Source: a virus. From it: a DNA stretch of 64,000 nt. Shown here one piece after another: positions 1 through 64,000 of the stretch. The notes below the pieces were generated by a model, which saw only the letters and a list, made by a program, of their open reading frames with translations, ran no database searches and had not been told where the DNA came from. The stretch spans positions 66,093 to 130,092 of the IMG/VR virus record IMGVR_UViG_3300030333_002570; one strand, 5' to 3'. The translations under genes and the position numbers were made by a program. Numbering within the stretch: position 1 is the stretch's first letter; each line of letters starts with the position of its first letter.

Positions 1-1
1 T

Positions 2-3000
2 TTGAATGGTTTTAATGAGAATACAATCGTTCCTTTAGATAATATTTCTGGTAGTTTTGGTGAGAGTAAGAGACAATTTACTATTACTAGAAGTGGTGCA
101 AGATATGAACCTGTTGCTGATGAATATGTTCTTGCAGTTTATGATAATCGCCTATTAACTCCAAAAGTAGACTTTTTCCTTGATGGTGATCAGTTTATAT
201 TCTTAACTGCTCCATTAAACGGTAGATTCCTTTCATTGTATTCTATTGAAGCACCTATTCCTTCTTTTGGTGCTGGTGCAGTAGGTTATGCACGTATTAG
301 TGACTCTGGAGAACTAACTGATATTTCTATCAGTAAAAATGGTTCTGGATATAAGTCTGAATATCCTCCACAAATTTCTATTAATACTGAAAATGGTAGT
401 GGTGGTTCTGCAACTGCTCTTGTTAACGGTATTAAGTCAATATCTCTATTAGAAGGTGGTCAAGGTTATAGTAGTACCAACCCACCTGTAGTTCAAGTTC
501 AAGCACCAACTGCTCCTGGATCTACTGCTGCAACTGTAACTGCAACTGTAACTAATGGTGCTGTAAGTGACCTTAAAATCACTAATTCTGGTTCTGGATA
601 TACATTCACACCTAGAATCACTTTCAAGCAACCTGGAGGTGCTGTATTAGGCGTTCCAACCATTACTAATGGACAAGTTACTGCTGTAAGTATTACTAAT
701 GCTGGTTTTGGATATACAACTGTTCCAACAATCTATATTGATGAACCAACTGGTACAAACCCAATTAAAGCAGCATTTCAGGCAGTTTTAAGTAGTCAAG
801 GTGAAATTACATCTATTAATATACTAAATGCTGGTCAAGGGTATACAACTACTCCTAGAATGGCAGTTATTGACCCAGTAGGTGCTCAAGTTCTTGAAAC
901 TACTGTTGATAATCAAGGTAGAGTAATTAATATTGAATTATTAAGTGGTGGTGTAGGATATACTGATGTTCCTTCTGTTTATATTGTAGATAATAGAGTT
1001 GATGCTACTGGTGGATATGCTGGTGGAACTGGTGCTGTAGCAACTGCATCAATCTTTAATGGACAAATTACAGATATTAATATTAGTGCTTTTGGTGGTG
1101 GATATAGTCAAACTTCTCCTCCTGTAGTTGTTATTCAAGCACCTCCTGCTGCTGAAGCATCTGCGGAGATTGGTTTGAATGAAGTTACTGGTTTTACAGT
1201 AAATCAATCTGGTAGTGGGTATCAAAAGTCCCAATTAACTGGATGTGCTCGTGCTGCTTCGTCTATAACTTCATATACTGAAAGTGGTAACGCAGTATTT
1301 ACAAATAATACTAGTGCTGTTGCACATCCTGTAAATGAACCAATTAAGTGCTTAGATGCACTATTTGTTAAAAGATTACTCGATAAGTACACAGAACAGT
1401 ATTTACCAGATGTTCCTACGTTAGATTATGCTAAAATTGACGTTAGAACAGCAATTAAGACAATTAAGGACTTTTATAGTTCTAAAGGAACATCATATAG
1501 TATTGGATACCTTTTTAAACTACTTTATGGTGAGACAGTAAGTATATCTTATCCTAAAGATCAAATTATCAAACCATCTGCTGCAACTTGGTCTATTGAT
1601 ACTATTTTGCGTGCTACTTTGGTTAGTGGTGATCCTACAAATATTCAAGATGGTCTTTTAACACAAGAAGCAGATATTGCTGACCTTAATGTTAAAGAAG
1701 CAAGTGCTCTTGTAGAAAATTATATTTCAATTAGAACTTCTGAAGTTACCATTTATGAATTGGTTCTTTCTGAAGAAACTATTGCTGGAACCTTTATTGT
1801 TCCATATAAGACAAAACTTGCAGAACCTTTAGGTAAAGAAGATAGTATTATTACAGTTGACTCTACTATTGGTTGGCCAGAAAGAAACGGTGAATTTATT
1901 ATTGGAAGTTCAACTGATACTAGAGAAATTATTCAATATAAGGAAAAATCATTAAACCAGTTTATTGAGTGTACTAGATCAGTAAATGGTGTAGTTGAAG
2001 ATTGGGATTCTGCTACAGAGGTAAAATCAAACTTTAATGTTTATATTAATAAGGGAACTCCTCAAGAAGTAGTGATGAATATTGTTGGTATCGTTGATGC
2101 TCAACAAACAACTCTTACTGATACTGGATCTTACTACTTACCAGGAGATAAATTAACAGTTTCTAAATTAGGTGGAACTGGAACTACTCCTGAACTTACA
2201 ACTTGGTTGTATAATGTTAAAAAATTAATTAGTGTTACTAATGTAGCGTTTGGTGGTATTAATAACCAATCTGCAACTATTACTTGTGCTAATGATCACG
2301 GTCTTTTGGTAGGAGATCAGGTAACCATTTATGGTGCTAACCCAATTCTTTATAATGGAACATTCCTTGTAACATCTAGAGATAGTGATACTGTTTTCCA
2401 ATATGCACTACCTCAACCTGCAACAGTTATCCCACAGGGTAATATTCTTGTATCTATTGACCTTAATAAGGGTAAATCTACTAGTACTGCAATAAGCAAT
2501 GCTATTAGTCCTTATACAACTAACGTTCAAAACTCATTCTTTAATGATAATTACGTTTATGTTGCTTCTACTGGTATTCCAAACTATAATATTGGTCCTT
2601 TCCCAGGATCTGCTCTTCTTCCTGGTAACCAAAGAAAATTAACAAGATTCCCTAAAGTTCCGACTACTATATCAACTAAAGACCTTATTAGTTCTGGTCC
2701 TATTGGTACATGGGTAAATGGTGTTTCTGTATGGTCATATAAGTCAAATTTAACTAAGACATTCGGTGCTGTAACAAGTATTGGTATTACAAATGCTGGT
2801 TCTGGATATGATGCTGCATCTCCTCCTGCTATTACAATTGCTGGTGGAGGAGGTAGTGGTGCTACTGCTTCTGTAGTTGTTGATGGTTCTATTAGTGAAG
2901 TTACTGTAACTGACGGTGGATCTGAATATACATCCTCACCATTGGTCTCTATAGTCGGTGGAGGAGGGTCTGGTGCTGCTGCAACCGCTATTATCACTAA

Positions 3001-6000
3001 AGGTGTTGTTTCACGTATTCTAATTAATTCTGGAGGATCTGGATACACCTCACAACCTCAAATTACTATTGTAGGTGGAGGTGGTTCTGGTGCTTCTGCT
3101 ACTGCATCTGTTAGAGGTCCAATTAAGACTATTAATGTTACTTCTGGTGGTTCATCATATACATCTAATCCTACTGTTACTTTAAGTTCTGGTTCTGGTG
3201 CTGTTGCTCAAGCAATTGTACAGAATGGTCGTATTATATCGATTGCTATTATTTCAGCTGGATCTGGATATACTACTGCTCCTGAAATTACTATTCAAGG
3301 TGATGGTTTTGGTGCTGTTGCTAGAGCAACTATTGATGTTGATGGAGAAAATGCAGGTAGGGTTACTAATATTGAAATTATTAATAGAGGTATTGGATAT
3401 CTTCAAGGAACCACTATTATTAATTTAAATTCAGTTGGATCTAGTGCATTATTCACTCCAAATGTATTTAAGTGGACTTATAACTTACAATCAACTGCAA
3501 CTTTAGATAGTGCAAAAGGTGGAGTATTTGAAGGATATAATAACCAGTATGGTGGTGAATATGCTCACCTTTCAAACCCACAAACATTAAGATATATTTT
3601 AGGTGACAACCTTTTTGAATCAACTGGTGGTACAATATTAGAGAAAGAAGATTCTATTGTACACTCACCTATTATTGGTTGGGCGTTTGATGGTAACCCA
3701 ATCTATGGTCCTTATGGATACTCTGATCCAACCGATCAAGGTTCTGTAATTACTAGATTGAGCACTTCATATAGAGTTAAAACTGCCCTTGTTTATGACG
3801 CTGCTACTAACCCATACCCAGTTAGGGCTGATGGTCCTTTACTCACAGATACGGATACTAATGGTACTCTATTATATCCAGCTGGTGCTTTCGTTGAAGA
3901 TTATGAATATGTCTTTGGTTTAGGTGCATTAGATCAATATAATGGTCGTTTCTGTAAAACACCTGATTATCCAACTGGTAGATATTGCTATTTTGTCACT
4001 ATTGACAATACTACTGCTGGTAATCCTGAATTCCCTTATGTTTTAGGACCAAGTTTCAACTCTGTTGTAGATAAGTGGAATTTGAGTACATCTGCTGTTC
4101 AACAGAATATTCCTACTGGTGTTGTTCGTTATAGAGACCCATATGAAAATGTTGATATTGATGTAGATAGAGCACCTAACGTTTCTACTAATGCTTTAAC
4201 AACTGAAGATGGTGAAATACTATTATTTGAAGTAGAAGATGAAGATAGAAGTGGTGTTATAGATCAGGTAGAAATAGATGATCCAGATCAAATCTTTGAA
4301 GAATCACCTTTACAGTTATTTGATTACTTCCCTAAAGTAACATTTGATTCTAAAGTTGATATTGAAGTTGAAACTATTACTAAATTTGAAGATGCTTCTG
4401 TAACTGGATTTACTATTGAAAACCCAGGTATTAACTATCAGGTTAATGACCGTTTAAACTTTGATAATGAAGGAACTGACGGTACTGGTGTTTCTGCTCG
4501 TGTTTCTAGAATTAAGGGTGAAGCAGTCGAAAGTTATACTTTTGAAAACATTAGTGGACAAAATTTCGGTGTTTTAAAGACTACAGAACCACATAATTTA
4601 GTAGTTGGAGATAGTGTTTTTGTAACTTATAATCCAATAATGAACAACACAAATAAAACTTTTGTTGTTCGTCAATTTAAAGGTATTGAAGAAATTGTTG
4701 TTAATCAAACTGGTTCTGGTTATAATTCTGATATTCCTCCAACAATTACTATTGATAGTGCTACTGGAAGTGGTGGGGAATTACAAGCAGTTGTAACTTC
4801 TGTTGGATCTATTGAAAATGTTAATATCTTAAATTCTGGTTCTGGATATACAACAAACCCTCGTGTTATACTTTCACATCCACAGGTCTTTAAGAAAGCA
4901 GATTACTATGTTTCTAAGATTGATAATAATAATTACGTTAAAGTAAATGATGTTGTTGTTAATACAAACAAAGAAGTCTTTATTTGTGGTAAAACAAAAG
5001 ATGCAAATGGTAATAATGTTGGATTTGTTTCTAAATTATCTGCAACTGGTGTTAAAGAGTGGGAGAAAACTCTAGAACTTACTAGTGGACAACAGTACTG
5101 TGAATTTGAAAAACTTTATGTTGATGGAAATGATGTTTGGGTTGTTGGTAATAATAGACCAGAAAGCAATCTTTTAGATGCATATAACCCAGATGTTATT
5201 CTGGCAAAGTATACTCAAGCAGCAAATGGTCTTGCTGCTACATTGGCATTCCAGAAAGGATATGCTGGTATTTCAGGTTCTACTCGTGCTGATTCTGTAA
5301 CTGCTATTACTAAACTTTCTGATACCAGATTTGTTATTGGTGGTTATACAAATACAAACTCAACTGCTCCTTTTGATGGATATATTGCTCTAATTGATAC
5401 AACTGGTAACTTTGCAATTAAGAGAAAGGTTGCAGGTTCTAATACTTCAGAAAAAGTTACTGGTTTAGCAATTAATGCTGGTAATATTTACTTCTCATTA
5501 GAAAGTGCTGCAAGTCCTAATGCTACTGCTATTGATATTGGATTAGGTAAAGCAACAGTTGGTACTAGTACAATTACTATTGATTATGTTAAAACATATT
5601 CAAATACAGCATATTCATTCTTAGATTCTAGTCTTTGTATTGATGAATTTAATGAAGTTTATTTAACTGCAACTTGTAGACTTAAGGCAAATAATACAAC
5701 TAAGAATAGTTTCTGGGTCGGTAAGACAGATATTTCTGGTAATTTAATTTGGAATTATCGTTATCAAATACCTAATGAAAGTGGAACTGAATATGATGTT
5801 CAAACAGTAAACAAAACTGTAATTGATGTTTTTGGTGATCTTAATGTTGGTGTTACCTTAACAAGTGGAATTAATAGTCTGAAGAGTGCAAGATCCTTTA
5901 AGATTGGTTATAGTGGTAATTTAAAAGAACATTCAGCAAATGTCTTTAATATTAATAATATTGAAGGTCTTACTATTCATTCATTAGATGCTGATAATTC

Positions 6001-9000
6001 TGGTGATGTCCATTTATTCGGTCAATCTGCTTGGAATAGAAATGAATTTATATTACCATTTACAGGTGGAGCAACAACAGATACAACTGGTCACTATACT
6101 CCAACTATAGTAACTACAGGAGGTTCATTAAGTTATGAAAATACTGTCCAAGATGGATATGCCAAAATACTCGGATCTCAAACTGCAAGTCCAACTGTCT
6201 GGGAAAACGCTTACATTAAGTTCGCAGCTGCGGACCTTGGGACTAAACTTGCTGAAGATTGGACTATAGAATTCTTTCTCTATAGAGATAGCACAAATAC
6301 TAACGTATTCAGTCAGAATGAAGAGACTTTATTCTCTATTGGTGATGCAACAGTTACTACTGGTGGTCTTTGGTGTTATATTAATCAAAGTGATGGAAAA
6401 TTAGGATTTAGAGCAACTAATAGTACTACTGCATTAAATGCAGGATCTGCTTCATTATCTACACAATCTTCTTTATTCCCACTTAATACTTGGATAACAG
6501 TTGGTGTTAAGAAAGAAGGGGATGTCTTTAGCACATATGTTAATGGTATTGCTACAGGTAGCTGGACTATTGCTAGTACTTCATTAGGAAATAAGGATTT
6601 AATTATTGGTAATATCTCTGGTAGAAACGGAACTCTTAATAACTGGCGTTCAAATGAACAGGGACAATATCATATTGATAATTTACGTTTAAGAAATAGA
6701 GCAGTTACACCATCTGTTCCTTCTGATATTACTGTTGTTCCTGCTACTGGTCAATTCCCAATTGGATATAATTGGCAAGATGATGCTTGGTTTACTACTA
6801 ACCTAAACAAATTTGATTATATTGATTACACTGGTATTGGTATTAAAGTTGACAAAAATGCTGATGCATCAAGAATTGGCACTTATACAGAAAGAACTAA
6901 CACTAAATTAGGATTTGTTAGAACAGATGTAATAGGAACTACTATTACTCCTACTACAATGACTGTTGTAACAACAGGATTTGCATTAGCAGATGCTGGA
7001 TTCCAAGGTTTAGACTTTGACGATGCTACTACAACAATGTCTCAAGATACTGAGACTATGACTTATACTCAGGATGTATGGAGTTCTAGAACTGCTACTG
7101 TTCCATCTCCAGGTTCTCAGAAATTATCTGTATCTGCTGTAGTTAAAGACAAGTATTACTTTAAAGTAACGAATACTGTTAAGATTGATAATGTTCAAGA
7201 ACTTACTTTAAATCAGGCATTTAATTTTACCACAGGAACAAAATTAGTACTTAATAATGATGCAGGTACTTTTGTTAACAGTGGATATATTATTAGACAG
7301 GATGTTCCTAATAAGAAAATATATCTTGCTATTAATAATAATGCTTGGTCAAATGATTTAAATACAGGTAATTTAATTACAGAACAATTCAGTGAGCAGA
7401 GCACTTTTGGAATTGTCGGACCTATTCCTGCTGATATTAATGAAATATCAGGATATACGTTTGCTCAGGTTAATAATACAACTCCTGGTACATTTGATAT
7501 TGACCTAGACGACTATAACCTAGATGGCACTTATAATGCTGGTGGTAGTCAAGACCTCGATAGTTATGCTAAATTTAAACCTTATTCTGATGATGATTAT
7601 TCAATAAGAATTGATGAAGTTACTACTGGATCACCATATATTGTTGGATCTGTTATTAATATCAATAGTGGTAATATTTCATATAATGCTGCTTATTCTA
7701 CTGCTCAAATAACTGGATTAACTGCTGTTACAAAGATAACTTTAATTGCTAATCTAACTAAGATTATGCAAGTTAGTGCAGTGTCTAATAGTGACGAAGT
7801 TTATGTAATTACTGGAACAAGTCATTACCTAGATGCAGGTGATATGATCTATGTTGATGGTAACCCAACGGAAAATAGTCTTGATGAATATGATGGTGCA
7901 TTTGCTGTTAATAGTGTTGTAAGTCCATTAGAATTTACATATAAACTAAAACAGGTTGCTACAACTTCTCCTGCTACAACTGCAGGTAATGTAAGTATAT
8001 TTGTTAAATCTCCTGTATTGAAGATGTATTATGGTCACCAGTACATCTTTGACATGAGTCATAGTTCATTACTTGGTGGAAACTTATCATTCTCTAAAGA
8101 TAACTTATTTAAACTAGAGTATTCATTTAACTCAATTGAAAGGACTGGAACTCCTGGTGTTAGTGGAGAAGGTGTTCCTACACCTATAGTTAAGTTAAAA
8201 GTTGATGAAAATATTTTAACTAATATATCATACTACTTTGATCCTTCAAGAATTGGAGATGATTCTCCAATTGATCCTAGCAGTTACTTAGATGTTACTG
8301 ATTCTCCATATAAAGGTACTTTCTCTATTAGTTCTGTTGCTGGTGCAACAATTACTCGTGGTGCTGATGTATTTAAATTCCCTCTATTAAATGAACCAGA
8401 GGGTAATGCTGAAGTATCTCAAACAACTTATAGCACAAGTTCTGTTAAAGCAGTTGGATCTATTTCTGATGTTCGTATTGTTAACTCTGGTGGATTCTAT
8501 ACTAGACTACCAATTGTAAGCAGTATTACTTCAACAAGACAAATTGAAAGAGTTGCTATTGAGGATCCAGGAACTGAATATGCTGTAGGTGTGTATACTG
8601 GTGTTCCTATTGCTGGAAATGGTGAAGGTGGATTTGTAGAAATTACTGTTGCTGATGGATTAGATAGTGAAGGTGTAACTATTCCTGGTCAAATTAACTC
8701 TGTTGTAGTTACATCACCTGGTAAAAATTATACTACAGCAACTATTGATATTGAATCAATACCTGGTATTCTCGGTGCAGGATTAACTGGATCTGGTGCT
8801 ATATTAAATGTTGTTATTCCTAATGCAGGTACTCAAGCATCTATATTTACCAAAGCAGATAAAGTTGGTAAGATTAAGAAACTTAAGAATAATAACTTTG
8901 GTTATGATTATCCTCATGACTATACTTTACGTCCTGAGATTTCATTCCCAATTAACGCACAGTTAACATCTACAAGTATACTTTCTAGTATTACCGTTAC

Positions 9001-12000
9001 TAATCCAGGTTCAGGATATTCACAAGCACCTGCTGTTGTAATTACAGGTGGTGGTGGATCTGGAGCAACTGCTGAAGCAACAATTAAGAATGGTAGATTA
9101 GATCAAATTATAGTTAAGGATCCAGGTGCTGGTTATTCATCAACACCAACTGTTTCACTTAAATCTTCATTTAACTATGTTGTTAACCTTGACTTAGGTC
9201 TACTACAATTTGCTTTCCCACACGGTATTACAAATGGTGCTGCTATAACTTTAAATGTAGTTGATACTGGAGATGGTGCTGATTTCCCACTTGCTGCTGG
9301 TGCTGTTGGTCGTTTAAATGGATCTACAACTTATTATGCTATTTCTGGTGCAGCAAATTCATTAGAAAATGATCAATTAAAAATTGCACTTACTGCTGCT
9401 AACGCTGAATTGGGTGATGCTCTTTCCTTTGTTAACGCTGGTGAAGGTCGTCAACAGGTATTAACTGAATCATTTGGTGGTAGTGCTACTGCTAATGTTA
9501 TTACTTCTACCTTCTTAGAAGGAGAACTTGTTTATCAAGGTGAATCATTAGATACTGCAACTGCTACTGGATATGTTTCTACTAACCAAGGTTGGCAGAT
9601 CGGACCTAGAATTCTTAAGATTGTTGATTATACGGGAACATTCTCAGAGACCCAAAAAGTTACGGGTGTAATTTCTAAGTCTTCAGGTACTATTAGTGAT
9701 TTGAATATTGCTCGTGGTGTTCTTGAGATTGGTTCTATTACCAAAACTACTGGTCAGTTTATCGATGATGTTGGTAAACCATCCGAAATTATTCAGAAGA
9801 TTCAAGACTCTTACTATTATCAAGACTTCTCCTATGCTATTAAGTCTGCTGTTTCTATTAGTGAGTGGAAGGAAATTCTTATTAAGAACGTTCATCCTGC
9901 ATCATTTAAGGTATTTGGTGAGTTAAATCTATCTGATTATGGATTTATTCCAAATAAAGAGACTGATTTCCAACTTACTAAGTCTGTTGAACTTGCAAGA
10001 GAAGCAATAGTTCCAAATATTCAAAGTTTTGCTCTTGTAGAACCAATTTATTCAGAATTTAATAACACTGAAGTTCTATTCCGTCAAAAGAGATTAACTT
10101 CTTCTGAGAACATTCTAACTTCTGTTGTACAAAGAATTGATGATATTTCTGATCAATTTGATGGTGAAAAGATTGCATTCCCTCTAACAGTTGATGGTAA
10201 CACTGTTGTTGCTAACGCTAATCAGTTAATGATTGTTTTGAATGGTATTGTTCAGAACCCTGGAACTGCATTTGAGATTCAAGGTGATTCTATCGTCTTT
10301 AGTGAACCACCACAACCACCTGCAAGTGTTAAGTATGTTAATATTGAAATATCACAAATTTCAATTGTAAGTAATACATTTACTAACCAAAGTGGTATTT
10401 TCCCAAATCCAGGTAATATTTTAACTGGAACAAACTCTGGTGCTAAATTAACTGTTACTTCTGTTGTTGGTGATACTATATTTGGTTTTATTACAGAAGG
10501 AACATTTATTGCTGCAGAAAACGTAACTGTTAGTGCAACTGGATTTAGTGCTAACCTTGATGTTCAAAGTAGTGTAAGTAATATTGGATTATTCCAGTAC
10601 GGTGAACAAGTTAAGAACTTAACTAATGATACTGCTAAGGTTGAGCAAATCAACCTTCAGAGAGGTTTGGAGAATGCATTAGCAAAATTACGTTATACAG
10701 TTGGTCCTTCTACTCTTCAAATAGAAGTAGTTCCTCCAAATAGCACTACAGACGGTCCTGTTGCTACTGATACATTTACGGTTGATCAAAATTATCAACT
10801 TGGATCTGAAGTTGTTAAAGTTACTAATATTGTTGACGGTAATGATTCTACAACATTAACAGTTTCCAGAGCACAAAATGGAACTATTGCATCACAACAT
10901 CAAGAAGATTTCCCAATTTACGGAACTCTATTAACGGTGACAACTTCTCTTACTTTAAGTAAGACAGCTGGAACTTATAAGTCTACTCCTGGTCTATTTG
11001 ATATTCAGTTAAATGATATCATTATTGGTGCTAAGTCTGGTGTTGTTGCTCGTGTTACACAAACAAGTGCATATCAAGATCCTACAACTCAAGAGTTTAT
11101 AAGTCAGGTTAATATTTCTGAAGGTTCTTCCTTCTTTGGATTGTTGATGAACAGAATTACTTCTCAGACATATCCAAACGTTGTTCTTGATGATATTTCT
11201 AAATCTCAAGTTAGTGTTGTTCAGTACACTGATAATTCTACTGCTTTCAACTCACAGTTCCCTGCTAATGAACAGATTAATAACATCGTAGTTCCTTACG
11301 ATAATCTAGTTGGTGGTCCTATTCAAGAGAATGAAACTATCAGAAATTACAAACTTAAGTATGGTGGAAATACTGGTGAATTTATTGCTGGAGAAAGTGC
11401 TAGAGCAAGAAAACTTTCTTATGTTAATCCTAAAGGTGATGGATTCTTTGCTACTGGTCAGGTAATTAGAACTCAAGATACAAAAGCAGAAGTTCTTGGA
11501 TTTAATCAGGCAGATCAAGTGATTTACCTTGGTAAAGTTGGTAGAACTAAAGCGAATGGTCAAGATTATCATATCCCATCATTCTCTAATAGTGCTCAAC
11601 TCGATACTACAGTTAAGTACTATGGAACTGCTTCACTACAATTAGTAGCAGCAACTAATGATTATGTTACTATTCCTTCTTCAAGTGAATTTGCTTTTGG
11701 AACAGGTGCATTTACTATAGATCTAATGTTACGTCCTGCAGCAAGTTCTTTAAGTGGAACTGCTACTATACTTGACATGAGAGCATCTGCTGCAAATGAA
11801 GTTGCTGGTAGACTTTACTTAGAAGCTGGTCAAGTTCGTTGGAATGTTAGTAATGCTGATGTAGTTACTTCTGGTGCAACAACTCTTAGTGCAGATACTT
11901 GGGTTTTAATATCCATTATGAAGTCTTCTACTACAACTAAGATTTTATTAAATGGAGTTGAAGCAGGTACTGCAACAGATAATACAACTTATATTGCAAA

Positions 12001-15000
12001 ACCAATTAGATTAGGTTCTGATTATGCTGGTACTAATAGTTTTACTGGATTCATTGATGAGTTAAGAGTATCTAATACTAACCGTCATCAAACAATTCCA
12101 TTTACTCCTCAGAATGGTATTTGGCAAGGTGATGCTCAAGCTAAGTTATTATTACACTTTGATGGTGCTGATGCTCAAACATGGGTTGATGATTGGTCTG
12201 GTGCAGAAGGATTTACTGCTGGTGAAGACTTTAATAATGATGCTATAATATCTTCAACTCGTTCTTCTAATGCTACTCCTGGTGGATTTACTGGTAACAC
12301 ACAAAGATATTATGATGCTGCTGATTTAATTCTTCTTAATAAGGAATTCCTTGCTCAAGAAGTTGTTTATATTCTAAAAGAAAGACATCCTCATCATACT
12401 GTTAAGGGTAGTGAAGTTGATTGTGAAGATGATGTTCGTGATGTATTAGATGCTGTTATTGATGACCTTCGTAATGGAACAAATAATAAGATTTGGGATG
12501 CATCTTCTTACTATGTTGATAGAACATCATCACCTATTGTATTGAAGTTTGTTTCTAATGAAGTTGATGAAGTAGTTTACACTTATGATAAACTTGAGGA
12601 AATGCTCAAGTATATTGTTAATAATACTCTTTGGGATGTTCAAGGTGATCATGGATTAGTACAAAAGACAGATTCTACTATTACAGAATCTAGTGGATTA
12701 ACTACACAAACTTTCCAACCTACTGGAGCATCATATGATGCAGCAAGTGGTTATATGGTTTTAACTGCTTCTGGACACGGTATGAGATCAGAGAGAGCAA
12801 TTACTGCAACAGATGCTGCTTATACTGCAACAACAGGTATTTTACAATTAACAGTTGCTACCTCTACATTTAGTGTTTCTACTGCAACTTATGACCATAC
12901 AACTGGTGTTATGGTAATAACAATTGGTTCTCATAGTTTGACAACCAATGATAATATTAGAATTGCTACTGGTGGAATCACATTTAGTTGTGACAATGGT
13001 GGAGTTAGTACTGGTGCATATCCTCGTTCATCTGGTGCTAATACAGAAAGTGGTGCTGACTATGCATACGATAGATGGCTTCCAATTCTTGCTGTAGGTG
13101 CAACAACTATTACTGTTAATGTTAACGGTGGTAAGGGTGCTATTAGTCATGCCTTTGCACACACATATTCAACTTCTTCTGCAGGATGTATTACTGCTGG
13201 TCATGGTCTTAATGATGGAGATAGAATCAAGTTTGATCCTAATTCTCTTGTAATGAATTGCACCTCTGATGGTAATACAGTTAATCAGAGTTATCCAAGA
13301 CCTGATGATCCTGCTGCTCAAGGTTGGTTAGAAGTTACAGCAAATACTGGTACTACATTTGATGTAAATGTTGGTAAATCACCTACTGTGAATTATACAG
13401 CAACTGCTGGAACTTATAATGCTGATACTGGTTTCTTAACCATGAATATTGGTCAACATAATCTAAGAACTGGTAGAAAATATACTGCAACTAATGCTGA
13501 ATATACTGCAGCTTCAGGTGTAATGAAGATTACTATTGGTGATAGTATTGATGTTTATGATGCAAGTTATACTGCTAAAAATGGTCTATTAAAATTAAAT
13601 ATTGGTCATCATAACTTTAAAAAAGGTAGTTTAGTTAAGATTGCTCCTAACTCACTATTCTTTACTTGTAGTATGGATGATTATCAGTCAGTTCATGCAT
13701 ATCCAAGATCAAGTGATCCTGTTTATAATGATGATATTGAAATTATTGATATAACTGATGAAACTATTACTGTTGATGTAGGAACTTCTCCAGAAGTTTC
13801 ATATACACCTACTGGTGCAACTTATGACATCAATACAGGTGATATGGTACTTACTATTGGTTCTCATAGTTTAGCAGTTGGAACTAGCATAAGACTTTTA
13901 GATGAATCTATATCATTTAGTTGTAGTTTTGGTAGTGGTGGTACTAGTGCATATCCTCGTCCTTTAGTTGATACTGCAAATATAAGCACAGCATCTTACA
14001 ATCCTCAGACTGGAATCTTCTCAGTAACAACTACTGCTGCACATAACTTAACTGGTCCTACTGCTAAAAATGTTACTGATGCTACTTACAATCCATCTAC
14101 AGGTATTTTACAGTTAGAATCTGGAGGTCATAACTTTGCTGTTGGTGATAAGATAAGAATTAAGGATGATTCTTTAGTATTTACTTGCACTAAAGATGGA
14201 AATGCAACAAACCATACATATCCAAGATCAACTGATCCTGTAAGTGGACAATGGTTAACTATTGTTGCTAGAGCAACTAATACTTTTGATGTTCAGGTTG
14301 GTGCTTCTAAGATTGGTTTAAATGAATTTGCTCATACATGGGCTGGTGGTACTGCAACTAATGCAGTTGAGAAAGCAAATGATGTAATTAAATTTGCTGA
14401 TAATTCAATGACATTTACTTGTGCATTGGATGGTGGTGCAACACAACATCAATATCCAAGGACAACTGATCCTGTAAGTGATAAGTGGTTGATTGTTGAA
14501 AATGTTGGATCAACTACTTTTGATGTTCAAGTTTTAGATAACGCTCCTTCTACTAATACATCTGCACATACATTTGTTAGTGCAACAACTGGTGCTGTTA
14601 AGATTAAGAGAGATCCTGCTCAAGGAACTGCTCTTCCAATCACTGCTGTAGGTGCTACAACTATTACGGTTAATGTTACACCTATTACTTCTTATAGTTC
14701 ATCATCTCATACATTCCAATCTGCATCTCAAGGTGCTGTTAAGGTTGGTGGTGATTACACTCATAAATTTGTAGATGCTGCTTCTGGTGCTGTTATTCCT
14801 CATCACGGATTCTATATTGGTGATAGAATAATGTTTGAGGAAGGATCATTAGTCTTTACTTGTGGTATGGATAGTGATGCTACTAGACATGCATATCCAA
14901 GAGAAAGTGATCCATTCTACAATAAATGGTTACCAATTAGTAGTGTAACTACAAATACCTTTAATGTTGATGTTGGATCAACTACTAATACAACATTTAC

Positions 15001-18000
15001 TCCAACTGGAGGATCCTACGATGGAACCACAGGTAAGTTAAGTATTACTATTGGTGCTAATACACTTGAAGTTGGTCAGCATGTTAAGATTGCTCCTAAC
15101 GGAATTTCATTCACATGTGCAATGGATGGTGGTCAATCTGTTAAGTCCTATCCAAGAACAACTGACCCAACATATAATCAAACTCTTCCAATTCTTGAAA
15201 GAAGTGATACTGCTATTACTGTTGATGTTGGTAAATCACCTTATGTTTACTTTGATGTTTCTGCTGCTACCTACAACCCAACATCGGGTGTCATGGTACT
15301 TACAATCGGAGATCATGGATTAGCTGCTAATACAAGTATCAGACTTAAAGATAATTCATTAACCTTTAGTTGTGATCAAGGTGGAACTGTTGGAACTGGA
15401 ACTTATCCTAGATCTGGTGGTGCAGACTACGTTTATCAGAAAGCAATTAATATTGATTCTGTAACTGATACTACAATCACAATTAATGTTAACGGTGGTC
15501 AAGGTGCTATTACTAATACCAATGCTCATACATTCGTAAGTGCTATACCTGGTGCAGTTATTGCTGGTGGTGCTTGGGCTCATACTTATTCTACTGCTGC
15601 AGCAAATGCAGTTTCAGTTGGTGGTAACTATACTCATACGTTTAAGTCTGCTTCTCCTAATGGTATAACAAGAGCTGGTGAAACACTTAGAATTATTAAA
15701 GATGGTATATCATTTAAGTGTTCACAAGATGGATATCAAACAATTCATTCATATCCTAGAACAGATGATCCTGGATATAATACTTCTCTACCAATCTATA
15801 ATGATGGTACTGCTTATACTGCATCTAATGCAGCATATAATGCATCAACTGGAGAAATGGTCATTACTATTAATGGACATGGATTTACAACCAGTGATCA
15901 AATTAGAATTGAAAATAATTCATTAACATTCACTTGTGTTAAAGATAGTAATACATCTACCCATAGTTATCCTAGAGATAATGATCCATTCGTTCGTAGA
16001 TGGTTAAGAATTACTGCTGTTACTGAAAATACATTTACTGTAAATGTAGGTAAAGCATCTTCCTCAACTCAACAGTTCTCACATACATTTGCTTCTGCTA
16101 CTAAAAATGGTATTGTTAAACGTGATAATACTGTTACTGTTAACGTTGGTGCTATTCCAACTAAGAGTTTCACACCGACTGCATCAACATATAATCCTTC
16201 AACTGGTGCTTTAGCATTAACTATTGGATCACATAGTCTACCAGCTCCAACCACACATACACCAACTGATGTTGCGTACAATCCAACAACAGGTATTATG
16301 ACTTTGACTATTAATGGTCATAACTTCTCTAATGGTGAAAAGATCAAGATTGCTGATGGTGGATTGAAGTTAAGTTGTGCATTTGGTGGTGCTTCTGGTG
16401 CTGCTGCACAGAAAGATTATCCACGTTCAACTGACCCAATTAGCGGTAAGTGGATTCCTATTAAGAATGTAACTACAAATACTTTTGATGTCCAAGTTCT
16501 AGATGTAATACCTTCTACAAACACTGATGCTCATTCATTTGTATCTGCTGTTACTGGATGTATTAGTAAAGCAAATGCAACAGTTAAAATTGCTGAAAAT
16601 TCATTAGTTTATAAGTGTGCTGAAGATAGTAATGCTACAGAACATGCTTATCCAAGAAGCAATGTTGCTACTCATACAGCTGGACCAGGGACAACTTATA
16701 ATCCTGTTACAGGTGTTCTGAAGCTTAGTGTTCCTACAGAAAGTCATACACCTTCTACAGCAACATATAATCCTTCAACGGGTGAGATGGTTCTAACTCT
16801 TGATTCAACTTCTGGAGCATTTAACGTTTCTAATGCAACTTATAACACCTCTACAGGTGATATGGTACTTACCATTGGATCTCATAGTTTAACTACAGCA
16901 AATAGAATTAAAATTAAAGAAGGATCTTTGAAGTTTGCATGTAACTTTGGTAATGATAATTATCAAACTCCAAAAGCATATCCAAGAGCTTCAGGTGCTA
17001 ATACTACTAATGGTGCTGACTATGCATTTAATACATTCCTACCAATTACCGCAGCTGATGCTACAACTATTACTGTCAATGTTAATGGTGGTCAAGGTTC
17101 TATCAGTAACAATAATCAGCATAATTTCTTAAGTGCTGATGCTGGTGCAGTTATTGTTGGTCATGGATTATCTGTTGGTGATAGAATTAAGATTGCTGAT
17201 GAATCATTAACCTTCAGTTGTGATCAAGGTGGAACTGTTGGAAATGGTTCATATCCTAGATCATCTAATGACTATGTTTATCGTAAGTGGATTAGAATTA
17301 GAGCAGTAACTGGAAATACTATTACTGTTAATGTTAACGGTGGACAAGGTGCTATTACTAATACCAATGCTCATACATTCGTAAGTGCTACTGCTAATTG
17401 TATAACCTCTGGTCATGGAATGACTAATGGTACTCCAATTAAGATAACTGATAGTTCACTATCATTCAGTTGTACTGAAGGTGAAGGTGGTACATATGCA
17501 TATCCAAGAGCAACTGACCCAGTTTCTAAGAGATGGTTATTCATCAATAATGTAACTGATTCTTCATTCGATGTTCAAGTTTTAGATACAATTCCTTCAA
17601 CTAATGTAACTTCACATACATGGATTAGTGCTGTTGCTGATGGTATTGTTGAAGGTGATCCTATTGTTGGACAAGCAGTTCCTGTTGAATCTGTAACTTC
17701 TACATCTATTACAATTAATCCTCTTGATGGTGATGTTCCAACTAACACATCTGCACATACATTTGAGAAGTTAAACACATATCAATTCCAACCATCTGCT
17801 ATTACCTACACTCCAACAACAGGTGTAATGTCAATAACATCTACATCTCATAAGATTGAAGAAGGTGATAAGATATTCATTAAAGATAATTCATTATCAT
17901 TTAAGTGTAATATGGGTGATGATGCTGGTCTTCATACTTATCCTCGTGAGACAGATCCAGTATCTAATAAGTGGATTACTGCTACTAACGTAACAGCTAA

Positions 18001-21000
18001 TACATTTGATGTTAATGTTGGTTCAACACCTAATGTCTTCTATACTCCTTCGGATGCAACATATAATCCAACTACGGGTATAATGAGACTTACTATTGGT
18101 AACCATGATCTTAGACCTGGTACTAGTGTTAAGTTAGGACAAGAATCATTAACATTTAAGTGTGCTCACGATTCTTATGCAACTAATCATTCATATCCAA
18201 GAAATACAATATTAAGTCATACTCCAACTGATGCTGATTATCATCCTGATACAGGTATCATGACATTGACTGTCAATAATCATAAGATGGGTGATGGTGA
18301 TTGGGTTAAGATTGCTGATGGTGCTGTAACATTTAAATGCACATATGGTGCTGGTATTCATACTTGGACTGGTGGAACTGCAACTGGTGCTGTTCAAGTT
18401 CAAGAAGCAGGTTTAGGAAACTTTGATGTTACTGCTGCTGACTATAATCCATTGACAGGTGATATGGAATTAACAGTCGGATCTCATTCTATTACAACTG
18501 GTAATACCGTTAAAATTGTTGCTAACTCATTAACCTTCAGTTGTGATCTTGATAATAATGCAACGAACCACACTTATCCTCGTGCAACTGACCCTGCATA
18601 TGATACTGCTCTTGCAATATCTGCTGTAACTGGTACAACTATAACAGTTAATGTTGGTGTAAGTTCACCTGGAACTGCATATCCTCGTGCTTCTGATCCA
18701 GTTAGCGGTAAGTGGATTAAGGTCTTTAACGTAACTACAAATACATTTGACGTTCAACTTTTAGATATTGTTCCATCAACTAATACAAGTATTCATACAT
18801 TTGTTTCTGCTGTTACTAATGGAATTAGTCAGAAGAAAGATAGTGCTTATGATTCTCCAGTTGAAATTGTTGATACTACTGCTACAACTATAGATCTTAA
18901 AGTTGTTAGAAAATTACCTTCTACAAATACAACAAATCACATCTTTGTGTCTGCTGCATCTAACGCAGTTATCTCAGGTGGTGCATATACACATACCTTT
19001 GTTACAGCAGACGCAGATGCTATTACTAGATCTATAGTACAAACTGGTGGTAATTATAATCATGTATTTGCATCAGCATTAACAGATGGTGTAGTTACTG
19101 GTGGTAACTATGTTCATACTTTTGTATCTGCTGCAACTAATGGTATTAAGTGTGCTGGTGATGCAGTTTATCTTGCTCCTGGATCTCTTACATTTACATG
19201 TTCACAGGATGGAAATGATAGACCTACTGCATATCCTAGAACTACAGATCCTTCTTATAATCAATTATTAGAGATTAAAGATGTAACTTCTGATACATTT
19301 ACTATTGATGTAGGTGCAGCTGCAGAGAAAGATCAATATACTCATTCATGGGTAAGTTCTTCTCAAGGAGCTGTTAAGAAATCTGATTACAATCTCAAAG
19401 ATTGTACTGATGTTCATACTACAGTCGGTAACTTAATTGATATACTTACAGATACATTAACAAATGCTAATGTATCACCTACACCTGTTGATCATTTAGC
19501 AAGTGTTACTAAGGTTCTACCACCATATAAGTTCTACGGTGCAACCGTTGACGCATATAATGATACTCCATTCCCTGTATCATATCATAGTGCTGCCAAT
19601 GATCTTATAGTTACTAATCAAATTGATGAAGATACTCAGTATAGATTCCGTGATGCTGCATACTTAATTCGTGCAAATAGTGGTGTTATCGTTGATAAAG
19701 CAGCATATGACATGCTACAACGTTATCCAGATCTTGCTATTAGTATGCCAAGAAATGCTAATGGAACATCTACAGATGGTACTGTTCGTTGTAAGCAAGA
19801 TTTACTTGAGTTTGTTAGTGCAATTGCTACTGACCTTGAAAATGGTGGTAATTTAAATACCATGAAAGCTGCTAAGTTCTATATTAGTCTTTCTGGTGGA
19901 TTACAACATATTCGTTTACAGGTATTCCAATCTGTTTATGCACATGATCGTTTAGGTGTATATCTTAAGCAAGCAGTTACTGGTGATTTAACATATGATA
20001 ATACCGATAATATCGTTGTTCGTGACTGGGGTATTACTGATAATAGTTCTAGTGGTAATTGTGCTAATGTTCAAACTGCTATTGACACATTAATTACATC
20101 AATTAATGATTTGATCGCACCTACAGATAGTGACCATGCACTTGCTGCAGATAGATTATACTTCAATAAAGATTTCCTTGCTGAAGAAATTACTGGTCTT
20201 ACAACTGCATATTTCACTTATACATTAAACGGTGTTAATTACTCAGCACTTACATATCCTGGATCTACTGGAGAGGCTACATGTCAGAGAGATATTAAGT
20301 TAATTTTAGATGGTATTATTTCTGATCTACAAACTGGTGGTAATGAAAGTACTGTTATTGCAATGGAGAAATATCTAAGTGCTACACTTCAGATTGAACA
20401 AGTGGATGATGAATTAGCAGCAACTATCTACGCTATTGATAGACTTAGACATCTTGGTCAATTTGGTATTAAGGATAAATTATTCTCACAAAATGAAGGA
20501 TCAGGTGCTGCTGATGAATATGAAGCAGTTCATACTAATAGAGCAGAGTATAGAGATGGTTTAAGTGATGCTGGTGGTATGAATGCGGTTGTATATCGTT
20601 ATCGTGATCTATGTGATATTGCAATTAATATACTTGCTCCTGGTGGTAAGGCAGCAAGAAGTGCTGTTAAGCAACTTAAGTACAACCAAAATTACTATAA
20701 GGAAGAGATAACCACACTTGTTAATACACAATTTGGAACTGGAACTTGGACTTATAATACATTCATTGATGAAATGGTTGGTAATACTGTTCATGATATT
20801 CTTACAACTGACTTTAATAAAACAAGGACTGCTTATACAATAGAATTAACTAGTACATTCAATGATTATGTTGTTGGTGAAACTGTTGTTTCTAGTAATG
20901 GTGGTAAAGCAACTGTATTAGAATGGGATGATGATGAAGAAATTTTATATACTTCATCATGGACTGGTAATAAGTTTGAACCAACTCAAACATTAGTTGG

Positions 21001-24000
21001 TGGAAGTTCTGGTGCATATGGAACTATTGCTGCTAATGGTGTTAGTGCTCCTTATACTTGGTATACAGAACCTGCTAATATTAAATCACTTAACACTGCC
21101 AGATTAATTACTTCTAATATTTCTGGTCAAGTTGCTGGAACTAATATAGCATCTAATCCAGAAAACTTTACAACTGGTTGGACAAACACTGGTATAACTA
21201 CATCTGCAGATCAACTTGAATCACCAGATAGTACAACAACTTCAGATAAGTTAATTGCTGCTGCTGTTGCTGGTGAACATTATATTTCACAAAACTTTGC
21301 TATTAGTGCTTATGAAACATTTGATAGTGATACAGTTAAGTTTGATAGTGCTACTGAAACATTTGACACTGGTGCTCTTGGAACTCAAACAACTCAGCAA
21401 TACACATTCTCAGTATTCTTGAAGAAAGGTGAATTTAATAGAGTTCGTGTTCAAATGGGTCTTGATACTGGAACTGTTGGAGAGCAATTAGCATTCTTCG
21501 ATCTTAATTTGAATGATGGTGTTATTGGTTCTATATTCACTCCTGGTAATGGTATTGTTATTGATGCATATGGTGTTGTTCCTTATGGTAATGGTTGGTA
21601 TAGAGCATATATTACTGGAACATTCTCCTTCGGATTCTCTCAGATACGTCCAATAATCTTTGTTAGAGATGCTTCTGGTGCATCAACCTATACTGGAGAT
21701 GCAAGTTCTGGTATTTACATCTGGGGTATGAAACTCTTTAAGGGTGTTCTCGATCCTTATCAATCTGTTGCTGGTCAAGTATTCTATGCTGATACAGAGT
21801 ATAACATTAAGACTTATGCATTAGATCTGTTACAAGATTATATGATTAAGGCACTTACTGGATCTTTAATATCTCCTTCAACTAATGCAGGATTCTATGC
21901 ATACTATGACAATACAATTAATACTGATTATAAGTATCGTTCTATTGAAAGATTAGTAAGATATAATTTAAATATTATCCGTGAGCAATTAGCAGTAGAT
22001 AGTTACTACACTGGTATTATCTCATTAAATGGTGTTTCTGTTCCTACTAAGACTTATGGTACTAGAAGCATTCCTGCAGGTATACAAGGTGGTTTACAAA
22101 ATTCAATTTATGTTTATGGTCTTCAAAGTAATGCTAATGCTGAAATTGAAACAATAACTGAAAATTCAGGTAAAGTTGTTCAAGTTTATCAGAGATTTAG
22201 AATTGATGGTGATATAACAGACGGACCATTTACTATGAATGAGACTGTTTCTAAACAGGGTGCTCCTTCTGTTACTGGTGTTGTTTATGGTTACTGGTCT
22301 GATGAAAACTACAAGTACCTAGATGTTAAGATTACTGCTGGTCCTTGGGCGGTTACAGATACCATTGTTGGTGCTCTAAACTCAACAACTGCTCAAATTA
22401 GTTTAATAGAAGATAGACTTCATATTATTGATGTTAAGGGTGAATTTGAGAATGATATTCCATTTAAGGGATATACAAGTAGTGCTACAGCATCACCTAC
22501 TGGATATATTAAGGCAGAGGCATCTGTTATTGACAATACTGGTGGAACCTTAACAGTTGATACTGAAAGTCTAACAGGATCATTTGAATCAACTGCTGTT
22601 GTTTATCCATCATCTTCTAGGAAATATATCGATGTTTCTAAGTATGCTGGTCTTGATATTACTGTTGGTGATAGAATTGCTTCTGGTGGATATAAGAGAT
22701 TTGGTGTTTCTGTTCTAAGTGGACTTAATCAATTTACTCAAGGTAATAGACTTTATAAGGTTGTCTCTGGTATTCAAGATACTAACACATACGGTATTAT
22801 CACCGAAGTTGATATTGATAATGGTTACATATATGTTGCGGAATATCAAGGATCATTTACTCAGGGTGATATTGTAGGTGACTATGGCACAAATGCTTCC
22901 TTCCCAGTTGGTTACGCATCAATTTTAACGATTGTTACTACTCAGGGTGCTGCAGCTGCATTAGTACAAGATGTTCGTGATATCGCATTGAATAAGAGAT
23001 TATATCTAACAGATATTGCAGGAACATTTGATGATAAAGATTATATCATCGGTCCTGATAATTATAGATCTGTAGTTGTTGGTATTACTGATCTTAAGGC
23101 ACGTGTTAAACGTTCCTTCAAGGGATTTGATGGAACAACAACTACGTTCCCATTAACAATTAATAACGGAACCACATACTTACCTGACTCTGCAGGTCAT
23201 ATGTTAATATTCCTTAATGGTATATTACAACCTCCAGGTGCAACTAACGCATATACAGCGTTCTCTAACCAGATTCAGTTTACTGAAGCACCAGATTTAG
23301 GTGCATCCTTCACAGGATTCTATGTTGGTAAGTTGAGACAGTTAGATGATATATCCTTTGAGTTTGACTCCTTACGTCAGTCATTCAACCTTAAGCGTAA
23401 TGAAGTATTCTACTCACTAACTCTAACTGAAGGTGTTCAGTCCAGTACAATTCTCCCAGAAAATAACATTATTGTTTCACTAAATGGTGTTGTTCAGGAA
23501 CCAGGCGTAGGTTTCGAGATCGTTGGTTCTAGAATTATCTTCTCTGAAATTCCTCGTGTGGGATCAACATTCGTTGCCTTCTCCTACGTTGGTTCTGAGG
23601 CAGACGTTGATGCTGCTGAAGTTGTACCACCAGTTGAACCAGGTGACTTTATTGACATCCAAGGTGAGACTTCAGATAGAGAAGTTGCTGTTATTGAATC
23701 TTCTAACTCCTTAATTACATTTGACTATCTTGGATCAGTCTTTGGTAAGGACGCACAAGGACAAGCAAATATTACTTCAGGAACTATTGAAACCGTTCAG
23801 GTAACTTCAGGTGGATCTGGTTATACAACTAGACCAACTGTTAGACTTGATTCTATATCTGGTTTTGATGGTAATGTTAAAGCACTAGTTGGTGTTGCTG
23901 GTGTTGAAATTAATAATCCTGGAAGCGGTTATCAAAACCCTGCTGTTGCAGTAGAAACAGTTGTAGATGATAACTGGACTGCTCCTGACTTAAGTCTATA

Positions 24001-24034
24001 CGGAGAGGAACCAGTTGACCCCGAAACACCATAA
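2..24034 (+). CDS. gp7: Giant baseplate-wedge (gp7-like) virion structural protein, >8010 aa, 5'-truncated (frame is open at the window edge)
   Basis: Uninterrupted 24-kb ORF upstream of gp8, the position of the enlarged gp7 in T4-like cyanophages. It contains GxGY beta-repeats, a YHYH-like domain (PIIGWAFDGNPIYGPYGY at ~3667-3720), a propeller-like region (~4900-6040), two LamG/ConA-like domains (~6250-6710, ~11700-12080), helical repeats, a 21-copy nested repeat (12713-19381) and a CBM-like domain (~21145-21740). The TTG at position 2 is a track artefact. The ORF is certain, but the gp7 name rests mainly on synteny. Confidence 0.75.
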   Translation: MNGFNENTIVPLDNISGSFGESKRQFTITRSGARYEPVADEYVLAVYDNRLLTPKVDFFLDGDQFIFLTAPLNGRFLSLYSIEAPIPSFGAGAVGYARISDSGELTDISISKNGSGYKSEYPPQISINTENGSGGSATALVNGIKSISLLEGGQGYSSTNPPVVQVQAPTAPGSTAATVTATVTNGAVSDLKITNSGSGYTFTPRITFKQPGGAVLGVPTITNGQVTAVSITNAGFGYTTVPTIYIDEPTGTNPIKAAFQAVLSSQGEITSINILNAGQGYTTTPRMAVIDPVGAQVLETTVDNQGRVINIELLSGGVGYTDVPSVYIVDNRVDATGGYAGGTGAVATASIFNGQITDINISAFGGGYSQTSPPVVVIQAPPAAEASAEIGLNEVTGFTVNQSGSGYQKSQLTGCARAASSITSYTESGNAVFTNNTSAVAHPVNEPIKCLDALFVKRLLDKYTEQYLPDVPTLDYAKIDVRTAIKTIKDFYSSKGTSYSIGYLFKLLYGETVSISYPKDQIIKPSAATWSIDTILRATLVSGDPTNIQDGLLTQEADIADLNVKEASALVENYISIRTSEVTIYELVLSEETIAGTFIVPYKTKLAEPLGKEDSIITVDSTIGWPERNGEFIIGSSTDTREIIQYKEKSLNQFIECTRSVNGVVEDWDSATEVKSNFNVYINKGTPQEVVMNIVGIVDAQQTTLTDTGSYYLPGDKLTVSKLGGTGTTPELTTWLYNVKKLISVTNVAFGGINNQSATITCANDHGLLVGDQVTIYGANPILYNGTFLVTSRDSDTVFQYALPQPATVIPQGNILVSIDLNKGKSTSTAISNAISPYTTNVQNSFFNDNYVYVASTGIPNYNIGPFPGSALLPGNQRKLTRFPKVPTTISTKDLISSGPIGTWVNGVSVWSYKSNLTKTFGAVTSIGITNAGSGYDAASPPAITIAGGGGSGATASVVVDGSISEVTVTDGGSEYTSSPLVSIVGGGGSGAAATAIITKGVVSRILINSGGSGYTSQPQITIVGGGGSGASATASVRGPIKTINVTSGGSSYTSNPTVTLSSGSGAVAQAIVQNGRIISIAIISAGSGYTTAPEITIQGDGFGAVARATIDVDGENAGRVTNIEIINRGIGYLQGTTIINLNSVGSSALFTPNVFKWTYNLQSTATLDSAKGGVFEGYNNQYGGEYAHLSNPQTLRYILGDNLFESTGGTILEKEDSIVHSPIIGWAFDGNPIYGPYGYSDPTDQGSVITRLSTSYRVKTALVYDAATNPYPVRADGPLLTDTDTNGTLLYPAGAFVEDYEYVFGLGALDQYNGRFCKTPDYPTGRYCYFVTIDNTTAGNPEFPYVLGPSFNSVVDKWNLSTSAVQQNIPTGVVRYRDPYENVDIDVDRAPNVSTNALTTEDGEILLFEVEDEDRSGVIDQVEIDDPDQIFEESPLQLFDYFPKVTFDSKVDIEVETITKFEDASVTGFTIENPGINYQVNDRLNFDNEGTDGTGVSARVSRIKGEAVESYTFENISGQNFGVLKTTEPHNLVVGDSVFVTYNPIMNNTNKTFVVRQFKGIEEIVVNQTGSGYNSDIPPTITIDSATGSGGELQAVVTSVGSIENVNILNSGSGYTTNPRVILSHPQVFKKADYYVSKIDNNNYVKVNDVVVNTNKEVFICGKTKDANGNNVGFVSKLSATGVKEWEKTLELTSGQQYCEFEKLYVDGNDVWVVGNNRPESNLLDAYNPDVILAKYTQAANGLAATLAFQKGYAGISGSTRADSVTAITKLSDTRFVIGGYTNTNSTAPFDGYIALIDTTGNFAIKRKVAGSNTSEKVTGLAINAGNIYFSLESAASPNATAIDIGLGKATVGTSTITIDYVKTYSNTAYSFLDSSLCIDEFNEVYLTATCRLKANNTTKNSFWVGKTDISGNLIWNYRYQIPNESGTEYDVQTVNKTVIDVFGDLNVGVTLTSGINSLKSARSFKIGYSGNLKEHSANVFNINNIEGLTIHSLDADNSGDVHLFGQSAWNRNEFILPFTGGATTDTTGHYTPTIVTTGGSLSYENTVQDGYAKILGSQTASPTVWENAYIKFAAADLGTKLAEDWTIEFFLYRDSTNTNVFSQNEETLFSIGDATVTTGGLWCYINQSDGKLGFRATNSTTALNAGSASLSTQSSLFPLNTWITVGVKKEGDVFSTYVNGIATGSWTIASTSLGNKDLIIGNISGRNGTLNNWRSNEQGQYHIDNLRLRNRAVTPSVPSDITVVPATGQFPIGYNWQDDAWFTTNLNKFDYIDYTGIGIKVDKNADASRIGTYTERTNTKLGFVRTDVIGTTITPTTMTVVTTGFALADAGFQGLDFDDATTTMSQDTETMTYTQDVWSSRTATVPSPGSQKLSVSAVVKDKYYFKVTNTVKIDNVQELTLNQAFNFTTGTKLVLNNDAGTFVNSGYIIRQDVPNKKIYLAINNNAWSNDLNTGNLITEQFSEQSTFGIVGPIPADINEISGYTFAQVNNTTPGTFDIDLDDYNLDGTYNAGGSQDLDSYAKFKPYSDDDYSIRIDEVTTGSPYIVGSVININSGNISYNAAYSTAQITGLTAVTKITLIANLTKIMQVSAVSNSDEVYVITGTSHYLDAGDMIYVDGNPTENSLDEYDGAFAVNSVVSPLEFTYKLKQVATTSPATTAGNVSIFVKSPVLKMYYGHQYIFDMSHSSLLGGNLSFSKDNLFKLEYSFNSIERTGTPGVSGEGVPTPIVKLKVDENILTNISYYFDPSRIGDDSPIDPSSYLDVTDSPYKGTFSISSVAGATITRGADVFKFPLLNEPEGNAEVSQTTYSTSSVKAVGSISDVRIVNSGGFYTRLPIVSSITSTRQIERVAIEDPGTEYAVGVYTGVPIAGNGEGGFVEITVADGLDSEGVTIPGQINSVVVTSPGKNYTTATIDIESIPGILGAGLTGSGAILNVVIPNAGTQASIFTKADKVGKIKKLKNNNFGYDYPHDYTLRPEISFPINAQLTSTSILSSITVTNPGSGYSQAPAVVITGGGGSGATAEATIKNGRLDQIIVKDPGAGYSSTPTVSLKSSFNYVVNLDLGLLQFAFPHGITNGAAITLNVVDTGDGADFPLAAGAVGRLNGSTTYYAISGAANSLENDQLKIALTAANAELGDALSFVNAGEGRQQVLTESFGGSATANVITSTFLEGELVYQGESLDTATATGYVSTNQGWQIGPRILKIVDYTGTFSETQKVTGVISKSSGTISDLNIARGVLEIGSITKTTGQFIDDVGKPSEIIQKIQDSYYYQDFSYAIKSAVSISEWKEILIKNVHPASFKVFGELNLSDYGFIPNKETDFQLTKSVELAREAIVPNIQSFALVEPIYSEFNNTEVLFRQKRLTSSENILTSVVQRIDDISDQFDGEKIAFPLTVDGNTVVANANQLMIVLNGIVQNPGTAFEIQGDSIVFSEPPQPPASVKYVNIEISQISIVSNTFTNQSGIFPNPGNILTGTNSGAKLTVTSVVGDTIFGFITEGTFIAAENVTVSATGFSANLDVQSSVSNIGLFQYGEQVKNLTNDTAKVEQINLQRGLENALAKLRYTVGPSTLQIEVVPPNSTTDGPVATDTFTVDQNYQLGSEVVKVTNIVDGNDSTTLTVSRAQNGTIASQHQEDFPIYGTLLTVTTSLTLSKTAGTYKSTPGLFDIQLNDIIIGAKSGVVARVTQTSAYQDPTTQEFISQVNISEGSSFFGLLMNRITSQTYPNVVLDDISKSQVSVVQYTDNSTAFNSQFPANEQINNIVVPYDNLVGGPIQENETIRNYKLKYGGNTGEFIAGESARARKLSYVNPKGDGFFATGQVIRTQDTKAEVLGFNQADQVIYLGKVGRTKANGQDYHIPSFSNSAQLDTTVKYYGTASLQLVAATNDYVTIPSSSEFAFGTGAFTIDLMLRPAASSLSGTATILDMRASAANEVAGRLYLEAGQVRWNVSNADVVTSGATTLSADTWVLISIMKSSTTTKILLNGVEAGTATDNTTYIAKPIRLGSDYAGTNSFTGFIDELRVSNTNRHQTIPFTPQNGIWQGDAQAKLLLHFDGADAQTWVDDWSGAEGFTAGEDFNNDAIISSTRSSNATPGGFTGNTQRYYDAADLILLNKEFLAQEVVYILKERHPHHTVKGSEVDCEDDVRDVLDAVIDDLRNGTNNKIWDASSYYVDRTSSPIVLKFVSNEVDEVVYTYDKLEEMLKYIVNNTLWDVQGDHGLVQKTDSTITESSGLTTQTFQPTGASYDAASGYMVLTASGHGMRSERAITATDAAYTATTGILQLTVATSTFSVSTATYDHTTGVMVITIGSHSLTTNDNIRIATGGITFSCDNGGVSTGAYPRSSGANTESGADYAYDRWLPILAVGATTITVNVNGGKGAISHAFAHTYSTSSAGCITAGHGLNDGDRIKFDPNSLVMNCTSDGNTVNQSYPRPDDPAAQGWLEVTANTGTTFDVNVGKSPTVNYTATAGTYNADTGFLTMNIGQHNLRTGRKYTATNAEYTAASGVMKITIGDSIDVYDASYTAKNGLLKLNIGHHNFKKGSLVKIAPNSLFFTCSMDDYQSVHAYPRSSDPVYNDDIEIIDITDETITVDVGTSPEVSYTPTGATYDINTGDMVLTIGSHSLAVGTSIRLLDESISFSCSFGSGGTSAYPRPLVDTANISTASYNPQTGIFSVTTTAAHNLTGPTAKNVTDATYNPSTGILQLESGGHNFAVGDKIRIKDDSLVFTCTKDGNATNHTYPRSTDPVSGQWLTIVARATNTFDVQVGASKIGLNEFAHTWAGGTATNAVEKANDVIKFADNSMTFTCALDGGATQHQYPRTTDPVSDKWLIVENVGSTTFDVQVLDNAPSTNTSAHTFVSATTGAVKIKRDPAQGTALPITAVGATTITVNVTPITSYSSSSHTFQSASQGAVKVGGDYTHKFVDAASGAVIPHHGFYIGDRIMFEEGSLVFTCGMDSDATRHAYPRESDPFYNKWLPISSVTTNTFNVDVGSTTNTTFTPTGGSYDGTTGKLSITIGANTLEVGQHVKIAPNGISFTCAMDGGQSVKSYPRTTDPTYNQTLPILERSDTAITVDVGKSPYVYFDVSAATYNPTSGVMVLTIGDHGLAANTSIRLKDNSLTFSCDQGGTVGTGTYPRSGGADYVYQKAINIDSVTDTTITINVNGGQGAITNTNAHTFVSAIPGAVIAGGAWAHTYSTAAANAVSVGGNYTHTFKSASPNGITRAGETLRIIKDGISFKCSQDGYQTIHSYPRTDDPGYNTSLPIYNDGTAYTASNAAYNASTGEMVITINGHGFTTSDQIRIENNSLTFTCVKDSNTSTHSYPRDNDPFVRRWLRITAVTENTFTVNVGKASSSTQQFSHTFASATKNGIVKRDNTVTVNVGAIPTKSFTPTASTYNPSTGALALTIGSHSLPAPTTHTPTDVAYNPTTGIMTLTINGHNFSNGEKIKIADGGLKLSCAFGGASGAAAQKDYPRSTDPISGKWIPIKNVTTNTFDVQVLDVIPSTNTDAHSFVSAVTGCISKANATVKIAENSLVYKCAEDSNATEHAYPRSNVATHTAGPGTTYNPVTGVLKLSVPTESHTPSTATYNPSTGEMVLTLDSTSGAFNVSNATYNTSTGDMVLTIGSHSLTTANRIKIKEGSLKFACNFGNDNYQTPKAYPRASGANTTNGADYAFNTFLPITAADATTITVNVNGGQGSISNNNQHNFLSADAGAVIVGHGLSVGDRIKIADESLTFSCDQGGTVGNGSYPRSSNDYVYRKWIRIRAVTGNTITVNVNGGQGAITNTNAHTFVSATANCITSGHGMTNGTPIKITDSSLSFSCTEGEGGTYAYPRATDPVSKRWLFINNVTDSSFDVQVLDTIPSTNVTSHTWISAVADGIVEGDPIVGQAVPVESVTSTSITINPLDGDVPTNTSAHTFEKLNTYQFQPSAITYTPTTGVMSITSTSHKIEEGDKIFIKDNSLSFKCNMGDDAGLHTYPRETDPVSNKWITATNVTANTFDVNVGSTPNVFYTPSDATYNPTTGIMRLTIGNHDLRPGTSVKLGQESLTFKCAHDSYATNHSYPRNTILSHTPTDADYHPDTGIMTLTVNNHKMGDGDWVKIADGAVTFKCTYGAGIHTWTGGTATGAVQVQEAGLGNFDVTAADYNPLTGDMELTVGSHSITTGNTVKIVANSLTFSCDLDNNATNHTYPRATDPAYDTALAISAVTGTTITVNVGVSSPGTAYPRASDPVSGKWIKVFNVTTNTFDVQLLDIVPSTNTSIHTFVSAVTNGISQKKDSAYDSPVEIVDTTATTIDLKVVRKLPSTNTTNHIFVSAASNAVISGGAYTHTFVTADADAITRSIVQTGGNYNHVFASALTDGVVTGGNYVHTFVSAATNGIKCAGDAVYLAPGSLTFTCSQDGNDRPTAYPRTTDPSYNQLLEIKDVTSDTFTIDVGAAAEKDQYTHSWVSSSQGAVKKSDYNLKDCTDVHTTVGNLIDILTDTLTNANVSPTPVDHLASVTKVLPPYKFYGATVDAYNDTPFPVSYHSAANDLIVTNQIDEDTQYRFRDAAYLIRANSGVIVDKAAYDMLQRYPDLAISMPRNANGTSTDGTVRCKQDLLEFVSAIATDLENGGNLNTMKAAKFYISLSGGLQHIRLQVFQSVYAHDRLGVYLKQAVTGDLTYDNTDNIVVRDWGITDNSSSGNCANVQTAIDTLITSINDLIAPTDSDHALAADRLYFNKDFLAEEITGLTTAYFTYTLNGVNYSALTYPGSTGEATCQRDIKLILDGIISDLQTGGNESTVIAMEKYLSATLQIEQVDDELAATIYAIDRLRHLGQFGIKDKLFSQNEGSGAADEYEAVHTNRAEYRDGLSDAGGMNAVVYRYRDLCDIAINILAPGGKAARSAVKQLKYNQNYYKEEITTLVNTQFGTGTWTYNTFIDEMVGNTVHDILTTDFNKTRTAYTIELTSTFNDYVVGETVVSSNGGKATVLEWDDDEEILYTSSWTGNKFEPTQTLVGGSSGAYGTIAANGVSAPYTWYTEPANIKSLNTARLITSNISGQVAGTNIASNPENFTTGWTNTGITTSADQLESPDSTTTSDKLIAAAVAGEHYISQNFAISAYETFDSDTVKFDSATETFDTGALGTQTTQQYTFSVFLKKGEFNRVRVQMGLDTGTVGEQLAFFDLNLNDGVIGSIFTPGNGIVIDAYGVVPYGNGWYRAYITGTFSFGFSQIRPIIFVRDASGASTYTGDASSGIYIWGMKLFKGVLDPYQSVAGQVFYADTEYNIKTYALDLLQDYMIKALTGSLISPSTNAGFYAYYDNTINTDYKYRSIERLVRYNLNIIREQLAVDSYYTGIISLNGVSVPTKTYGTRSIPAGIQGGLQNSIYVYGLQSNANAEIETITENSGKVVQVYQRFRIDGDITDGPFTMNETVSKQGAPSVTGVVYGYWSDENYKYLDVKITAGPWAVTDTIVGALNSTTAQISLIEDRLHIIDVKGEFENDIPFKGYTSSATASPTGYIKAEASVIDNTGGTLTVDTESLTGSFESTAVVYPSSSRKYIDVSKYAGLDITVGDRIASGGYKRFGVSVLSGLNQFTQGNRLYKVVSGIQDTNTYGIITEVDIDNGYIYVAEYQGSFTQGDIVGDYGTNASFPVGYASILTIVTTQGAAAALVQDVRDIALNKRLYLTDIAGTFDDKDYIIGPDNYRSVVVGITDLKARVKRSFKGFDGTTTTFPLTINNGTTYLPDSAGHMLIFLNGILQPPGATNAYTAFSNQIQFTEAPDLGASFTGFYVGKLRQLDDISFEFDSLRQSFNLKRNEVFYSLTLTEGVQSSTILPENNIIVSLNGVVQEPGVGFEIVGSRIIFSEIPRVGSTFVAFSYVGSEADVDAAEVVPPVEPGDFIDIQGETSDREVAVIESSNSLITFDYLGSVFGKDAQGQANITSGTIETVQVTSGGSGYTTRPTVRLDSISGFDGNVKALVGVAGVEINNPGSGYQNPAVAVETVVDDNWTAPDLSLYGEEPVDPETP
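12713..19381 (+). repeat. 21 nested copies of a ~105-aa domain within the giant ORF
   Basis: The translation shows 21 Y-x-x-x-x-G opening strands, 21 [FMLY]-x-C motifs, 21 YPR motifs and 21 closing H-x-[FWY] strands. Span aa 4238-6460 divided by 21 gives about 106 aa per copy. Confidence 0.9.
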
Positions 24035-24037
24035 ATA
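24031..24037 (+). promoter_or_regulatory. T4-type late promoter motif ATAAATA overlapping the stop codon of the giant ORF
   Basis: ATAAATA ends 21 nt before the ATG at 24059 and matches the cyanomyovirus late promoter consensus. Confidence 0.7.
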
Positions 24038-24058
24038 ACTAAAAAATTGTAGCGAGTA

Positions 24059-25285
24059 ATGGCTAAACAACTATTAAGTCTTGGTACTAATGCTAACGAC
24101 AACACTGGAGATACTCTCCGTGCTGGCGGTGATAAAGTTAATGACAATTTTAATGAATTATATACTGCTCTAGGTAATGGTACAGATTTAACCATTAGTC
24201 TCGCTTCTGCAGGTAGTGGTCAGGTATTGCGATATAATGGAACAAACTTTGTTGCGTCAGATTATTTAAATTTAACTTCTGCTTTAGATGTTAATAGTAA
24301 TTCAATTATATCATCATCTAATGGGAATATTAATATTGCTCCCAATGGAACTGGCAATGTAACTATTGGTAATGGAAGTATTACTAATACTTTCAATGGA
24401 ACTGATGGAACAATAGATTTTCCAACGAAAGTAAAATATAAAAATGAATTTAGCACACTTGCTAGTGCTCCTGCTGCTGCGACATACACAGGATATTTCT
24501 TTACAGTTGATGGTGATGACAACCCATATGTAAATATTAATATTACTGCTGGTGGTGCAGGTGATGTGCAAGCAAAAGTTTTAACACAGTATTCTAGTGT
24601 TGATCTTTTAAAAGATATTGATATTACTACTGCAGCACCTACTGAAGGACAAGTCCTAAAGTGGAGTGTTAGTGGGGGTAAATTTGTTCCTGGTGATGAT
24701 GCTGCTGGTGCTAGTCAACAAAACCTATGGGCAACTGTTGGTGGTGATACTGGTACAACAAGTGCTAATACTACAACAGATACATTAACTATTGCTGGTG
24801 GAACTAATATTACAACAGCAGTATCTGGTGATACACTCACAGTAAACTTTGATGGAACTCTTGTTACAACTTTAGCATCCTTAACAGATGTTGATGTTTC
24901 TAGTGTTGTTCAAGGTGATTCATTATTCTGGAATGGAACAAATTGGACTAAAACAAGAAGTCCTATTACATGGTGGGAATTAGGTTCTAACGGAAGCACA
25001 GACTATACTATTGATGGACCTGGGTTTGCTTCTGCAACTAATGATCCAACTCTTTATGTAAGTAGAGGTTTTACCTATGCTTTTGACAATACTACAATGG
25101 GTGGTGCTCATCCTTTTAGAATACAGAGCACACAGGGTTTAACTGGAACTCCATATACTGCTGGTCAATCTGGTAGTGGAACTAGTGTTCTCTATTGGAC
25201 TGTCCCTATGGATGCTCCATCAACACTGTATTATCAGTGTACTCTCCATGCTGCGATGCAAGGACAAATTAACGTTGTAAGTTGA
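24059..25285 (+). CDS. Virion structural protein with gp9/gp10-type N-terminal attachment motif and C-terminal cupredoxin-like domain
   Basis: N-terminus LGTNANDNTGDTLRAGGDKVNDNFNELY resembles the T4 gp9/gp10 N-terminal motif. C-terminus has AHPFRI...LYYQCTLHAAMQG. Confidence 0.75.
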   Translation: MAKQLLSLGTNANDNTGDTLRAGGDKVNDNFNELYTALGNGTDLTISLASAGSGQVLRYNGTNFVASDYLNLTSALDVNSNSIISSSNGNINIAPNGTGNVTIGNGSITNTFNGTDGTIDFPTKVKYKNEFSTLASAPAAATYTGYFFTVDGDDNPYVNINITAGGAGDVQAKVLTQYSSVDLLKDIDITTAAPTEGQVLKWSVSGGKFVPGDDAAGASQQNLWATVGGDTGTTSANTTTDTLTIAGGTNITTAVSGDTLTVNFDGTLVTTLASLTDVDVSSVVQGDSLFWNGTNWTKTRSPITWWELGSNGSTDYTIDGPGFASATNDPTLYVSRGFTYAFDNTTMGGAHPFRIQSTQGLTGTPYTAGQSGSGTSVLYWTVPMDAPSTLYYQCTLHAAMQGQINVVS

Positions 25286-25290
25286 TATAA

Positions 25291-28200
25291 ATGGCAAGAA
25301 CTGTTCCTGGATCTGGTGCTGTAATTAACCCAATTTTCGATGAAACTTTTGGCGTTAAAGCAGTAGAAGTACTAAACGGTGGGTCTGGTTACTCGGTATC
25401 AGATCCTCCTAAACTTTCTGTAACTGGATGTGGAACTCCAGATACAGAAGCACTTCTTTATCCTATCATTGATGAAGATTCAGGAAAGATTATACATGTT
25501 AGGGTTCTGAATAGAGGTAGTGGATATGATCCTTTACGATTACAAATTATTCCACAGGATGAAACTCCTAATGTCGTAACTTCTTTTGATATCAATAGAA
25601 TATGGCAATCACATCCCAACTCTACAACTACTGGTGCATTTGTTAATTCTACTGATAGATTAGCTATTGCATCAGACAATCATCCAAAACCTACTTGGAC
25701 ACAAGCAGAGGCAGCTCCAGGTGGCGGACCTTTAGTAGATAGATCATTTAGTCAAACTTTTGTTTATAGAGGTGGTAAAGACGTTCCTAATCCTGGTACT
25801 AGAGAAAATCAACCAGATAAGGTTCTTGGTATTTTAGCGAATGGTGGATTATTACATACTCCAGAATGGGGTCCAGATGGTAATGCTCCTCCAGGACATT
25901 CTATTGATGCGGTTAAAAATAATTACGTTAAAAGTAACGATGCTTATGATGTTGTTACTGAAAATAATATCAAATATTATCATTCAAATAAACTTATTAA
26001 TGAATTTGAATTAGATAATGGTGTATTTGATTGGGGTCTTTTAAGACCATTTACTTGGAATATTAAAGTAGAATATGATAATATTATGCTAACAGTTACT
26101 AATGTTGATGAGACATTAGGATCTATTGAAGTTGGTAGATTAGTTGATGAAATTGCTGGAAATGCTAGAGGTGAAATATCTAAAGTTGTTAGAAATAATC
26201 AGGGTGTTGTAACAAGAGTATATCTTAGAGATCTTGCTGATTCTGCAACATTTTCTCAGGGTGATGGATGTTTAGGATCTAATGGATTTAACTTTACTAT
26301 TAGTGAACTTCCTAGAACATTTACAGATGGTGTTTTCTATATTGATTTTGGAACAGAAGCAAGTGAGTTTGGTGCATTTACTCCAGGAAAATATTATATG
26401 TCTCCTGAGAACATTAAAGTTCAAAGGAATTATTTGATTATTTGGAATCAATCTGATAGTTCTAATAGTCATGGTGCTGATGGTCATCCAATGAGATTCA
26501 GTACTACTCCAGATGGTCCTTTAAATTCAAGTCCTGGTACACTTTATTATAAGAGCACTGGAGTAACACAAGCACCAGCTGCTGATTATGAAAACATATA
26601 TCAACCGTTATTCATAATGAATGCGGATGAGTCGGCAAAGATTTATTATCATTGTGCATATCACAGATATATGTCTGGATATGAAGGTGATGAAGGATAT
26701 ATGATTTTTGATTCTACAGTTGATAATACTGCTAGACCAAATACTTATTATACTGATAATTTTTATCAAAGTGATTCAAACGATCCTGCGACTATTGATC
26801 GTGCAAGACATACAGATGGACATTCTAAGATCTTGGGTATGTCTTATGATGGATATCCCATTTATGGTCCTTATGGATATGGTTCAGGAACTGGTGTTCT
26901 TACTATAACAGGGTATGGAGGAAATAATGGAATTGGATATGGTCAAAATAATTCTGCATTATCTACGGTAAATATATCGGCAGGTGGATCCACCCTTGGA
27001 ACAGGATCAGGTCTTAAAGTAAAATGTACCTCAGTAGGTAGCAATGGAACAGGACTTGCATTTGAAGTTGTTGAACTAGGTTCAGGATATGCTGTTGGTG
27101 ATAGATTTAAAATTATCCATGAAAATCCCAATGGAATTTTTAGTTATGGATATACAAGTGGTCAGAATGATGCAGCAAGAACTCCTGGAACATATAATGT
27201 AGATATTACCACTGCTATGACTAGTGGAAATGGTAATTCTGCAAGAGCGTTAGTTGTAGTTGCTGTTGGTGGTAATACAGATGTTACATTCCCTAAAACT
27301 ACTGAGGATTGGACTGGTAGAGGAAGGGATTTTGCTGAAAATGAAACTATTACAATTCCTAATTCATTAATAGGTGGTGGTGCAGATATCGTCATTAATG
27401 TACAAGATCTTATTGATGATGGTTGGCAGGCTATTAATGAAGTTACTGCTGTAGGTCAGGGTGCTTCAAGAGAAACTTCAGGATATCGTTTAAAAACATC
27501 TTTAGAATTAGCTGGTAATAGACCTGTAGTTACAACAGCAAGCACAGTAAATTATACTGTCACTTCTTCTAATGGAAAATATCTCTTTAACGGATCTTCT
27601 CCATCGTTCTTAGGTTTAGAACGTGGTAAAACTTATGTCTTTAATTTAGATAGTGCTACTAATGATAGTCAGCAATTATTGATAGGAATAAATGAAGATG
27701 GTTGGCATAGTCAAAACCCTGTTGTAATTGGAGATACTACACAGTTATTTGGTGGACCAGGTATTACCTATACTATAGATGGTTCTACAGTATCATATAC
27801 TGGTTATCTAACTGGATTTAACGGAGCAACGACAAGATCAGTTACATTCCAAGTTCCTGCAACTGCACCAGCTGCATTGTACGTATTTGCATATACTACT
27901 GCTGGTTATGGAGTTAGAACTGTTCAAGATGGTTATCTCTTAGGAGATTTGATTGATGATAATATATTTGATGAATCTGTTCTTTGGGATAGTGGAACTG
28001 CTTATGTTATAGGTGAGACTGTTAAAAACTCATCTAATGTAATTTACGAAGCAACTGCTGCTATTAGTAGTGGAGGATCACAACCTGTTCATACTACTGG
28101 AACTACTAGTAATTGGAAGTTCCTTGGAACAAAAGGAACTTTAGATGCTTATAATGGTAAATTTGCAGTAACCCCAGAATATCCTAATGGAACATATGCT

Positions 28201-30192
28201 TATTATATGATTGAGGATAGTAGTGGTAATCCTGTTTATCCATATGCTATCGGTCCTAGATTTTACGGGACACCTTTATTTGAGAATGATGCTGTTCCTC
28301 CAGCACCTTCAATATTCCCAACTATTGCAGAGGGTGATGTTGTTTTAAGTACTGATAATCCTGGACAAGTATCTTATATTAAGATGACTAAGAAAGGTGA
28401 TAATTTCTTTGGTGCTGCTAATGCAAGAATACTTGGTGGAGAAGGAACGGGTGCTACAGGAACACCTACTGTTCAAACAGTTACTGGTCTTTCATTAATT
28501 AATCAAGGTAGAAACTATGCAACTCCTCCAACACTTATCTTTGAAGGTGGTGGTGGACAAGGTGCTCAAGGTGCTGCTGAAATTGATACATTAGGTAAAG
28601 TTACATCTATTAGTATCGTAAATCAAGGTGAATATTATGATGAACCTCCTTATATTTTAATCACTGGTGGTGGAGGTATAGGTGCTAAAGCGGAAGCAAC
28701 TGTATCTCAAGGTAAAATTATTGATATTACTGTTACTGAACCAGGTGAAAGTTATACTGGTTCTCCTAATGTTATCTTTACAAAACTTGTTAATCTTAAA
28801 CGTAAGACAAGAGCAAGACAGGCATTTAACTCATCTAATATATTCTTAACTGGTCTTACTAAAACAGTTTCACCATCAGATACAACGATATATGTTAATT
28901 CTACAGATGCTTATCCAGGATCTGGTACTATTATTATTAATAGAGAAACTATTACTTACACTTCTAAATCAAGAGAAAAATTTACTGGTGTAACTAGAGG
29001 TGTTAACTTTAATTATGATCAGAGAATTATACTTGATGCTGGTCAGAATAATAACGAAGGTATTTCAACATACCAATTCCAAGTTGGTGATAGAGTTATT
29101 AGAAAGGTTGAAAATGCTGCAAACAAGGTTGCTAAAGTATATGACTGGAACCCTTCAACTAGAGAACTATTAGTTGTATTTGAAATTGATGAATTAGCAT
29201 TTATTGATGGTGGATTACCTTCTACAGAAGATGCAATAGTTCAGTTTGATGCTGGTGTTGCTGCTTCTGCTCCAAGTGGATTCCAACCTCATGTTGTTTT
29301 ACAAACAGCAAATGAAGTAGGTCAAGTGATACCACTTTTAACTGCACCAACACTTACAACATTACAGGATGCAGCATTTGAAGATAATGATGAACAAGAT
29401 GGTGCAGGTGATGGTATCGCTGATTTGGTAAATACTGGAACAGACTTTGAGAACCAAATCAATCTTGATGGTGGTATATACAGTTCTCTATATGGTATTG
29501 AAGCAACTCAGGGTGGTCAAAACACTACTCTATTCCAAGTTGGTGATAATATTAAGGATGGTTCAATACCATTTAAATATGCTACTGTAGGGACTGCAGG
29601 TGCTCTTGCAGATGGTGTAGACCATACAGCACTAGTAAAACTATACTTAGATGCTAATAATGCAAATGGTCAAAGTTTCAGTGTTAATGAAGTTGTAACA
29701 GGTAATATTTCTGGAGTTATTGGAACTGTTGTTACTTGGGATCCTGTAGAGGTAAGTCTTACTGTTAAAGATATTGTTCCTTATAACACAGGTGATGTTA
29801 ATGTTGGTGTAAATGGTTATTTACATAAATTCTCTGAGAAGGGTACTATAGTTGATTTCTATGTTCAAACAGCAGGTACTAACTATACAGCAGTTCCAAC
29901 ATTAGCAGTTGAAAATATTGGTGATATACAGGCAACTGGAACCGTTAATATGACTACTGCAGGTGACCAAGTTGCAAGTATTACTATAACTAACGGTGGT
30001 TATGGTATTACACAATCTGTAGATGGATCATATAACCTTCATCCTACAGTAACATTTAATAATGCAGCAGGTGATACCACTGGTGCAGGTGCTAAAGCAT
30101 ATGCAATTATGGGTGGAGAAAACATCGTTGGTAATGGTGGTGCAACTTATCGCATCAAATCAATTGAATATACTACACAGGTTCGTTCGTAA
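25291..30192 (+). CDS. Large virion structural protein (1633 aa) with split YHYH-like domain, cupredoxin-like and CBM5/12-like inserts, GxGY repeats
   Basis: Motifs KILGMSYDGYPIYGPYGY, LDAYNGKFAVTPEYPNGTYAYY, GHPMRF...YYHCAYHRYM and WDSGTAYVIGETV...WKFLG. Lies directly upstream of gp8. Confidence 0.75.
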   Translation: MARTVPGSGAVINPIFDETFGVKAVEVLNGGSGYSVSDPPKLSVTGCGTPDTEALLYPIIDEDSGKIIHVRVLNRGSGYDPLRLQIIPQDETPNVVTSFDINRIWQSHPNSTTTGAFVNSTDRLAIASDNHPKPTWTQAEAAPGGGPLVDRSFSQTFVYRGGKDVPNPGTRENQPDKVLGILANGGLLHTPEWGPDGNAPPGHSIDAVKNNYVKSNDAYDVVTENNIKYYHSNKLINEFELDNGVFDWGLLRPFTWNIKVEYDNIMLTVTNVDETLGSIEVGRLVDEIAGNARGEISKVVRNNQGVVTRVYLRDLADSATFSQGDGCLGSNGFNFTISELPRTFTDGVFYIDFGTEASEFGAFTPGKYYMSPENIKVQRNYLIIWNQSDSSNSHGADGHPMRFSTTPDGPLNSSPGTLYYKSTGVTQAPAADYENIYQPLFIMNADESAKIYYHCAYHRYMSGYEGDEGYMIFDSTVDNTARPNTYYTDNFYQSDSNDPATIDRARHTDGHSKILGMSYDGYPIYGPYGYGSGTGVLTITGYGGNNGIGYGQNNSALSTVNISAGGSTLGTGSGLKVKCTSVGSNGTGLAFEVVELGSGYAVGDRFKIIHENPNGIFSYGYTSGQNDAARTPGTYNVDITTAMTSGNGNSARALVVVAVGGNTDVTFPKTTEDWTGRGRDFAENETITIPNSLIGGGADIVINVQDLIDDGWQAINEVTAVGQGASRETSGYRLKTSLELAGNRPVVTTASTVNYTVTSSNGKYLFNGSSPSFLGLERGKTYVFNLDSATNDSQQLLIGINEDGWHSQNPVVIGDTTQLFGGPGITYTIDGSTVSYTGYLTGFNGATTRSVTFQVPATAPAALYVFAYTTAGYGVRTVQDGYLLGDLIDDNIFDESVLWDSGTAYVIGETVKNSSNVIYEATAAISSGGSQPVHTTGTTSNWKFLGTKGTLDAYNGKFAVTPEYPNGTYAYYMIEDSSGNPVYPYAIGPRFYGTPLFENDAVPPAPSIFPTIAEGDVVLSTDNPGQVSYIKMTKKGDNFFGAANARILGGEGTGATGTPTVQTVTGLSLINQGRNYATPPTLIFEGGGGQGAQGAAEIDTLGKVTSISIVNQGEYYDEPPYILITGGGGIGAKAEATVSQGKIIDITVTEPGESYTGSPNVIFTKLVNLKRKTRARQAFNSSNIFLTGLTKTVSPSDTTIYVNSTDAYPGSGTIIINRETITYTSKSREKFTGVTRGVNFNYDQRIILDAGQNNNEGISTYQFQVGDRVIRKVENAANKVAKVYDWNPSTRELLVVFEIDELAFIDGGLPSTEDAIVQFDAGVAASAPSGFQPHVVLQTANEVGQVIPLLTAPTLTTLQDAAFEDNDEQDGAGDGIADLVNTGTDFENQINLDGGIYSSLYGIEATQGGQNTTLFQVGDNIKDGSIPFKYATVGTAGALADGVDHTALVKLYLDANNANGQSFSVNEVVTGNISGVIGTVVTWDPVEVSLTVKDIVPYNTGDVNVGVNGYLHKFSEKGTIVDFYVQTAGTNYTAVPTLAVENIGDIQATGTVNMTTAGDQVASITITNGGYGITQSVDGSYNLHPTVTFNNAAGDTTGAGAKAYAIMGGENIVGNGGATYRIKSIEYTTQVRS

Positions 30193-30197
30193 CCTTC

Positions 30198-30204
30198 ATA
30201 AATA
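30198..30204 (+). promoter_or_regulatory. Late promoter motif ATAAATA upstream of gp8
   Basis: Intergenic motif, followed by the SD-like GAGG before the ATG at 30231. Confidence 0.75.
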
Positions 30205-30230
30205 AACAAGAGGACAATAGTCACTAGGAA

Positions 30231-31763
30231 ATGGCAGCTCTATTAACTGATCAATTTAGAATTTTTTCAGCTCAAAAATTCATTAAAGCTCTTGAGGGTC
30301 CAGATGCAACCCAGAGCGACACGGCTGCGGGTGCAACGAGAGATCGTTTGTACTTGTTTATTGGTAGACCACAAAGTTGGGATAATGAAAACTCGCCTCC
30401 ACAGGCAGTTGACTCATTTGCCGAATTTTCTGGTGCTTATGATGATATGGTTTCTCTGAAGAGAGTCCTTGCTTCAGATACCGTTCAGGTGGTTCGTAGA
30501 ATTGACTGGGTTTCCCCAGAACAAACTACTGGTGGATTAGGTTTTACCTATGACATGTATCGCCAAGACTATTCTCCTAGTAAAACTGCTGCATCTGGTG
30601 CTACTAAACTATATGACTCTGACTTTTACGTTGTAAACTCTCAGTATCAAGTTTATAAGTGCATCTATAACGGAACTTCACCTTCCGATCCTAACGGAAA
30701 ACCTTCAACTGTTGAACCTACTGGAACATCTACTTCAATTATCACTACTGGTGATGGTTATCGCTGGAAGTATATGTATACTATTCCTGTTGCATCTGTT
30801 CTTAAGTTCTTCTCTACAGACTATATGCCTGTCTTTACTAATGATTCTGTAAAGACAAATGCTGTTTCTGGTGAGATTGACACCGTAGTTATTAATGCTG
30901 CTGGTTCTGGTTATAACAATGGAACATATGATAACGTTGCTATTAACGGCGACGGAACAGGTGGTCGAGTTTCCATCGTTGTTGACGGTGGTAAAGTTAT
31001 TTCAGCAACTGTTACATCTGGTGGTACTGGTTATACTTTTGGTAAAATCAGTGTTGACAATATTACTGGTATTGGCACAGGTCAAGGTGGACAAGTTGAT
31101 GTTATTATTCCTCCTCCTGGTGGTCACGGTGCTGACGCAGTTGTAGAAATTGGTGCTTTCCGAGTTATGATTAACGCCAAACTCTCCTATGATGAGGGTG
31201 CTGGTGACTTCCCGATTGATAACGACTATCGTCGTATCGGTCTTATTACTAATCCTTTGAAGTTTGGAACTGCAGAATTGATTGCAGATTTGACTGTTTC
31301 TGCTACTAAAGCAGCAATTTTCTCACCTACTTTCCAAGGTAATTACGTTCCTGATGAAATTATTACTCAAACACGTGTTGTTGGTGGAACCAACGTTACT
31401 GCTCGTGCAAGAGTTATTTCATGGAATGCAACAACAAAAGTTTTGAAATACTATCAAAACTCAGTAGATGGTATCTTCCCTGAAGTTACTGGTACACAAA
31501 ATGAGTTTGATGGATCTAATGTTATAAGTGGTGCAACATCTGGTGCTGCTGGTCAACCTGATGTTAATTTCCCTGCCGTCCCTAATTCCTCCTCTAGAAC
31601 TATTAACAACACTGAATATGACTTGGGTATGAAATTCAACAATGGTTATGCTAAACCTGAAGTTGCTTCAAGTAGTGGTTCAGTTGTTTACATAGATAAT
31701 AGGAGATCTATTAGTCGTGCTAACGACCAGGTAGAAGATATTAAAATCGTAATCGAGTTCTAA
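30231..31763 (+). CDS. gp8: Baseplate wedge subunit gp8
   Basis: Motifs LYLFIGRPQSW, VRRIDW, YDMYRQDY, FYVVNSQYQVYKCIYN, DGYRWKYMYTI and YIDNRRSISRANDQVEDIKIVIEF are typical of T4-like gp8. Confidence 0.9.
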   Translation: MAALLTDQFRIFSAQKFIKALEGPDATQSDTAAGATRDRLYLFIGRPQSWDNENSPPQAVDSFAEFSGAYDDMVSLKRVLASDTVQVVRRIDWVSPEQTTGGLGFTYDMYRQDYSPSKTAASGATKLYDSDFYVVNSQYQVYKCIYNGTSPSDPNGKPSTVEPTGTSTSIITTGDGYRWKYMYTIPVASVLKFFSTDYMPVFTNDSVKTNAVSGEIDTVVINAAGSGYNNGTYDNVAINGDGTGGRVSIVVDGGKVISATVTSGGTGYTFGKISVDNITGIGTGQGGQVDVIIPPPGGHGADAVVEIGAFRVMINAKLSYDEGAGDFPIDNDYRRIGLITNPLKFGTAELIADLTVSATKAAIFSPTFQGNYVPDEIITQTRVVGGTNVTARARVISWNATTKVLKYYQNSVDGIFPEVTGTQNEFDGSNVISGATSGAAGQPDVNFPAVPNSSSRTINNTEYDLGMKFNNGYAKPEVASSSGSVVYIDNRRSISRANDQVEDIKIVIEF

Positions 31764-31766
31764 CGA

Positions 31767-34700
31767 ATGGCACAGAATACTAATTTAAACGTAACACCGT
31801 ATTACGACGACTTTGATAAAGCGAAGAACTTTTATCGAGTGTTATTCCGTCCTGGATTCCCAATACAGGCAAGAGAACTTACGAGTATGCAATCCATCCT
31901 GCAAAATCAGGTGGAAAATATGGGAACGCACCTATTTAAAGATGGTGCAATGGTCATTCCTGGACAAATTGGATATGACTTAGAAGTTGATGCGATTCAG
32001 GTTCAAGAAAGTTTCTTGGGTGCTGATGTAGAGAATTACCGTACTCAACTTACTGGAAAAATTATTACAGGTCTAACCTCTGGTGTTAAGGCCAAAGTTC
32101 TTTATAGTATTTCTGCTACAGAATCTGAGAAAGGTTATATCACTTTATATCTAAAGTATATTGAATCTGGAACAGAAACAGGTGGTACAGATAATACACA
32201 ACAAACATTTATTGATAATGAACAGTTAGTTACTGATACTGAAATTACCTTTGGAACCACTTTGATTGAAGTTGGATCACCATTTGCTCAGTTACTTCCA
32301 ACTGCTGCAGTCCAAACTGGATCTGCTGCATATGTCCAAAATGGTGTTTACTTTATTCGTGGATTCTTTGTAGACGTTCCTTATCAGTATATACTCCTTG
32401 ATCAATATGGAAGCACACCAAAATATAGAATCGGACTCGAAATTCTTGAGTCAATCATCACCCCAGAAGATGACTTATCACTCAATGATAACGCTGCAGG
32501 CACATCTAATTATGCTGCTCCTGGTTCTCATAGATTCAGAATAACTACTAATCTAGTTAAGAAATTACTTACAGATGAAGCAGATAAAGACTTCATAGAA
32601 TTACTGCGTATTAACGGAGATAAAGTTGAAAAACTTGTTGACCGTAGTGCATATGATGAATTAGAAAGATCCCTTGCTACCAGAACTTATGAAGAGTCTG
32701 GAGACTATGTTGTAGATGATTTCCAGATCACTATGAGAGAAGGTCTTAGTGATGGATTTAATAATGGTGTTTATGACGCAGGTGATACTACTGCTGATGG
32801 TAATTCAGCTGCAGAAAATCTTTTTGCTGTTGAGTTTGGACCAGGTACTGCATACGTTAGAGGATATAGAATTAAAACTCTTGCTCCAACTTATGTTGAC
32901 TTAGCAAAACCAAGAGATACAAACTCTGCACAAAATACAATTATTCCTTTTGAATTAGGTAACTATTCTAAAGTAAATAATACTTATGGATTCCTAAACA
33001 CATCTGGATCTACTATTACTAATGCATATCAAACTTTAGAATTGCGTGATAACTTTACAGTAACTCCTGGTGATGCACAAGGTAATATTATTGGTTATGC
33101 ACGTTCTGCATCGATAGAATTTTTAACTAATCCAGATGGAACATTTGGTAATGCTGATGATCAGTACAAACTACACATTTTTGATGTGCAAATGTTTACT
33201 GTCATTCAGATGGCAAGTGCTCAAACTATAACAACTACTGCTTCTGATAATAGAGGATCTCTTGTTGTTGGTAAAACATCTGGTGCTAGAGGTTTCTTAG
33301 TTAATCCTATAACCAGTGCTACACATATGCAACTGTATCAGGTTGAAGGGATTTTCCAGAAAGGAGAAATGATTACTGTTGATGGATTAGATAAGGATGT
33401 TATTTCTAATCTTCATACTTATCAATATTCAGATACTCGTCAAGTATGTGCTAGAGATGAAAGTAACAGTGCTGTAGAATTTACTGCTGATATAATTTTA
33501 GATGATATAAGACCTTTACAAGGTATTACATTCACCTATGATGCTACGGGTGGTTCAGAGAAAATTACGGGAACAAATTCTAATTTTGCATCTGACCTAC
33601 GTCCTGGTGATAGAATTTATTTTAATGAAACTAAGTATGTTGATGTTGACTTTGTAACTCCAACTAACTTAGCAACTGCTAATAATGCTACTATCTTTAA
33701 CTATTCATCTCAAGTAGTACTTGTTACCCCTGCTGGCGGTGGTGCTGCTCCTAGTGCAGGAACATATACTAATTTACTTCGGTATAGAGGTAAATTAACT
33801 GACATTGATAAAGCAACATTAATTAAAGAAATGCCTAAACCTTATGTTAAGAGCATTTCTGATGAATCTATGATTGTTAGAAGAACATTTGATAATCAAA
33901 CTGTCTCTACTAATTCACTTTCTATTACTCTTCCTGAGAACGAACAGTTCCAAGCTATTACTGATGCAAATTATACTTTCACAGTAATGGGTGGAAGTAA
34001 TCTTACATATCCTATTGGTGATCAATTACCTGTTGATACTGTAAACAGTGGTGGTGTAGGATATACAACTTTTGCTGATCCTTCTACTAAGACTACTCTT
34101 AATATTGCTAACTTAACAAATATTACTTCTGTTAAGGTTACAGCAACAATATCTAAGAACGTTACTACTAAGAAGTCTAAATCACCGACAAATATGTTTG
34201 TCTTGAAGGTTAATCAAAGTGTTCAAGACCTTGATAAGATGCCGTACGGACTGACTTATTCTGGTGTATATGGAACTAGAATTGAGGATAAAGATATATC
34301 TTTAGGATTAACAGACGTATTCAATGTTCATGCTGTATATGAGTCTTTAGATGATAATGATCCTATAATTCCATCAGTTACTTTAGTTGAACCTGCTTTC
34401 TTTGCAAATAAGAGTATTGTAGTTGGTAGAACTTCAAAGGCAAGAGCAAGTGTTGTTGATTTCAACTCAAGCACATTAAAATTAACTGTTGTTTATCTTG
34501 AGGGTAAATTTGTTTCTGGTGAAACATTAGATGGATTTAATAGTAGTAATGTTGCTATTCAAGGTATTATTAATGATTCTGTAGGTTCTGTTATTGAAGG
34601 ATCTAAAGTAATTACAGATCGTTATGTTTTACAAAATGGTCAAACTGATTTCATTTATGGAACATCTAAACTTGTAAGAGAAAAAGGTGTTGCATTACCT

Positions 34701-37700
34701 ATTAGAAAATTAAAGATTGTATTAGATTATTACGCACATGCTGCAACTGGTGATTACTTTGCTGGTCAATCTTATCTTGATACTAACTATGCAGATATAC
34801 CTTTCTACGATAATCTATTCTTACCTGATTTCCTAGACTTCCGTCCAGGTGTTAAGAATCTTTTCCAAGGAACAGGATCTGTTGCTTCTCCAGCATATGT
34901 TCAATTACCAACTTTAGATTTTAAAGCAAGAATATTCCCAACTTCTGGTACACCTTCTGCAACTCTATTTGACGTTCCTCAAATTAATAGTGACTTTAGG
35001 TGTGATTTTGATTGGTATTTGTCAAGGGTTGATAAAGTATTTGTTCTTCCTACTGGTGAATTCCAAATCATTAAGGGTAAGTCTGCAGAGAATCCTACAG
35101 AACCAGATGATTTACAAGATGGTATGCTTCTAGCAATTCTAAAGCATGATCCATATACATTCGATACTTCTGAAGATACTGTTATAGTAAAATCAGATAA
35201 TAAGCGATATACCATGAGAGACATTGGTAATATCGAAGATCGTCTTAATAATGTTGAGTACTATACATCACTCAATATGCTTGAATCAGATACATTTAAT
35301 TCTGAAATTTTAGATGCATCTGGTAAGAGTCGTTTGAAGAATGGATTTATTGTAGATGACTTTACAGATCATTCTAAGTCTGATATGGATGAAGAAGATT
35401 ATAGTGCTTCATTAGATTATGAATCAGGCACATGTCACGCTTCTCATTATACTACTAATGTTTCTTTATTAGTTGATGATTCATTATCACAAAATATTCA
35501 GCAAACTGGTCCTCTAATTACTCTTCCATATGTTGAGGAAGCATTAATTATACAACCATATGCTTCTAGAGTTGAGAATGTAAACCCATTCAACGTCTTT
35601 GCTTATATTGGACGTATTGATTTAACTCCAGCATCTGATGACTGGGTAGATACTAATCGTCTTCCAAGAAGAGTTACAAGTATTGAAGGTAATTTCAGAG
35701 CAACGAGAAGAAGACTTAATGTAGACCAGAATGGATTTGCTCCAACTCAATGGAGAGCATGGAGAACCACATGGACAGGAACATCTCGTGGTAGATGGAG
35801 AAGATGGAGAGAGCATACATTTGCTAACTTTGTTCCAGGTAGAGGTCGTCGTGTTATGGGATCTAGAACAACTACCACAACTCGTCGTCAAACAAGATCT
35901 GGTATTAGAACTAGAGTTGTACCAAGAATTGATAGAAGGTCATTAGGAGATAGGATAGTATCTGAAACTTCAATACCGTGGATTAGGTCTAGGAACGTTG
36001 AGGTTGTTGTTGCTCGTATGAAGCCAAGAACTTCATTCTTCTCATTCTTCGATGGTCAGAAGATTGATGATTATATGATTCCTAAAGTTATTGAACTTAT
36101 TAAGAACTCTTCTACTGATAGTAGAACTAACTCAACACCATTTGTGGTTGGAGAATTAGTTAGAGGTTTGACTAGTGGATGTAGATTTAGAGTTGCTGCA
36201 CCAAATGACTTCTTTAAGTACAATCAGTATGATGATACTGAGATGCCATCCTCTTATGCATCTACAACACCATTCTTGAATATTGATACTGAATCACTTG
36301 CTAGAAGAGCAGTAGGACGTTATTATGGTAACTTCCAAGTTGGTGAAGTTTTAATTGGTCAATCAGGTGCAAGAGCAGTTGTTAAAGATCGTAGACAAAT
36401 TACAGATAGATTAGGACAATGGAAAGGAGCATTCTTCATTCCAAATCCTAGAAATAGAAATAATCCACGTTGGTCAACTGGTGATAGAACTCTAAGACTT
36501 ACAACAAGTAAGACTGATTCTAGACTTCCAGGAAGTGTTGCTTCTTCTGCAGAGACTGAGTACTCAGCAAAAGGAACACTTAGAAGGGTTCAAGAAAACG
36601 TATTAGCAGTTAGAAATGCTAGACTTGTAAGAGATACAACAACTCAAAGAAGAACTAGGAGATCAACTAGAACTGAGACTCGTCAGGTTGGTTGGTGGGA
36701 TCCACTAGCACAATCATTCTTAATAACAGAAGATGGTGGTACATTTATTACTTCAGTTGATATTTACTTCAACACGAAGGATACAAATATTCCTATCTCT
36801 ATGCAGATAAGAACAATGGAAAATGGTTATCCTACAACTACTATTCTTCCATTCTCTGATACCACATTAACTCCTGATCAGGTTCAGATCTCTGAAACTG
36901 GTGCTATTGCAACTAAGTTTACATTTAGAGCACCTGTTTATATCCCACAATCAATAGAACATTGTTTTGTTCTATTCTCTGATTCCAATACATATCAAGT
37001 TTGGATTTCAAGGATGGGTGAATTAGATATTTCTGGAGACAGAACTATATCCGAACAGCCTTATGCAGGTGTCTTATTCAAGTCACAGAACGCAACTACT
37101 TGGACTGCAGACCAGTATGAGGATATGAAGTTTATTGTTAATAGAGCGAAGTTTACTACTAATCTAAACTCTAGACTTACACTTACCAATGCTCCTTTAG
37201 ATGTAGGTAACAATGGTAAGATTACTTTAGCACCTGATCCAATTCAAACTTATCAACCAGAGTTGCAACTTAATACTGCAGCATCTAATTTAACTGATAC
37301 ACCATTTACTATAGGTGCTCGTGTTTATCAGAAACAGTCTCTTGCTCAAGGAACTATTACTGCAAAAGCAAATAAAGCTGGTAGTGGATTTACTCTAACC
37401 ATTAATGATATTAGTGGTACTTGGGTTGATGCACAAGCAATTGTGTCATCTAAGACTACTGGAACTATAACTCTAACAAGCACATCTGGATATGCAATTG
37501 GTGACCAAATTACTGGTGGAACTAGTAGCACCACTGCTACAATTACTGAAGTAACTAATGCTACTACTTTAGCAGTTAATTATCTTTCTGGAATGTTTAC
37601 AAACGGTGAGACAGTAACTGGTGATGGTGCAGGCGGTGGTACTGCAAGTCAACAGACAACAGTTCCTGGATCTGGAACAAATACGGTTCCTGCAGGAGAC

Positions 37701-38981
37701 AGAGTGAGTTCTGCTACAGTTCAGGCAGCAACTCAATCAGGTGCTCCAGCATATGATACATCTAATAGAAAGATCAGAATTGCACATTCCGATCATGGTA
37801 TGCATGATTTAGATAATAATGTTATTATCGAAGGTGCTATATCTGAAATTTCAGATACTTATCTAACATCTGCTATATCAGCATCTGACACTGCTATTAA
37901 TGTTAATGATGCTACTGCATTCCATAAGATTATCAATGCTGCAGCAATTACTGCATCTAATGTAGGATACATTAAGATTGAAGATGAGATTATGTCTTAT
38001 TCAGCAATTAGTAATGATGGTAAAACTATTACAGTTCATGAAAGAGGACTTGATGGAACTACTGCTGTAACACATGCTGATGAAACAGTTGTTGAATGTT
38101 ATAACTTAGATGGTATTCCTTTAACAGAAATCAATAAGACACATGCTGCTATTGCTTCTCCAACATTAGATGGTTATGAAATAGCAACTAATTCTCTTGG
38201 TAGATTGGGTATAAGATCTGGTGGTGAAACAATTGTTGCAACTCAGAATGTTCAGTATGAGATTTTGGTACCTCAAATTGAAAGAATGTTACTTCCTAAG
38301 ACAGATATTACTGCAAGAGTTAATACTATTACTGGTACATCTATTAATGATGGAACCACAATGGGACAAAACTCCTTTAGTAATACAGGAGAGTTTATAG
38401 ATGTAAACTTAAGTGAAGATAATCCTTTTGATTCTCCTCAGTTGATTTGTTCTGAACAGAATGAATCTGCAGAATTGAATGGTGCTAAGTCATTTAGAAT
38501 GGATCTAACTATGCTTAGTAACTTAGCAACAGTATCACCTGTAATTGATACTGATAGAATGTCCATTACAACTGTAAGTCAAAGGATTAATAATCCTACT
38601 AATGTTGATAGTGCAAAACTTGCTGTTGGTGACGAACATGCTGCTGTTTATATTAGTAAGGTTGCAAGTCTTACTAATAATTCCACATCAATTAAATTGA
38701 TGTTTGCTGGTTACCGTCCACCAAATACTTACATAAAACCCCTATATAGAGTACTTCCTGCAGGTTCTTCAGATCCTATAGAGTCCTATGGATTTGAATT
38801 CTTCCCAACGGATACTGCTAAGATTCCTGAAACTACTGAGTTGGAACTATATAATGATTATGAGTATGAAGTTACTGGTTTAGACTTTACACAATATCAA
38901 GTTAAATTGGTATTTGTATCTGCAAACCAAGCATATGCTCCAACGGTTAAGGAACTTAGAGCAATCGCACTCGCTGTATAA
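31767..38981 (+). CDS. VrlC-like (DUF4815-type) large virion structural protein
   Basis: N-terminus TNLNVTPYYDDFD...FYRVLFRPGFPIQARELT, internal NGFIVDDF and DPLAQSF, and C-terminal ELRAIALA, in the usual post-gp8 position. Confidence 0.8.
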   Translation: MAQNTNLNVTPYYDDFDKAKNFYRVLFRPGFPIQARELTSMQSILQNQVENMGTHLFKDGAMVIPGQIGYDLEVDAIQVQESFLGADVENYRTQLTGKIITGLTSGVKAKVLYSISATESEKGYITLYLKYIESGTETGGTDNTQQTFIDNEQLVTDTEITFGTTLIEVGSPFAQLLPTAAVQTGSAAYVQNGVYFIRGFFVDVPYQYILLDQYGSTPKYRIGLEILESIITPEDDLSLNDNAAGTSNYAAPGSHRFRITTNLVKKLLTDEADKDFIELLRINGDKVEKLVDRSAYDELERSLATRTYEESGDYVVDDFQITMREGLSDGFNNGVYDAGDTTADGNSAAENLFAVEFGPGTAYVRGYRIKTLAPTYVDLAKPRDTNSAQNTIIPFELGNYSKVNNTYGFLNTSGSTITNAYQTLELRDNFTVTPGDAQGNIIGYARSASIEFLTNPDGTFGNADDQYKLHIFDVQMFTVIQMASAQTITTTASDNRGSLVVGKTSGARGFLVNPITSATHMQLYQVEGIFQKGEMITVDGLDKDVISNLHTYQYSDTRQVCARDESNSAVEFTADIILDDIRPLQGITFTYDATGGSEKITGTNSNFASDLRPGDRIYFNETKYVDVDFVTPTNLATANNATIFNYSSQVVLVTPAGGGAAPSAGTYTNLLRYRGKLTDIDKATLIKEMPKPYVKSISDESMIVRRTFDNQTVSTNSLSITLPENEQFQAITDANYTFTVMGGSNLTYPIGDQLPVDTVNSGGVGYTTFADPSTKTTLNIANLTNITSVKVTATISKNVTTKKSKSPTNMFVLKVNQSVQDLDKMPYGLTYSGVYGTRIEDKDISLGLTDVFNVHAVYESLDDNDPIIPSVTLVEPAFFANKSIVVGRTSKARASVVDFNSSTLKLTVVYLEGKFVSGETLDGFNSSNVAIQGIINDSVGSVIEGSKVITDRYVLQNGQTDFIYGTSKLVREKGVALPIRKLKIVLDYYAHAATGDYFAGQSYLDTNYADIPFYDNLFLPDFLDFRPGVKNLFQGTGSVASPAYVQLPTLDFKARIFPTSGTPSATLFDVPQINSDFRCDFDWYLSRVDKVFVLPTGEFQIIKGKSAENPTEPDDLQDGMLLAILKHDPYTFDTSEDTVIVKSDNKRYTMRDIGNIEDRLNNVEYYTSLNMLESDTFNSEILDASGKSRLKNGFIVDDFTDHSKSDMDEEDYSASLDYESGTCHASHYTTNVSLLVDDSLSQNIQQTGPLITLPYVEEALIIQPYASRVENVNPFNVFAYIGRIDLTPASDDWVDTNRLPRRVTSIEGNFRATRRRLNVDQNGFAPTQWRAWRTTWTGTSRGRWRRWREHTFANFVPGRGRRVMGSRTTTTTRRQTRSGIRTRVVPRIDRRSLGDRIVSETSIPWIRSRNVEVVVARMKPRTSFFSFFDGQKIDDYMIPKVIELIKNSSTDSRTNSTPFVVGELVRGLTSGCRFRVAAPNDFFKYNQYDDTEMPSSYASTTPFLNIDTESLARRAVGRYYGNFQVGEVLIGQSGARAVVKDRRQITDRLGQWKGAFFIPNPRNRNNPRWSTGDRTLRLTTSKTDSRLPGSVASSAETEYSAKGTLRRVQENVLAVRNARLVRDTTTQRRTRRSTRTETRQVGWWDPLAQSFLITEDGGTFITSVDIYFNTKDTNIPISMQIRTMENGYPTTTILPFSDTTLTPDQVQISETGAIATKFTFRAPVYIPQSIEHCFVLFSDSNTYQVWISRMGELDISGDRTISEQPYAGVLFKSQNATTWTADQYEDMKFIVNRAKFTTNLNSRLTLTNAPLDVGNNGKITLAPDPIQTYQPELQLNTAASNLTDTPFTIGARVYQKQSLAQGTITAKANKAGSGFTLTINDISGTWVDAQAIVSSKTTGTITLTSTSGYAIGDQITGGTSSTTATITEVTNATTLAVNYLSGMFTNGETVTGDGAGGGTASQQTTVPGSGTNTVPAGDRVSSATVQAATQSGAPAYDTSNRKIRIAHSDHGMHDLDNNVIIEGAISEISDTYLTSAISASDTAINVNDATAFHKIINAAAITASNVGYIKIEDEIMSYSAISNDGKTITVHERGLDGTTAVTHADETVVECYNLDGIPLTEINKTHAAIASPTLDGYEIATNSLGRLGIRSGGETIVATQNVQYEILVPQIERMLLPKTDITARVNTITGTSINDGTTMGQNSFSNTGEFIDVNLSEDNPFDSPQLICSEQNESAELNGAKSFRMDLTMLSNLATVSPVIDTDRMSITTVSQRINNPTNVDSAKLAVGDEHAAVYISKVASLTNNSTSIKLMFAGYRPPNTYIKPLYRVLPAGSSDPIESYGFEFFPTDTAKIPETTELELYNDYEYEVTGLDFTQYQVKLVFVSANQAYAPTVKELRAIALAV

Positions 38982-39199
38982 TGAACGTACCTGTTAAAGA
39001 CCATGCTGGATGGTATCGTGATGATAACGGAGCCATCCAATGTTCTGATTCTTCTACATATGAAAAGTATATGAAGGGTTATAGAGCAGAACAACAGAAA
39101 CAAAAAGATTTTGTAGCTTTACAAAATGACGTTTCTGGGTTAAAATCAGATATGAGTGAGATTAAATCACTATTACTAACGTTAGCTGACAAATCATGA
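38981..39199 (+). CDS. Small hypothetical protein with C-terminal coiled coil
   Basis: Coupled to the upstream stop (TAATG) and to the downstream start (ATGA). Heptad-like C-terminus LQNDVSGLKSDMSEIKSLLLTL. Confidence 0.75.
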   Translation: MNVPVKDHAGWYRDDNGAIQCSDSSTYEKYMKGYRAEQQKQKDFVALQNDVSGLKSDMSEIKSLLLTLADKS

Positions 39200-39450
39200 C
39201 AACCACTGAACTGGAAAAGGTATCACAAGAAACGATGCTTTCTCAATTTAAGGAAAGATATCAAAAATGCATTGCTGATAATCAGCAATTAGCAGCAAAA
39301 ATTAAAGAAAATGAAGTTACAGCACTCAAGCTTCAGGGTGCTATTGAAGCATTAGAGTATTATAACCCTCCTGTCGAAGGAACAGCACCAGAGCGGCCAG
39401 ACATTCCTGCCGATGATGTAACGGATGGGTCTCCTGAATTAACTGAATAA
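39196..39450 (+). CDS. Small hypothetical coiled-coil protein
   Basis: ATGA overlap with the previous ORF, amphipathic helix, acidic Pro-rich tail, followed by a terminator hairpin. Confidence 0.75.
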   Translation: MTTTELEKVSQETMLSQFKERYQKCIADNQQLAAKIKENEVTALKLQGAIEALEYYNPPVEGTAPERPDIPADDVTDGSPELTE

Positions 39451-39454
39451 TATC

Positions 39455-39482
39455 GAAGGGGGACGCAAGTCCCCTTTCTTAA
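39455..39482 (+). terminator. Intrinsic terminator-like hairpin
   Basis: GAAGGGGGAC-GCAA-GTCCCCTTTC forms a 10-bp stem with one G:U pair and a GNRA loop. The U tail is short. Confidence 0.7.
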
Positions 39483-39486
39483 TGGC

Positions 39487-39493
39487 ATAAATA
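39487..39493 (+). promoter_or_regulatory. Late promoter motif ATAAATA upstream of the fibre gene
   Basis: Intergenic, immediately after the hairpin and about 40 nt before the ATG at 39534. Confidence 0.75.
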
Positions 39494-39533
39494 ACTTGGA
39501 AGCATGTTCCCATAGAGTTGTCTTAAAAATAAA

Positions 39534-42500
39534 ATGGCAAATAGAATTCAATTAAGAAGAGGTGGTGCTCAAGATTGGGCTAACTCTAACCCAACCTTGG
39601 CACAAGGCGAATTAGGTATTGAACTTGATACTGGTAGATTTAAAATAGGTGATGGTGTTACCGCATGGAACACTTTAAGATATGAGCGTCCTGTTGAGTC
39701 TACATCTAATACCGCAAATACATTAGTACAACGAGATGCAGATGGTAATTTCTCTGCAGGTACTATTACATCAACCATTATTGGTAACTCTTCAACTGCT
39801 TCAAGACTTGCATCTGCTAGACAGATAACTTTATCAGATGACATAGTAGGATCTGGTGTTTTTGATGGTTCTGCCAACCTCACTATATCTACTGGACTAC
39901 AACTAATTTCAACTCTACCTCATTATGATGGAACTGCTGGTGCTTCTGCAACTTATACAAAGGTAACTGTAGACGCAAAAGGTAGAATTACAAATGCTTC
40001 AACACCTTCAACTCTTGCTGATTATAACCTTAATGGAACTGTAGAGGGATCATCAGCTCAACCATATGATTTAGACTTAGTTGCAATAGCAGGTCTTACT
40101 ACTACTGGTATTATTGCTAGGACTAGTGGTGGTGCTATGTCAACCAGAACTATTACTGGTACTGCTACAAGAATTGGTCTGACCAATGGTAATGGTGTTT
40201 CTGGAAACCCAACCATTGATCTTATTACTACTGCTGTAACAGCAGGTGATTATAATACAGAATCTTTAACTTCTGTTAGTGGTGCTGGTAGTGGTGGAGA
40301 ACCTTTCGGAACTGAAACTGTAAACGCTACGAAATTTACAGTTGACGCATATGGTAGACTAACTAGTGCAACCAATGTGCCTATTGCAACAGCAGTAGAA
40401 GGAACAGATGCAGCAGCATACAACGCAGCAACGACCTATTCCAGAGGTGATAGGATCACTAATGCATCGAAACTTTATCAAGCCATTGCAGGTATCTCGG
40501 CAGGAGCTGGAGCACCTACTCATTCAGATACTAGTGATGCTGGATCGTGGAGACACCTCGGTGCAGTTACGACAAAACAAAAAGGTCTCGCTTCCTTTGC
40601 TCAAGAAGATTTTGATGTATCTGCAGGGGGTCACGTTAATATCGCTGCTGCTGGTGTTGACAATTCTCAATTACAAAACAGTCGAATTTCCTTTGCTGAC
40701 GGCAACGCAAAAGAGGACTTTGACCTTGACCAAGAATTAACTGCTACTACAGGATATCGTGGATTCAATAAACTCAACTATATCAAGATTAATGATACAA
40801 GCGGTAATCTACTGTTTGGTGCAAATAATACGGGTGATAGTGGTGCTGGAGAGGTTGATATTAACGTCAGATCCTATTTCAGTGATCCAGACATTACCCT
40901 CAACGCATCGACTTCACAAACTTTAGACAAGATTGGTGATGGTAATCTAACATTTCAGACTACACAGAACTCATCTTCTGCTAGATCATTAAGTATACTT
41001 GCAACTAACTCTGGTGCTGGTGCTAGTAATATTGTTATAACTGCTGAAGATAAGGTTACTATTACTGCTTCAGAAGGAACTAACGGTAAAGTACAAGTAG
41101 AAGACACATACTTCCAAGGGGACTACATTGCTTCCTCTGCTGCCACTATGATCCTTGATCCTGGTGATGACAGGGCAACCAGTGGTAAAGTTCAAATAAT
41201 GGGGGACTTACAAGTAGATGGAACGACTACAACAATTAATTCAACCGTTACTACGGTGGATGATCCTATCATTACTCTTGGCGGTGATACTGCTCCAGGT
41301 TCGGATGACAATAAGGACAGAGGAGTTGAATTCAGATATTACGACGCTTCAGCAAAAATTGGATTCTTTGGTTACGATGATTCGGCCGCTGATCTTGGAG
41401 GACATACAGGAGCATTTACATTCCTCTACGATGCCACAAATACCTCAGAAGTATTCACTGGAACAGATGCAGGGATCATCGCTGGTAACTTAAAACTTAC
41501 AACAAATACTAACTCAACATCTAATACTACTGGAGATTTGGTAGTAGCAGGTGGTGTTGGTATTGGTGATGATGTTAATATTGGTGGACTATTAGATGTA
41601 GACGGTACATTCCGTGCTAATAGCACATCTAGATTTGATGATAATATTGTATTCCAAGGTGCTTCTAAGACTTTAGAACTTAAGAATGGTTCAGGAACTA
41701 CTAAGACTACACTTCATACCACAACAGGTAATGCAGAATTTGGTGGTATAGTAACAGTAACAGGTAACACAGATTTAAATTCAAACTTAAACGTAGCATC
41801 TCTAGTTCATCTCGAATCAACTGATGAACCTAATATTGCTTTAAATGGTGGAACAAATCTTTATGAGATTCAAAGTTCTGACTATGGTGCATTAAGAGTA
41901 GATGGTGGTGGATACGTTGATAAAGATATTCTCTTTAATGGAGACATTTATATAAACGGTGATCTTAACCAGAGAGATAGTGGTACTGAGAGTTGGGGAT
42001 TCAGGAACTGGTTGCAGGTCAGATATAAGGGAAGATTTGGTTCAAGTGTTGCTTACAACCCAACTTATGCTACACATAACACTTCTAACTTAAGAGTGTA
42101 TGGTGGTGCTGGTGTTGCTCAAAATTTACATGTTGGTGCTACAGGATCTGGAGAAGGTTTCTTTGTTGGTAAGAAAAACTCTGGAGACACAGTTAAGTTT
42201 AGTGTTCTAGGTGCTTCTGGTGATACAACTATTGTTGGTGATCTTACAGTTAACTCTGCTGTTGACTTTGACACTACTTTAAACGTTGATGGTGCTGCTA
42301 CATTCCAAGATAATGTTACTATCAATGCTGATAATAAAATGTTTACTATCGAGAATAACTCGGCAGTAGACCAATTTACAGTTGATACAGATAATGGTAA
42401 CACATATGTTGGTGGATCATTAACAGTTGATGATGCTGCTGAATTAAATTCAACATTAAATGTTGATGCTGGTGCTACATTCCAAGACAATGTTACGATT

Positions 42501-45500
42501 AACGCAGATAATAAATTCTTCAAAGTCCAGAATAATTCAAGTGTTGACAAGTTTACCGTTGATACAGATAACGGCAACACTGTTATCGCTGGCACTCTTG
42601 ACGTTACTAGTAATGTCGGTATCGACGGAAACTTTGATATTGCTACTTCTAAGTTTACTGTTGCTGCTTCTACTGGTAATACTGTTATTGACGGAACTGT
42701 TGATATAGATGAGCAACTTACAGTTACTTCTGGAGTCACAATAAATGACGCTAATAAAACATTTACGATCCAGAATGGGGCTGGTACTCCTGTTACTAAG
42801 TTTGAAGTTGATACTGACAACGGTAATACTAACATCATTGGTACACTCACCGTTGGTGATGCAACTCAAATCAATGATACCTTCGGTGTTTCTGGTGTAG
42901 TAACAGCAACAAATAACACAGAGCAAACTCTAACAGGTTCATATGCTGCTGATGGTGCTGGAAGATTCTCTGGTGGTATTGGTCTTGCTAAGAACCTTGC
43001 GGTTGGTGGTAGTGCTAGAATATATGGTAACACTGAATTAACAGGATCACTTGATCTTAATAGTAGTGCTGATATATCTGGTGCTTTAGTATGTAATGAT
43101 AATGTGAACATCAAAGCAGACAATAAGATGTTTACTATTGAGACTGCTGCTGGTGTAGATAAGTTTACAGTTGATACCGACAATGGTAATACTGATATTC
43201 GTGGAACATTAGATGTTGGTGGAGATATAACTGCTGAATCTAATTTCACTGTTACAGGGAATCTTACAGTCAATGGAACAACAACACAAGTCAATAGCAC
43301 AGTTACCACTTACGACGACCCTATTATTACTTTGGGTGGTGACACAGCACCAGGATCTAACGATGGTAAGGATAGGGGTGTTGAATTCCGCTATTACGAT
43401 GGCTCTGCAAAAATCGGGTTCTTCGGATATGACAGATCAACCTCCGAATTTGCATTCTTAACAAGTGCATCTAACTCTTCTGAAGTATTAACAGGAACTG
43501 ATGGTGCTTTAAGAGTTGGATCAGTTCATGTAACTGGTGCAGGTACTTCATTAGATGTAGATAATAATTTAAATGTAGATGGAACAGCAACAATAGATGG
43601 TCAAATAACTTCTAATCTTGCTGATGGAACTGCTCCATTCGTTATTACATCTACAACTAAAGTTAATAATCTAAACGTTGACCGTTTGGATAATATGACA
43701 ACTGCAAGTGCAAACACTGCATCTACAGTTGTTAACAGAGATTCTTCTGGAGACTTTGCTGCTAATCAAATTACTGCTGCTAGTGCTGCTGGTGCTGGTG
43801 CAGGTTTCTTAGGTAATGCATCTTCTGCTGATGTTTGGAAAACTGCTAGAACACTCACTATTGATGGTGTAGTAGATGGTTCGGTTTCCGTCACTGGTGG
43901 AGCAGACTTTACGGTTACTACTACCTTTAATGACGCTGATATTACTGCCTTGGCAGCGATGAGTGGCACAGGATATGTTGTAAGAACTGCTGCAAATACA
44001 TACGCACAAAGAACACTTGCTGTAACAGCATCCTCTGGTATTACTCTTACTAATGCTGATGGAGTTGCTGGTAATACAACTATTAACGTTGCTTCTGCAA
44101 GCACAAACGCTGCAAATAACTTAGTCATACGTGACGGATCTGGTGACTTTGCTGCTAATGAGATTACTTCAGACTTAGTTGGTAACCTTACAGGTGCTAC
44201 TTCTACTGCTAAGAATCTTAACCCTGCTGCTGATAGCACATACGATCTTGGAACTAATACAGTTCGTTGGCAAACTTTATATGCAGATACTGTAAATGCA
44301 ACCACATACGTTGGTTCTCTTACAGGTACTTCTTCTGATGCTGCTGCGATTACGGTTGCTGATGAGTCTGCTGATACATCATGTAATGTGGTATTTGTTA
44401 CTGCAGCTACTGGATCACTTCCTCCTAAGACAGGAACTAATTTAACCTTTAATTCTAGTACTGGAAATCTTGCTGCTACTACCTTTACAGGTCTTGTAGT
44501 TGGTGATGTTACAGGTGATGTTACAGGTAATGCTGACACCGCAACTCTTGCTTCAACAGTTACTGTTGCTGACGAGTCAACTGATACTTCATGTAATGTT
44601 CTTTTCACAACTGCTGCTACTGGTTCTCTTGGAGTTAAGAGTGGAACTAATCTAACTTTTGATTCTGCAAATGGAGTTTTAACTACTACTTCTGTAACTG
44701 GAAATCTAACTGGTAATTTAATTGCTACAACATCTACTGCTAAGAATATTAATCCTGCTTCTGATAGTGCTCATGATCTAGGATCTAACACTGTTCGTTG
44801 GCAGAATGTGTATGCAGATGCTGCTAATATCACTGCTATAACAGGAACCTTAACTGGTACTGCATCCAGTATTGCTAATCATGATACTGATGCACTATCT
44901 GAAGGATCAACTAATCTATACTTCACTAATGAGCGTGTAGATGATAGATTGAATGATGTTATCGTTGCTGGTACAGGTGTTACTAAGGTTTACGATGATG
45001 CTGCTAACACATATACTTTATCTGTTACTCAGGCAGACATTGATACTGATAACATAACAGAAGGAGGTAACAATTTATTCTTCACTAATGAAAGAGTAGA
45101 TGACAGACTTAATTCTGTTATTATAGCAGGTACTGGTGTTACTAAGGTTTATGATGATGCTGCAAATACTTACACATTATCTGTAACTCAAGCAGACGTT
45201 AACTCTGATAACATAACTGAGGGATCAACAAATCTCTTTACAACTGCTGCAAGAACAAGAACACACTTTACATATGGAACTGGTATTACTCATAGTACTG
45301 GAACTTTATCGGTCACACAGGCAGATATTAATACAGACAATGTAACTGAAGGATCTACAAATCTATTCACAACTGCTGCTAGAACTAGAGGACACTTTAC
45401 ATATGGCACAGGTATTACACATAGTTCAGGTACTCTTAGTGTTACTCAGGCAGACATTAATACTGATAATATAACTGAAGGATCTACAAACGTATTCTTT

Positions 45501-47357
45501 ACTAACACTCGTGCAGACGCAAGAGTGGCTGCTGCTACTGGTGCAAACTTAGATCTATCAAGTAAGTCTACAACTGACCTTTCTGAAGGAACTAATCAAT
45601 ACTATACAGAAGCAAGAGTTCAAGCAAAACTTGACAATGCTTATGAACAACTAAGAGCAATGTTGAATAACCTTGCTACTGCAACAACACTAAAACTAAA
45701 TCTATCTGGAGATCCAACTCCTGGTGCAGTTGTAACTCTTGGATCTATCTCTAATGGTGGTCTTGGTGGATACACTGCTGGAACAAATGTTGCTACTACA
45801 GGTGGAACTGGATCGTCATTAACAGTTGATACTACAGTAACAAATGGTGCTATAACTGGAATTGCTTTAAACACTGCAGGTACTGGTTATCTTATTGGTG
45901 ATACAATCACAATTACTAACCCTAATCTAGGTGGTGTTAAGACACTTAACCTTGGATCACTATCTAACGGTGTTGGTGGATTTACTTCTGGAACTGCTGT
46001 TGCTACTTCATCCTCTGGATCAGGAACTAATTGCACAGTTGATACAACTGCTGATGGCAACGGTGCTATTACTAACGTAGTAATTAACGCTGCAGGGTCT
46101 GGTTATGCCATTGGAGAGACCTTAACCATTACTAACCCTAACGCAGGTGGTGTAGCAACCGTAGACACGCTTGTAGGTGGCACAGGATATGCTAATGGAA
46201 CTGCTATTGCTACTACAGGTGGTGGAGGATCAAATTTAACACTTGATCTTACAACCTCTAATGGTGTGGTAACTGGAGCAACAATTAATGCTGCTGGTAC
46301 AGGATACGCTGTAGATGACACAATCACTATTGTAAATGCTAATGCAACTGGTATTAGGACTCTTGGTTCTATAGCAACTGCTGGAACAGGATATGCTAAT
46401 GGAACTGCTATTGCTACTTCTGCTTCTGCTTCTGGATCTTCTGCAACTGTTGACATTACAGTTGATGGATCTGGTGCTGTAACAGGTGTCACAATTAATG
46501 ATGATGGAACAAACTATGCTGCTTCTGAAGTATTAACAATTACTAACGCTAATGCATCTGGAGTTAAGACTCTTGGAACTATCTCTGCTGCTGGTACTGG
46601 TTACACTGCTGCAAATGGAGTTGCTACAACTTCATCTGGATCAGGAACAGGATTGACTGTTGACATTACAGTTTCTGCTGGTGGTGTTGCTACTGTCGCA
46701 ATTAATGATGATGGATTAAATTATGCAGCATCTGAAGTAATTACTATCACTAATGCTAATGCAACTGGTGTTAAGACTCTTGGATCAATCACTGCTGCAG
46801 GAACTGGATATACAGAAGGAACTACTACTGGAGTTGCTACAACTTCATCTGGATCAGGAACAGGACTAACAGTCGATGTTACTGCTGATGCATCAGGAAA
46901 TGTCACTGGAGTTGCAATTAATGATGATGGATTGACTTATGCAGCATCTGAAATTATAACTATATCAGGTAGTGGTAATGGTGATGCAACCATAACGGTA
47001 TCTGCTATTCATGGAAATGGAGCACAGATTCCAGTATCCGCTATACATGGTAATGGATGCACAATTCCTGTATCTGCTATTCATGGAAATGGAGCAACAG
47101 TTGATGTTGCTACAATCTATGCTAATGCAACAGTTAATACTTCTACAGTATTCACTAATGCAACCTTTGCACTTGCTGACATCACAACGATGGAAATTGG
47201 TGCAACAGTAACTGGAGCAACCTCTGGTACAACTGGAGTTATAACTGCTATGGATGCGACTTCAGTCACAGTTGATAATGTTGATGGTTTCTACAAAAAA
47301 GGAGAAACCGTTGGTGCTAATGATGTCACTAATCTGACTATAAGTTCATTCGGATAA
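39534..47357 (+). CDS. Long tail-fibre-like protein (2607 aa) with Mtd_N-like N-terminus
   Basis: N-terminus IQLRRGGAQDWANSNPTLAQGELGIELDTGRFKIGDG matches the Mtd N-terminal-type fibre anchor. The rest is G/A/T/N/D-rich beta repeats, a CBM5/12-like insert, EGSTNL repeats and nested GxGY domains. Confidence 0.8.
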   Translation: MANRIQLRRGGAQDWANSNPTLAQGELGIELDTGRFKIGDGVTAWNTLRYERPVESTSNTANTLVQRDADGNFSAGTITSTIIGNSSTASRLASARQITLSDDIVGSGVFDGSANLTISTGLQLISTLPHYDGTAGASATYTKVTVDAKGRITNASTPSTLADYNLNGTVEGSSAQPYDLDLVAIAGLTTTGIIARTSGGAMSTRTITGTATRIGLTNGNGVSGNPTIDLITTAVTAGDYNTESLTSVSGAGSGGEPFGTETVNATKFTVDAYGRLTSATNVPIATAVEGTDAAAYNAATTYSRGDRITNASKLYQAIAGISAGAGAPTHSDTSDAGSWRHLGAVTTKQKGLASFAQEDFDVSAGGHVNIAAAGVDNSQLQNSRISFADGNAKEDFDLDQELTATTGYRGFNKLNYIKINDTSGNLLFGANNTGDSGAGEVDINVRSYFSDPDITLNASTSQTLDKIGDGNLTFQTTQNSSSARSLSILATNSGAGASNIVITAEDKVTITASEGTNGKVQVEDTYFQGDYIASSAATMILDPGDDRATSGKVQIMGDLQVDGTTTTINSTVTTVDDPIITLGGDTAPGSDDNKDRGVEFRYYDASAKIGFFGYDDSAADLGGHTGAFTFLYDATNTSEVFTGTDAGIIAGNLKLTTNTNSTSNTTGDLVVAGGVGIGDDVNIGGLLDVDGTFRANSTSRFDDNIVFQGASKTLELKNGSGTTKTTLHTTTGNAEFGGIVTVTGNTDLNSNLNVASLVHLESTDEPNIALNGGTNLYEIQSSDYGALRVDGGGYVDKDILFNGDIYINGDLNQRDSGTESWGFRNWLQVRYKGRFGSSVAYNPTYATHNTSNLRVYGGAGVAQNLHVGATGSGEGFFVGKKNSGDTVKFSVLGASGDTTIVGDLTVNSAVDFDTTLNVDGAATFQDNVTINADNKMFTIENNSAVDQFTVDTDNGNTYVGGSLTVDDAAELNSTLNVDAGATFQDNVTINADNKFFKVQNNSSVDKFTVDTDNGNTVIAGTLDVTSNVGIDGNFDIATSKFTVAASTGNTVIDGTVDIDEQLTVTSGVTINDANKTFTIQNGAGTPVTKFEVDTDNGNTNIIGTLTVGDATQINDTFGVSGVVTATNNTEQTLTGSYAADGAGRFSGGIGLAKNLAVGGSARIYGNTELTGSLDLNSSADISGALVCNDNVNIKADNKMFTIETAAGVDKFTVDTDNGNTDIRGTLDVGGDITAESNFTVTGNLTVNGTTTQVNSTVTTYDDPIITLGGDTAPGSNDGKDRGVEFRYYDGSAKIGFFGYDRSTSEFAFLTSASNSSEVLTGTDGALRVGSVHVTGAGTSLDVDNNLNVDGTATIDGQITSNLADGTAPFVITSTTKVNNLNVDRLDNMTTASANTASTVVNRDSSGDFAANQITAASAAGAGAGFLGNASSADVWKTARTLTIDGVVDGSVSVTGGADFTVTTTFNDADITALAAMSGTGYVVRTAANTYAQRTLAVTASSGITLTNADGVAGNTTINVASASTNAANNLVIRDGSGDFAANEITSDLVGNLTGATSTAKNLNPAADSTYDLGTNTVRWQTLYADTVNATTYVGSLTGTSSDAAAITVADESADTSCNVVFVTAATGSLPPKTGTNLTFNSSTGNLAATTFTGLVVGDVTGDVTGNADTATLASTVTVADESTDTSCNVLFTTAATGSLGVKSGTNLTFDSANGVLTTTSVTGNLTGNLIATTSTAKNINPASDSAHDLGSNTVRWQNVYADAANITAITGTLTGTASSIANHDTDALSEGSTNLYFTNERVDDRLNDVIVAGTGVTKVYDDAANTYTLSVTQADIDTDNITEGGNNLFFTNERVDDRLNSVIIAGTGVTKVYDDAANTYTLSVTQADVNSDNITEGSTNLFTTAARTRTHFTYGTGITHSTGTLSVTQADINTDNVTEGSTNLFTTAARTRGHFTYGTGITHSSGTLSVTQADINTDNITEGSTNVFFTNTRADARVAAATGANLDLSSKSTTDLSEGTNQYYTEARVQAKLDNAYEQLRAMLNNLATATTLKLNLSGDPTPGAVVTLGSISNGGLGGYTAGTNVATTGGTGSSLTVDTTVTNGAITGIALNTAGTGYLIGDTITITNPNLGGVKTLNLGSLSNGVGGFTSGTAVATSSSGSGTNCTVDTTADGNGAITNVVINAAGSGYAIGETLTITNPNAGGVATVDTLVGGTGYANGTAIATTGGGGSNLTLDLTTSNGVVTGATINAAGTGYAVDDTITIVNANATGIRTLGSIATAGTGYANGTAIATSASASGSSATVDITVDGSGAVTGVTINDDGTNYAASEVLTITNANASGVKTLGTISAAGTGYTAANGVATTSSGSGTGLTVDITVSAGGVATVAINDDGLNYAASEVITITNANATGVKTLGSITAAGTGYTEGTTTGVATTSSGSGTGLTVDVTADASGNVTGVAINDDGLTYAASEIITISGSGNGDATITVSAIHGNGAQIPVSAIHGNGCTIPVSAIHGNGATVDVATIYANATVNTSTVFTNATFALADITTMEIGATVTGATSGTTGVITAMDATSVTVDNVDGFYKKGETVGANDVTNLTISSFG
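42290..43205 (+). repeat. Four ~40-aa coding repeats (TINADNKxFxI...DKFTVDTDNGNT) plus one shortened copy
   Basis: Seen in the translation and as recurring gttgatac-gataa-ggtaa-ac DNA at ~42381, 42561, 42807 and 43170. Confidence 0.85.
44880..45625 (+). repeat. Six EG(S/G)TNL(Y/F)FT-type fibre repeats (two 53-aa units, two 43-aa units, two divergent)
   Basis: Translation shows GTGVTKVYDDAANTYTLSVTQAD twice and NLFTTAARTRxHFTYGTGITHSxGTLSVTQAD twice. Confidence 0.85.
45723..47183 (+). repeat. Six telescopically nested GxGY beta-domains
   Basis: Six ~65-70-aa openers end in TIT(N/I)xN and are followed by six ~11-12-aa closing strands. Three of the closers form a 36-nt tandem repeat at ~46998-47105. 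Confidence 0.8.
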
Positions 47358-47363
47358 TAAGAT

Positions 47364-48170
47364 ATGTCTGCTACTAGACCCGCTTCTAAAACAGAATTAA
47401 GGGATTATGCTCTTCGTAGGTTAGGTTATCCTACGATAGACATCAACGTTGCGACTGAGCAATTAGATGATCTAATAGAAGAAGCAATCGATTACTACCA
47501 AGAATATCATTATAATGGAAGTTATAAAACTTTCATGAGAATTGAAGTAACCGATGCAATTCAAACTGCTGCACAAGCATTTACTCAAGAAGGTTCTACT
47601 GCATGGTATGGTTTAGATAACTATGTTTCTACACCACCAGGAATGTTGGGTGTTAATCATGTTTATACAGGAATCGGTGCATCGAGTATAGTACCAGGCA
47701 ATATATTCAATATCAAATATCAGATCTTCTTGAATGACATCTATGCTATGACGCATGGTCATATCTTACATTATTTCCTTACATCTCAATATCTTGAGAC
47801 TCTTGATTGGGTAACTAACTCACAAGCAAACCGTAGAGTTAAATGGAATGAACATCAAAATAGATTATATCTCGATTTTGATTGGGCAGATTTAAATGCG
47901 GGTGATTATATAATGGTAGATATGCAGATGAGACAAGATCCTGTAACATACACCGATATGTTTAATGACAATTGGTTAAAAGATTATGTTGAAGCCTTGT
48001 TTCAACAGCAATGGGGTCGTAACCTAAGTAAATATGACGGCATTCAAATGTTGGGTGGTGTCACACTTAATGGTAGACAAATTTTAGAGGATGGTTCTAA
48101 ATTCAAGACTGATCTTGAAGAGGAACTTCGTGATCGTTATGAGATTCCACCAATGGACTTAGTGGGGTAA
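47364..48170 (+). CDS. gp13: Neck protein gp13
   Basis: Motifs LRDYALRRLGYPTIDINV and WLKDYVEALFQQQWGRNLSKYDGIQMLGGVTLNG, plus synteny. Confidence 0.92.
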   Translation: MSATRPASKTELRDYALRRLGYPTIDINVATEQLDDLIEEAIDYYQEYHYNGSYKTFMRIEVTDAIQTAAQAFTQEGSTAWYGLDNYVSTPPGMLGVNHVYTGIGASSIVPGNIFNIKYQIFLNDIYAMTHGHILHYFLTSQYLETLDWVTNSQANRRVKWNEHQNRLYLDFDWADLNAGDYIMVDMQMRQDPVTYTDMFNDNWLKDYVEALFQQQWGRNLSKYDGIQMLGGVTLNGRQILEDGSKFKTDLEEELRDRYEIPPMDLVG

Positions 48171-48174
48171 CTAA

Positions 48175-49101
48175 ATGACTTTTAGAAATACACCAGCACA
48201 AGATTACGTTCAATCCGATTATACGTCTTCATCCCGTTTACAAATAAACGGTTCTGCTCAAGAGCAGAAATTCATGGAAAACCTTATCGTAGAAAGCATT
48301 GAAATTTATGGGCAAGACATATATTATGTACCGAGAACTATCGTCAATCGTGACACGGTTTTCGGAGAAGATTCGGACGGTAAGTTCGAGTCTGCAAAAC
48401 CAATCCGAGCCTATGTCAATAATGTCGAAGGATGGGAAGGACAAGGTGAGTTACTTACAAAATTTGGAATACGCATCGAAGATAAAACGACGTTTATCTT
48501 CTCCCGTGAAAAGTTTAAAGAAAAGGTTGACGACTCTACAGTCCTTAATGTTGAAGGAAGACCAAACGAGGGGGATCTAATATGGTTCCCAATAACAAAG
48601 CATTTATTTGAAATACAATTTGTAGAAGTCGAACGTCCTTTCTATCAGTTAGGAAAAGGATACGTTTGGGAATGTCAGTGTGAACTCTTCGAGTACAGTG
48701 ATGAAGAGATCAATACTGGTATTACAGATCTTGATGCTATCGAGACTGCTTTTGCAAATGCTATTACAGTTGGTCTCGTAGCTGGTGGAAGTGGAGATTT
48801 TACTGTTGGAGAAACTGTTACTGGAGGATCATCAAATGTTACGGCTGAGGTTAAGTCTTGGGATTCTGCTACTAGGACTCTCATCGTTATCAATCGTTCT
48901 GGTATCTTTACTATCCCAGAGACAATTACGGGGGGAACCTCTAGTGCCTCTTGGACAACTGCTACATATAATACAATAGATAATAAGGCAGTTACCTATG
49001 ATCAAAATTATGAATTTGAAACTGCTGACGACGATATCATCGATTTCTCCGAATCCAACCCCTTTGGTTCAGTTGGAAACACTACTGACTTGACAATCTA
49101 A
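48175..49101 (+). CDS. gp14: Neck protein gp14
   Basis: Motifs ESIEIYGQDIYYVPR, RPNEGDLIWFP, FYQLGKGYVWECQCELFEYSDE and IIDFSESNPFG. Confidence 0.92.
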   Translation: MTFRNTPAQDYVQSDYTSSSRLQINGSAQEQKFMENLIVESIEIYGQDIYYVPRTIVNRDTVFGEDSDGKFESAKPIRAYVNNVEGWEGQGELLTKFGIRIEDKTTFIFSREKFKEKVDDSTVLNVEGRPNEGDLIWFPITKHLFEIQFVEVERPFYQLGKGYVWECQCELFEYSDEEINTGITDLDAIETAFANAITVGLVAGGSGDFTVGETVTGGSSNVTAEVKSWDSATRTLIVINRSGIFTIPETITGGTSSASWTTATYNTIDNKAVTYDQNYEFETADDDIIDFSESNPFGSVGNTTDLTI

Positions 49102-50132
49102 TGCTAGGAACTTACTCGTATAACGAAATTTTTCGTAAAACTATTATTGCCTTTGGTACTCTATTCAATAATATTGAATTGAGAAGACAAGATGAGGTGA
49201 TGAAAGTCCCACTTGCTTATGGTCCTAAGCAAAAGTTTTTAGCACGTTTAGATCAAAATCCAGATCCAACAAACAAAAGAGTTCAAATTACTCTTCCTAG
49301 AATATCATTTGAAATATCTGGAGTCTCTTATGATTCTACAAGAAAAGTTTCTCCAACTCAAAAGATAAAAATTAAAAAGGATTCTAGCAAGAACTATAAT
49401 ACATTCATGCCAGTACCATATAATCTTGATTTTGAGATGGCAATTATCTCAAAGAATCAGGATGATGGTCTTCAGATTTTAGAACAAATATTACCAAACT
49501 TTCAACCTCATTTTAATCTTTCAGTTAAACTATTATCTAGTATGCAGGAAGTTAAAGATGTTCCTGTAGTTTTAAATAACCTTGATTATGAGGATGACTA
49601 TGAAGGAGATTTTTCTAGTCGTAGAGCAATCATTTATACGTTACAATTTACAGTAAAGACATACTTATACGGACCAATATCCGAGTCTAAGACTATCAGA
49701 AAGGCACAGGTCGATTACTATACATCAACCAATCAAACTTCTGCACCAAGAGAAGTTCGTTATGCTGTTCAACCTCAATCCACTATTGATAGGGATGGAG
49801 TAGTAGTTACACAAACAAGTGCTGCACTTGGATTAACTGCTACATCATTAACTGTTGCTGATGCTTCTAGTATTGCTCAGTGGGATAACATTTACATTGG
49901 TACTGAGACAATGAGAGTATCTAAGAAGGTTTCTAATACTCTTACTGTTATTCGTGGTCATGCTGGAACTACTGCTGCTAGTCATGCATCAGGTGCTAAT
50001 GTGTATAAGATAGATGCTGCAGATGATGCTTTACTTGAGGCAGATGACGACTTTGGATTTAATGAATTAACCAGTGTATTTACTGATATGAAGAAATATA
50101 ATCCTATAAGTGGTAGTGATGAGGCAATCTAA
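49101..50132 (+). CDS. gp15: Tail sheath stabiliser/terminator gp15 with an extra C-terminal inserted domain
   Basis: Motifs IFRKTIIAFGTLFNNI, KVPLAYGPKQKFLARL, LPRISFE, PVPYNL and LEQILPNFQP. Confidence 0.92.
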   Translation: MLGTYSYNEIFRKTIIAFGTLFNNIELRRQDEVMKVPLAYGPKQKFLARLDQNPDPTNKRVQITLPRISFEISGVSYDSTRKVSPTQKIKIKKDSSKNYNTFMPVPYNLDFEMAIISKNQDDGLQILEQILPNFQPHFNLSVKLLSSMQEVKDVPVVLNNLDYEDDYEGDFSSRRAIIYTLQFTVKTYLYGPISESKTIRKAQVDYYTSTNQTSAPREVRYAVQPQSTIDRDGVVVTQTSAALGLTATSLTVADASSIAQWDNIYIGTETMRVSKKVSNTLTVIRGHAGTTAASHASGANVYKIDAADDALLEADDDFGFNELTSVFTDMKKYNPISGSDEAI

Positions 50133-50554
50133 TGAAAGAATTCGACGGTCTTAATAATGCTTTTGGTGCTGAACCGTCAGAGTTACAAAAGCATGTAGAG
50201 AGTGTAAAACCCAGTCTTAAAAAAAGTGAAGAAGGAGATGTAAAGCAAGACTATGAAATGAGTCGTGCTAACTTACATAATCTAGTAATGAAAGGCCAAG
50301 AAGCATTAGATGGTATCATGGATGTTGCACAGAGTAGTGATCATCCTAGAGCATATGAAGTTGCTGCTTTAATGATTAAAAACGTTGCAGATACAACAGA
50401 TAAGTTAATTGATTTGCAACGTAAAATGAAAGAATTAGATGCTGAAGAAAAGAAAGGACCGACAAATGTTACTAATGCAATGTTTGTTGGTAGCACTGCT
50501 GATCTTCAGAAGATGTTAAAAAATATAAATAATAACACAACTGAATCAACATAG
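50132..50554 (+). CDS. gp16: Terminase small subunit gp16
   Basis: Motifs DYEMSRANL, HPRAYEVAA and TNAMFVGSTADLQKML. TAATG overlap with gp15. Confidence 0.9.
   Translation: MKEFDGLNNAFGAEPSELQKHVESVKPSLKKSEEGDVKQDYEMSRANLHNLVMKGQEALDGIMDVAQSSDHPRAYEVAALMIKNVADTTDKLIDLQRKMKELDAEEKKGPTNVTNAMFVGSTADLQKMLKNINNNTTEST
50524..50531 (+). promoter_or_regulatory. Late promoter motif TATAAATA inside the 3' end of gp16
   Basis: Exact T4 late consensus about 31 nt upstream of the ORF at 50563. Confidence 0.6.
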
Positions 50555-50562
50555 ACACGACA

Positions 50563-51096
50563 ATGACAGTTATAAACGTATTAAGTACTAACGCTATTGC
50601 AGCAGATGCGACAGAATATCAAGTTGTAAAGACTGGATTCTATCGTATTGTGGCTACCGCAGGCGATGCTACTGTAGCATTTAATGACGGACCAGCAATT
50701 ACATTGATTGGTGACGAGGCACTTTTAGTTAAAGGTGGTAAACCTGGACATGCTAAAGTAGTTAAGGCAGTAGATGATTCTACAGCAGATTATCAATTAG
50801 GATTACATCTGCATGAAACATCATCACAACATCCTTTCTCTAGTGGCGATTATATCGCTGTTGAAGATGATAGTACTTCACCTGCTATTGATAGCAACTT
50901 CCTTTCTGCAGGCACTGTAGGTAAGAAGATAACAGCAGTTGTAAACAATACGATTTCTACAGATATAAATTCATCAAGTGCTTCTGCTGACTACACATAT
51001 GCATCTGGTCCTCAAGCAGTTGTCAAACGTTGCGTTAAAGTCGCAGTGACTGGCAATGCAATTGTACTAGAGGAGATACAAGTAGTCGGAGGTTAA
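50563..51096 (+). CDS. Hypothetical protein, probably virion-associated and beta-rich
   Basis: 177-aa ORF with phage-like codon use. The HPFSSGDYIAVE motif resembles the small beta-barrel modules in the structural proteins. Confidence 0.75.
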   Translation: MTVINVLSTNAIAADATEYQVVKTGFYRIVATAGDATVAFNDGPAITLIGDEALLVKGGKPGHAKVVKAVDDSTADYQLGLHLHETSSQHPFSSGDYIAVEDDSTSPAIDSNFLSAGTVGKKITAVVNNTISTDINSSSASADYTYASGPQAVVKRCVKVAVTGNAIVLEEIQVVGG

Positions 51097-51097
51097 T

Positions 51098-51760
51098 ATG
51101 CCAGCCGTCAATCAGGAAGCAGAACGTATAGTTCGAGGGATGAAGAACAAAAGTGCTCATCGCTTTAGAAAATTATATGGTAAACGTGACAAAGAAGTCA
51201 TGTATGCTACTGCTAATAAGCTCGCACAGAAGGAACAACTAAAAGTTATGTATTACGCTGATTTCATTAAACTAGTTGAAGGAAATCCCACCACTAGAAT
51301 GTTAACCAAGTCTAAGACAAAAGTGACTGGTCACATAAGTGCTGATAGAGGATCTGATGAAAAGGCGAATCGTACAAAACGCAAGGGTTTAGAAAAAGAT
51401 TTAAAAAAGAAAGGCATCGGATATAAAAAAGGTGTCGGAGAATACAAATACGACGATGGTAAGACAGGAAGAGAAGTATCCTATCAAACTACAAAACCAG
51501 ATAAAATGAGCAAGAGACGTTTCGGAAAATTGACTCGTCGTCTTGGTCGTAAACATGGACAAGAATCTGTAATTACCAAAGACAAAAACAAACCCGCAAA
51601 GTTGCACTATACTGATAAGAGTAAGAAAAAATCTGAGACTGTCGGAAAATCAAAGGCAGGGAAGCACCCAGATAGTTATGGTGAAACTTCAGGAACTAAG
51701 GTAAGAAGTGGAAAACTCCCCAAGAAAACTAACAAAGCAGCCTACCACTACAACAAGTAA
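51098..51760 (+). CDS. Highly basic hypothetical protein with possible DUF3293-like C-terminal part
   Basis: 61 of 220 residues are K or R. The ISADRG...N...L...G.Y...E.S...LGRKHGQESVI pattern recalls DUF3293-like proteins (by eye only). GGAGG SD upstream. Confidence 0.75.
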   Translation: MPAVNQEAERIVRGMKNKSAHRFRKLYGKRDKEVMYATANKLAQKEQLKVMYYADFIKLVEGNPTTRMLTKSKTKVTGHISADRGSDEKANRTKRKGLEKDLKKKGIGYKKGVGEYKYDDGKTGREVSYQTTKPDKMSKRRFGKLTRRLGRKHGQESVITKDKNKPAKLHYTDKSKKKSETVGKSKAGKHPDSYGETSGTKVRSGKLPKKTNKAAYHYNK

Positions 51761-51866
51761 AGATAAAGATAATTTCCAAGAAATATTATTAAGAGAATTA
51801 GATAGACTACAACAAGAGAAACTTTGTAGGAATACTGTCTCTCGTAATATGTTGGATCGGAAATAA
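51708..51866 (+). CDS. Possible 52-aa ORF (GTG start) overlapping the previous gene end
   Basis: VENSPRKLTKQ...NMLDRK* fills an otherwise empty ~105-nt gap. Weak SD and no homology evidence. Confidence 0.3.
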   Translation: MENSPRKLTKQPTTTTSKDKDNFQEILLRELDRLQQEKLCRNTVSRNMLDRK

Positions 51867-51894
51867 ACTTAGGTATCTATACTTACGTCGCACA

Positions 51895-51901
51895 CTAAAT
51901 A
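51895..51901 (+). promoter_or_regulatory. Late-promoter variant CTAAATA upstream of the His-rich ORF/petE/purM cluster
   Basis: Intergenic, 27 nt before the ATG at 51929. The same variant precedes gp19, gp20 and the nuclease. Confidence 0.55.
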
Positions 51902-51928
51902 ATCGAGTACTGTGGAGTTGAAACTATC

Positions 51929-52093
51929 ATGTCCCACTATACCGTCGGTTATCACGACAATCAGAGACATATGCAGGAAATTTGCACATATGCACATGAT
52001 GCATATGAAGCAATCCAAGACGTAAGGGAGGATGTATCGTACATACACGATCATCCTCATTCTATTGACTATGTTTTGCTCGATAGAGCATGA
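51929..52093 (+). CDS. His-rich 54-aa protein (absent from the ORF track)
   Basis: MSHYTVGYHDNQRHMQEICTYAHDAYEAIQDVREDVSYIHDHPHSIDYVLLDRA*. GGAG SD at 51914-51917 and ATGA overlap with petE. Confidence 0.8.
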   Translation: MSHYTVGYHDNQRHMQEICTYAHDAYEAIQDVREDVSYIHDHPHSIDYVLLDRA

Positions 52094-52470
52094 CATACAT
52101 AAAAAAGAATCATCAAATTATTACTATGTGGTTGACAAGGTTTATAGCATGGGTGCTAGTATTTGCATCATTAATAACGGTATCAGGAACAGCATATGCT
52201 GCTGATACTATACAAATGGGTTCAGGAGGAAATCTAATCTTTGAACCTAATGAACTTACAGTTAAAGTAGGTGATACAGTTACATTCGTGAATGGTGAAT
52301 TACCTCCTCACAATGTAGTATTTGCTGATCACGATGAGTTATCTCATCCCGATTTAGCATTTATGAGTGGAGAGCAATTTCCAGTTACATTTAATGAAGC
52401 AGGAGATTTTGAGTTTCAATGTGATCCTCATGCTGGTGCAGGTATGAAAGGAGTAATCCACGTTGAGTAA
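52090..52470 (+). CDS. petE: Plastocyanin (auxiliary metabolic gene)
   Basis: Signal peptide ending AYA. Motifs FEPNELTVKVGDTVTFVN, PPHNVVF and FQCDPHAGAGMKGVIHV give all four type-1 Cu ligands. Alternative start at 52126. Confidence 0.95.
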   Translation: MTYIKKNHQIITMWLTRFIAWVLVFASLITVSGTAYAADTIQMGSGGNLIFEPNELTVKVGDTVTFVNGELPPHNVVFADHDELSHPDLAFMSGEQFPVTFNEAGDFEFQCDPHAGAGMKGVIHVE

Positions 52471-52663
52471 TACATTCACGTTTACTGACGAACAACTATT
52501 GTGTTTACAAGTGTGCTTACAAAATGCACCAACACCATATCATATCTCTAAGAAGAAGATAGTAGGTGACCTTGAGGATATAATAGGTAAACCACCTGTG
52601 GTCAAACATGAACCATTAAGGATGGCAAAGTATGACCTATCAAAGTATGGTATAAATGATTAA
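52463..52663 (+). CDS. Hypothetical protein (66 aa, TTG start)
   Basis: AAGGAG SD upstream. It tiles exactly between petE and purM. Confidence 0.7.
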   Translation: MSNTFTFTDEQLLCLQVCLQNAPTPYHISKKKIVGDLEDIIGKPPVVKHEPLRMAKYDLSKYGIND

Positions 52664-52665
52664 TT

Positions 52666-53589
52666 ATGGATTACAAAACTTCAGGAGTTGATATAGAAGC
52701 AGGTAATGCTTTTGTAGAAAGACTCAAAGAGAAAGCACCTGCTATAGGTGGATTTGGTGGTGCTTTTAGAATTCCTACTGGATATGAAAAACCAGTATTA
52801 ATTTCTGGTGCTGATGGTGTAGGTACTAAAATTAATATAGCACAAGTATTTGGTGACTGGACAACTATTGGTATAGATCTAGTTGCAATGTGTGTTAATG
52901 ATGTTATCTGTAGTGGTGCTGAACCATTATACTTTTTAGATTATATTTCTACTAAGAAGTTGGATGGTAGGGAAGATAAGATAATGGAAGGTATTATCAA
53001 GGGATGTGAGATAGCAGGTGTAGAACTTATTGGTGGAGAGACTGCTGAACATGGTCGTTTCGCTAAAGATATTGATCTTGCAGGATTTTGTACAGGTATA
53101 GTAGAAGAGAATGAAGTTATAGATGGTAGATTAATTAAAGAAGGTGATGTTGTAATTGGTATAGAAAGTAGTGGACTTCATAGTAATGGATTTAGTCTTA
53201 TTAATGATATGCTATGGAGGCATAAAATTTATTATAAAGAAACACCAGAATTAATTACTCCAACTAGAATTTATGCAGATGCAGTTAAACGTTTGTTAGA
53301 TGAAATACCTATTCTTGGTATGGCACATATTACTGGTGGTGGTCTTTTAGAAAATTTACAACGATGTATACCAAAAGGATTGTCACCACATATTGATTGG
53401 AATTCTTGGCCAAGACCAGAAATCTTTACTAAGGTTAAGAATTGTGGCGAAATACTTGAAGAAGATATGAGAACCACATTCAATATGGGTATTGGATATT
53501 GTATAGTGGTACCACCAGAAGTGGTTAAGGATGCTTTGATAATGATTCATCACCCTTGCCAAGTGATAGGACATATATGCAAGAAGTAG
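52666..53589 (+). CDS. purM: Phosphoribosylaminoimidazole (AIR) synthetase
   Basis: Motifs YKTSGVDIEAGN, DGVGTK, GIDLVAMCVND, LIGGETAEH, SSGLHSNGFSL, MAHITGGGL and TFNMGIG. Confidence 0.95.
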   Translation: MDYKTSGVDIEAGNAFVERLKEKAPAIGGFGGAFRIPTGYEKPVLISGADGVGTKINIAQVFGDWTTIGIDLVAMCVNDVICSGAEPLYFLDYISTKKLDGREDKIMEGIIKGCEIAGVELIGGETAEHGRFAKDIDLAGFCTGIVEENEVIDGRLIKEGDVVIGIESSGLHSNGFSLINDMLWRHKIYYKETPELITPTRIYADAVKRLLDEIPILGMAHITGGGLLENLQRCIPKGLSPHIDWNSWPRPEIFTKVKNCGEILEEDMRTTFNMGIGYCIVVPPEVVKDALIMIHHPCQVIGHICKK

Positions 53590-53735
53590 TCTGGTCAATA
53601 AATATAATGTGTGCTATACTGTTAATAGCAGTAGCTATTTCGATCTACTGGATCTTTAAATACGATGATTGGTATCCTAATCCCATTACTACTTCTGATT
53701 CCGACTCCTCTGAGAGCAGAGGATCAGATCATTAA
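53577..53735 (+). CDS. 52-aa single-pass membrane protein (absent from the ORF track)
   Basis: MQEVVWSINIMCAILLIAVAISIYWIFKYDDWYPNP...*. Start overlaps the purM end, AGGA SD, one hydrophobic helix. Confidence 0.65.
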   Translation: MQEVVWSINIMCAILLIAVAISIYWIFKYDDWYPNPITTSDSDSSESRGSDH

Positions 53736-53934
53736 TCCTATCTACGGTCCAGAGATAGAGATGAAGGATCCTATCTTAGATTGGAGTGTTACAGACATGC
53801 ATGAATTACTTGATGCATTGAAAGATTATGAAGCGGCTAAAAATAGAACACCTATTGATGACATGCTAAATAAAGCTTTACTAGAGTATAACAATGGGAG
53901 CGATGACACCGCCGAGCAGGAAGAGCTGCTATAA
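53665..53934 (+). CDS. Hypothetical protein, start uncertain (53665 or 53761)
   Basis: The long form overlaps the preceding micro-ORF by 71 nt and has a signal-like N-terminus. The short form starts after GAGATAGAG. Confidence 0.55.
   Translation: MIGILIPLLLLIPTPLRAEDQIINPIYGPEIEMKDPILDWSVTDMHELLDALKDYEAAKNRTPIDDMLNKALLEYNNGSDDTAEQEELL
53866..53872 (+). promoter_or_regulatory. Late-promoter variant CTAAATA upstream of the nuclease
   Basis: 21 nt before the ATG at 53894, inside the previous ORF. Confidence 0.4.
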
Positions 53935-54358
53935 TTTTAGAGTTACGAGTATAGATAAGGTATTAGATGGCGATACTATTGACGTTACTATTGACCTCGG
54001 CTTTGATTTATACAAGAAAGAAAGAGTTAGAATTGCAGGAGTTGATACGCCAGAGAAAAGAACAAGAGACTTGGAAGAGAAGGCACTAGGAATCGATGCA
54101 ACAAACTGGCTCAAAGAAAAATTGGAAAGCACTCTGGCTGGCGATGATGAGCTCACTATTCGCACTGAGCTTCATGGTGGTGTCGGCAAGTACGGTCGGC
54201 TTCTGGGTTGGCTTTACGTTGGGGAGGAACCAATCTCACTTAATGAACAAATGATAAAGGAGGGTTATGCTTGGGAATATGATGGTGGCACTAAACAAAA
54301 AAACTTTGAAGAGCTACGTGAAATTAGGAGAACGTTTGGGACTTTGGACCAGTCTTGA
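53894..54358 (+). CDS. Thermonuclease (SNase-like) family nuclease
   Basis: VLDGDTI, RIAGVDTPE and GKYGRLLG carry the staphylococcal-nuclease catalytic residues. Confidence 0.88.
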   Translation: MGAMTPPSRKSCYNFRVTSIDKVLDGDTIDVTIDLGFDLYKKERVRIAGVDTPEKRTRDLEEKALGIDATNWLKEKLESTLAGDDELTIRTELHGGVGKYGRLLGWLYVGEEPISLNEQMIKEGYAWEYDGGTKQKNFEELREIRRTFGTLDQS

Positions 54359-54422
54359 TCAAAAAACACTAGATACTAAAGGAATAGTTGTTAATAGATT
54401 GATTATAGAATTTAAAAAATGA
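54267..54422 (+). CDS. Candidate 51-aa overlapping ORF in the +1 frame of the nuclease, coupled to gp17
   Basis: AAGGAGG directly upstream of the ATG. The TGA overlaps the gp17 ATG (ATGA). Confidence 0.4.
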   Translation: MLGNMMVALNKKTLKSYVKLGERLGLWTSLDQKTLDTKGIVVNRLIIEFKK

Positions 54423-56071
54423 GTAAATCACAAGAGATATACTTAGGTAATCCCAATCTTAAGAAAGCAAACGTTACTCAGGACTTTACTAAGAAACAAG
54501 TTTCTGAGTATTTAAAGTGTGCTAAAGATCCTGTGTACTTTATAAGAAAGTATATCAAGATCGTATCTCTTGATGAAGGTGTCATACCATTTAAAATGTA
54601 TGATTTCCAAGAGGGGATGGTTGAGAAGTTTCATAAACATAGATTCAATATAGCGAAGCTTCCTCGTCAGTCTGGTAAATCTACAATTGTTACAGCATAT
54701 CTATTATGGTATGTTCTTTTTAATGCTAATGTAAATGTCGCAATCCTCGCAAACAAAGCACCCACTGCAAGAGAAATGTTGGGCCGCCTACAACTTTCTT
54801 ATGAGAATCTCCCTAGATGGTTGCAACAAGGTATTCTCGGTTGGAACAAAGGGTCACTCGAATTGGAGAACGGAAGTAAAATCCTCGCTTCTTCTACTTC
54901 TGCTAGTGCTGTACGCGGTATGTCCTTTAACATTATATTTCTGGACGAATTCGCGTTTGTTCCGAATCATATTGCTGAACAGTTTTTTGCTAGTGTCTAT
55001 CCTACTATATCTTCTGGTAAATCAACAAAAGTTATTATCATATCTACACCACATGGTATGAATCAGTTTTATAAACTGTGGCATGATGCGGAAAGAGGAT
55101 CAAATAACTATGTTGCAACAGAAGTCCATTGGTCTCAGGTACCTGGTAGAGATGCTAAATGGAAACAACAAACTATTGAGAATACATCTGAAGCACAGTT
55201 TAGAGTTGAGTTTGAATGTGAGTTTTTAGGATCTGTTGATACTCTTATATCACCTAGTAAATTGAGGATCATGCCCTATGAAGATCCGTTTAAAGAAAAT
55301 AGAGGTTTAGCACTTTATGAACAAGTCATTAAAGACCACAATTATATACTTACAGTTGACGTATCTCGTGGCATTGGCGGTGATGCTTCAGCATTTTGCG
55401 TCATAGATACAACCACGTTACCATATAAAATGGTAGCAAGATATAAGAACAACCAGATTAAACCAATCGTTTTACCGAATATAATAGTTGAGGTAGCTAA
55501 GAATTATAATAATGCATATATCCTTTGTGAGGTAAATGATATTGGTGGACAGGTAGCAGATATTATTCAGTTTGATTTAGAATATGAGAATCTTCTTATG
55601 GCAGCAATGCGGGGAAGAGCAGGGCAACAATTAGGACAGGGATTCTCAGGTAAGAAAACACAGTTAGGTGTGAAGATGAGTTCAACTGTTAAGCAAGTTG
55701 GATGTTCTAATCTTAAAGCATTAATTGAAGATGATAAGTTGCTTATCCCAGACTATGACACCATATCAGAACTAACTACCTTTATTCAAAAGGGACAATC
55801 ATTCCAAGCAGAAGATGGATGTCATGATGATCTTGCTATGTGTTTAGTTATTTTTGCATGGATGGCTATGCAAGAATACTTTAAAGAAATGCATGATAAT
55901 GATGTACGAGCAAGAATATATGCAGACCAAAGAGATTCTATTGAACAGGACATGGCTCCATTTGGTTTTATTAGTGACGGACTAGAAGAAGATGTTATTG
56001 TAGATGCTCAAGGAGAGCGATGGGAACTCGCGGAATATGGAGATGTTCAGCACATGTTAGACTTTAGGTGA
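54419..56071 (+). CDS. gp17: Terminase large subunit gp17
   Basis: Walker A-like PRQSGKST, Walker B IIFLDEFAF, and nuclease motifs VDVSRG and HDDL. Confidence 0.96.
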   Translation: MSKSQEIYLGNPNLKKANVTQDFTKKQVSEYLKCAKDPVYFIRKYIKIVSLDEGVIPFKMYDFQEGMVEKFHKHRFNIAKLPRQSGKSTIVTAYLLWYVLFNANVNVAILANKAPTAREMLGRLQLSYENLPRWLQQGILGWNKGSLELENGSKILASSTSASAVRGMSFNIIFLDEFAFVPNHIAEQFFASVYPTISSGKSTKVIIISTPHGMNQFYKLWHDAERGSNNYVATEVHWSQVPGRDAKWKQQTIENTSEAQFRVEFECEFLGSVDTLISPSKLRIMPYEDPFKENRGLALYEQVIKDHNYILTVDVSRGIGGDASAFCVIDTTTLPYKMVARYKNNQIKPIVLPNIIVEVAKNYNNAYILCEVNDIGGQVADIIQFDLEYENLLMAAMRGRAGQQLGQGFSGKKTQLGVKMSSTVKQVGCSNLKALIEDDKLLIPDYDTISELTTFIQKGQSFQAEDGCHDDLAMCLVIFAWMAMQEYFKEMHDNDVRARIYADQRDSIEQDMAPFGFISDGLEEDVIVDAQGERWELAEYGDVQHMLDFR

Positions 56072-56082
56072 CGTTTCAAAAA

Positions 56083-56090
56083 TATAAATA
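56083..56090 (+). promoter_or_regulatory. Late promoter TATAAATA upstream of gp18
   Basis: Exact T4 consensus, intergenic. AGGAG SD before the ATG at 56136. Confidence 0.85.
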
Positions 56091-56135
56091 ATCTTAGACA
56101 ACCGATAACGGCATTTTATCTAGGAGTATATAAAC

Positions 56136-58385
56136 ATGGCAGCCAATCAATCATCGCCAGGTGTAGTCGTACAGGAAAGAGATCTGACAACCGTCTCAAC
56201 TGTATCTTCTGCAAACGTAGGCGTACTTGCAGCACCTTTTGAATCTGGACCCGTTGAAGAGATCGTAGAGATATCTTCTGAGCGTGCATTGGCAGAGAGA
56301 TTTGGTGAACCAAATGATGCAAACTATGAATACTGGTTTACAGCATCTCAATTCCTCGCATACGGTGGTCTTCTAAAAACTATTCGTGTTAACTCTTCAA
56401 CTCTTAAGAACGCAGTTGACACTGGAACTGCTCCATTAATTAAGAATTTCCAAGACTACGAAACAACTTACGAGCCAGCAAACAACTCTTGGACATGGGC
56501 TGCTAAGACTGCTGGAACAAAAGGTAATTCAATAGGTATATTTGTAACTGATTCTGGTGCTGATCATATTGCAATTCTTCCAGCTCCTAGTTCAGGTAAC
56601 GAATGGGAGTATGTTGCTAATGCTGCTTTAACTGCTGCATCTGGTGCTGCTGGTAAAGTTTACAAGTATTCACTTCTTCTTGATATTGATACCATCGTTG
56701 GTTCATTTACTCCTGGTGTTGCTACTACAATTAATATCGGTGGTTCACAAGAAAGTGTTAATGTTCTTGCATACGATGCAACTAATAAGAAATTAGAAAT
56801 TGATCTTCCTAGTGGTGGTGTTACTGGTATTATTGCCAATGACCAAGCAATCACACAAGGAACAAACACTGCTGCTGTTAATACAACAATCGAGCGTCGT
56901 CTTTATATTGTTAAGGATAAAGGAAGTATCGACTTTGCTACTAGTGATGTTCTTGCAGACACAAACTCCAACAACGCAACTGTTTCTTCCGTTCGCACTG
57001 AGTATGCAGAGCGTGAGTATCTTCCTGGTGTTAAGTGGATTAACGTTGCTCCCCGTCCAGAAACTTCACAGTATACAGATCAAGTAGGTGGACATCGTGA
57101 CGAACTACACATTCTTGTAGTTGATATCGATGGTAAGATCACTGGTACAACTGGTGCTTTACTTGAGCGTTACATTGGTCTTTCTAAAGCATCTAATGCT
57201 AAGACTTCTGTTGGAGAAACAAACTACTACGTTGATGTTCTGAAGCAACGTTCACAGTATATCTACTGGGGTGAGCACGAGGGAACTACTTTCGCTGCTA
57301 CTGCTACTGCTGCTGATGGTATTTGGGGACAAACTGCTGATGCAAGACAGTTTAACTTACTACAGAGTTCTACAGGTACTGTTGATTTCCCTGCTGGCGT
57401 AACAACTGTTGCTACTAAAAAGAATGCAACTTACTACTACCGTTTAGCTGGTGGTGCAGACTACGCAGTTTCTGGTGGACAGTATAGTGTATCAAACACA
57501 GATGTCACAGGTGCATATCAACTAGTTGAAGATCCTGAGTCACAAACAATCGATTTCCTATTAACTGGTCCTTCTGGAACAGATGATCCTAGTGCAATTG
57601 CTAAGATTACTGGTCTAGTTAATATCGCTGAAGAGCGTCGTGACTGCATGGTATTTGTTTCACCTCGTCGTGCTAACGTTGTTGGTCAAACTAATACAAC
57701 TACAATCACAACAAGTATTGTTGACTTCATGAAGCAACTACCAAGTTCTTCTTACTTGGTCTTTGATTCTGGTTACAAGTATATCTACGACAAGTATAGT
57801 GACGTATATCGTTACATTCCTTGTAACGGTGACATGGCTGGTTTATGCTTACAGACAACTGAAGTTTCTGAAGCATGGTTCTCACCTGCAGGATTCCAAC
57901 GTGGTGTTCTAAGAAATGCTATTAAACTAGCATATACACCAACTAAGACTCAGCGTGATAACTTATACGCAAATAGAGTTAACCCAATCGTAGCATTCCC
58001 TGGTCAGGGTGTGGTACTATTCGGTGATAAGACTGCTCTTGGATTTGCAAGTGCATTCGATAGAATTAACATTCGTCGCTTGTTCCTTGTTATCGAAAGA
58101 GTTATTCAAAGTGCTGCTAAGTCACAACTCTTTGAACAGAATGATGAGTCACAAAGATCACTCTTTGTTAATATCATCGAACCTTATCTAAGGGATGTTC
58201 AAGGACGTAGAGGTATTACTGACTTCATTGTTAAATGTGATAGCACAAACAACACTCCTGAAGCAGTTGACCGTGGAGAATTCTATGCTGAGATCTTCAT
58301 CAAGCCAACACGCACAATTAATTACATCACTCTAACCTTCGTTGCAACCAGAACTGGTGTTGCATTTACTGAGGTTGCTAACTAA
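56136..58385 (+). CDS. gp18: Tail sheath protein gp18
   Basis: Motifs SPGVVVQERDLT, WFSPAGFQRG, FDRINIRRLF and FIKPTRTINYITLTFVATRTG. Confidence 0.96.
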   Translation: MAANQSSPGVVVQERDLTTVSTVSSANVGVLAAPFESGPVEEIVEISSERALAERFGEPNDANYEYWFTASQFLAYGGLLKTIRVNSSTLKNAVDTGTAPLIKNFQDYETTYEPANNSWTWAAKTAGTKGNSIGIFVTDSGADHIAILPAPSSGNEWEYVANAALTAASGAAGKVYKYSLLLDIDTIVGSFTPGVATTINIGGSQESVNVLAYDATNKKLEIDLPSGGVTGIIANDQAITQGTNTAAVNTTIERRLYIVKDKGSIDFATSDVLADTNSNNATVSSVRTEYAEREYLPGVKWINVAPRPETSQYTDQVGGHRDELHILVVDIDGKITGTTGALLERYIGLSKASNAKTSVGETNYYVDVLKQRSQYIYWGEHEGTTFAATATAADGIWGQTADARQFNLLQSSTGTVDFPAGVTTVATKKNATYYYRLAGGADYAVSGGQYSVSNTDVTGAYQLVEDPESQTIDFLLTGPSGTDDPSAIAKITGLVNIAEERRDCMVFVSPRRANVVGQTNTTTITTSIVDFMKQLPSSSYLVFDSGYKYIYDKYSDVYRYIPCNGDMAGLCLQTTEVSEAWFSPAGFQRGVLRNAIKLAYTPTKTQRDNLYANRVNPIVAFPGQGVVLFGDKTALGFASAFDRINIRRLFLVIERVIQSAAKSQLFEQNDESQRSLFVNIIEPYLRDVQGRRGITDFIVKCDSTNNTPEAVDRGEFYAEIFIKPTRTINYITLTFVATRTGVAFTEVAN

Positions 58386-58409
58386 ATAGTCACGAGTTCG
58401 AGATGGATC

Positions 58410-58437
58410 AGAGACCCGCAAGGGTCTCTTTTTTTTG
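58410..58437 (+). terminator. Intrinsic terminator after gp18
   Basis: AGAGACCC-GCAA-GGGTCTCT followed by a T tract. Confidence 0.9.
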
Positions 58438-58456
58438 CGTGAAAATATTAATACTT

Positions 58457-58463
58457 CTAAATA
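58457..58463 (+). promoter_or_regulatory. Late-promoter variant CTAAATA upstream of gp19
   Basis: Lies between the terminator and the gp19 SD (AAGGAG), where a promoter is needed. Confidence 0.7.
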
Positions 58464-58499
58464 TAATGGAAAGGAGTACTTCTAGTTTTTTATACTATC

Positions 58500-59078
58500 A
58501 TGGCAGAAAGAGGAACAATTGATGCTTTTAAGAGTAATGTCGCTGCGGATTTTGCTCGTCCCAATCTATTCCAAGTAGATTTAGCATTCCCGACAGAACT
58601 TAACGCAGCAGCTGATTTAACAAGACTTGGTAAATTCACAGTTAGAGCAGCAAATTTACCCTCATCACAGTTAGGTGTTATTGAGGTTCCCTTTAGAGGA
58701 AGAACATTAAAAATTGCTGGTGACAGAACGTTTGAACCTTGGACAATTACAGTAATGAATGACAGTGCATTTAGACTTCGCACAGTGTTTGAGAAATGGA
58801 CTGCTTCCATTCAGGCATATAACGAGAACTTTACTGCAGCTGCAGGTCTAGGTGATGACGATGATTCTACTGGTTACTTTGCTGATATGAAAGTACATCA
58901 ACTTTCACGCGGAGTAAAGTCTGGTGATTCACCACAAATTACTAAGAGTTATAAGTTCTTTAACTGTTTCCCAAGTAATATTGCTGCAATCGATCTTGAC
59001 TTCGGTAATAACGACGCAGTTGAAGAGTTTACTGTAGAGCTACAGACACAATACTGGACTCCAATAGCGTCTGACTAA
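58500..59078 (+). CDS. gp19: Tail tube protein gp19
   Basis: Motifs ARPNLFQV, VPFRGRTLKIAGDRTFEPWTITVMND and EEFTVELQ. Confidence 0.96.
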   Translation: MAERGTIDAFKSNVAADFARPNLFQVDLAFPTELNAAADLTRLGKFTVRAANLPSSQLGVIEVPFRGRTLKIAGDRTFEPWTITVMNDSAFRLRTVFEKWTASIQAYNENFTAAAGLGDDDDSTGYFADMKVHQLSRGVKSGDSPQITKSYKFFNCFPSNIAAIDLDFGNNDAVEEFTVELQTQYWTPIASD

Positions 59079-59083
59079 CCCTA

Positions 59084-59090
59084 CTAAATA
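59084..59090 (+). promoter_or_regulatory. Late-promoter variant CTAAATA upstream of gp20
   Basis: Intergenic, 27 nt before the ATG at 59118. Confidence 0.7.
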
Positions 59091-59117
59091 GATCAGGACT
59101 AGTTATTTTATAACATA

Positions 59118-60734
59118 ATGGCACAACAGCTCTTCGGATTTTCATTACAAAGAGCGAAGAAGGTTCCCAAGGGGCCTTCTTTTGTTCAAAAAGATAGCCT
59201 AGATGGATCACAACCTATCGTAGGTGGTGGTTACTATGGTTATTCTGTTGACTTTGATGGACAAATCCGAAATGAATATGAATTAATCACCCGATATAGG
59301 GAGATGGTTTTACAACCAGAATGTGATAGTGCAGTTGATGATGTGGTCAATGAAACTATTTGTGGTAACTTTGATGATGTACCAGTAGCAGTTGAATTAT
59401 CTAACCTTAAGGTATCATCAAAAGTAAAAAATTTAATTAGAGAAGAGTTTGATGAAATTCTTCGTCTTCTTGATTTTGAGAACAGATCATATGAAATCTT
59501 CCGTCGATGGTATGTTGATGGGAGACTTTTTTATCATAAAGTAATTGACCCAGATAAACCTAGAACTGGTTTAATTGAATTACGATACGTTGATCCACGT
59601 AAGATCCGTAAAGTTACTGAGTATGAATCAAAGAGTCCTGAGTTAATGAGAGGAGTAGATCTTAATACTGCTCTTAGTAGAAAGAGTGCAGATTACTTCT
59701 TATACAATCCAAAAGGATTAAAGAACTCAACTAATCAGGGTATGAAAATTGCACCTGATTCAATAACTTATGTTCATAGTGGTATCCAAGACCTTAATAA
59801 AAATATGGTCTTATCACATATGCATAAGGCAATTAAGGCAGTCAATCAGCTAAGAATGATTGAAGACTCTCTGGTAATCTACAGATTATCAAGAGCACCA
59901 GAAAGAAGAATTTTCTATATTGATGTAGGTAACCTTCCTAAGAATAAAGCGGAGCAATACCTACGTGAAGTAATGGGTCGTTACAGGAACAAACTTGTAT
60001 ACGATGCAAATACAGGAGAAATTAAAGATGACAAGAAGTTCATGTCGATGCTTGAGGACTTCTGGTTACCAAGAAGGGAAGGCGGTAGAGGAACTGAAAT
60101 CTCTACGCTCCCAGGTGGACAAAATCTTGGAGAACTTGAGGATGTCAAGTACTTCCAGAAGAAATTATACAAAGCATTAAACGTTCCTAACTCAAGATTA
60201 GAAACTGAAACGACCTTTAACATAGGACGTGCAGCTGAAATTACACGAGATGAGGTTAAATTCCAGAAGTTTGTCGCACGTTTACGCAAACGTTTTGGCG
60301 AATTGTTTATTGATCTCCTGAAAACTCAATTAGTTTTAAAGGGTATTCTTACTCTTGAAGATTGGGAAGAGATGAAGGAGCATATTCAATTTGATTATAT
60401 TGCTGATAACTACTTCACTGAACTTAAGGATATTGAAATCCGTAACGAACGGATGAATGAAGTTAATCAGATGGATCCTTATGTTGGTAAGTACTTCTCG
60501 ATTGATCATATTCGTCGTCATGTTCTAAAACAAACTGATGTTGAGATTAAAGAGATCGACAAACAGATTGAACAAGAAATGGCAGATGGATTGATAGCAG
60601 ATCCTGCGGAAGCTGCTATGGCTGAGATGGGTATGGATCCCATGAATGGTGGAGCAGCTCCTGCAAATGGAGCAGCTGCCCCTGCTGCAGAAGGGATTGT
60701 TTCCCCCGCAGATCAACGCAGAGGGGAATTTTGA
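59118..60734 (+). CDS. gp20: Portal vertex protein gp20
   Basis: Motifs FRRWYVDGRLFYHK, NQLRMIEDSLVIYRLSRAPERRIFYIDVGNLPK and EDFWLPRREGGRGTEISTLPGG. Confidence 0.97.
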   Translation: MAQQLFGFSLQRAKKVPKGPSFVQKDSLDGSQPIVGGGYYGYSVDFDGQIRNEYELITRYREMVLQPECDSAVDDVVNETICGNFDDVPVAVELSNLKVSSKVKNLIREEFDEILRLLDFENRSYEIFRRWYVDGRLFYHKVIDPDKPRTGLIELRYVDPRKIRKVTEYESKSPELMRGVDLNTALSRKSADYFLYNPKGLKNSTNQGMKIAPDSITYVHSGIQDLNKNMVLSHMHKAIKAVNQLRMIEDSLVIYRLSRAPERRIFYIDVGNLPKNKAEQYLREVMGRYRNKLVYDANTGEIKDDKKFMSMLEDFWLPRREGGRGTEISTLPGGQNLGELEDVKYFQKKLYKALNVPNSRLETETTFNIGRAAEITRDEVKFQKFVARLRKRFGELFIDLLKTQLVLKGILTLEDWEEMKEHIQFDYIADNYFTELKDIEIRNERMNEVNQMDPYVGKYFSIDHIRRHVLKQTDVEIKEIDKQIEQEMADGLIADPAEAAMAEMGMDPMNGGAAPANGAAAPAAEGIVSPADQRRGEF

Positions 60735-60744
60735 TAAATAAATA
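60734..60744 (+). promoter_or_regulatory. Tandem late promoter motif ATAAATAAATA
   Basis: Directly at the gp20 stop, upstream of the gp67-like gene and gp21. Confidence 0.65.
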
Positions 60745-60761
60745 TTAAAGTGGGAATTATT

Positions 60762-61112
60762 ATGCCTAGTGAAATTGCAAATAAAATTATAGATCATATT
60801 TTTAGCGACGAAAAAGCGAAAGCAATCGACGCTACTAATGATGCTTTAAGTGCAGCATCATACGATGCTATTCAACATAAGAAAGTAGAATTTGCAAAAC
60901 AGTGGGGGTTTAATCCAGATGAAACTGGACAAGCTGCTGCTGATGAAATTGCGGATACTATGCCTGATGGTACTGAAGCACCTGAACTTGCACCTACTGC
61001 TACTGAAATTGCTCAACAAGAGCAAGAACCAGAAGTGGAACAACCTGAAGCAAGTGCTGAACCCACCGAAGAACAACCTATAGAGGAACCTGAAGATGAG
61101 ACTGATAGCTGA
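60762..61112 (+). CDS. Prohead core protein, gp67-like
   Basis: Position between gp20 and gp21. A helical N-terminal half and an acidic tail resemble T4 gp67. ATG at 60762 is preferred over GTG at 60750. Confidence 0.65.
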   Translation: MPSEIANKIIDHIFSDEKAKAIDATNDALSAASYDAIQHKKVEFAKQWGFNPDETGQAAADEIADTMPDGTEAPELAPTATEIAQQEQEPEVEQPEASAEPTEEQPIEEPEDETDS

Positions 61113-61740
61113 AGAAATAACTCAAGTAAAATTTTTAACTGAGGAAAATGAAGGCAAGAAGAATCACTATATCGAAGGTGTTTTTCTGCAGGCTGAAATA
61201 GAGAATAAGAATGGACGTAAATATCCATTCAAAACTCTTCAGCGTGAGGTTGCTAAATATGATGAGTCTAGTATACGTAAAGGTCGTGCTTTAGGTGAAC
61301 TAGGTCATCCTGATGGACCTTCCATTAATTTGGATCGTGTCTCTCATAAAATAGAATCTTTAAAAGAAGATGGTAATAATTTCATAGGACGTGCAAAGAT
61401 ACTTGATACACCTATGGGTAATATTGCAAAATCTCTTCTTGATGAAGGTGTGAGTCTAGGAGTTTCTTCTAGAGGAATGGGTTCTCTTAAGAAAGAATCT
61501 AATTGTAATATCGTGCAAGATGATTTTATGCTTGCAACTGCTGCTGATATCGTAGCAGATCCTTCTGCCCCAGACGCTTTTGTGGATGGAATTATGGAAG
61601 GAAAGGAGTGGGTTTGGGATAATGGAATCTTAAAAGAGTCTGCAGTAGCGGAAATTAAGCAGGAAATTGATCAAGCAACACTCATAAACATACAAGAACG
61701 TAAGGTATCCGCGTTTAAAACGTTTTTAAGAAGTTTGTAA
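61096..61740 (+). CDS. gp21: Prohead protease gp21
   Basis: Motifs YIEGVFLQAE, ALGELGHP, INLDRVSH, LGVSSRGMGSL and ADPSAPDAFV. Confidence 0.96.
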   Translation: MRLIAEEITQVKFLTEENEGKKNHYIEGVFLQAEIENKNGRKYPFKTLQREVAKYDESSIRKGRALGELGHPDGPSINLDRVSHKIESLKEDGNNFIGRAKILDTPMGNIAKSLLDEGVSLGVSSRGMGSLKKESNCNIVQDDFMLATAADIVADPSAPDAFVDGIMEGKEWVWDNGILKESAVAEIKQEIDQATLINIQERKVSAFKTFLRSL

Positions 61741-61742
61741 TT

Positions 61743-61754
61743 TATAAATAAATA
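61743..61754 (+). promoter_or_regulatory. Late promoter TATAAATA(AATA) upstream of gp22
   Basis: Exact consensus, intergenic. GGAG SD before the ATG at 61789. Confidence 0.85.
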
Positions 61755-61788
61755 CAGACAACGCCAAAGTATAACGGAGTTTAATAAA

Positions 61789-62829
61789 ATGGCTGAGACC
61801 CAAGCACCCGAGCTAGATAACATGGAAGAAGTGAGTGAAGGTTCCAACGCTGTAACCAAGAATGCAAAACCAGGAGAAAAGATCGACACATCTAAAGGTG
61901 GCGGTAAGAAGGTTATTAATGTAACCACTGATTCTCTTGAAGGAGCTGCTGGCACTAAGAATGCTGGTGCATCTGCTGCTGCATCGGTTAGCGTAGAAGG
62001 ATCTAAGTCACTTAACACAAAACCTTCCGACGCATCTTCTAAACAGGAGGAAGTAGAGAATGACCAAGAAGAAGTCATCCAAGAAGAGACCCCTGAAACC
62101 AAGTACGACTTTACTGAGGATGTTAACGCTCTTGTCGCTGGTCAAGAACTAGACGAAGAGTTCAAAGAAAAAGCAAAAACAATCTTTGAAGCTGTTGTCA
62201 CTGCTCGCGTTAACGATGAAGCTAAGGCGTTGCAAGAGAGTTATGAATCTGCTCTGACTGAAGAAGTCGAAAAGATCAAAACAGAATTGGCTGAAAAAGT
62301 AGATGACTATCTATCTTATGCTGCTGAATCGTGGATGAAGGAAAATTCACTTGCGGTTGAGCACGGTATTAAGACTGAGATGGCTGAGTCATTCTTTGAC
62401 GGTCTTAAAAAGCTATTCGTAGAACAGAACTTTACTGTTCCCGAAGAAAAATTCAACCTGCTAGATGGCATGGCTGAAGAGTTAAATGATATGGAAGCTA
62501 AACTCAACGAGCAAATCGACGCTAATGTATCTTTGAATAAGAGAATTGGCGAATTTACAAGAATGGAGATCGTGAACGAATGTGCTACTGGACTTGCTGA
62601 ATCCCAAAAGGAGAAGCTTGTTTCACTAGCAGAGGGGGTTGAGTTTGAAACTGAAGAAGATTTTCGCAAGAAAGTCGAAACTATCAAGGAATCATACTTC
62701 ACTAGGAAGGCTGAGGTCGCTGAAACAGCAACTGAACCCACCGAAGAAGCTTCAGAACCTTTGGTAGAGAACACCACGACTGGATCTATGGCTAGATACG
62801 TAGATTCCTTATCTCGTTGGTCCAAATAA
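61789..62829 (+). CDS. gp22: Prohead scaffold protein gp22
   Basis: Acidic coiled coil with motifs LDEEFKEKAKTIFEAVV, VDDYLSYAAESWMKEN and KVETIKESYF. Confidence 0.93.
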   Translation: MAETQAPELDNMEEVSEGSNAVTKNAKPGEKIDTSKGGGKKVINVTTDSLEGAAGTKNAGASAAASVSVEGSKSLNTKPSDASSKQEEVENDQEEVIQEETPETKYDFTEDVNALVAGQELDEEFKEKAKTIFEAVVTARVNDEAKALQESYESALTEEVEKIKTELAEKVDDYLSYAAESWMKENSLAVEHGIKTEMAESFFDGLKKLFVEQNFTVPEEKFNLLDGMAEELNDMEAKLNEQIDANVSLNKRIGEFTRMEIVNECATGLAESQKEKLVSLAEGVEFETEEDFRKKVETIKESYFTRKAEVAETATEPTEEASEPLVENTTTGSMARYVDSLSRWSK

Positions 62830-62862
62830 TTAATCAACTTACTACTTTAAATCGGAGACAAA

Positions 62863-64000
62863 ATGTCACTTAAACAACTCCAAGAGAAGTGGGCTCCCGT
62901 TCTAAATCACGATGCTCTCCCAGAGATCGAGGATACTTATAAGAAAGGTGTTGTAGCTCAGCTTCTTGAGAACCAAGAAAAAGCAATTGCAGAAGAAGGA
63001 CAAATTCTTTCTGAGACTCTGCAGACAACAGGTTATACAACAGGCGACACTGCCACAGGTCCAGTTGCTGGTTTCGACCCAGTACTGATCAGCTTGATTC
63101 GTCGTAGTATGCCTCAATTGATCGCCTATGATATTGCTGGCGTTCAACCGATGACAGGTCCTACAGGACTTATCTTCGCGATGAGAACATTCTACGGTAC
63201 TGAGCGTAGACCTGCTAATGGTAACTTCCGTGAGGCACTATTCAACGAGCCTAACGCTGGTTTCTCTGGTGGTGCTGGTCAGGATCTTGCTGAATACGAT
63301 CCTACTGCTTCATCTTCTGCTGTTAACGACGCTGAAGGTAACAACCCAGGACTTCTTAACGATTCTCCTGCTGGTACTTACGAGCAGACTGGTGATGCCA
63401 CAGGCATGACTACAGCTACTGTTGAAGGACTCGACGACTCAGAAGATACTAATGAGTTCAGAGAGATGGGTTTCTCCATCGAGAAAGTAACTGTCACAGC
63501 ACGAGCACGTGCGTTAAAGGCAGAGTACTCAATCGAGATGGCTCAAGACCTCAAGGCTATTCATGGATTGGATGCAGAGCAAGAACTTGCTAACATTCTT
63601 TCTACTGAGATCCTTGCTGAAATCAACAGAGAAGTTGTTCGTACAATCTACGTTAACGCTGTTGCTGGTGCTCAGAACAATACTGCTAACGGTGGTATCT
63701 TCGACCTTGACGTTGACAGTAATGGTCGTTGGTCTGTTGAGAAGTTCAAAGGACTTCTGTTCCAGATCGAAAGAGATGCTAACGCTATCGGTCAGCAAAC
63801 TCGTCGCGGGAAGGGCAACATCTTGATCTGCTCTGCAGACGTTGCTTCTGCTCTAGGTATGGCTGGCGTTCTTGATTACGCTCCTGCTCTTAATGGTAAC
63901 AACGGTTTGACAGGTGTAGACGATACATCTTCAACTCTTGTTGGTACTCTTAACGGACGCATCAAGGTTTACGTTGACCCATATTCTGCTAACGTTGCTG
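62863..64000 (+). CDS. gp23: Major capsid protein gp23, 3'-truncated (absent from the ORF track)
   Basis: Translation reads MSLKQLQEKWAPVL...FDPVLISLIRRSMPQLIAYDIAGVQPMTGPTGLIFAMR...RALKAEYSIEMAQDLKAIHGLDAEQELANIL. GGAG SD. Runs off the window. Confidence 0.97.
   Translation, partial: MSLKQLQEKWAPVLNHDALPEIEDTYKKGVVAQLLENQEKAIAEEGQILSETLQTTGYTTGDTATGPVAGFDPVLISLIRRSMPQLIAYDIAGVQPMTGPTGLIFAMRTFYGTERRPANGNFREALFNEPNAGFSGGAGQDLAEYDPTASSSAVNDAEGNNPGLLNDSPAGTYEQTGDATGMTTATVEGLDDSEDTNEFREMGFSIEKVTVTARARALKAEYSIEMAQDLKAIHGLDAEQELANILSTEILAEINREVVRTIYVNAVAGAQNNTANGGIFDLDVDSNGRWSVEKFKGLLFQIERDANAIGQQTRRGKGNILICSADVASALGMAGVLDYAPALNGNNGLTGVDDTSSTLVGTLNGRIKVYVDPYSANVA

What the first reader, a model, noticed from the sequence alone, without database searches (positions are those of the whole stretch)
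12713..19381. Recursive (matryoshka) protein architecture: 21 copies of one domain nested up to 8 deep, with balanced brackets
Consensus parts: A = F/Y-T-P-x-x-A-x-Y-x-x-x-T-G-x-M/L-x-L-T-I; B = H-x-L-x-x-G-D-x-I-x-I...F-x-C...YPR; C = DP...W/L-x-I...T-F/I-x-V-N-V; D = H-x-F-V-S-A-x-x-G-A-V. Copies are mostly not tandem. They are interrupted at recurring loops (after A, after H-x-L, after YPR, after C) by whole further copies and resume later in last-in-first-out order. Manual parse: D1(D2(D3, D4(D5(D6(D7(D8(D9))), D10(D11)), D12, D13(D14, D15(D16(D17)), D18(D19(D20(D21))))))). D1 breaks after GHGMRS (~12790) and resumes at AGDAVYL (19154), about 2120 aa later. Runs of bare closing strands (GGAYTHTFVTA, GGNYNHVFASA, GGNYVHTFVSA at ~18977-19150) close earlier domains. 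Counts balance at 21 openers, 21 Cys, 21 YPR and 21 closers. Inference: one polypeptide folds into a branched, tree-like appendage rather than beads on a string. I am not aware of a description of nesting this deep but cannot search the literature. The core also resembles the simpler HGL..GD.V.I small beta-barrel seen earlier in the same ORF (~2290-2410).
Basis: partly seen in the sequence, partly recalled or inferred. Interest (0 to 1): 0.95.

Follow-up and report, generated by a model that had tools for sequence, protein, structure and literature searches.

The report
Self-nested beta-barrel domains in phage protein
A giant baseplate-region protein of a T4-like marine cyanophage holds 21 copies of one small beta-barrel domain inserted into each other's loops up to eight levels deep, which is deeper than the six-level record I found in the literature.

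Summary
Residues 4237-6462 of the giant ORF (window 12710-19387) are tiled, apart from one residue, by 40 fragments. These fragments reassemble into 21 full-length copies of a ~105-aa domain. The five domain elements occur 21 times each and nowhere else in the 8010 aa. Fragment order obeys a last-in-first-out stack, depth 8; none of 200,000 shuffles did so under either of two null models. A first-in-first-out pairing fails at 12 of 19 continuations.

AlphaFold2 models of a 2-level and a 4-level sub-tree are confident (pLDDT 90.7 and 88.2; pTM 0.72 and 0.82). Structure searches match single six-stranded barrels to model ranges that skip the inserted domains.

Six contigs from other assemblies at 85-99% identity keep the architecture. 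Relatives carry from 2 to 21 or more copies. One relative has an empty loop exactly where this nest sits.

The principle is already known from the cyanobacterial RNA polymerase SI3 insertion (nine domains, six levels). This is therefore a new, deeper variant in an unannotated phage domain family. I found no description of it.

What the nest does is inferred, not shown.

The parts
2..24034 (+). Giant virion or baseplate structural protein ORF, more than 8010 aa, 5' end outside the window. It is the host protein of the nest.
   Evidence: ORF; phrog_701 and phrog_18802 'virion structural protein', matching from profile position 207 on. YHYH, Laminin_G_3 and a weak Baseplate_wedge hit in Pfam; relatives annotated gp7 baseplate wedge initiator or structural protein.
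12710..19387 (+). The whole nest: 21 domains in 40 fragments, aa 4237-6462. D1 is the outermost domain, with pieces 12710-12796 + 19154-19387.
12800..19153 (+). D2 (level 2). Pieces 12800-12865 (A) + 13199-13393 (h-K-Y-C) + 19094-19153 (bare D strand). Hosts D3 and D4.
12866..13198 (+). D3, intact copy
13394..19093 (+). D4 (level 3). Four pieces: 13394-13480 + 15674-15811 + 16124-16168 + 19031-19093. Hosts D5, D12 (inside its C hairpin), D13 and D18.
13481..15673 (+). D5 (level 4). Pieces 13481-13549 + 14795-14992 + 15623-15673. Hosts D6 and D10.
13550..14794 (+). Sub-tree D6(D7(D8(D9))), levels 5-8. D6 13550-13801 + 14750-14794. D7 13802-13975 + 14609-14749. D8 13976-14062 + 14375-14608. D9 14063-14374 (intact).
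   Evidence: AF2 pLDDT 88.2, pTM 0.82; model ranges 169..279, 141..355, 83..401.
14993..15622 (+). D10(D11). D10 14993-15247 + bare D strand 15572-15622. D11 15248-15571 (intact).
   Evidence: 24-row alignment; AF2 pLDDT 90.7; outer-domain matches span 1..209, inner 85..192.
15812..16123 (+). D12, intact copy inserted inside the C hairpin of D4
16169..17785 (+). D13 with pieces 16169-16252 + 16574-16690 + 17654-17785. It hosts D14 (16253-16573, intact) and D15(D16(D17)). D15 16691-16744 + 17408-17653. D16 16745-16816 + 17156-17407. D17 16817-17155 (intact).
17786..19030 (+). Sub-tree D18(D19(D20(D21))). D18 17786-18040 + 18980-19030. D19 18041-18217 + 18836-18979. D20 18218-18352 + 18674-18835. 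D21 18353-18673 is circularly permuted (D strand 18353-18421 first, then A-K-Y-C) and sits between the Cys and YPR of D20.
   Evidence: 36% identical over its full length to the D6 sub-tree.
12590..12709 (+). Host loop upstream of the nest (..DHGL..TDSTIT..), the end of a helical repeat unit of the giant protein.
   Evidence: The homologous loop in L017 runs straight into the next helix with no insert.
19388..19480 (+). Host helix downstream of the nest (C.DV...V..LIDIL.DTL).

Best explanation
The region encodes 21 paralogous copies of a ~105-residue, roughly eight-stranded beta-barrel domain. Its core resembles EF-Tu domain 2, FNR FAD-binding and UBA1 FCCH type six-stranded barrels. The copies are recursively inserted into each other's surface loops.

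The first (A hairpin) and last (D strand) elements of the barrel presumably lie side by side, although I have no coordinates to confirm this. If so, a whole copy, or a whole sub-tree, can sit in a loop of another copy through two linkers of 2-5 residues. Six loops are used as insertion sites.

The result is a tree: D1(D2(D3,D4(D5(D6(D7(D8(D9))),D10(D11)),D12,D13(D14,D15(D16(D17))),D18(D19(D20(D21)))))). The polypeptide runs outward through the opening fragments and returns through the closing fragments. The whole nest is itself one insertion in a loop between helical repeats of a giant baseplate-associated virion protein.

Shown here: the sequence grammar, its statistics, its conservation, and confident predicted folds for 2- and 4-level sub-trees.

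Inferred:
- The nest forms a rigid, doubly tethered, branched body on the baseplate. High pTM suggests fixed inter-domain geometry.
- Folding proceeds inside-out. D1's first 29 residues would wait for 2120 further residues.
- Copy number, from 2 to 21 or more among relatives, tunes the size or surface of a host-contacting appendage.
- Growth is by copy-and-paste of domain-length or sub-tree-length segments, which is why one copy is circularly permuted.
For: Grammar and counts.

LIFO order: valid at depth 8; 0 of 200,000 valid in each of two shuffle models; FIFO fails 12 of 19.

AF2 of D10(D11): pLDDT 90.7, pTM 0.72, with the bare closing strand in blocks of pLDDT 85-96. VIA-align matches single barrels to the inner domain at 85..192 and to an outer domain spanning 1..209 with only 62-77 aligned residues.

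AF2 of D6(D7(D8(D9))): pLDDT 88.2, pTM 0.82. Barrel matches fall at 169..279 (D9), at 141..355 (D8; 9lc0_I Z 6.7, 82 aligned) and at 83..401 (D7; 8fth_A Z 5.5, 79 aligned). The best fold match is the UBA1 FCCH barrel, Z 8.2, rmsd 2.8, 80 aligned.

Conservation: contigs from other assemblies at 85-99% identity have the same token string.

Recurring 2-level units: AKYC(*)D, A(*)KYCD and AKY(*)CD occur as 29, 20 and 10 unique instances, mostly 202-230 aa (a few up to 279), in other viral contigs.

Moving insertion point: in alignment A4 the same host domain carries its guest either after the C hairpin or inside it.

Presence or absence at the host site: L017 has no insert where the window has the nest. 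L017 has a 2-domain nest in the next repeat, where the window has none.

Virion and baseplate context.
Against: - No coordinates, contact maps or PAE were available. Pairing of distant halves is read from the first and last aligned residue plus aligned length.
- D6, the outermost domain of the modelled sub-tree, gave no clean row of its own.
- Fold-search Z scores (5.5-8.2) are in the range the tool calls middling.
- MSA rows were chosen by the same token grammar, so the models are not fully independent of it.
- Nine of the 19 continuation events are type-ambiguous, so LIFO there rests on parsimony and geometry.
- A naive parse of 127 other token strings was noisy: mismatch cost 372 against 662 in shuffles, and only 26 strings were at or below the minimum of their shuffles.
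- There is no experimental evidence that the protein is in the virion of this phage, and none on what the nest does.
Confidence: 0.85

Rival explanations
1. The fragments do reassemble into barrels, but not strictly last-in-first-out within one chain. Some openers and closers would be exchanged between neighbouring domains (domain swapping, as reported for parts of RNA polymerase SI3) or between the six copies of the protein in the baseplate. The object would then be an interdigitated lattice rather than a clean tree.
For: Nine of 19 continuation events are type-ambiguous. [quoted passage not shown] Runs of three to six bare D strands could in principle pair in other registers.
Against: Where the types discriminate (18 events), the stack order is always obeyed and the queue order fails 12 of 19. 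The AF2 monomer models are confident without any partner chain. The structure-search ranges match the LIFO domains. Linkers of 2-5 residues favour the nearest pairing.
Confidence: 0.08
2. The elements A, K, Y, C and D are independent beta-hairpin or strand modules of a fibrous beta-structure (solenoid or triple beta-helix) with variable module order. The apparent full domains would be only the commonest module order.
For: Phage fibres are often built from short beta repeats. Only 7 of the 21 copies are contiguous. Bare D strands occur in runs.
Against: The five elements balance exactly at 21:21:21:21:21 and the order is a valid stack, which a free module order would not give. Reconstituted units are full length and align over all columns. 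The AF2 models show discrete barrels that match globular six-stranded barrels, not solenoids.
Confidence: 0.04
3. The pattern is an assembly or gene-calling artefact of a repetitive region, with collapsed or chimeric repeats.
For: Repeat-rich regions are prone to misassembly.
Against: The copies are only ~38% identical to each other on average, too diverged to confuse an assembler. The same 2226-aa architecture, with 2-3 gap positions in 2,226 aligned columns, is found in IMG/VR and metagenome contigs from other assemblies at 85-99% identity. The reading frame is open for more than 8000 codons.
Confidence: 0.01

Closest known systems
SI3 insertion of cyanobacterial RNA polymerase beta' (recursively inserted SBHM / HABAS domains)
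   Same: One small beta-domain family is both host and guest. Copies are inserted into loops of other copies recursively. The whole assembly is itself an insertion in a loop of a larger protein. PMC11515920 describes nine additional HABAS domains 'inserted into other HABAS domains'. PMC13114784 calls it a six-level recursive architecture, the extreme case in 2.7 million ECOD domains.
   Different: Here there are 21 copies and 8 levels, with six different insertion loops and one circularly permuted copy. The fold matches EF-Tu domain 2, FNR and UBA1 FCCH type barrels, and no RNA polymerase chain appeared among the listed matches (this is inconclusive, not an exclusion). The context is a phage virion protein, not an enzyme. 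Copy number varies from 2 to 21 or more between relatives.
Single-level beta-barrel insertion domains (UBA1/UBA6 FCCH domain, endosialidase barrel domain, P22 coat I-domain)
   Same: These are small six-stranded barrels that sit in a loop of a host domain. They are the best structural matches: 6dc6_A Z 8.2, 4hiz_A Z 7.8, 3gvk_A Z 7.2, 2m5s Z 5.5.
   Different: They are one level deep and sit in an unrelated host domain. No sequence similarity was found: the search of solved structures gave nothing better than E 0.15.
Tandem beta-domain arrays in phage and bacterial surface proteins (Ig-like, BIG, FN3 'beads on a string')
   Same: Many copies of one ~100-aa beta domain in a giant surface or virion protein, with variable copy number.
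   Different: Those copies are contiguous and joined by single linkers. Here only 7 of 21 copies are contiguous, and no purely tandem string was seen among 127 related token strings.
T4 gp7 baseplate wedge protein
   Same: Relatives carrying this domain are annotated 'gp7: baseplate wedge initiator' in P-SSM4, P-HM2 and S-SSM7. The next gene has a T4 gp9/10 N-terminal domain and further baseplate wedge genes follow.
   Different: T4 gp7 has about 1000 aa (from my own knowledge). This ORF has more than 8000 aa. Homology of the host protein to gp7 rests on annotation and a borderline Pfam Baseplate_wedge hit (28.2 bits against a cut-off of 27).

Membership tests
Recursive self-insertion architecture (the kind exemplified by RNAP beta' SI3) | The same domain family acts as both host and inserted module | tested here: met
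   All 21 reconstituted units align to one 110-position profile. 14 of them are interrupted by other copies.
Recursive self-insertion architecture (the kind exemplified by RNAP beta' SI3) | Fragments resume in last-in-first-out order over more than two levels | tested here: met
   The stack parse is valid at depth 8. No shuffle was valid (0 of 200,000, two null models) and FIFO fails 12 of 19.
Recursive self-insertion architecture (the kind exemplified by RNAP beta' SI3) | Split halves form one compact domain in three dimensions | tested here: met
   Predicted only. AF2 pLDDT 90.7 and 88.2. Single-barrel matches span 1..209, 141..355 and 83..401 with 62-82 aligned residues. No experimental structure exists.
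SBHM / HABAS domain family (CATH 2.40.50.100) | Sandwich-barrel hybrid fold, or sequence similarity to RNAP SBHM domains | tested here: inconclusive
   No RNAP or lipoyl/biotinyl chain appears among the 50 rows shown in each VIA search. There is no Pfam hit. Absence from a list is not an exclusion.
EF-Tu domain 2 / FNR FAD-binding / riboflavin synthase-like six-stranded barrels | Closed six-stranded barrel superposable on family members over most of the domain | tested here: inconclusive
   Z 5-8.2, rmsd 2.3-3.5, 65-85 aligned of ~105 residues against many members. The tool states that Z under 8 may reflect only a common arrangement. Foldseek found nothing at E <= 0.001.
Any curated protein family for the repeated domain (Pfam-A, PDB sequences) | Significant profile or sequence match | tested here: not met
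   Pfam best is E 5e-4, below the gathering score. PDB best is E 0.15. Only PHROGs of cyanophage structural proteins match.
Tandem repeat (beads-on-a-string) domain array | Copies contiguous and head to tail | tested here: not met
   Only 7 of 21 copies are contiguous, and the fragments interleave.
T4 gp7-like baseplate wedge protein (the host protein) | Sequence homology to gp7 and position in the baseplate gene block | tested here: inconclusive
   The Pfam Baseplate_wedge hit is borderline. Neighbouring genes are baseplate wedge, gp9/10-like, neck and sheath stabiliser. Relatives are annotated gp7. The upstream gene is outside the window.

The most novel reading that the evidence does not exclude
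This would be the deepest (8 levels) and largest (21 domains, 2226 aa) self-nested domain architecture known. It would be one instance of a growth mode used throughout a narrow, unannotated family of cyanomyovirus baseplate and fibre proteins (about 700 clusters at 50% identity). In that family a small barrel with adjacent termini acts as a self-inserting module. It builds rigid, branched bodies whose size changes quickly between phages, and may be latched by the near-invariant His...Cys...His residues. It would also be a natural extreme case for co-translational folding, because an outer domain must wait for more than 2000 residues before it can close.
Probability: 0.45. Interest if true: 0.88.

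Novelty: new variant of a known kind. Interest (0 to 1): 0.78.

Why it matters
- Depth. Recursive insertion of one domain family into itself has so far been described essentially for one system, cyanobacterial RNA polymerase SI3 (nine domains, six levels). This second, unrelated system is about twice as large and two levels deeper. It shows the principle is not a one-off.
- Folding. The opening hairpin of D1 is made about 2120 residues before the rest of its domain. Eight opening fragments are open at once at the deepest point (D9). That makes a concrete test case for inside-out co-translational folding and for what keeps opening fragments from aggregating.
- Design. Each guest is tethered twice by short linkers. 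The high pTM of the 4-level model suggests rigid geometry, which is of interest for building branched protein scaffolds.
- Annotation. Linear profile searches see only fragments here. Pfam reports nothing, so such architectures are invisible to standard pipelines.
- Phage biology. Copy number ranges from 2 to 21 or more between related phages, and the cassette sits in different loops of the host protein. It is therefore a fast-evolving part of the adsorption apparatus of abundant marine cyanophages.

Tried and rejected
- Complex prediction on the two halves of D7 (alignments A7 and A8) gave no verdict: score 0.31 against a mark of 0.32, and the controls were not run. I do not use it either way.
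- Foldseek against the PDB gave no match at E <= 0.001 for the 2-level model.
- A profile of six intact copies against PDB sequences gave nothing better than E 0.15.
- Pfam on the 2223-aa region gave only sub-threshold hits.
- A mixed alignment of 2-level, 3-level and single-domain relatives against the 4-level target (A3) was inspected and abandoned. MAFFT placed bare closing strands on the wrong domain. A6, with full-length orthologues plus D9-like single domains, was used instead.
- The one metagenome scan returned only four near-identical orthologues.
- An automatic stack parse of 127 token strings from other contigs was noisy, because one missed token derails it and most loci are truncated. 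Violations were 524 against 693 in shuffles, and mismatch cost was 372 against 662. I therefore claim family-wide nesting only from the recurring 2-level units and the alignments, not from that parse.
- Parent-child similarity shows no signal of recent self-duplication: 36.8% against 38.0% mean pairwise identity.
- No RNA polymerase SBHM chain appeared in the rows shown by the structure searches.
- Seven full-text literature searches found no description of this architecture in cyanophages. The library lacks most subscription journals.


Full report
**Context.** The window comes from a T4-like cyanomyovirus. Its neck, sheath-stabiliser and terminase block is 75-79% identical to Prochlorococcus phages P-SSM3, P-SSM4 and P-RSM1. 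One ORF, 2..24034 on the + strand, is open at its 5' end and encodes more than 8010 aa. It matches PHROGs 701 and 18802 ('virion structural protein') from profile position 207 on. In Pfam it carries a YHYH domain, a ConA-like lectin domain and a borderline Baseplate_wedge hit. Downstream lie a T4 gp9/10-N-domain protein, baseplate wedge subunits, neck proteins and the sheath stabiliser. Relatives that share the repeated domain are annotated gp7 baseplate wedge initiator, structural protein or tail fibre in 326 cyanophage records and in BFVD.

**The observation.** Plain regular expressions find 21 YPR and 21 [FLYVM]xC motifs in the region, and no YPR anywhere else in the protein. I aligned six copies that looked uninterrupted, built a 110-position HMM and searched the whole protein. 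The hits are fragments whose profile coordinates complement each other, for example 2-57 followed later by 59-106, or 2-26 followed later by 27-104. They abut with gaps of only 0-5 residues. The short stretches the HMM left unassigned are bare D strands of the type GGxYxHTFxSA.

Assigning every fragment gives 21 units that tile aa 4237-6462 with a single uncovered residue and no overlap. After the inserts are excised, all 21 align over the full domain length with the intact copies. Sub-HMMs for the five elements give exactly 21 hits each in 8010 aa, with scores far above those in shuffled sequence. The elements are the A hairpin, K (ending in the Cys), Y (YPR), the C hairpin and the D strand.

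**Is the order a stack?** I wrote each of the 40 fragments as an interval of element positions and ran a stack automaton. The observed order is valid, empties the stack, and reaches depth 8. In 18 events the type of the continuing fragment excludes at least one other open domain. A queue rule is violated at 12 of 19 continuations. No valid order appeared in 200,000 shuffles of all fragments, and none in 200,000 shuffles of the continuing fragments among their own slots. The resulting tree is D1(D2(D3,D4(D5(D6(D7(D8(D9))),D10(D11)),D12,D13(D14,D15(D16(D17))),D18(D19(D20(D21)))))).

D13 closes (..HTFEKL, aa 5918) before D18 begins, so D18 is a child of D4. The insertion sites are:
- after the A hairpin;
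- after H-x-L;
- between the Cys and YPR (D20/D21);
- after YPR;
- inside the C hairpin (D4/D12);
- before the D strand.

D21 is circularly permuted.

**Not an artefact, and not unique to this phage.** The copies average only 38% pairwise identity. Two IMG/VR contigs and four metagenome contigs at 85-99% identity have the same token string, with 2-3 gap positions in 2,226 aligned columns. A contig at 52-54% identity keeps the 4-level sub-tree.

Across more than 150 further viral contigs the same fragment classes recur, and no string is purely tandem. The three simplest nests occur as 29, 20 and 10 distinct instances, mostly 202-230 aa (a few up to 279): AKYC(full)D, A(full)KYCD and AKY(full)CD. 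That is two domain lengths with almost no linker. In the 24-row alignment of AKYC(full)D units, five rows carry the guest inside the host's C hairpin instead of after it, so the host's second C strand appears on the other side of the guest. A collinear sub-tree at 44% identity (L113) likewise has its level-2 domain split inside the C hairpin, where the window's D7 is split after YPR.

A profile search of 1.84 billion representative proteins finds only 693 clusters with this domain. One of them, P0002, holds six tandem copies of a 4-level nest. My automatic parse of distant relatives was noisy, so I do not claim a clean family-wide proof.

**The nest as a cassette.** L017 encodes a collinear giant protein that is 38-48% identical outside the nest. 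At the window's nest site its sequence runs uninterrupted from ..TIDSTITIDPASP into the helix RCAAVESAIDTL. In the window, 2226 aa lie between the corresponding ..TDSTITESSGLTTQ and ..CTDVHTTVGNLIDIL. Conversely, L017 has a 2-domain nest (aa 3348-3550) between ..GITTDTAAGGQA and ..CADVKAAVDTM, where the window has ..GITDNSSSGN directly followed by CANVQTAIDTL. The whole nest therefore behaves as one insertion in the loop before a Cys-initiated helix of a helical repeat, and different repeats are occupied in different phages. This supports note e1-5935244.

**Predicted structures.** D10(D11) was folded as 209 aa with a 24-row alignment of architecture-equivalent units. It gave mean pLDDT 90.7 and pTM 0.72. 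The blocks covering the bare closing strand scored 85 and 96.

D6(D7(D8(D9))) was folded as 418 aa with 36 rows, of which ten were full-length orthologues at 44-87% identity. It gave pLDDT 88.2 and pTM 0.82. A pTM that high for four domains suggests a defined mutual arrangement.

In the 2-level model, single six-stranded barrels align either to 85..192 (the guest) or to a range 1..209 with only 62-77 aligned residues (the host, skipping the guest). In the 4-level model most rows fall on 169..279 (D9). Four rows fall on 141..355 with 63-82 aligned, which is D8 (144-172 + 277-354). One row falls on 83..401 with 79 aligned, which is D7 (86-143 + 355-401). D6 gave no clean row.

The best fold matches are the UBA1/UBA6 FCCH barrel (Z 8.2), the endosialidase barrel domain, phage tail and tube barrels, EF-Tu domain 2, FNR FAD-binding domains, riboflavin synthase and ribosomal protein uL3. 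I therefore describe the fold as an EF-Tu-domain-2/FNR-like six-stranded barrel with extra strands. The caveat is that these Z values are in the range the tool calls middling, and Foldseek alone found nothing. From my own knowledge, the FCCH, endosialidase barrel and P22 I-domains are themselves insertion domains, consistent with adjacent termini.

**How it probably works and grows.** These points are inferred, not shown.
- Each guest is held by two short linkers, so the tree should be stiffer than a chain of singly linked domains.
- The polypeptide goes out through the opening fragments and back through the closing ones, so folding must complete from the innermost domain outward.
- Parent and child are no more alike than random pairs, so the tree is old rather than a recent burst of self-copying.
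- The D6 and D18 sub-trees are 36-37% identical over their whole length, so entire sub-trees have been duplicated.
- The permuted D21 looks like a domain-length segment copied out of register.
- Function is not established. The lectin-like and YHYH domains elsewhere in the protein, the baseplate neighbourhood and the variable copy number point to an adsorption-related appendage.
- His in the H-x-L motif is invariant in A1 and nearly invariant in A4. The Cys, YPR, the Asp of DP and the His of the D strand are invariant in both. A metal site joining early and late elements is possible (note e1-5935243) but untested.

**Comparison with what is known.** A 2026 survey of insertions in 2.7 million ECOD domains presents six-level nesting in the SI3 region of Prochlorococcus RNA polymerase as its extreme case (PMC13114784). 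[quoted passage not shown] The principle is therefore known.

What is new here is the depth (8 levels), the number of domains (21), a different and unannotated domain family, the multiplicity of insertion sites, a permuted copy, and the setting in a virion protein with copy number varying between phages. Seven literature searches found no description of it. BFVD does hold predicted structures of related cyanophage proteins, so the raw models are public.

**Verdict.** The feature is real, statistically unambiguous, conserved and supported by predictions. It is a new and more extreme variant of a known but very rare kind of architecture.

Noticed in passing
window 12590-12709 and 19388-19480; window ~20030-20110; L017 aa 3020-3070 and 3330-3560 of its giant ORF: There is reciprocal presence and absence of the nest. 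L017 has an uninterrupted loop where the window has the 21-domain nest. L017 has a 2-domain nest in the next helical repeat, where the window has none. The insertion site is the loop just before a Cys-initiated helix (C..V...(I/V)D.L).
   Followed up: partly
L113:604-1824 versus window 13547-14800: These 4-level sub-trees are collinear and 44% identical, but the insertion point of level 2 differs. It is inside the C hairpin in L113-L116 and after YPR in the window. Either the events were independent or the junction has moved.
   Followed up: partly
P0002 (4764 aa): This representative protein has six tandem copies of a roughly 4-level nest (token pattern AKC-AC-AY-AKYCD-D-D-D repeated). Nested units can therefore themselves be arrayed in tandem.
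   Followed up: partly
window 13550-14794 and 17786-19030: The sub-trees D6(D7(D8(D9))) and D18(D19(D20(D21))) are 36-37% identical over their full length. A whole sub-tree was duplicated. The innermost pair differs by a rearrangement that leaves D21 circularly permuted.
   Followed up: partly
all 21 domains, e.g. window 14063-14374: His (H-x-L) is invariant in A1 and nearly invariant in A4. Cys (F-x-C), Tyr-Pro-Arg, Asp (DP) and His (D strand) are invariant in both. In domains split after YPR the opener ends YPR+3-5 residues and the closer starts (R/K)DP. A metal or other latch between early and late elements is conceivable but untested.
   Followed up: no
window 2219-2492: The motif DHGLLVGDQVTIYG resembles the H-x-L..GD.V.I part of the nested domain. 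The domain HMM does not hit this region, so the likeness is limited to a short motif.
   Followed up: partly
window 3475-4015 and 11654-12085: The giant ORF also carries a YHYH domain (aa 1158-1337) and a ConA-like Laminin_G_3 domain (aa 3885-4028). Both fit a carbohydrate- or surface-binding appendage.
   Followed up: no
window 25291-30192, 31767-38981, 39534-47357: Three further very large structural ORFs (1633, 2404 and 2607 aa) follow in the same block. The 1633-aa one shares PHROG families with the giant ORF.
   Followed up: no

What the first reader, a model, noticed from the sequence alone, without database searches (positions are those of the whole stretch)
45723..47183. Second, independent nest: six-level telescopic domain insertion at the fibre C-terminus
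Six GxGY domains open in series (GAVVTLG, GGVKTLN, GGVATVD, TGIRTLG, SGVKTLG, TGVKTLG). The first five break at the same N(P/A)N loop and only the sixth completes locally (GDATITVSAI). Five more closing strands follow: HGNGAQIPVSAI, HGNGCTIPVSAI, HGNGATVDVATI, YANATVNTSTV and FTNATFALADI. Similarity among closers mirrors similarity among openers, since the inner ones are most alike. An identical 37-mer lies at 46616-46652 and 46829-46865. Inference: the chain runs out and back to form an extendable stalk, growing at its tip by paired duplication of opener and closer.
Basis: partly seen in the sequence, partly recalled or inferred. Interest (0 to 1): 0.8.

Follow-up and report, generated by a model that had tools for sequence, protein, structure and literature searches.

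The report
Six-deep nested barrel rod in cyanophage fibre
Near the end of a giant marine cyanophage fibre protein, six small beta-barrel domains appear to sit one inside the next like Russian dolls, each completed by one strand that the chain supplies on its way back, giving a rod whose length differs in whole steps (2 to 8) between related phages.

Summary
Residues 2064-2550 of the 2607-aa fibre ORF (39534-47357, +) contain six ~70-aa repeats. Five end at NPN/NAN. Six 10-12-aa strands follow, and the identical 37-mer is real.

The nested reading is well supported by four results.
- In 200 homologous C-termini, opener count (2-8) equals closer count in 199. The exception looks like an assembly chimera.
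- Depth changes at least 27 times on a tree built from the flanks alone.
- AlphaFold2 models the whole nest at pLDDT above 90.
- Structure alignment finds one compact ~75-residue barrel spanning opener k plus mirrored closer k at all six levels.

Junction motifs covary only in the mirrored register. The barrel most resembles T4 sheath gp18 domain I, but weakly (Z 4.6).

- The nest is not the chain end, because a conserved 57-aa module follows it.
- Growth "at the tip" is not shown. Relatives differ by two separate indels of about 70 and 12 aa.
- The mirror of similarities is only a trend.

Nested insertion is known from T4 gp18 and cyanobacterial RNA polymerase Si3. A self-similar nest of variable depth in a fibre was not found in the literature searched. 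This scan has already noted the same architecture in other genomes. Function is inferred, not shown.

The parts
39534..47357 (+). Fibre / virion structural protein ORF, 2607 aa, with an Mtd_N domain at the N-terminus. It sits where wac lies in the T4 gene order, after the baseplate-wedge genes and before gp13/gp14/gp15-like genes.
   Evidence: ORF list. Pfam Mtd_N E = 1.4e-12. phrog_697 structural protein. Neighbours typed by PHROGs. Homologues are annotated 'fiber' or 'YadA domain-containing structural protein' in P-RSM3, P-SSM4, P-SSM7 and S-TIM4.
45609..45677 (+). Predicted alpha-helix just before the nest (aa 2026-2048).
   Evidence: AF2 model helix at residues 13-35, pLDDT only 44-63.
45684..45722 (+). 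Conserved pre-nest linker ending in the invariant motif NLSGDPTP.
   Evidence: Invariant columns N43-G51 in the 61-sequence alignment A1.
45723..45929 (+). Opener R1, the outermost barrel: strands 1-5, ending in NPNL.
   Evidence: HMM 84.5 bits. Five strands in the model. Barrel alignments span model residues 49..541 and 49..539.
45930..46145 (+). Opener R2, ending in NPNA.
   Evidence: HMM 98.4 bits. Barrel alignment spans 120..526.
46146..46346 (+). Opener R3, ending in NANA.
   Evidence: HMM 77.9 bits. About 15 barrel alignments span 192..513-516 with ~75 aligned residues.
46347..46556 (+). Opener R4, ending in NANA.
   Evidence: HMM 102.7 bits. Barrel alignments span 259..503.
46557..46763 (+). 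Opener R5, ending in NANA. It holds the first copy of the 37-mer (46616-46652).
   Evidence: HMM 97.2 bits. Barrel alignment spans 329..493. 37-mer verified.
46764..47009 (+). Innermost complete barrel (R6 plus C6, 82 aa, contiguous), which would be the distal end of the rod. It holds the second copy of the 37-mer (46829-46865).
   Evidence: Six strands when folded alone, pLDDT 79. Best structural match is T4 gp18 domain I: Z 4.6, rmsd 2.9, 76 of 82 residues aligned. In the full model the same match spans 401..479.
47010..47045 (+). Closer C5 (begins HGNG). It would be strand 6 of barrel R5.
   Evidence: Model strand 484-491, pLDDT above 90. Alignment range 329..493.
47046..47081 (+). Closer C4 (begins HGNG). 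It would be strand 6 of barrel R4.
   Evidence: Model strand 497-503. Alignment range 259..503.
47082..47117 (+). Closer C3 (begins HGNG). It would be strand 6 of barrel R3.
   Evidence: Model strand 509-515. Alignment range 192..516.
47118..47150 (+). Closer C2 (begins YANA). It would be strand 6 of barrel R2.
   Evidence: Model strand 519-526. Alignment range 120..526.
47151..47183 (+). Closer C1 (begins FTNA). It would be strand 6 of barrel R1.
   Evidence: Model strand 530-538. Alignment range 49..541.
47184..47354 (+). Conserved 57-aa C-terminal module. By the nest geometry it returns to the base of the rod. Its fold and oligomeric state are unresolved.
   Evidence: Always 57 aa in the 73 distinct versions found among 200 homologues. 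Mean column identity 87% in a 25-sequence alignment. pLDDT 36-46 in the model. Its core motif recurs in ORF 31767-38981 and in the gp14-like ORF.

Best explanation
Residues 2064-2550 of the fibre protein most likely fold into a hairpin-like rod of six serially nested six-stranded beta-barrels.

On the way out, each ~70-aa opener lays down strands 1-5 of one barrel. The chain then leaves through an NPN or NAN loop into the next barrel. The sixth barrel closes locally and forms the far end of the rod. On the way back, each 10-12-aa closer adds strand 6 to one barrel, in reverse order (C5 to R5, down to C1 to R1).

Every joint between barrels is therefore crossed by two chain segments. The entry and exit of the nest lie side by side, so the conserved 57-aa C-terminal module ends up at the base of the rod, next to the helix that precedes the nest.

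Related phages carry the same design at 2 to 8 levels. About half of them have a different ~95-aa domain at the innermost position.

Inferred, not shown: the rod is a stiff spacer whose length changes in whole steps, and it presents its innermost domain to the host surface. Depth changes only when an opener and a closer are gained or lost together.
For: Sequence anatomy:
- Six abutting repeats and six short units.

Count parity:
- Among 200 homologous C-termini (120 database proteins and 80 IMG/VR loci, giving 130 distinct opener/closer sets), openers equal closers at depths 2, 3, 4, 5, 6 and 8, with or without the variant tip domain. The only exception is P0059.
- On a tree built only from 300 aa upstream plus the 57-aa C-terminal module, depth changes at least 27 times by parsimony, and parity holds throughout.

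Structure prediction:
- AlphaFold2 with a 61-sequence alignment gives pLDDT 86-96 per 10-residue block over model residues 51-530 (the block holding the end of C1 is 77). Each opener has five strands and each closer is one strand.
- VIA-align fits compact ~70-80-residue barrels (EF-Tu domain 2/3-like, T4 gp18 domain I) at rmsd about 3 Angstrom. The model ranges are 49..541, 120..526, 192..516, 259..503, 329..493 and 401..479.
- These ranges start at opener k and end at mirrored closer k for all six levels, within 0-4 residues.
- The contiguous innermost unit, folded alone, has six strands.

Covariation:
- In the mirrored register, an NPN exit pairs with an aromatic-start closer in 123 of 130 cases, and a NAN exit with an H-start closer in 266 of 311.
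- The association degrades when the register is shifted by one level or made parallel.

Indels:
- Close relatives that differ by one level show one ~69-70-aa indel among openers and one 12-aa indel among closers.

Role in host interaction:
- The S-TIM4 homologue ORF108 is reported there as mutated in every host-adaptation population (PMC6224464).
Against: - No experimental structure exists.
- The structural Z scores are low (2.6-4.6).
- AlphaFold2 was run on a monomer, while fibres are usually trimers. Completion of barrels in trans by a neighbouring chain cannot be excluded.
- The parsimony count of 27 may be inflated by recombination and tree error.
- The helix, linker and C-terminal module are modelled poorly (pLDDT 36-63), so how the rod is anchored is unknown.
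- The S-TIM4 adaptive mutation quoted (Thr580) lies far from the nest.
- Nothing shows that the innermost domain binds a receptor.
Confidence: 0.8

Rival explanations
1. Trans-completed (strand-swapped) trimer. The same out-and-back path exists, but in the assembled trimeric fibre each closer completes the barrel of a neighbouring chain. Three rods would then be laced into one bundle.
For: Fibre proteins are usually intertwined trimers (general knowledge). Count parity, mirrored order and junction covariation would hold equally in trans. The regions flanking the nest are modelled with low confidence as a monomer, as would be expected for parts that need oligomerisation.
Against: The monomer model closes all six barrels in cis at pLDDT above 90. 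The innermost barrel is contiguous and folds alone. The return linkers are only 3-4 residues (HGNG), which suits stepping to the adjacent barrel of the same rod.
Confidence: 0.1
2. Ordinary tandem array plus a separate element. The six repeats are self-sufficient five-stranded domains in a plain string. The 36-nt repeat encodes an independent beta-meander or beta-helix cap that does not complete them.
For: At DNA level these are simply two adjacent tandem-repeat arrays, with periods of 207 and 36 nt. HGNG could act as a tight turn between hairpin strands.
Against: This gives no reason for 199 of 200 homologues to keep equal numbers across depths 2-8 and at least 27 inferred changes. It does not explain junction motifs covarying level by level in the mirrored register only. 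In the model, closers are assigned to barrels with their openers. The only contiguous unit has six strands while openers have five.
Confidence: 0.05
3. The nest is real but serves only as a decorative or stabilising surface element, as gp18 domain I protrudes from the T4 sheath, and has no role in host recognition.
For: The closest fold match, gp18 domain I, protrudes outward and takes no part in subunit contacts (PMC3004832). Weak matches to the opener HMM occur in other structural ORFs of the window.
Against: Depth and tip domain vary strongly between close relatives (14 tip-state changes and 27 depth changes), which is typical of parts under host-driven selection. The homologous gene is a hotspot in host-adaptation experiments. 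Neither point locates the function in the nest itself.
Confidence: 0.3

Closest known systems
T4 tail sheath protein gp18 (PDB 3FOA, 3FO8): domain I inserted in II, in III, in IV
   Same: It has a serial 'Russian doll' topology of four levels, described in the paper's own words in PMC3004832. [quoted passage not shown] That domain is the best structural match of the fibre's innermost unit: Z 4.6, rmsd 2.9 Angstrom, 76 of 82 residues aligned, 17% identity. In the full model the same match gives Z 4.4 and 20-26% identity.
   Different: gp18 nests four different folds, once each, at a fixed depth. The fibre nests one fold inside itself 2-8 times. gp18 domain I also has an alpha-helix, and the fibre barrels have none in the model. 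Sequence kinship is not established: Pfam Gp18_dom_I reaches only E = 0.096, and a profile search of PDB sequences finds nothing.
Si3 insertion of cyanobacterial RNA polymerase (eight SBHM domains; PMC10895346)
   Same: It is an elongated rod of about 150 Angstrom made of repeated small beta domains and inserted in a loop. [quoted passage not shown] This is the same out-and-back principle with one repeated fold.
   Different: The fold is different (sandwich-barrel hybrid motif). The arrangement is fixed and serves a cellular enzyme. It is not a simple one-strand-per-level return. No variation of depth between close relatives is reported there.
T4 long tail fibre tip gp37 (needle domain)
   Same: The chain runs to the distal tip and returns, so the fibre's far end is a turn rather than the C-terminus. 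This comparison rests on my recollection of Bartual et al. 2010 and was not checked here.
   Different: The gp37 needle is an interwoven trimeric beta structure held by iron ions, not a string of discrete nested barrels. It did not appear in the structure searches.
Homologous cyanomyovirus fibres (P-RSM3 'fiber', P-SSM4, P-SSM7 and S-TIM4 'YadA domain-containing structural protein', S-H25)
   Same: They are direct homologues with the same nest: P-RSM3 has 5 levels plus the tip domain, P-SSM7 has 2 plus the tip, and S-H25 has 2.
   Different: They differ in depth and tip domain. No annotation or paper found in these searches mentions the nested architecture.

Membership tests
Serially nested (recursive) domain insertion | Each outer domain is discontinuous: its N-part and C-part are separated by complete inner domains. 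| tested here: met
   This was met in the AF2 model only. Single-barrel alignments span 49..541, 120..526, 192..516, 259..503, 329..493 and 401..479. Each opener has five strands and each closer one.
Serially nested (recursive) domain insertion | The number of opening parts equals the number of closing parts in every family member. | tested here: met
   199 of 200 homologous C-termini, at depths 2-8. The exception, P0059, combines P0060-like openers with the exact tail of P0072 and so looks chimeric.
Serially nested (recursive) domain insertion | Opening and closing parts pair in mirrored order. | tested here: met
   The alignment ranges in the model show this order. The association between exit-loop type and closer-start type is strong only in the mirrored register.
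Serially nested (recursive) domain insertion | Experimental structure showing the topology. | not testable with these tools
   No solved relative exists. The profile search of PDB sequences gives nothing below E = 1.
T4 gp18 domain I-like barrel (Pfam PF22639, Gp18_dom_I) | Six-stranded beta-barrel superposable on gp18 residues 98-188. | tested here: inconclusive
   It is the top hit, but at Z 4.6, rmsd 2.9 and 76 of 82 aligned, about one Z unit above unrelated barrels. Foldseek gives probability 0.82 and E = 0.3 for the Klebsiella phage KP1 sheath.
T4 gp18 domain I-like barrel (Pfam PF22639, Gp18_dom_I) | Sequence match above the Pfam gathering score. | tested here: not met
   13.1 bits against a cut-off of 27, E = 0.096, on one repeat only. 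None of the 30 innermost domains matched it.
YadA-like trimeric autotransporter adhesin (the GenBank name of homologues) | YadA head, stalk or anchor domains detectable by Pfam. | tested here: not met
   The whole-protein Pfam scan finds only Mtd_N, plus a weak CBM_5_12 match. Seven of 30 innermost domains give sub-threshold Hia_Tpr_ring_dom hits, best E = 0.0056.
T4 fibritin (wac), the positional equivalent | Gene lies between the gp12-like gene and gp13. | tested here: met
   The order is gp9-like connector, baseplate wedge subunits, a 2404-aa ORF, this ORF, then gp13-, gp14- and gp15-like genes, terminase, sheath, tube and portal.
T4 fibritin (wac), the positional equivalent | Coiled-coil shaft with a C-terminal foldon. 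| tested here: inconclusive
   Pfam finds no fibritin family in the protein. One predicted helix precedes the nest. The state of the C-terminal module is unresolved.

The most novel reading that the evidence does not exclude
The fibre carries a naturally length-tunable, self-similar 'telescopic' rod: one barrel fold inserted recursively into itself. Depth (2-8) and tip domain would be reshuffled between phages, with the conserved outer openers and outer closers acting as two homology arms that flank a variable inner cassette. Reach and specificity of host contact would then evolve as a unit.
Probability: 0.3. Interest if true: 0.85.

Novelty: new variant of a known kind. Interest (0 to 1): 0.72.

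Why it matters
Nested domain insertion is usually shallow and involves different folds. This would be one fold nested in itself up to eight times, with depth varying among close relatives while opener and closer numbers stay strictly equal.

If it is real, it gives three things:
- A natural experiment on how proteins tolerate recursive insertion, and on how two distant sites in a gene change together.
- A design principle for rigid rods of set length whose two ends lie side by side, so the rod can be plugged into any loop.
- A concrete candidate for the host-contact element of the abundant marine T4-like cyanophages, whose host-range determinants are poorly known.

It also shows that the far end of a fibre need not be its C-terminus, which matters for anyone mapping receptor-binding regions by position in the sequence.

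Tried and rejected
- **Foldseek on the whole 594-residue model against PDB:** no match with E at or below 0.001. This is expected for a long multi-domain rod.
- **Profile search of PDB sequences with 30 innermost domains:** nothing below E = 1.
- **Pfam on the repeats:** only sub-threshold noise.
- **Complex prediction with three copies of the 57-aa C-terminal module:** no verdict (score 0.00, fold uncertain). It says nothing either way about trimerisation.
- **Mirror-similarity test within single proteins:** the mirrored correlation is positive in all 15 proteins tried (r = 0.16-0.78). In 13 of the 15 it exceeds the parallel pairing; P0008 and L038 are marginally the other way. Between 1% and 39% of permutations do as well, so it is too weak to carry weight alone.
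- **First regex for counting closers:** it over-split or under-split 19 tails. I replaced it with a length-based count and then a dynamic split.
- **Idea that a level is added as one contiguous complete domain at the centre:** not supported. Relatives show two separate indels.
- **Test of whether the pre-nest strand and the C-terminal module form one split host domain, a seventh level suggested by earlier notes on other genomes:** unresolved. Both parts are modelled at low confidence, and related uninterrupted modules in the window do not settle it.
- **Literature searches for a prior description of the nest in cyanophage fibres:** none found in the held library.
- **Steps I could not run:** model coordinates and PAE were not available to scripts, so no contact map was computed.
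Full report
**Context**

The window is the structural module of a T4-like cyanomyovirus. PHROGs typing gives this gene order:
- a gp9-like connector (24059-25285);
- baseplate wedge subunits (25291-30192 and 30231-31763);
- a 2404-aa ORF (31767-38981);
- the 2607-aa ORF holding the finding (39534-47357);
- gp13-, gp14- and gp15-like neck genes;
- terminase, sheath, tube and portal.

The ORF therefore sits where wac lies in T4. It starts with an Mtd_N domain (E = 1.4e-12). Its relatives in isolates are annotated 'fiber' (P-RSM3) or 'YadA domain-containing structural protein' (P-SSM4, P-SSM7, S-TIM4). Pfam finds no YadA domain in it.

**The observation**

Translating 45723-47183 gives six abutting repeats of 67-72 aa. 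Five of them end in NPNL, NPNA, NANA, NANA and NANA. An HMM built from the six repeats scores 78-103 bits on each, with no gaps between them.

After the sixth repeat come six short units of 10, 12, 12, 12, 11 and 11 aa. Tandem Repeats Finder reports the two arrays as periods of 207 and 36 nt. The 37-mer at 46616-46652 and 46829-46865 is identical and extends no further on either side.

One correction is needed. A conserved 57-aa module (47184-47354) follows the last short unit, so the nest is not the end of the chain.

**Test 1: counts in homologues**

I collected 120 homologous proteins from the protein database and 80 loci from IMG/VR. I counted openers with the HMM. I counted closers between the last opener and the conserved ME[IV]G anchor.

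- Depths of 2, 3, 4, 5, 6 and 8 occur. About half of the sequences carry a different ~95-aa domain in the innermost position.
- Openers equal closers in 199 of 200 sequences.
- The exception, P0059, has four openers resembling P0060 and the exact three-closer tail of P0072. That pattern is what a metagenome assembly chimera joined inside the shared inner repeat would give.

To check that this is not just inheritance, I built a tree from the flanks only: 300 aa upstream plus the 57-aa end, for 124 distinct sequences. Depth changes at least 27 times on it by parsimony, and tip state changes 14 times. Recombination and tree error may inflate these numbers, but many independent changes kept the counts equal.

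**Test 2: predicted structure**

AlphaFold2 on aa 2014-2607 with a 61-sequence alignment gives pLDDT 86-96 per 10-residue block over model residues 51-530, and 77 for the block that holds the end of C1. The preceding helix, the linker and the C-terminal module are modelled at only 36-63. Each opener has five strands, and each closer is one strand.

Compact beta-barrels of about 70-100 residues aligned 69-79 residues of the model at about 3 Angstrom rmsd. The model ranges matched the unit boundaries as follows.

| Level | Model range | Opener starts at | Mirrored closer ends at |
|---|---|---|---|
| 1 | 49..541 | 51 | 537 |
| 2 | 120..526 | 120 | 526 |
| 3 | 192..516 | 192 | 515 |
| 4 | 259..503 | 259 | 503 |
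| 5 | 329..493 | 329 | 491 |
| 6 | 401..479 | 398 | 479 |

A compact barrel cannot align 75 residues across a 325-residue stretch of an elongated model unless the aligned residues are the opener plus the distant closer. So the model has the nested, mirrored topology. The contiguous innermost unit, folded alone, has six strands (pLDDT 79).

**Test 3: covariation**

In a nest, the loop by which the chain leaves barrel k and the start of closer k lie at the same joint.

- In the mirrored register, NPN exits go with closers that start with an aromatic residue in 123 of 130 cases.
- NAN exits go with closers that start with H in 266 of 311 cases.
- Shifting the register by one level, or pairing in parallel order, badly weakens the association. 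For example, NPN then pairs with H 81 times and with an aromatic residue 46 times.
- The number of aromatic-type closers (1-3) mostly follows the number of outer non-NAN exits, though several architectures have one more aromatic closer than non-NAN exits.

**How depth changes**

Close relatives that differ by one level show two separate indels: about 69-70 aa in the opener array and exactly 12 aa in the closer array. An 8-level protein against the 6-level window protein shows about two opener units (140 aa, split by the aligner into three gaps) and 23 aa of closers. The innermost unit type is shared by many relatives of different depth.

So paired gain and loss is supported. Growth specifically at the tip is not shown, and repeats make the exact positions ambiguous. 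Whether one recombination event or two events are needed is open.

**What the barrel is**

The best match of the single-domain model is T4 sheath gp18 domain I: Z 4.6, rmsd 2.9 Angstrom, 76 of 82 residues aligned, 17% identity. The Klebsiella phage KP1 sheath follows at Z 4.3. Unrelated barrels score 3.5 or less. Foldseek agrees weakly, with probability 0.82 and E = 0.3.

Sequence methods do not confirm kinship. I therefore treat this as a resemblance, not membership.

**Comparison with known cases**

- **T4 gp18.** It is described as domain I inserted into II, inserted into III, inserted between the termini that form IV (PMC3004832). That is four different folds, once each.
- **Si3 of cyanobacterial RNA polymerase.** It is a 150-Angstrom rod of eight SBHM domains, of which SBHM-2 to SBHM-5 are built from distant parts of the chain (PMC10895346). 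This is the nearest analogue in principle.

The fibre differs in three ways. It uses one barrel fold nested in itself. The return path is one strand per level. Depth varies from 2 to 8 between relatives. I found no description of this in the held literature.

This scan has already noted the same architecture in homologous fibres of other genomes, twice with follow-up that reached the same reading.

**Function**

The S-TIM4 homologue was mutated in all experimentally evolved populations, and the authors relate it to tail-fibre-mediated attachment (PMC6224464). This supports a role of the protein in host interaction, but the mutation quoted lies outside the nest.

A stiff, double-linked spacer of set length that presents its innermost domain is my inference from the geometry and from the rapid turnover of depth and tip domain.

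**Verdict**

The nested out-and-back topology is well supported (about 0.8). Cis versus trans completion, the anchoring at the base, the growth mechanism and the function remain open.

Noticed in passing
homologues P0007, P0014, P0022-P0027, P0040, P0091 and others; not in the window: In about half of the homologues the innermost position holds a different ~95-aa domain, which begins like an opener and ends in a GGGG...LTFDxTAI strand. Tip state changes at least 14 times on the flank tree. It is a candidate exchangeable tip domain.
   Followed up: partly
P0059 (protein database, one 27-kb contig): This is the only sequence with unequal counts: 4 openers and 3 closers. Its openers resemble P0060 and its tail is identical to that of P0072. 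It is probably an assembly chimera joined within the shared inner repeat, but it could be a real defective recombinant.
   Followed up: partly
window 47184-47354; also ORF 31767-38981 aa 493-548, 882-934 and 1906-1959; ORF 48175-49101 aa 207-252: The core of the 57-aa C-terminal module (G..vtG.tSg.tg.v ... v.G.F..GE.v) recurs in the neighbouring 2404-aa ORF and in the gp14-like neck protein, at 4-18 bits. It looks like a small module shared among the virion proteins.
   Followed up: partly
window 2-24034 (ORF open at the window start, over 8000 aa): A single uninterrupted structural ORF of at least 8010 aa. The opener HMM gives weak hits in it (aa 141-214, 921-988, 1039-1103 and 2990-3056, at 9-18 bits), so GxGY-type barrels may be used there too.
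   Followed up: no
window 44913-45497: Just upstream of the nest, in the same ORF, lie two further tandem arrays with periods of 159 nt (2 copies) and 129 nt (2.4 copies), both about 80% matching.
   Followed up: no
window 46182-46214 / 46386-46418 and 47001-47024 / 47073-47096: There are further near-exact or exact DNA repeats besides the 37-mer. One links R3 and R4 (97% over 37 nt). Another links the C6/C5 and C4/C3 junctions (exact 20-mers). They may mark gene conversion among levels.
   Followed up: no
window 39196-39450: An 84-aa ORF sits alone in the 550-nt gap between the two giant fibre-like genes. I did not examine it.
   Followed up: no
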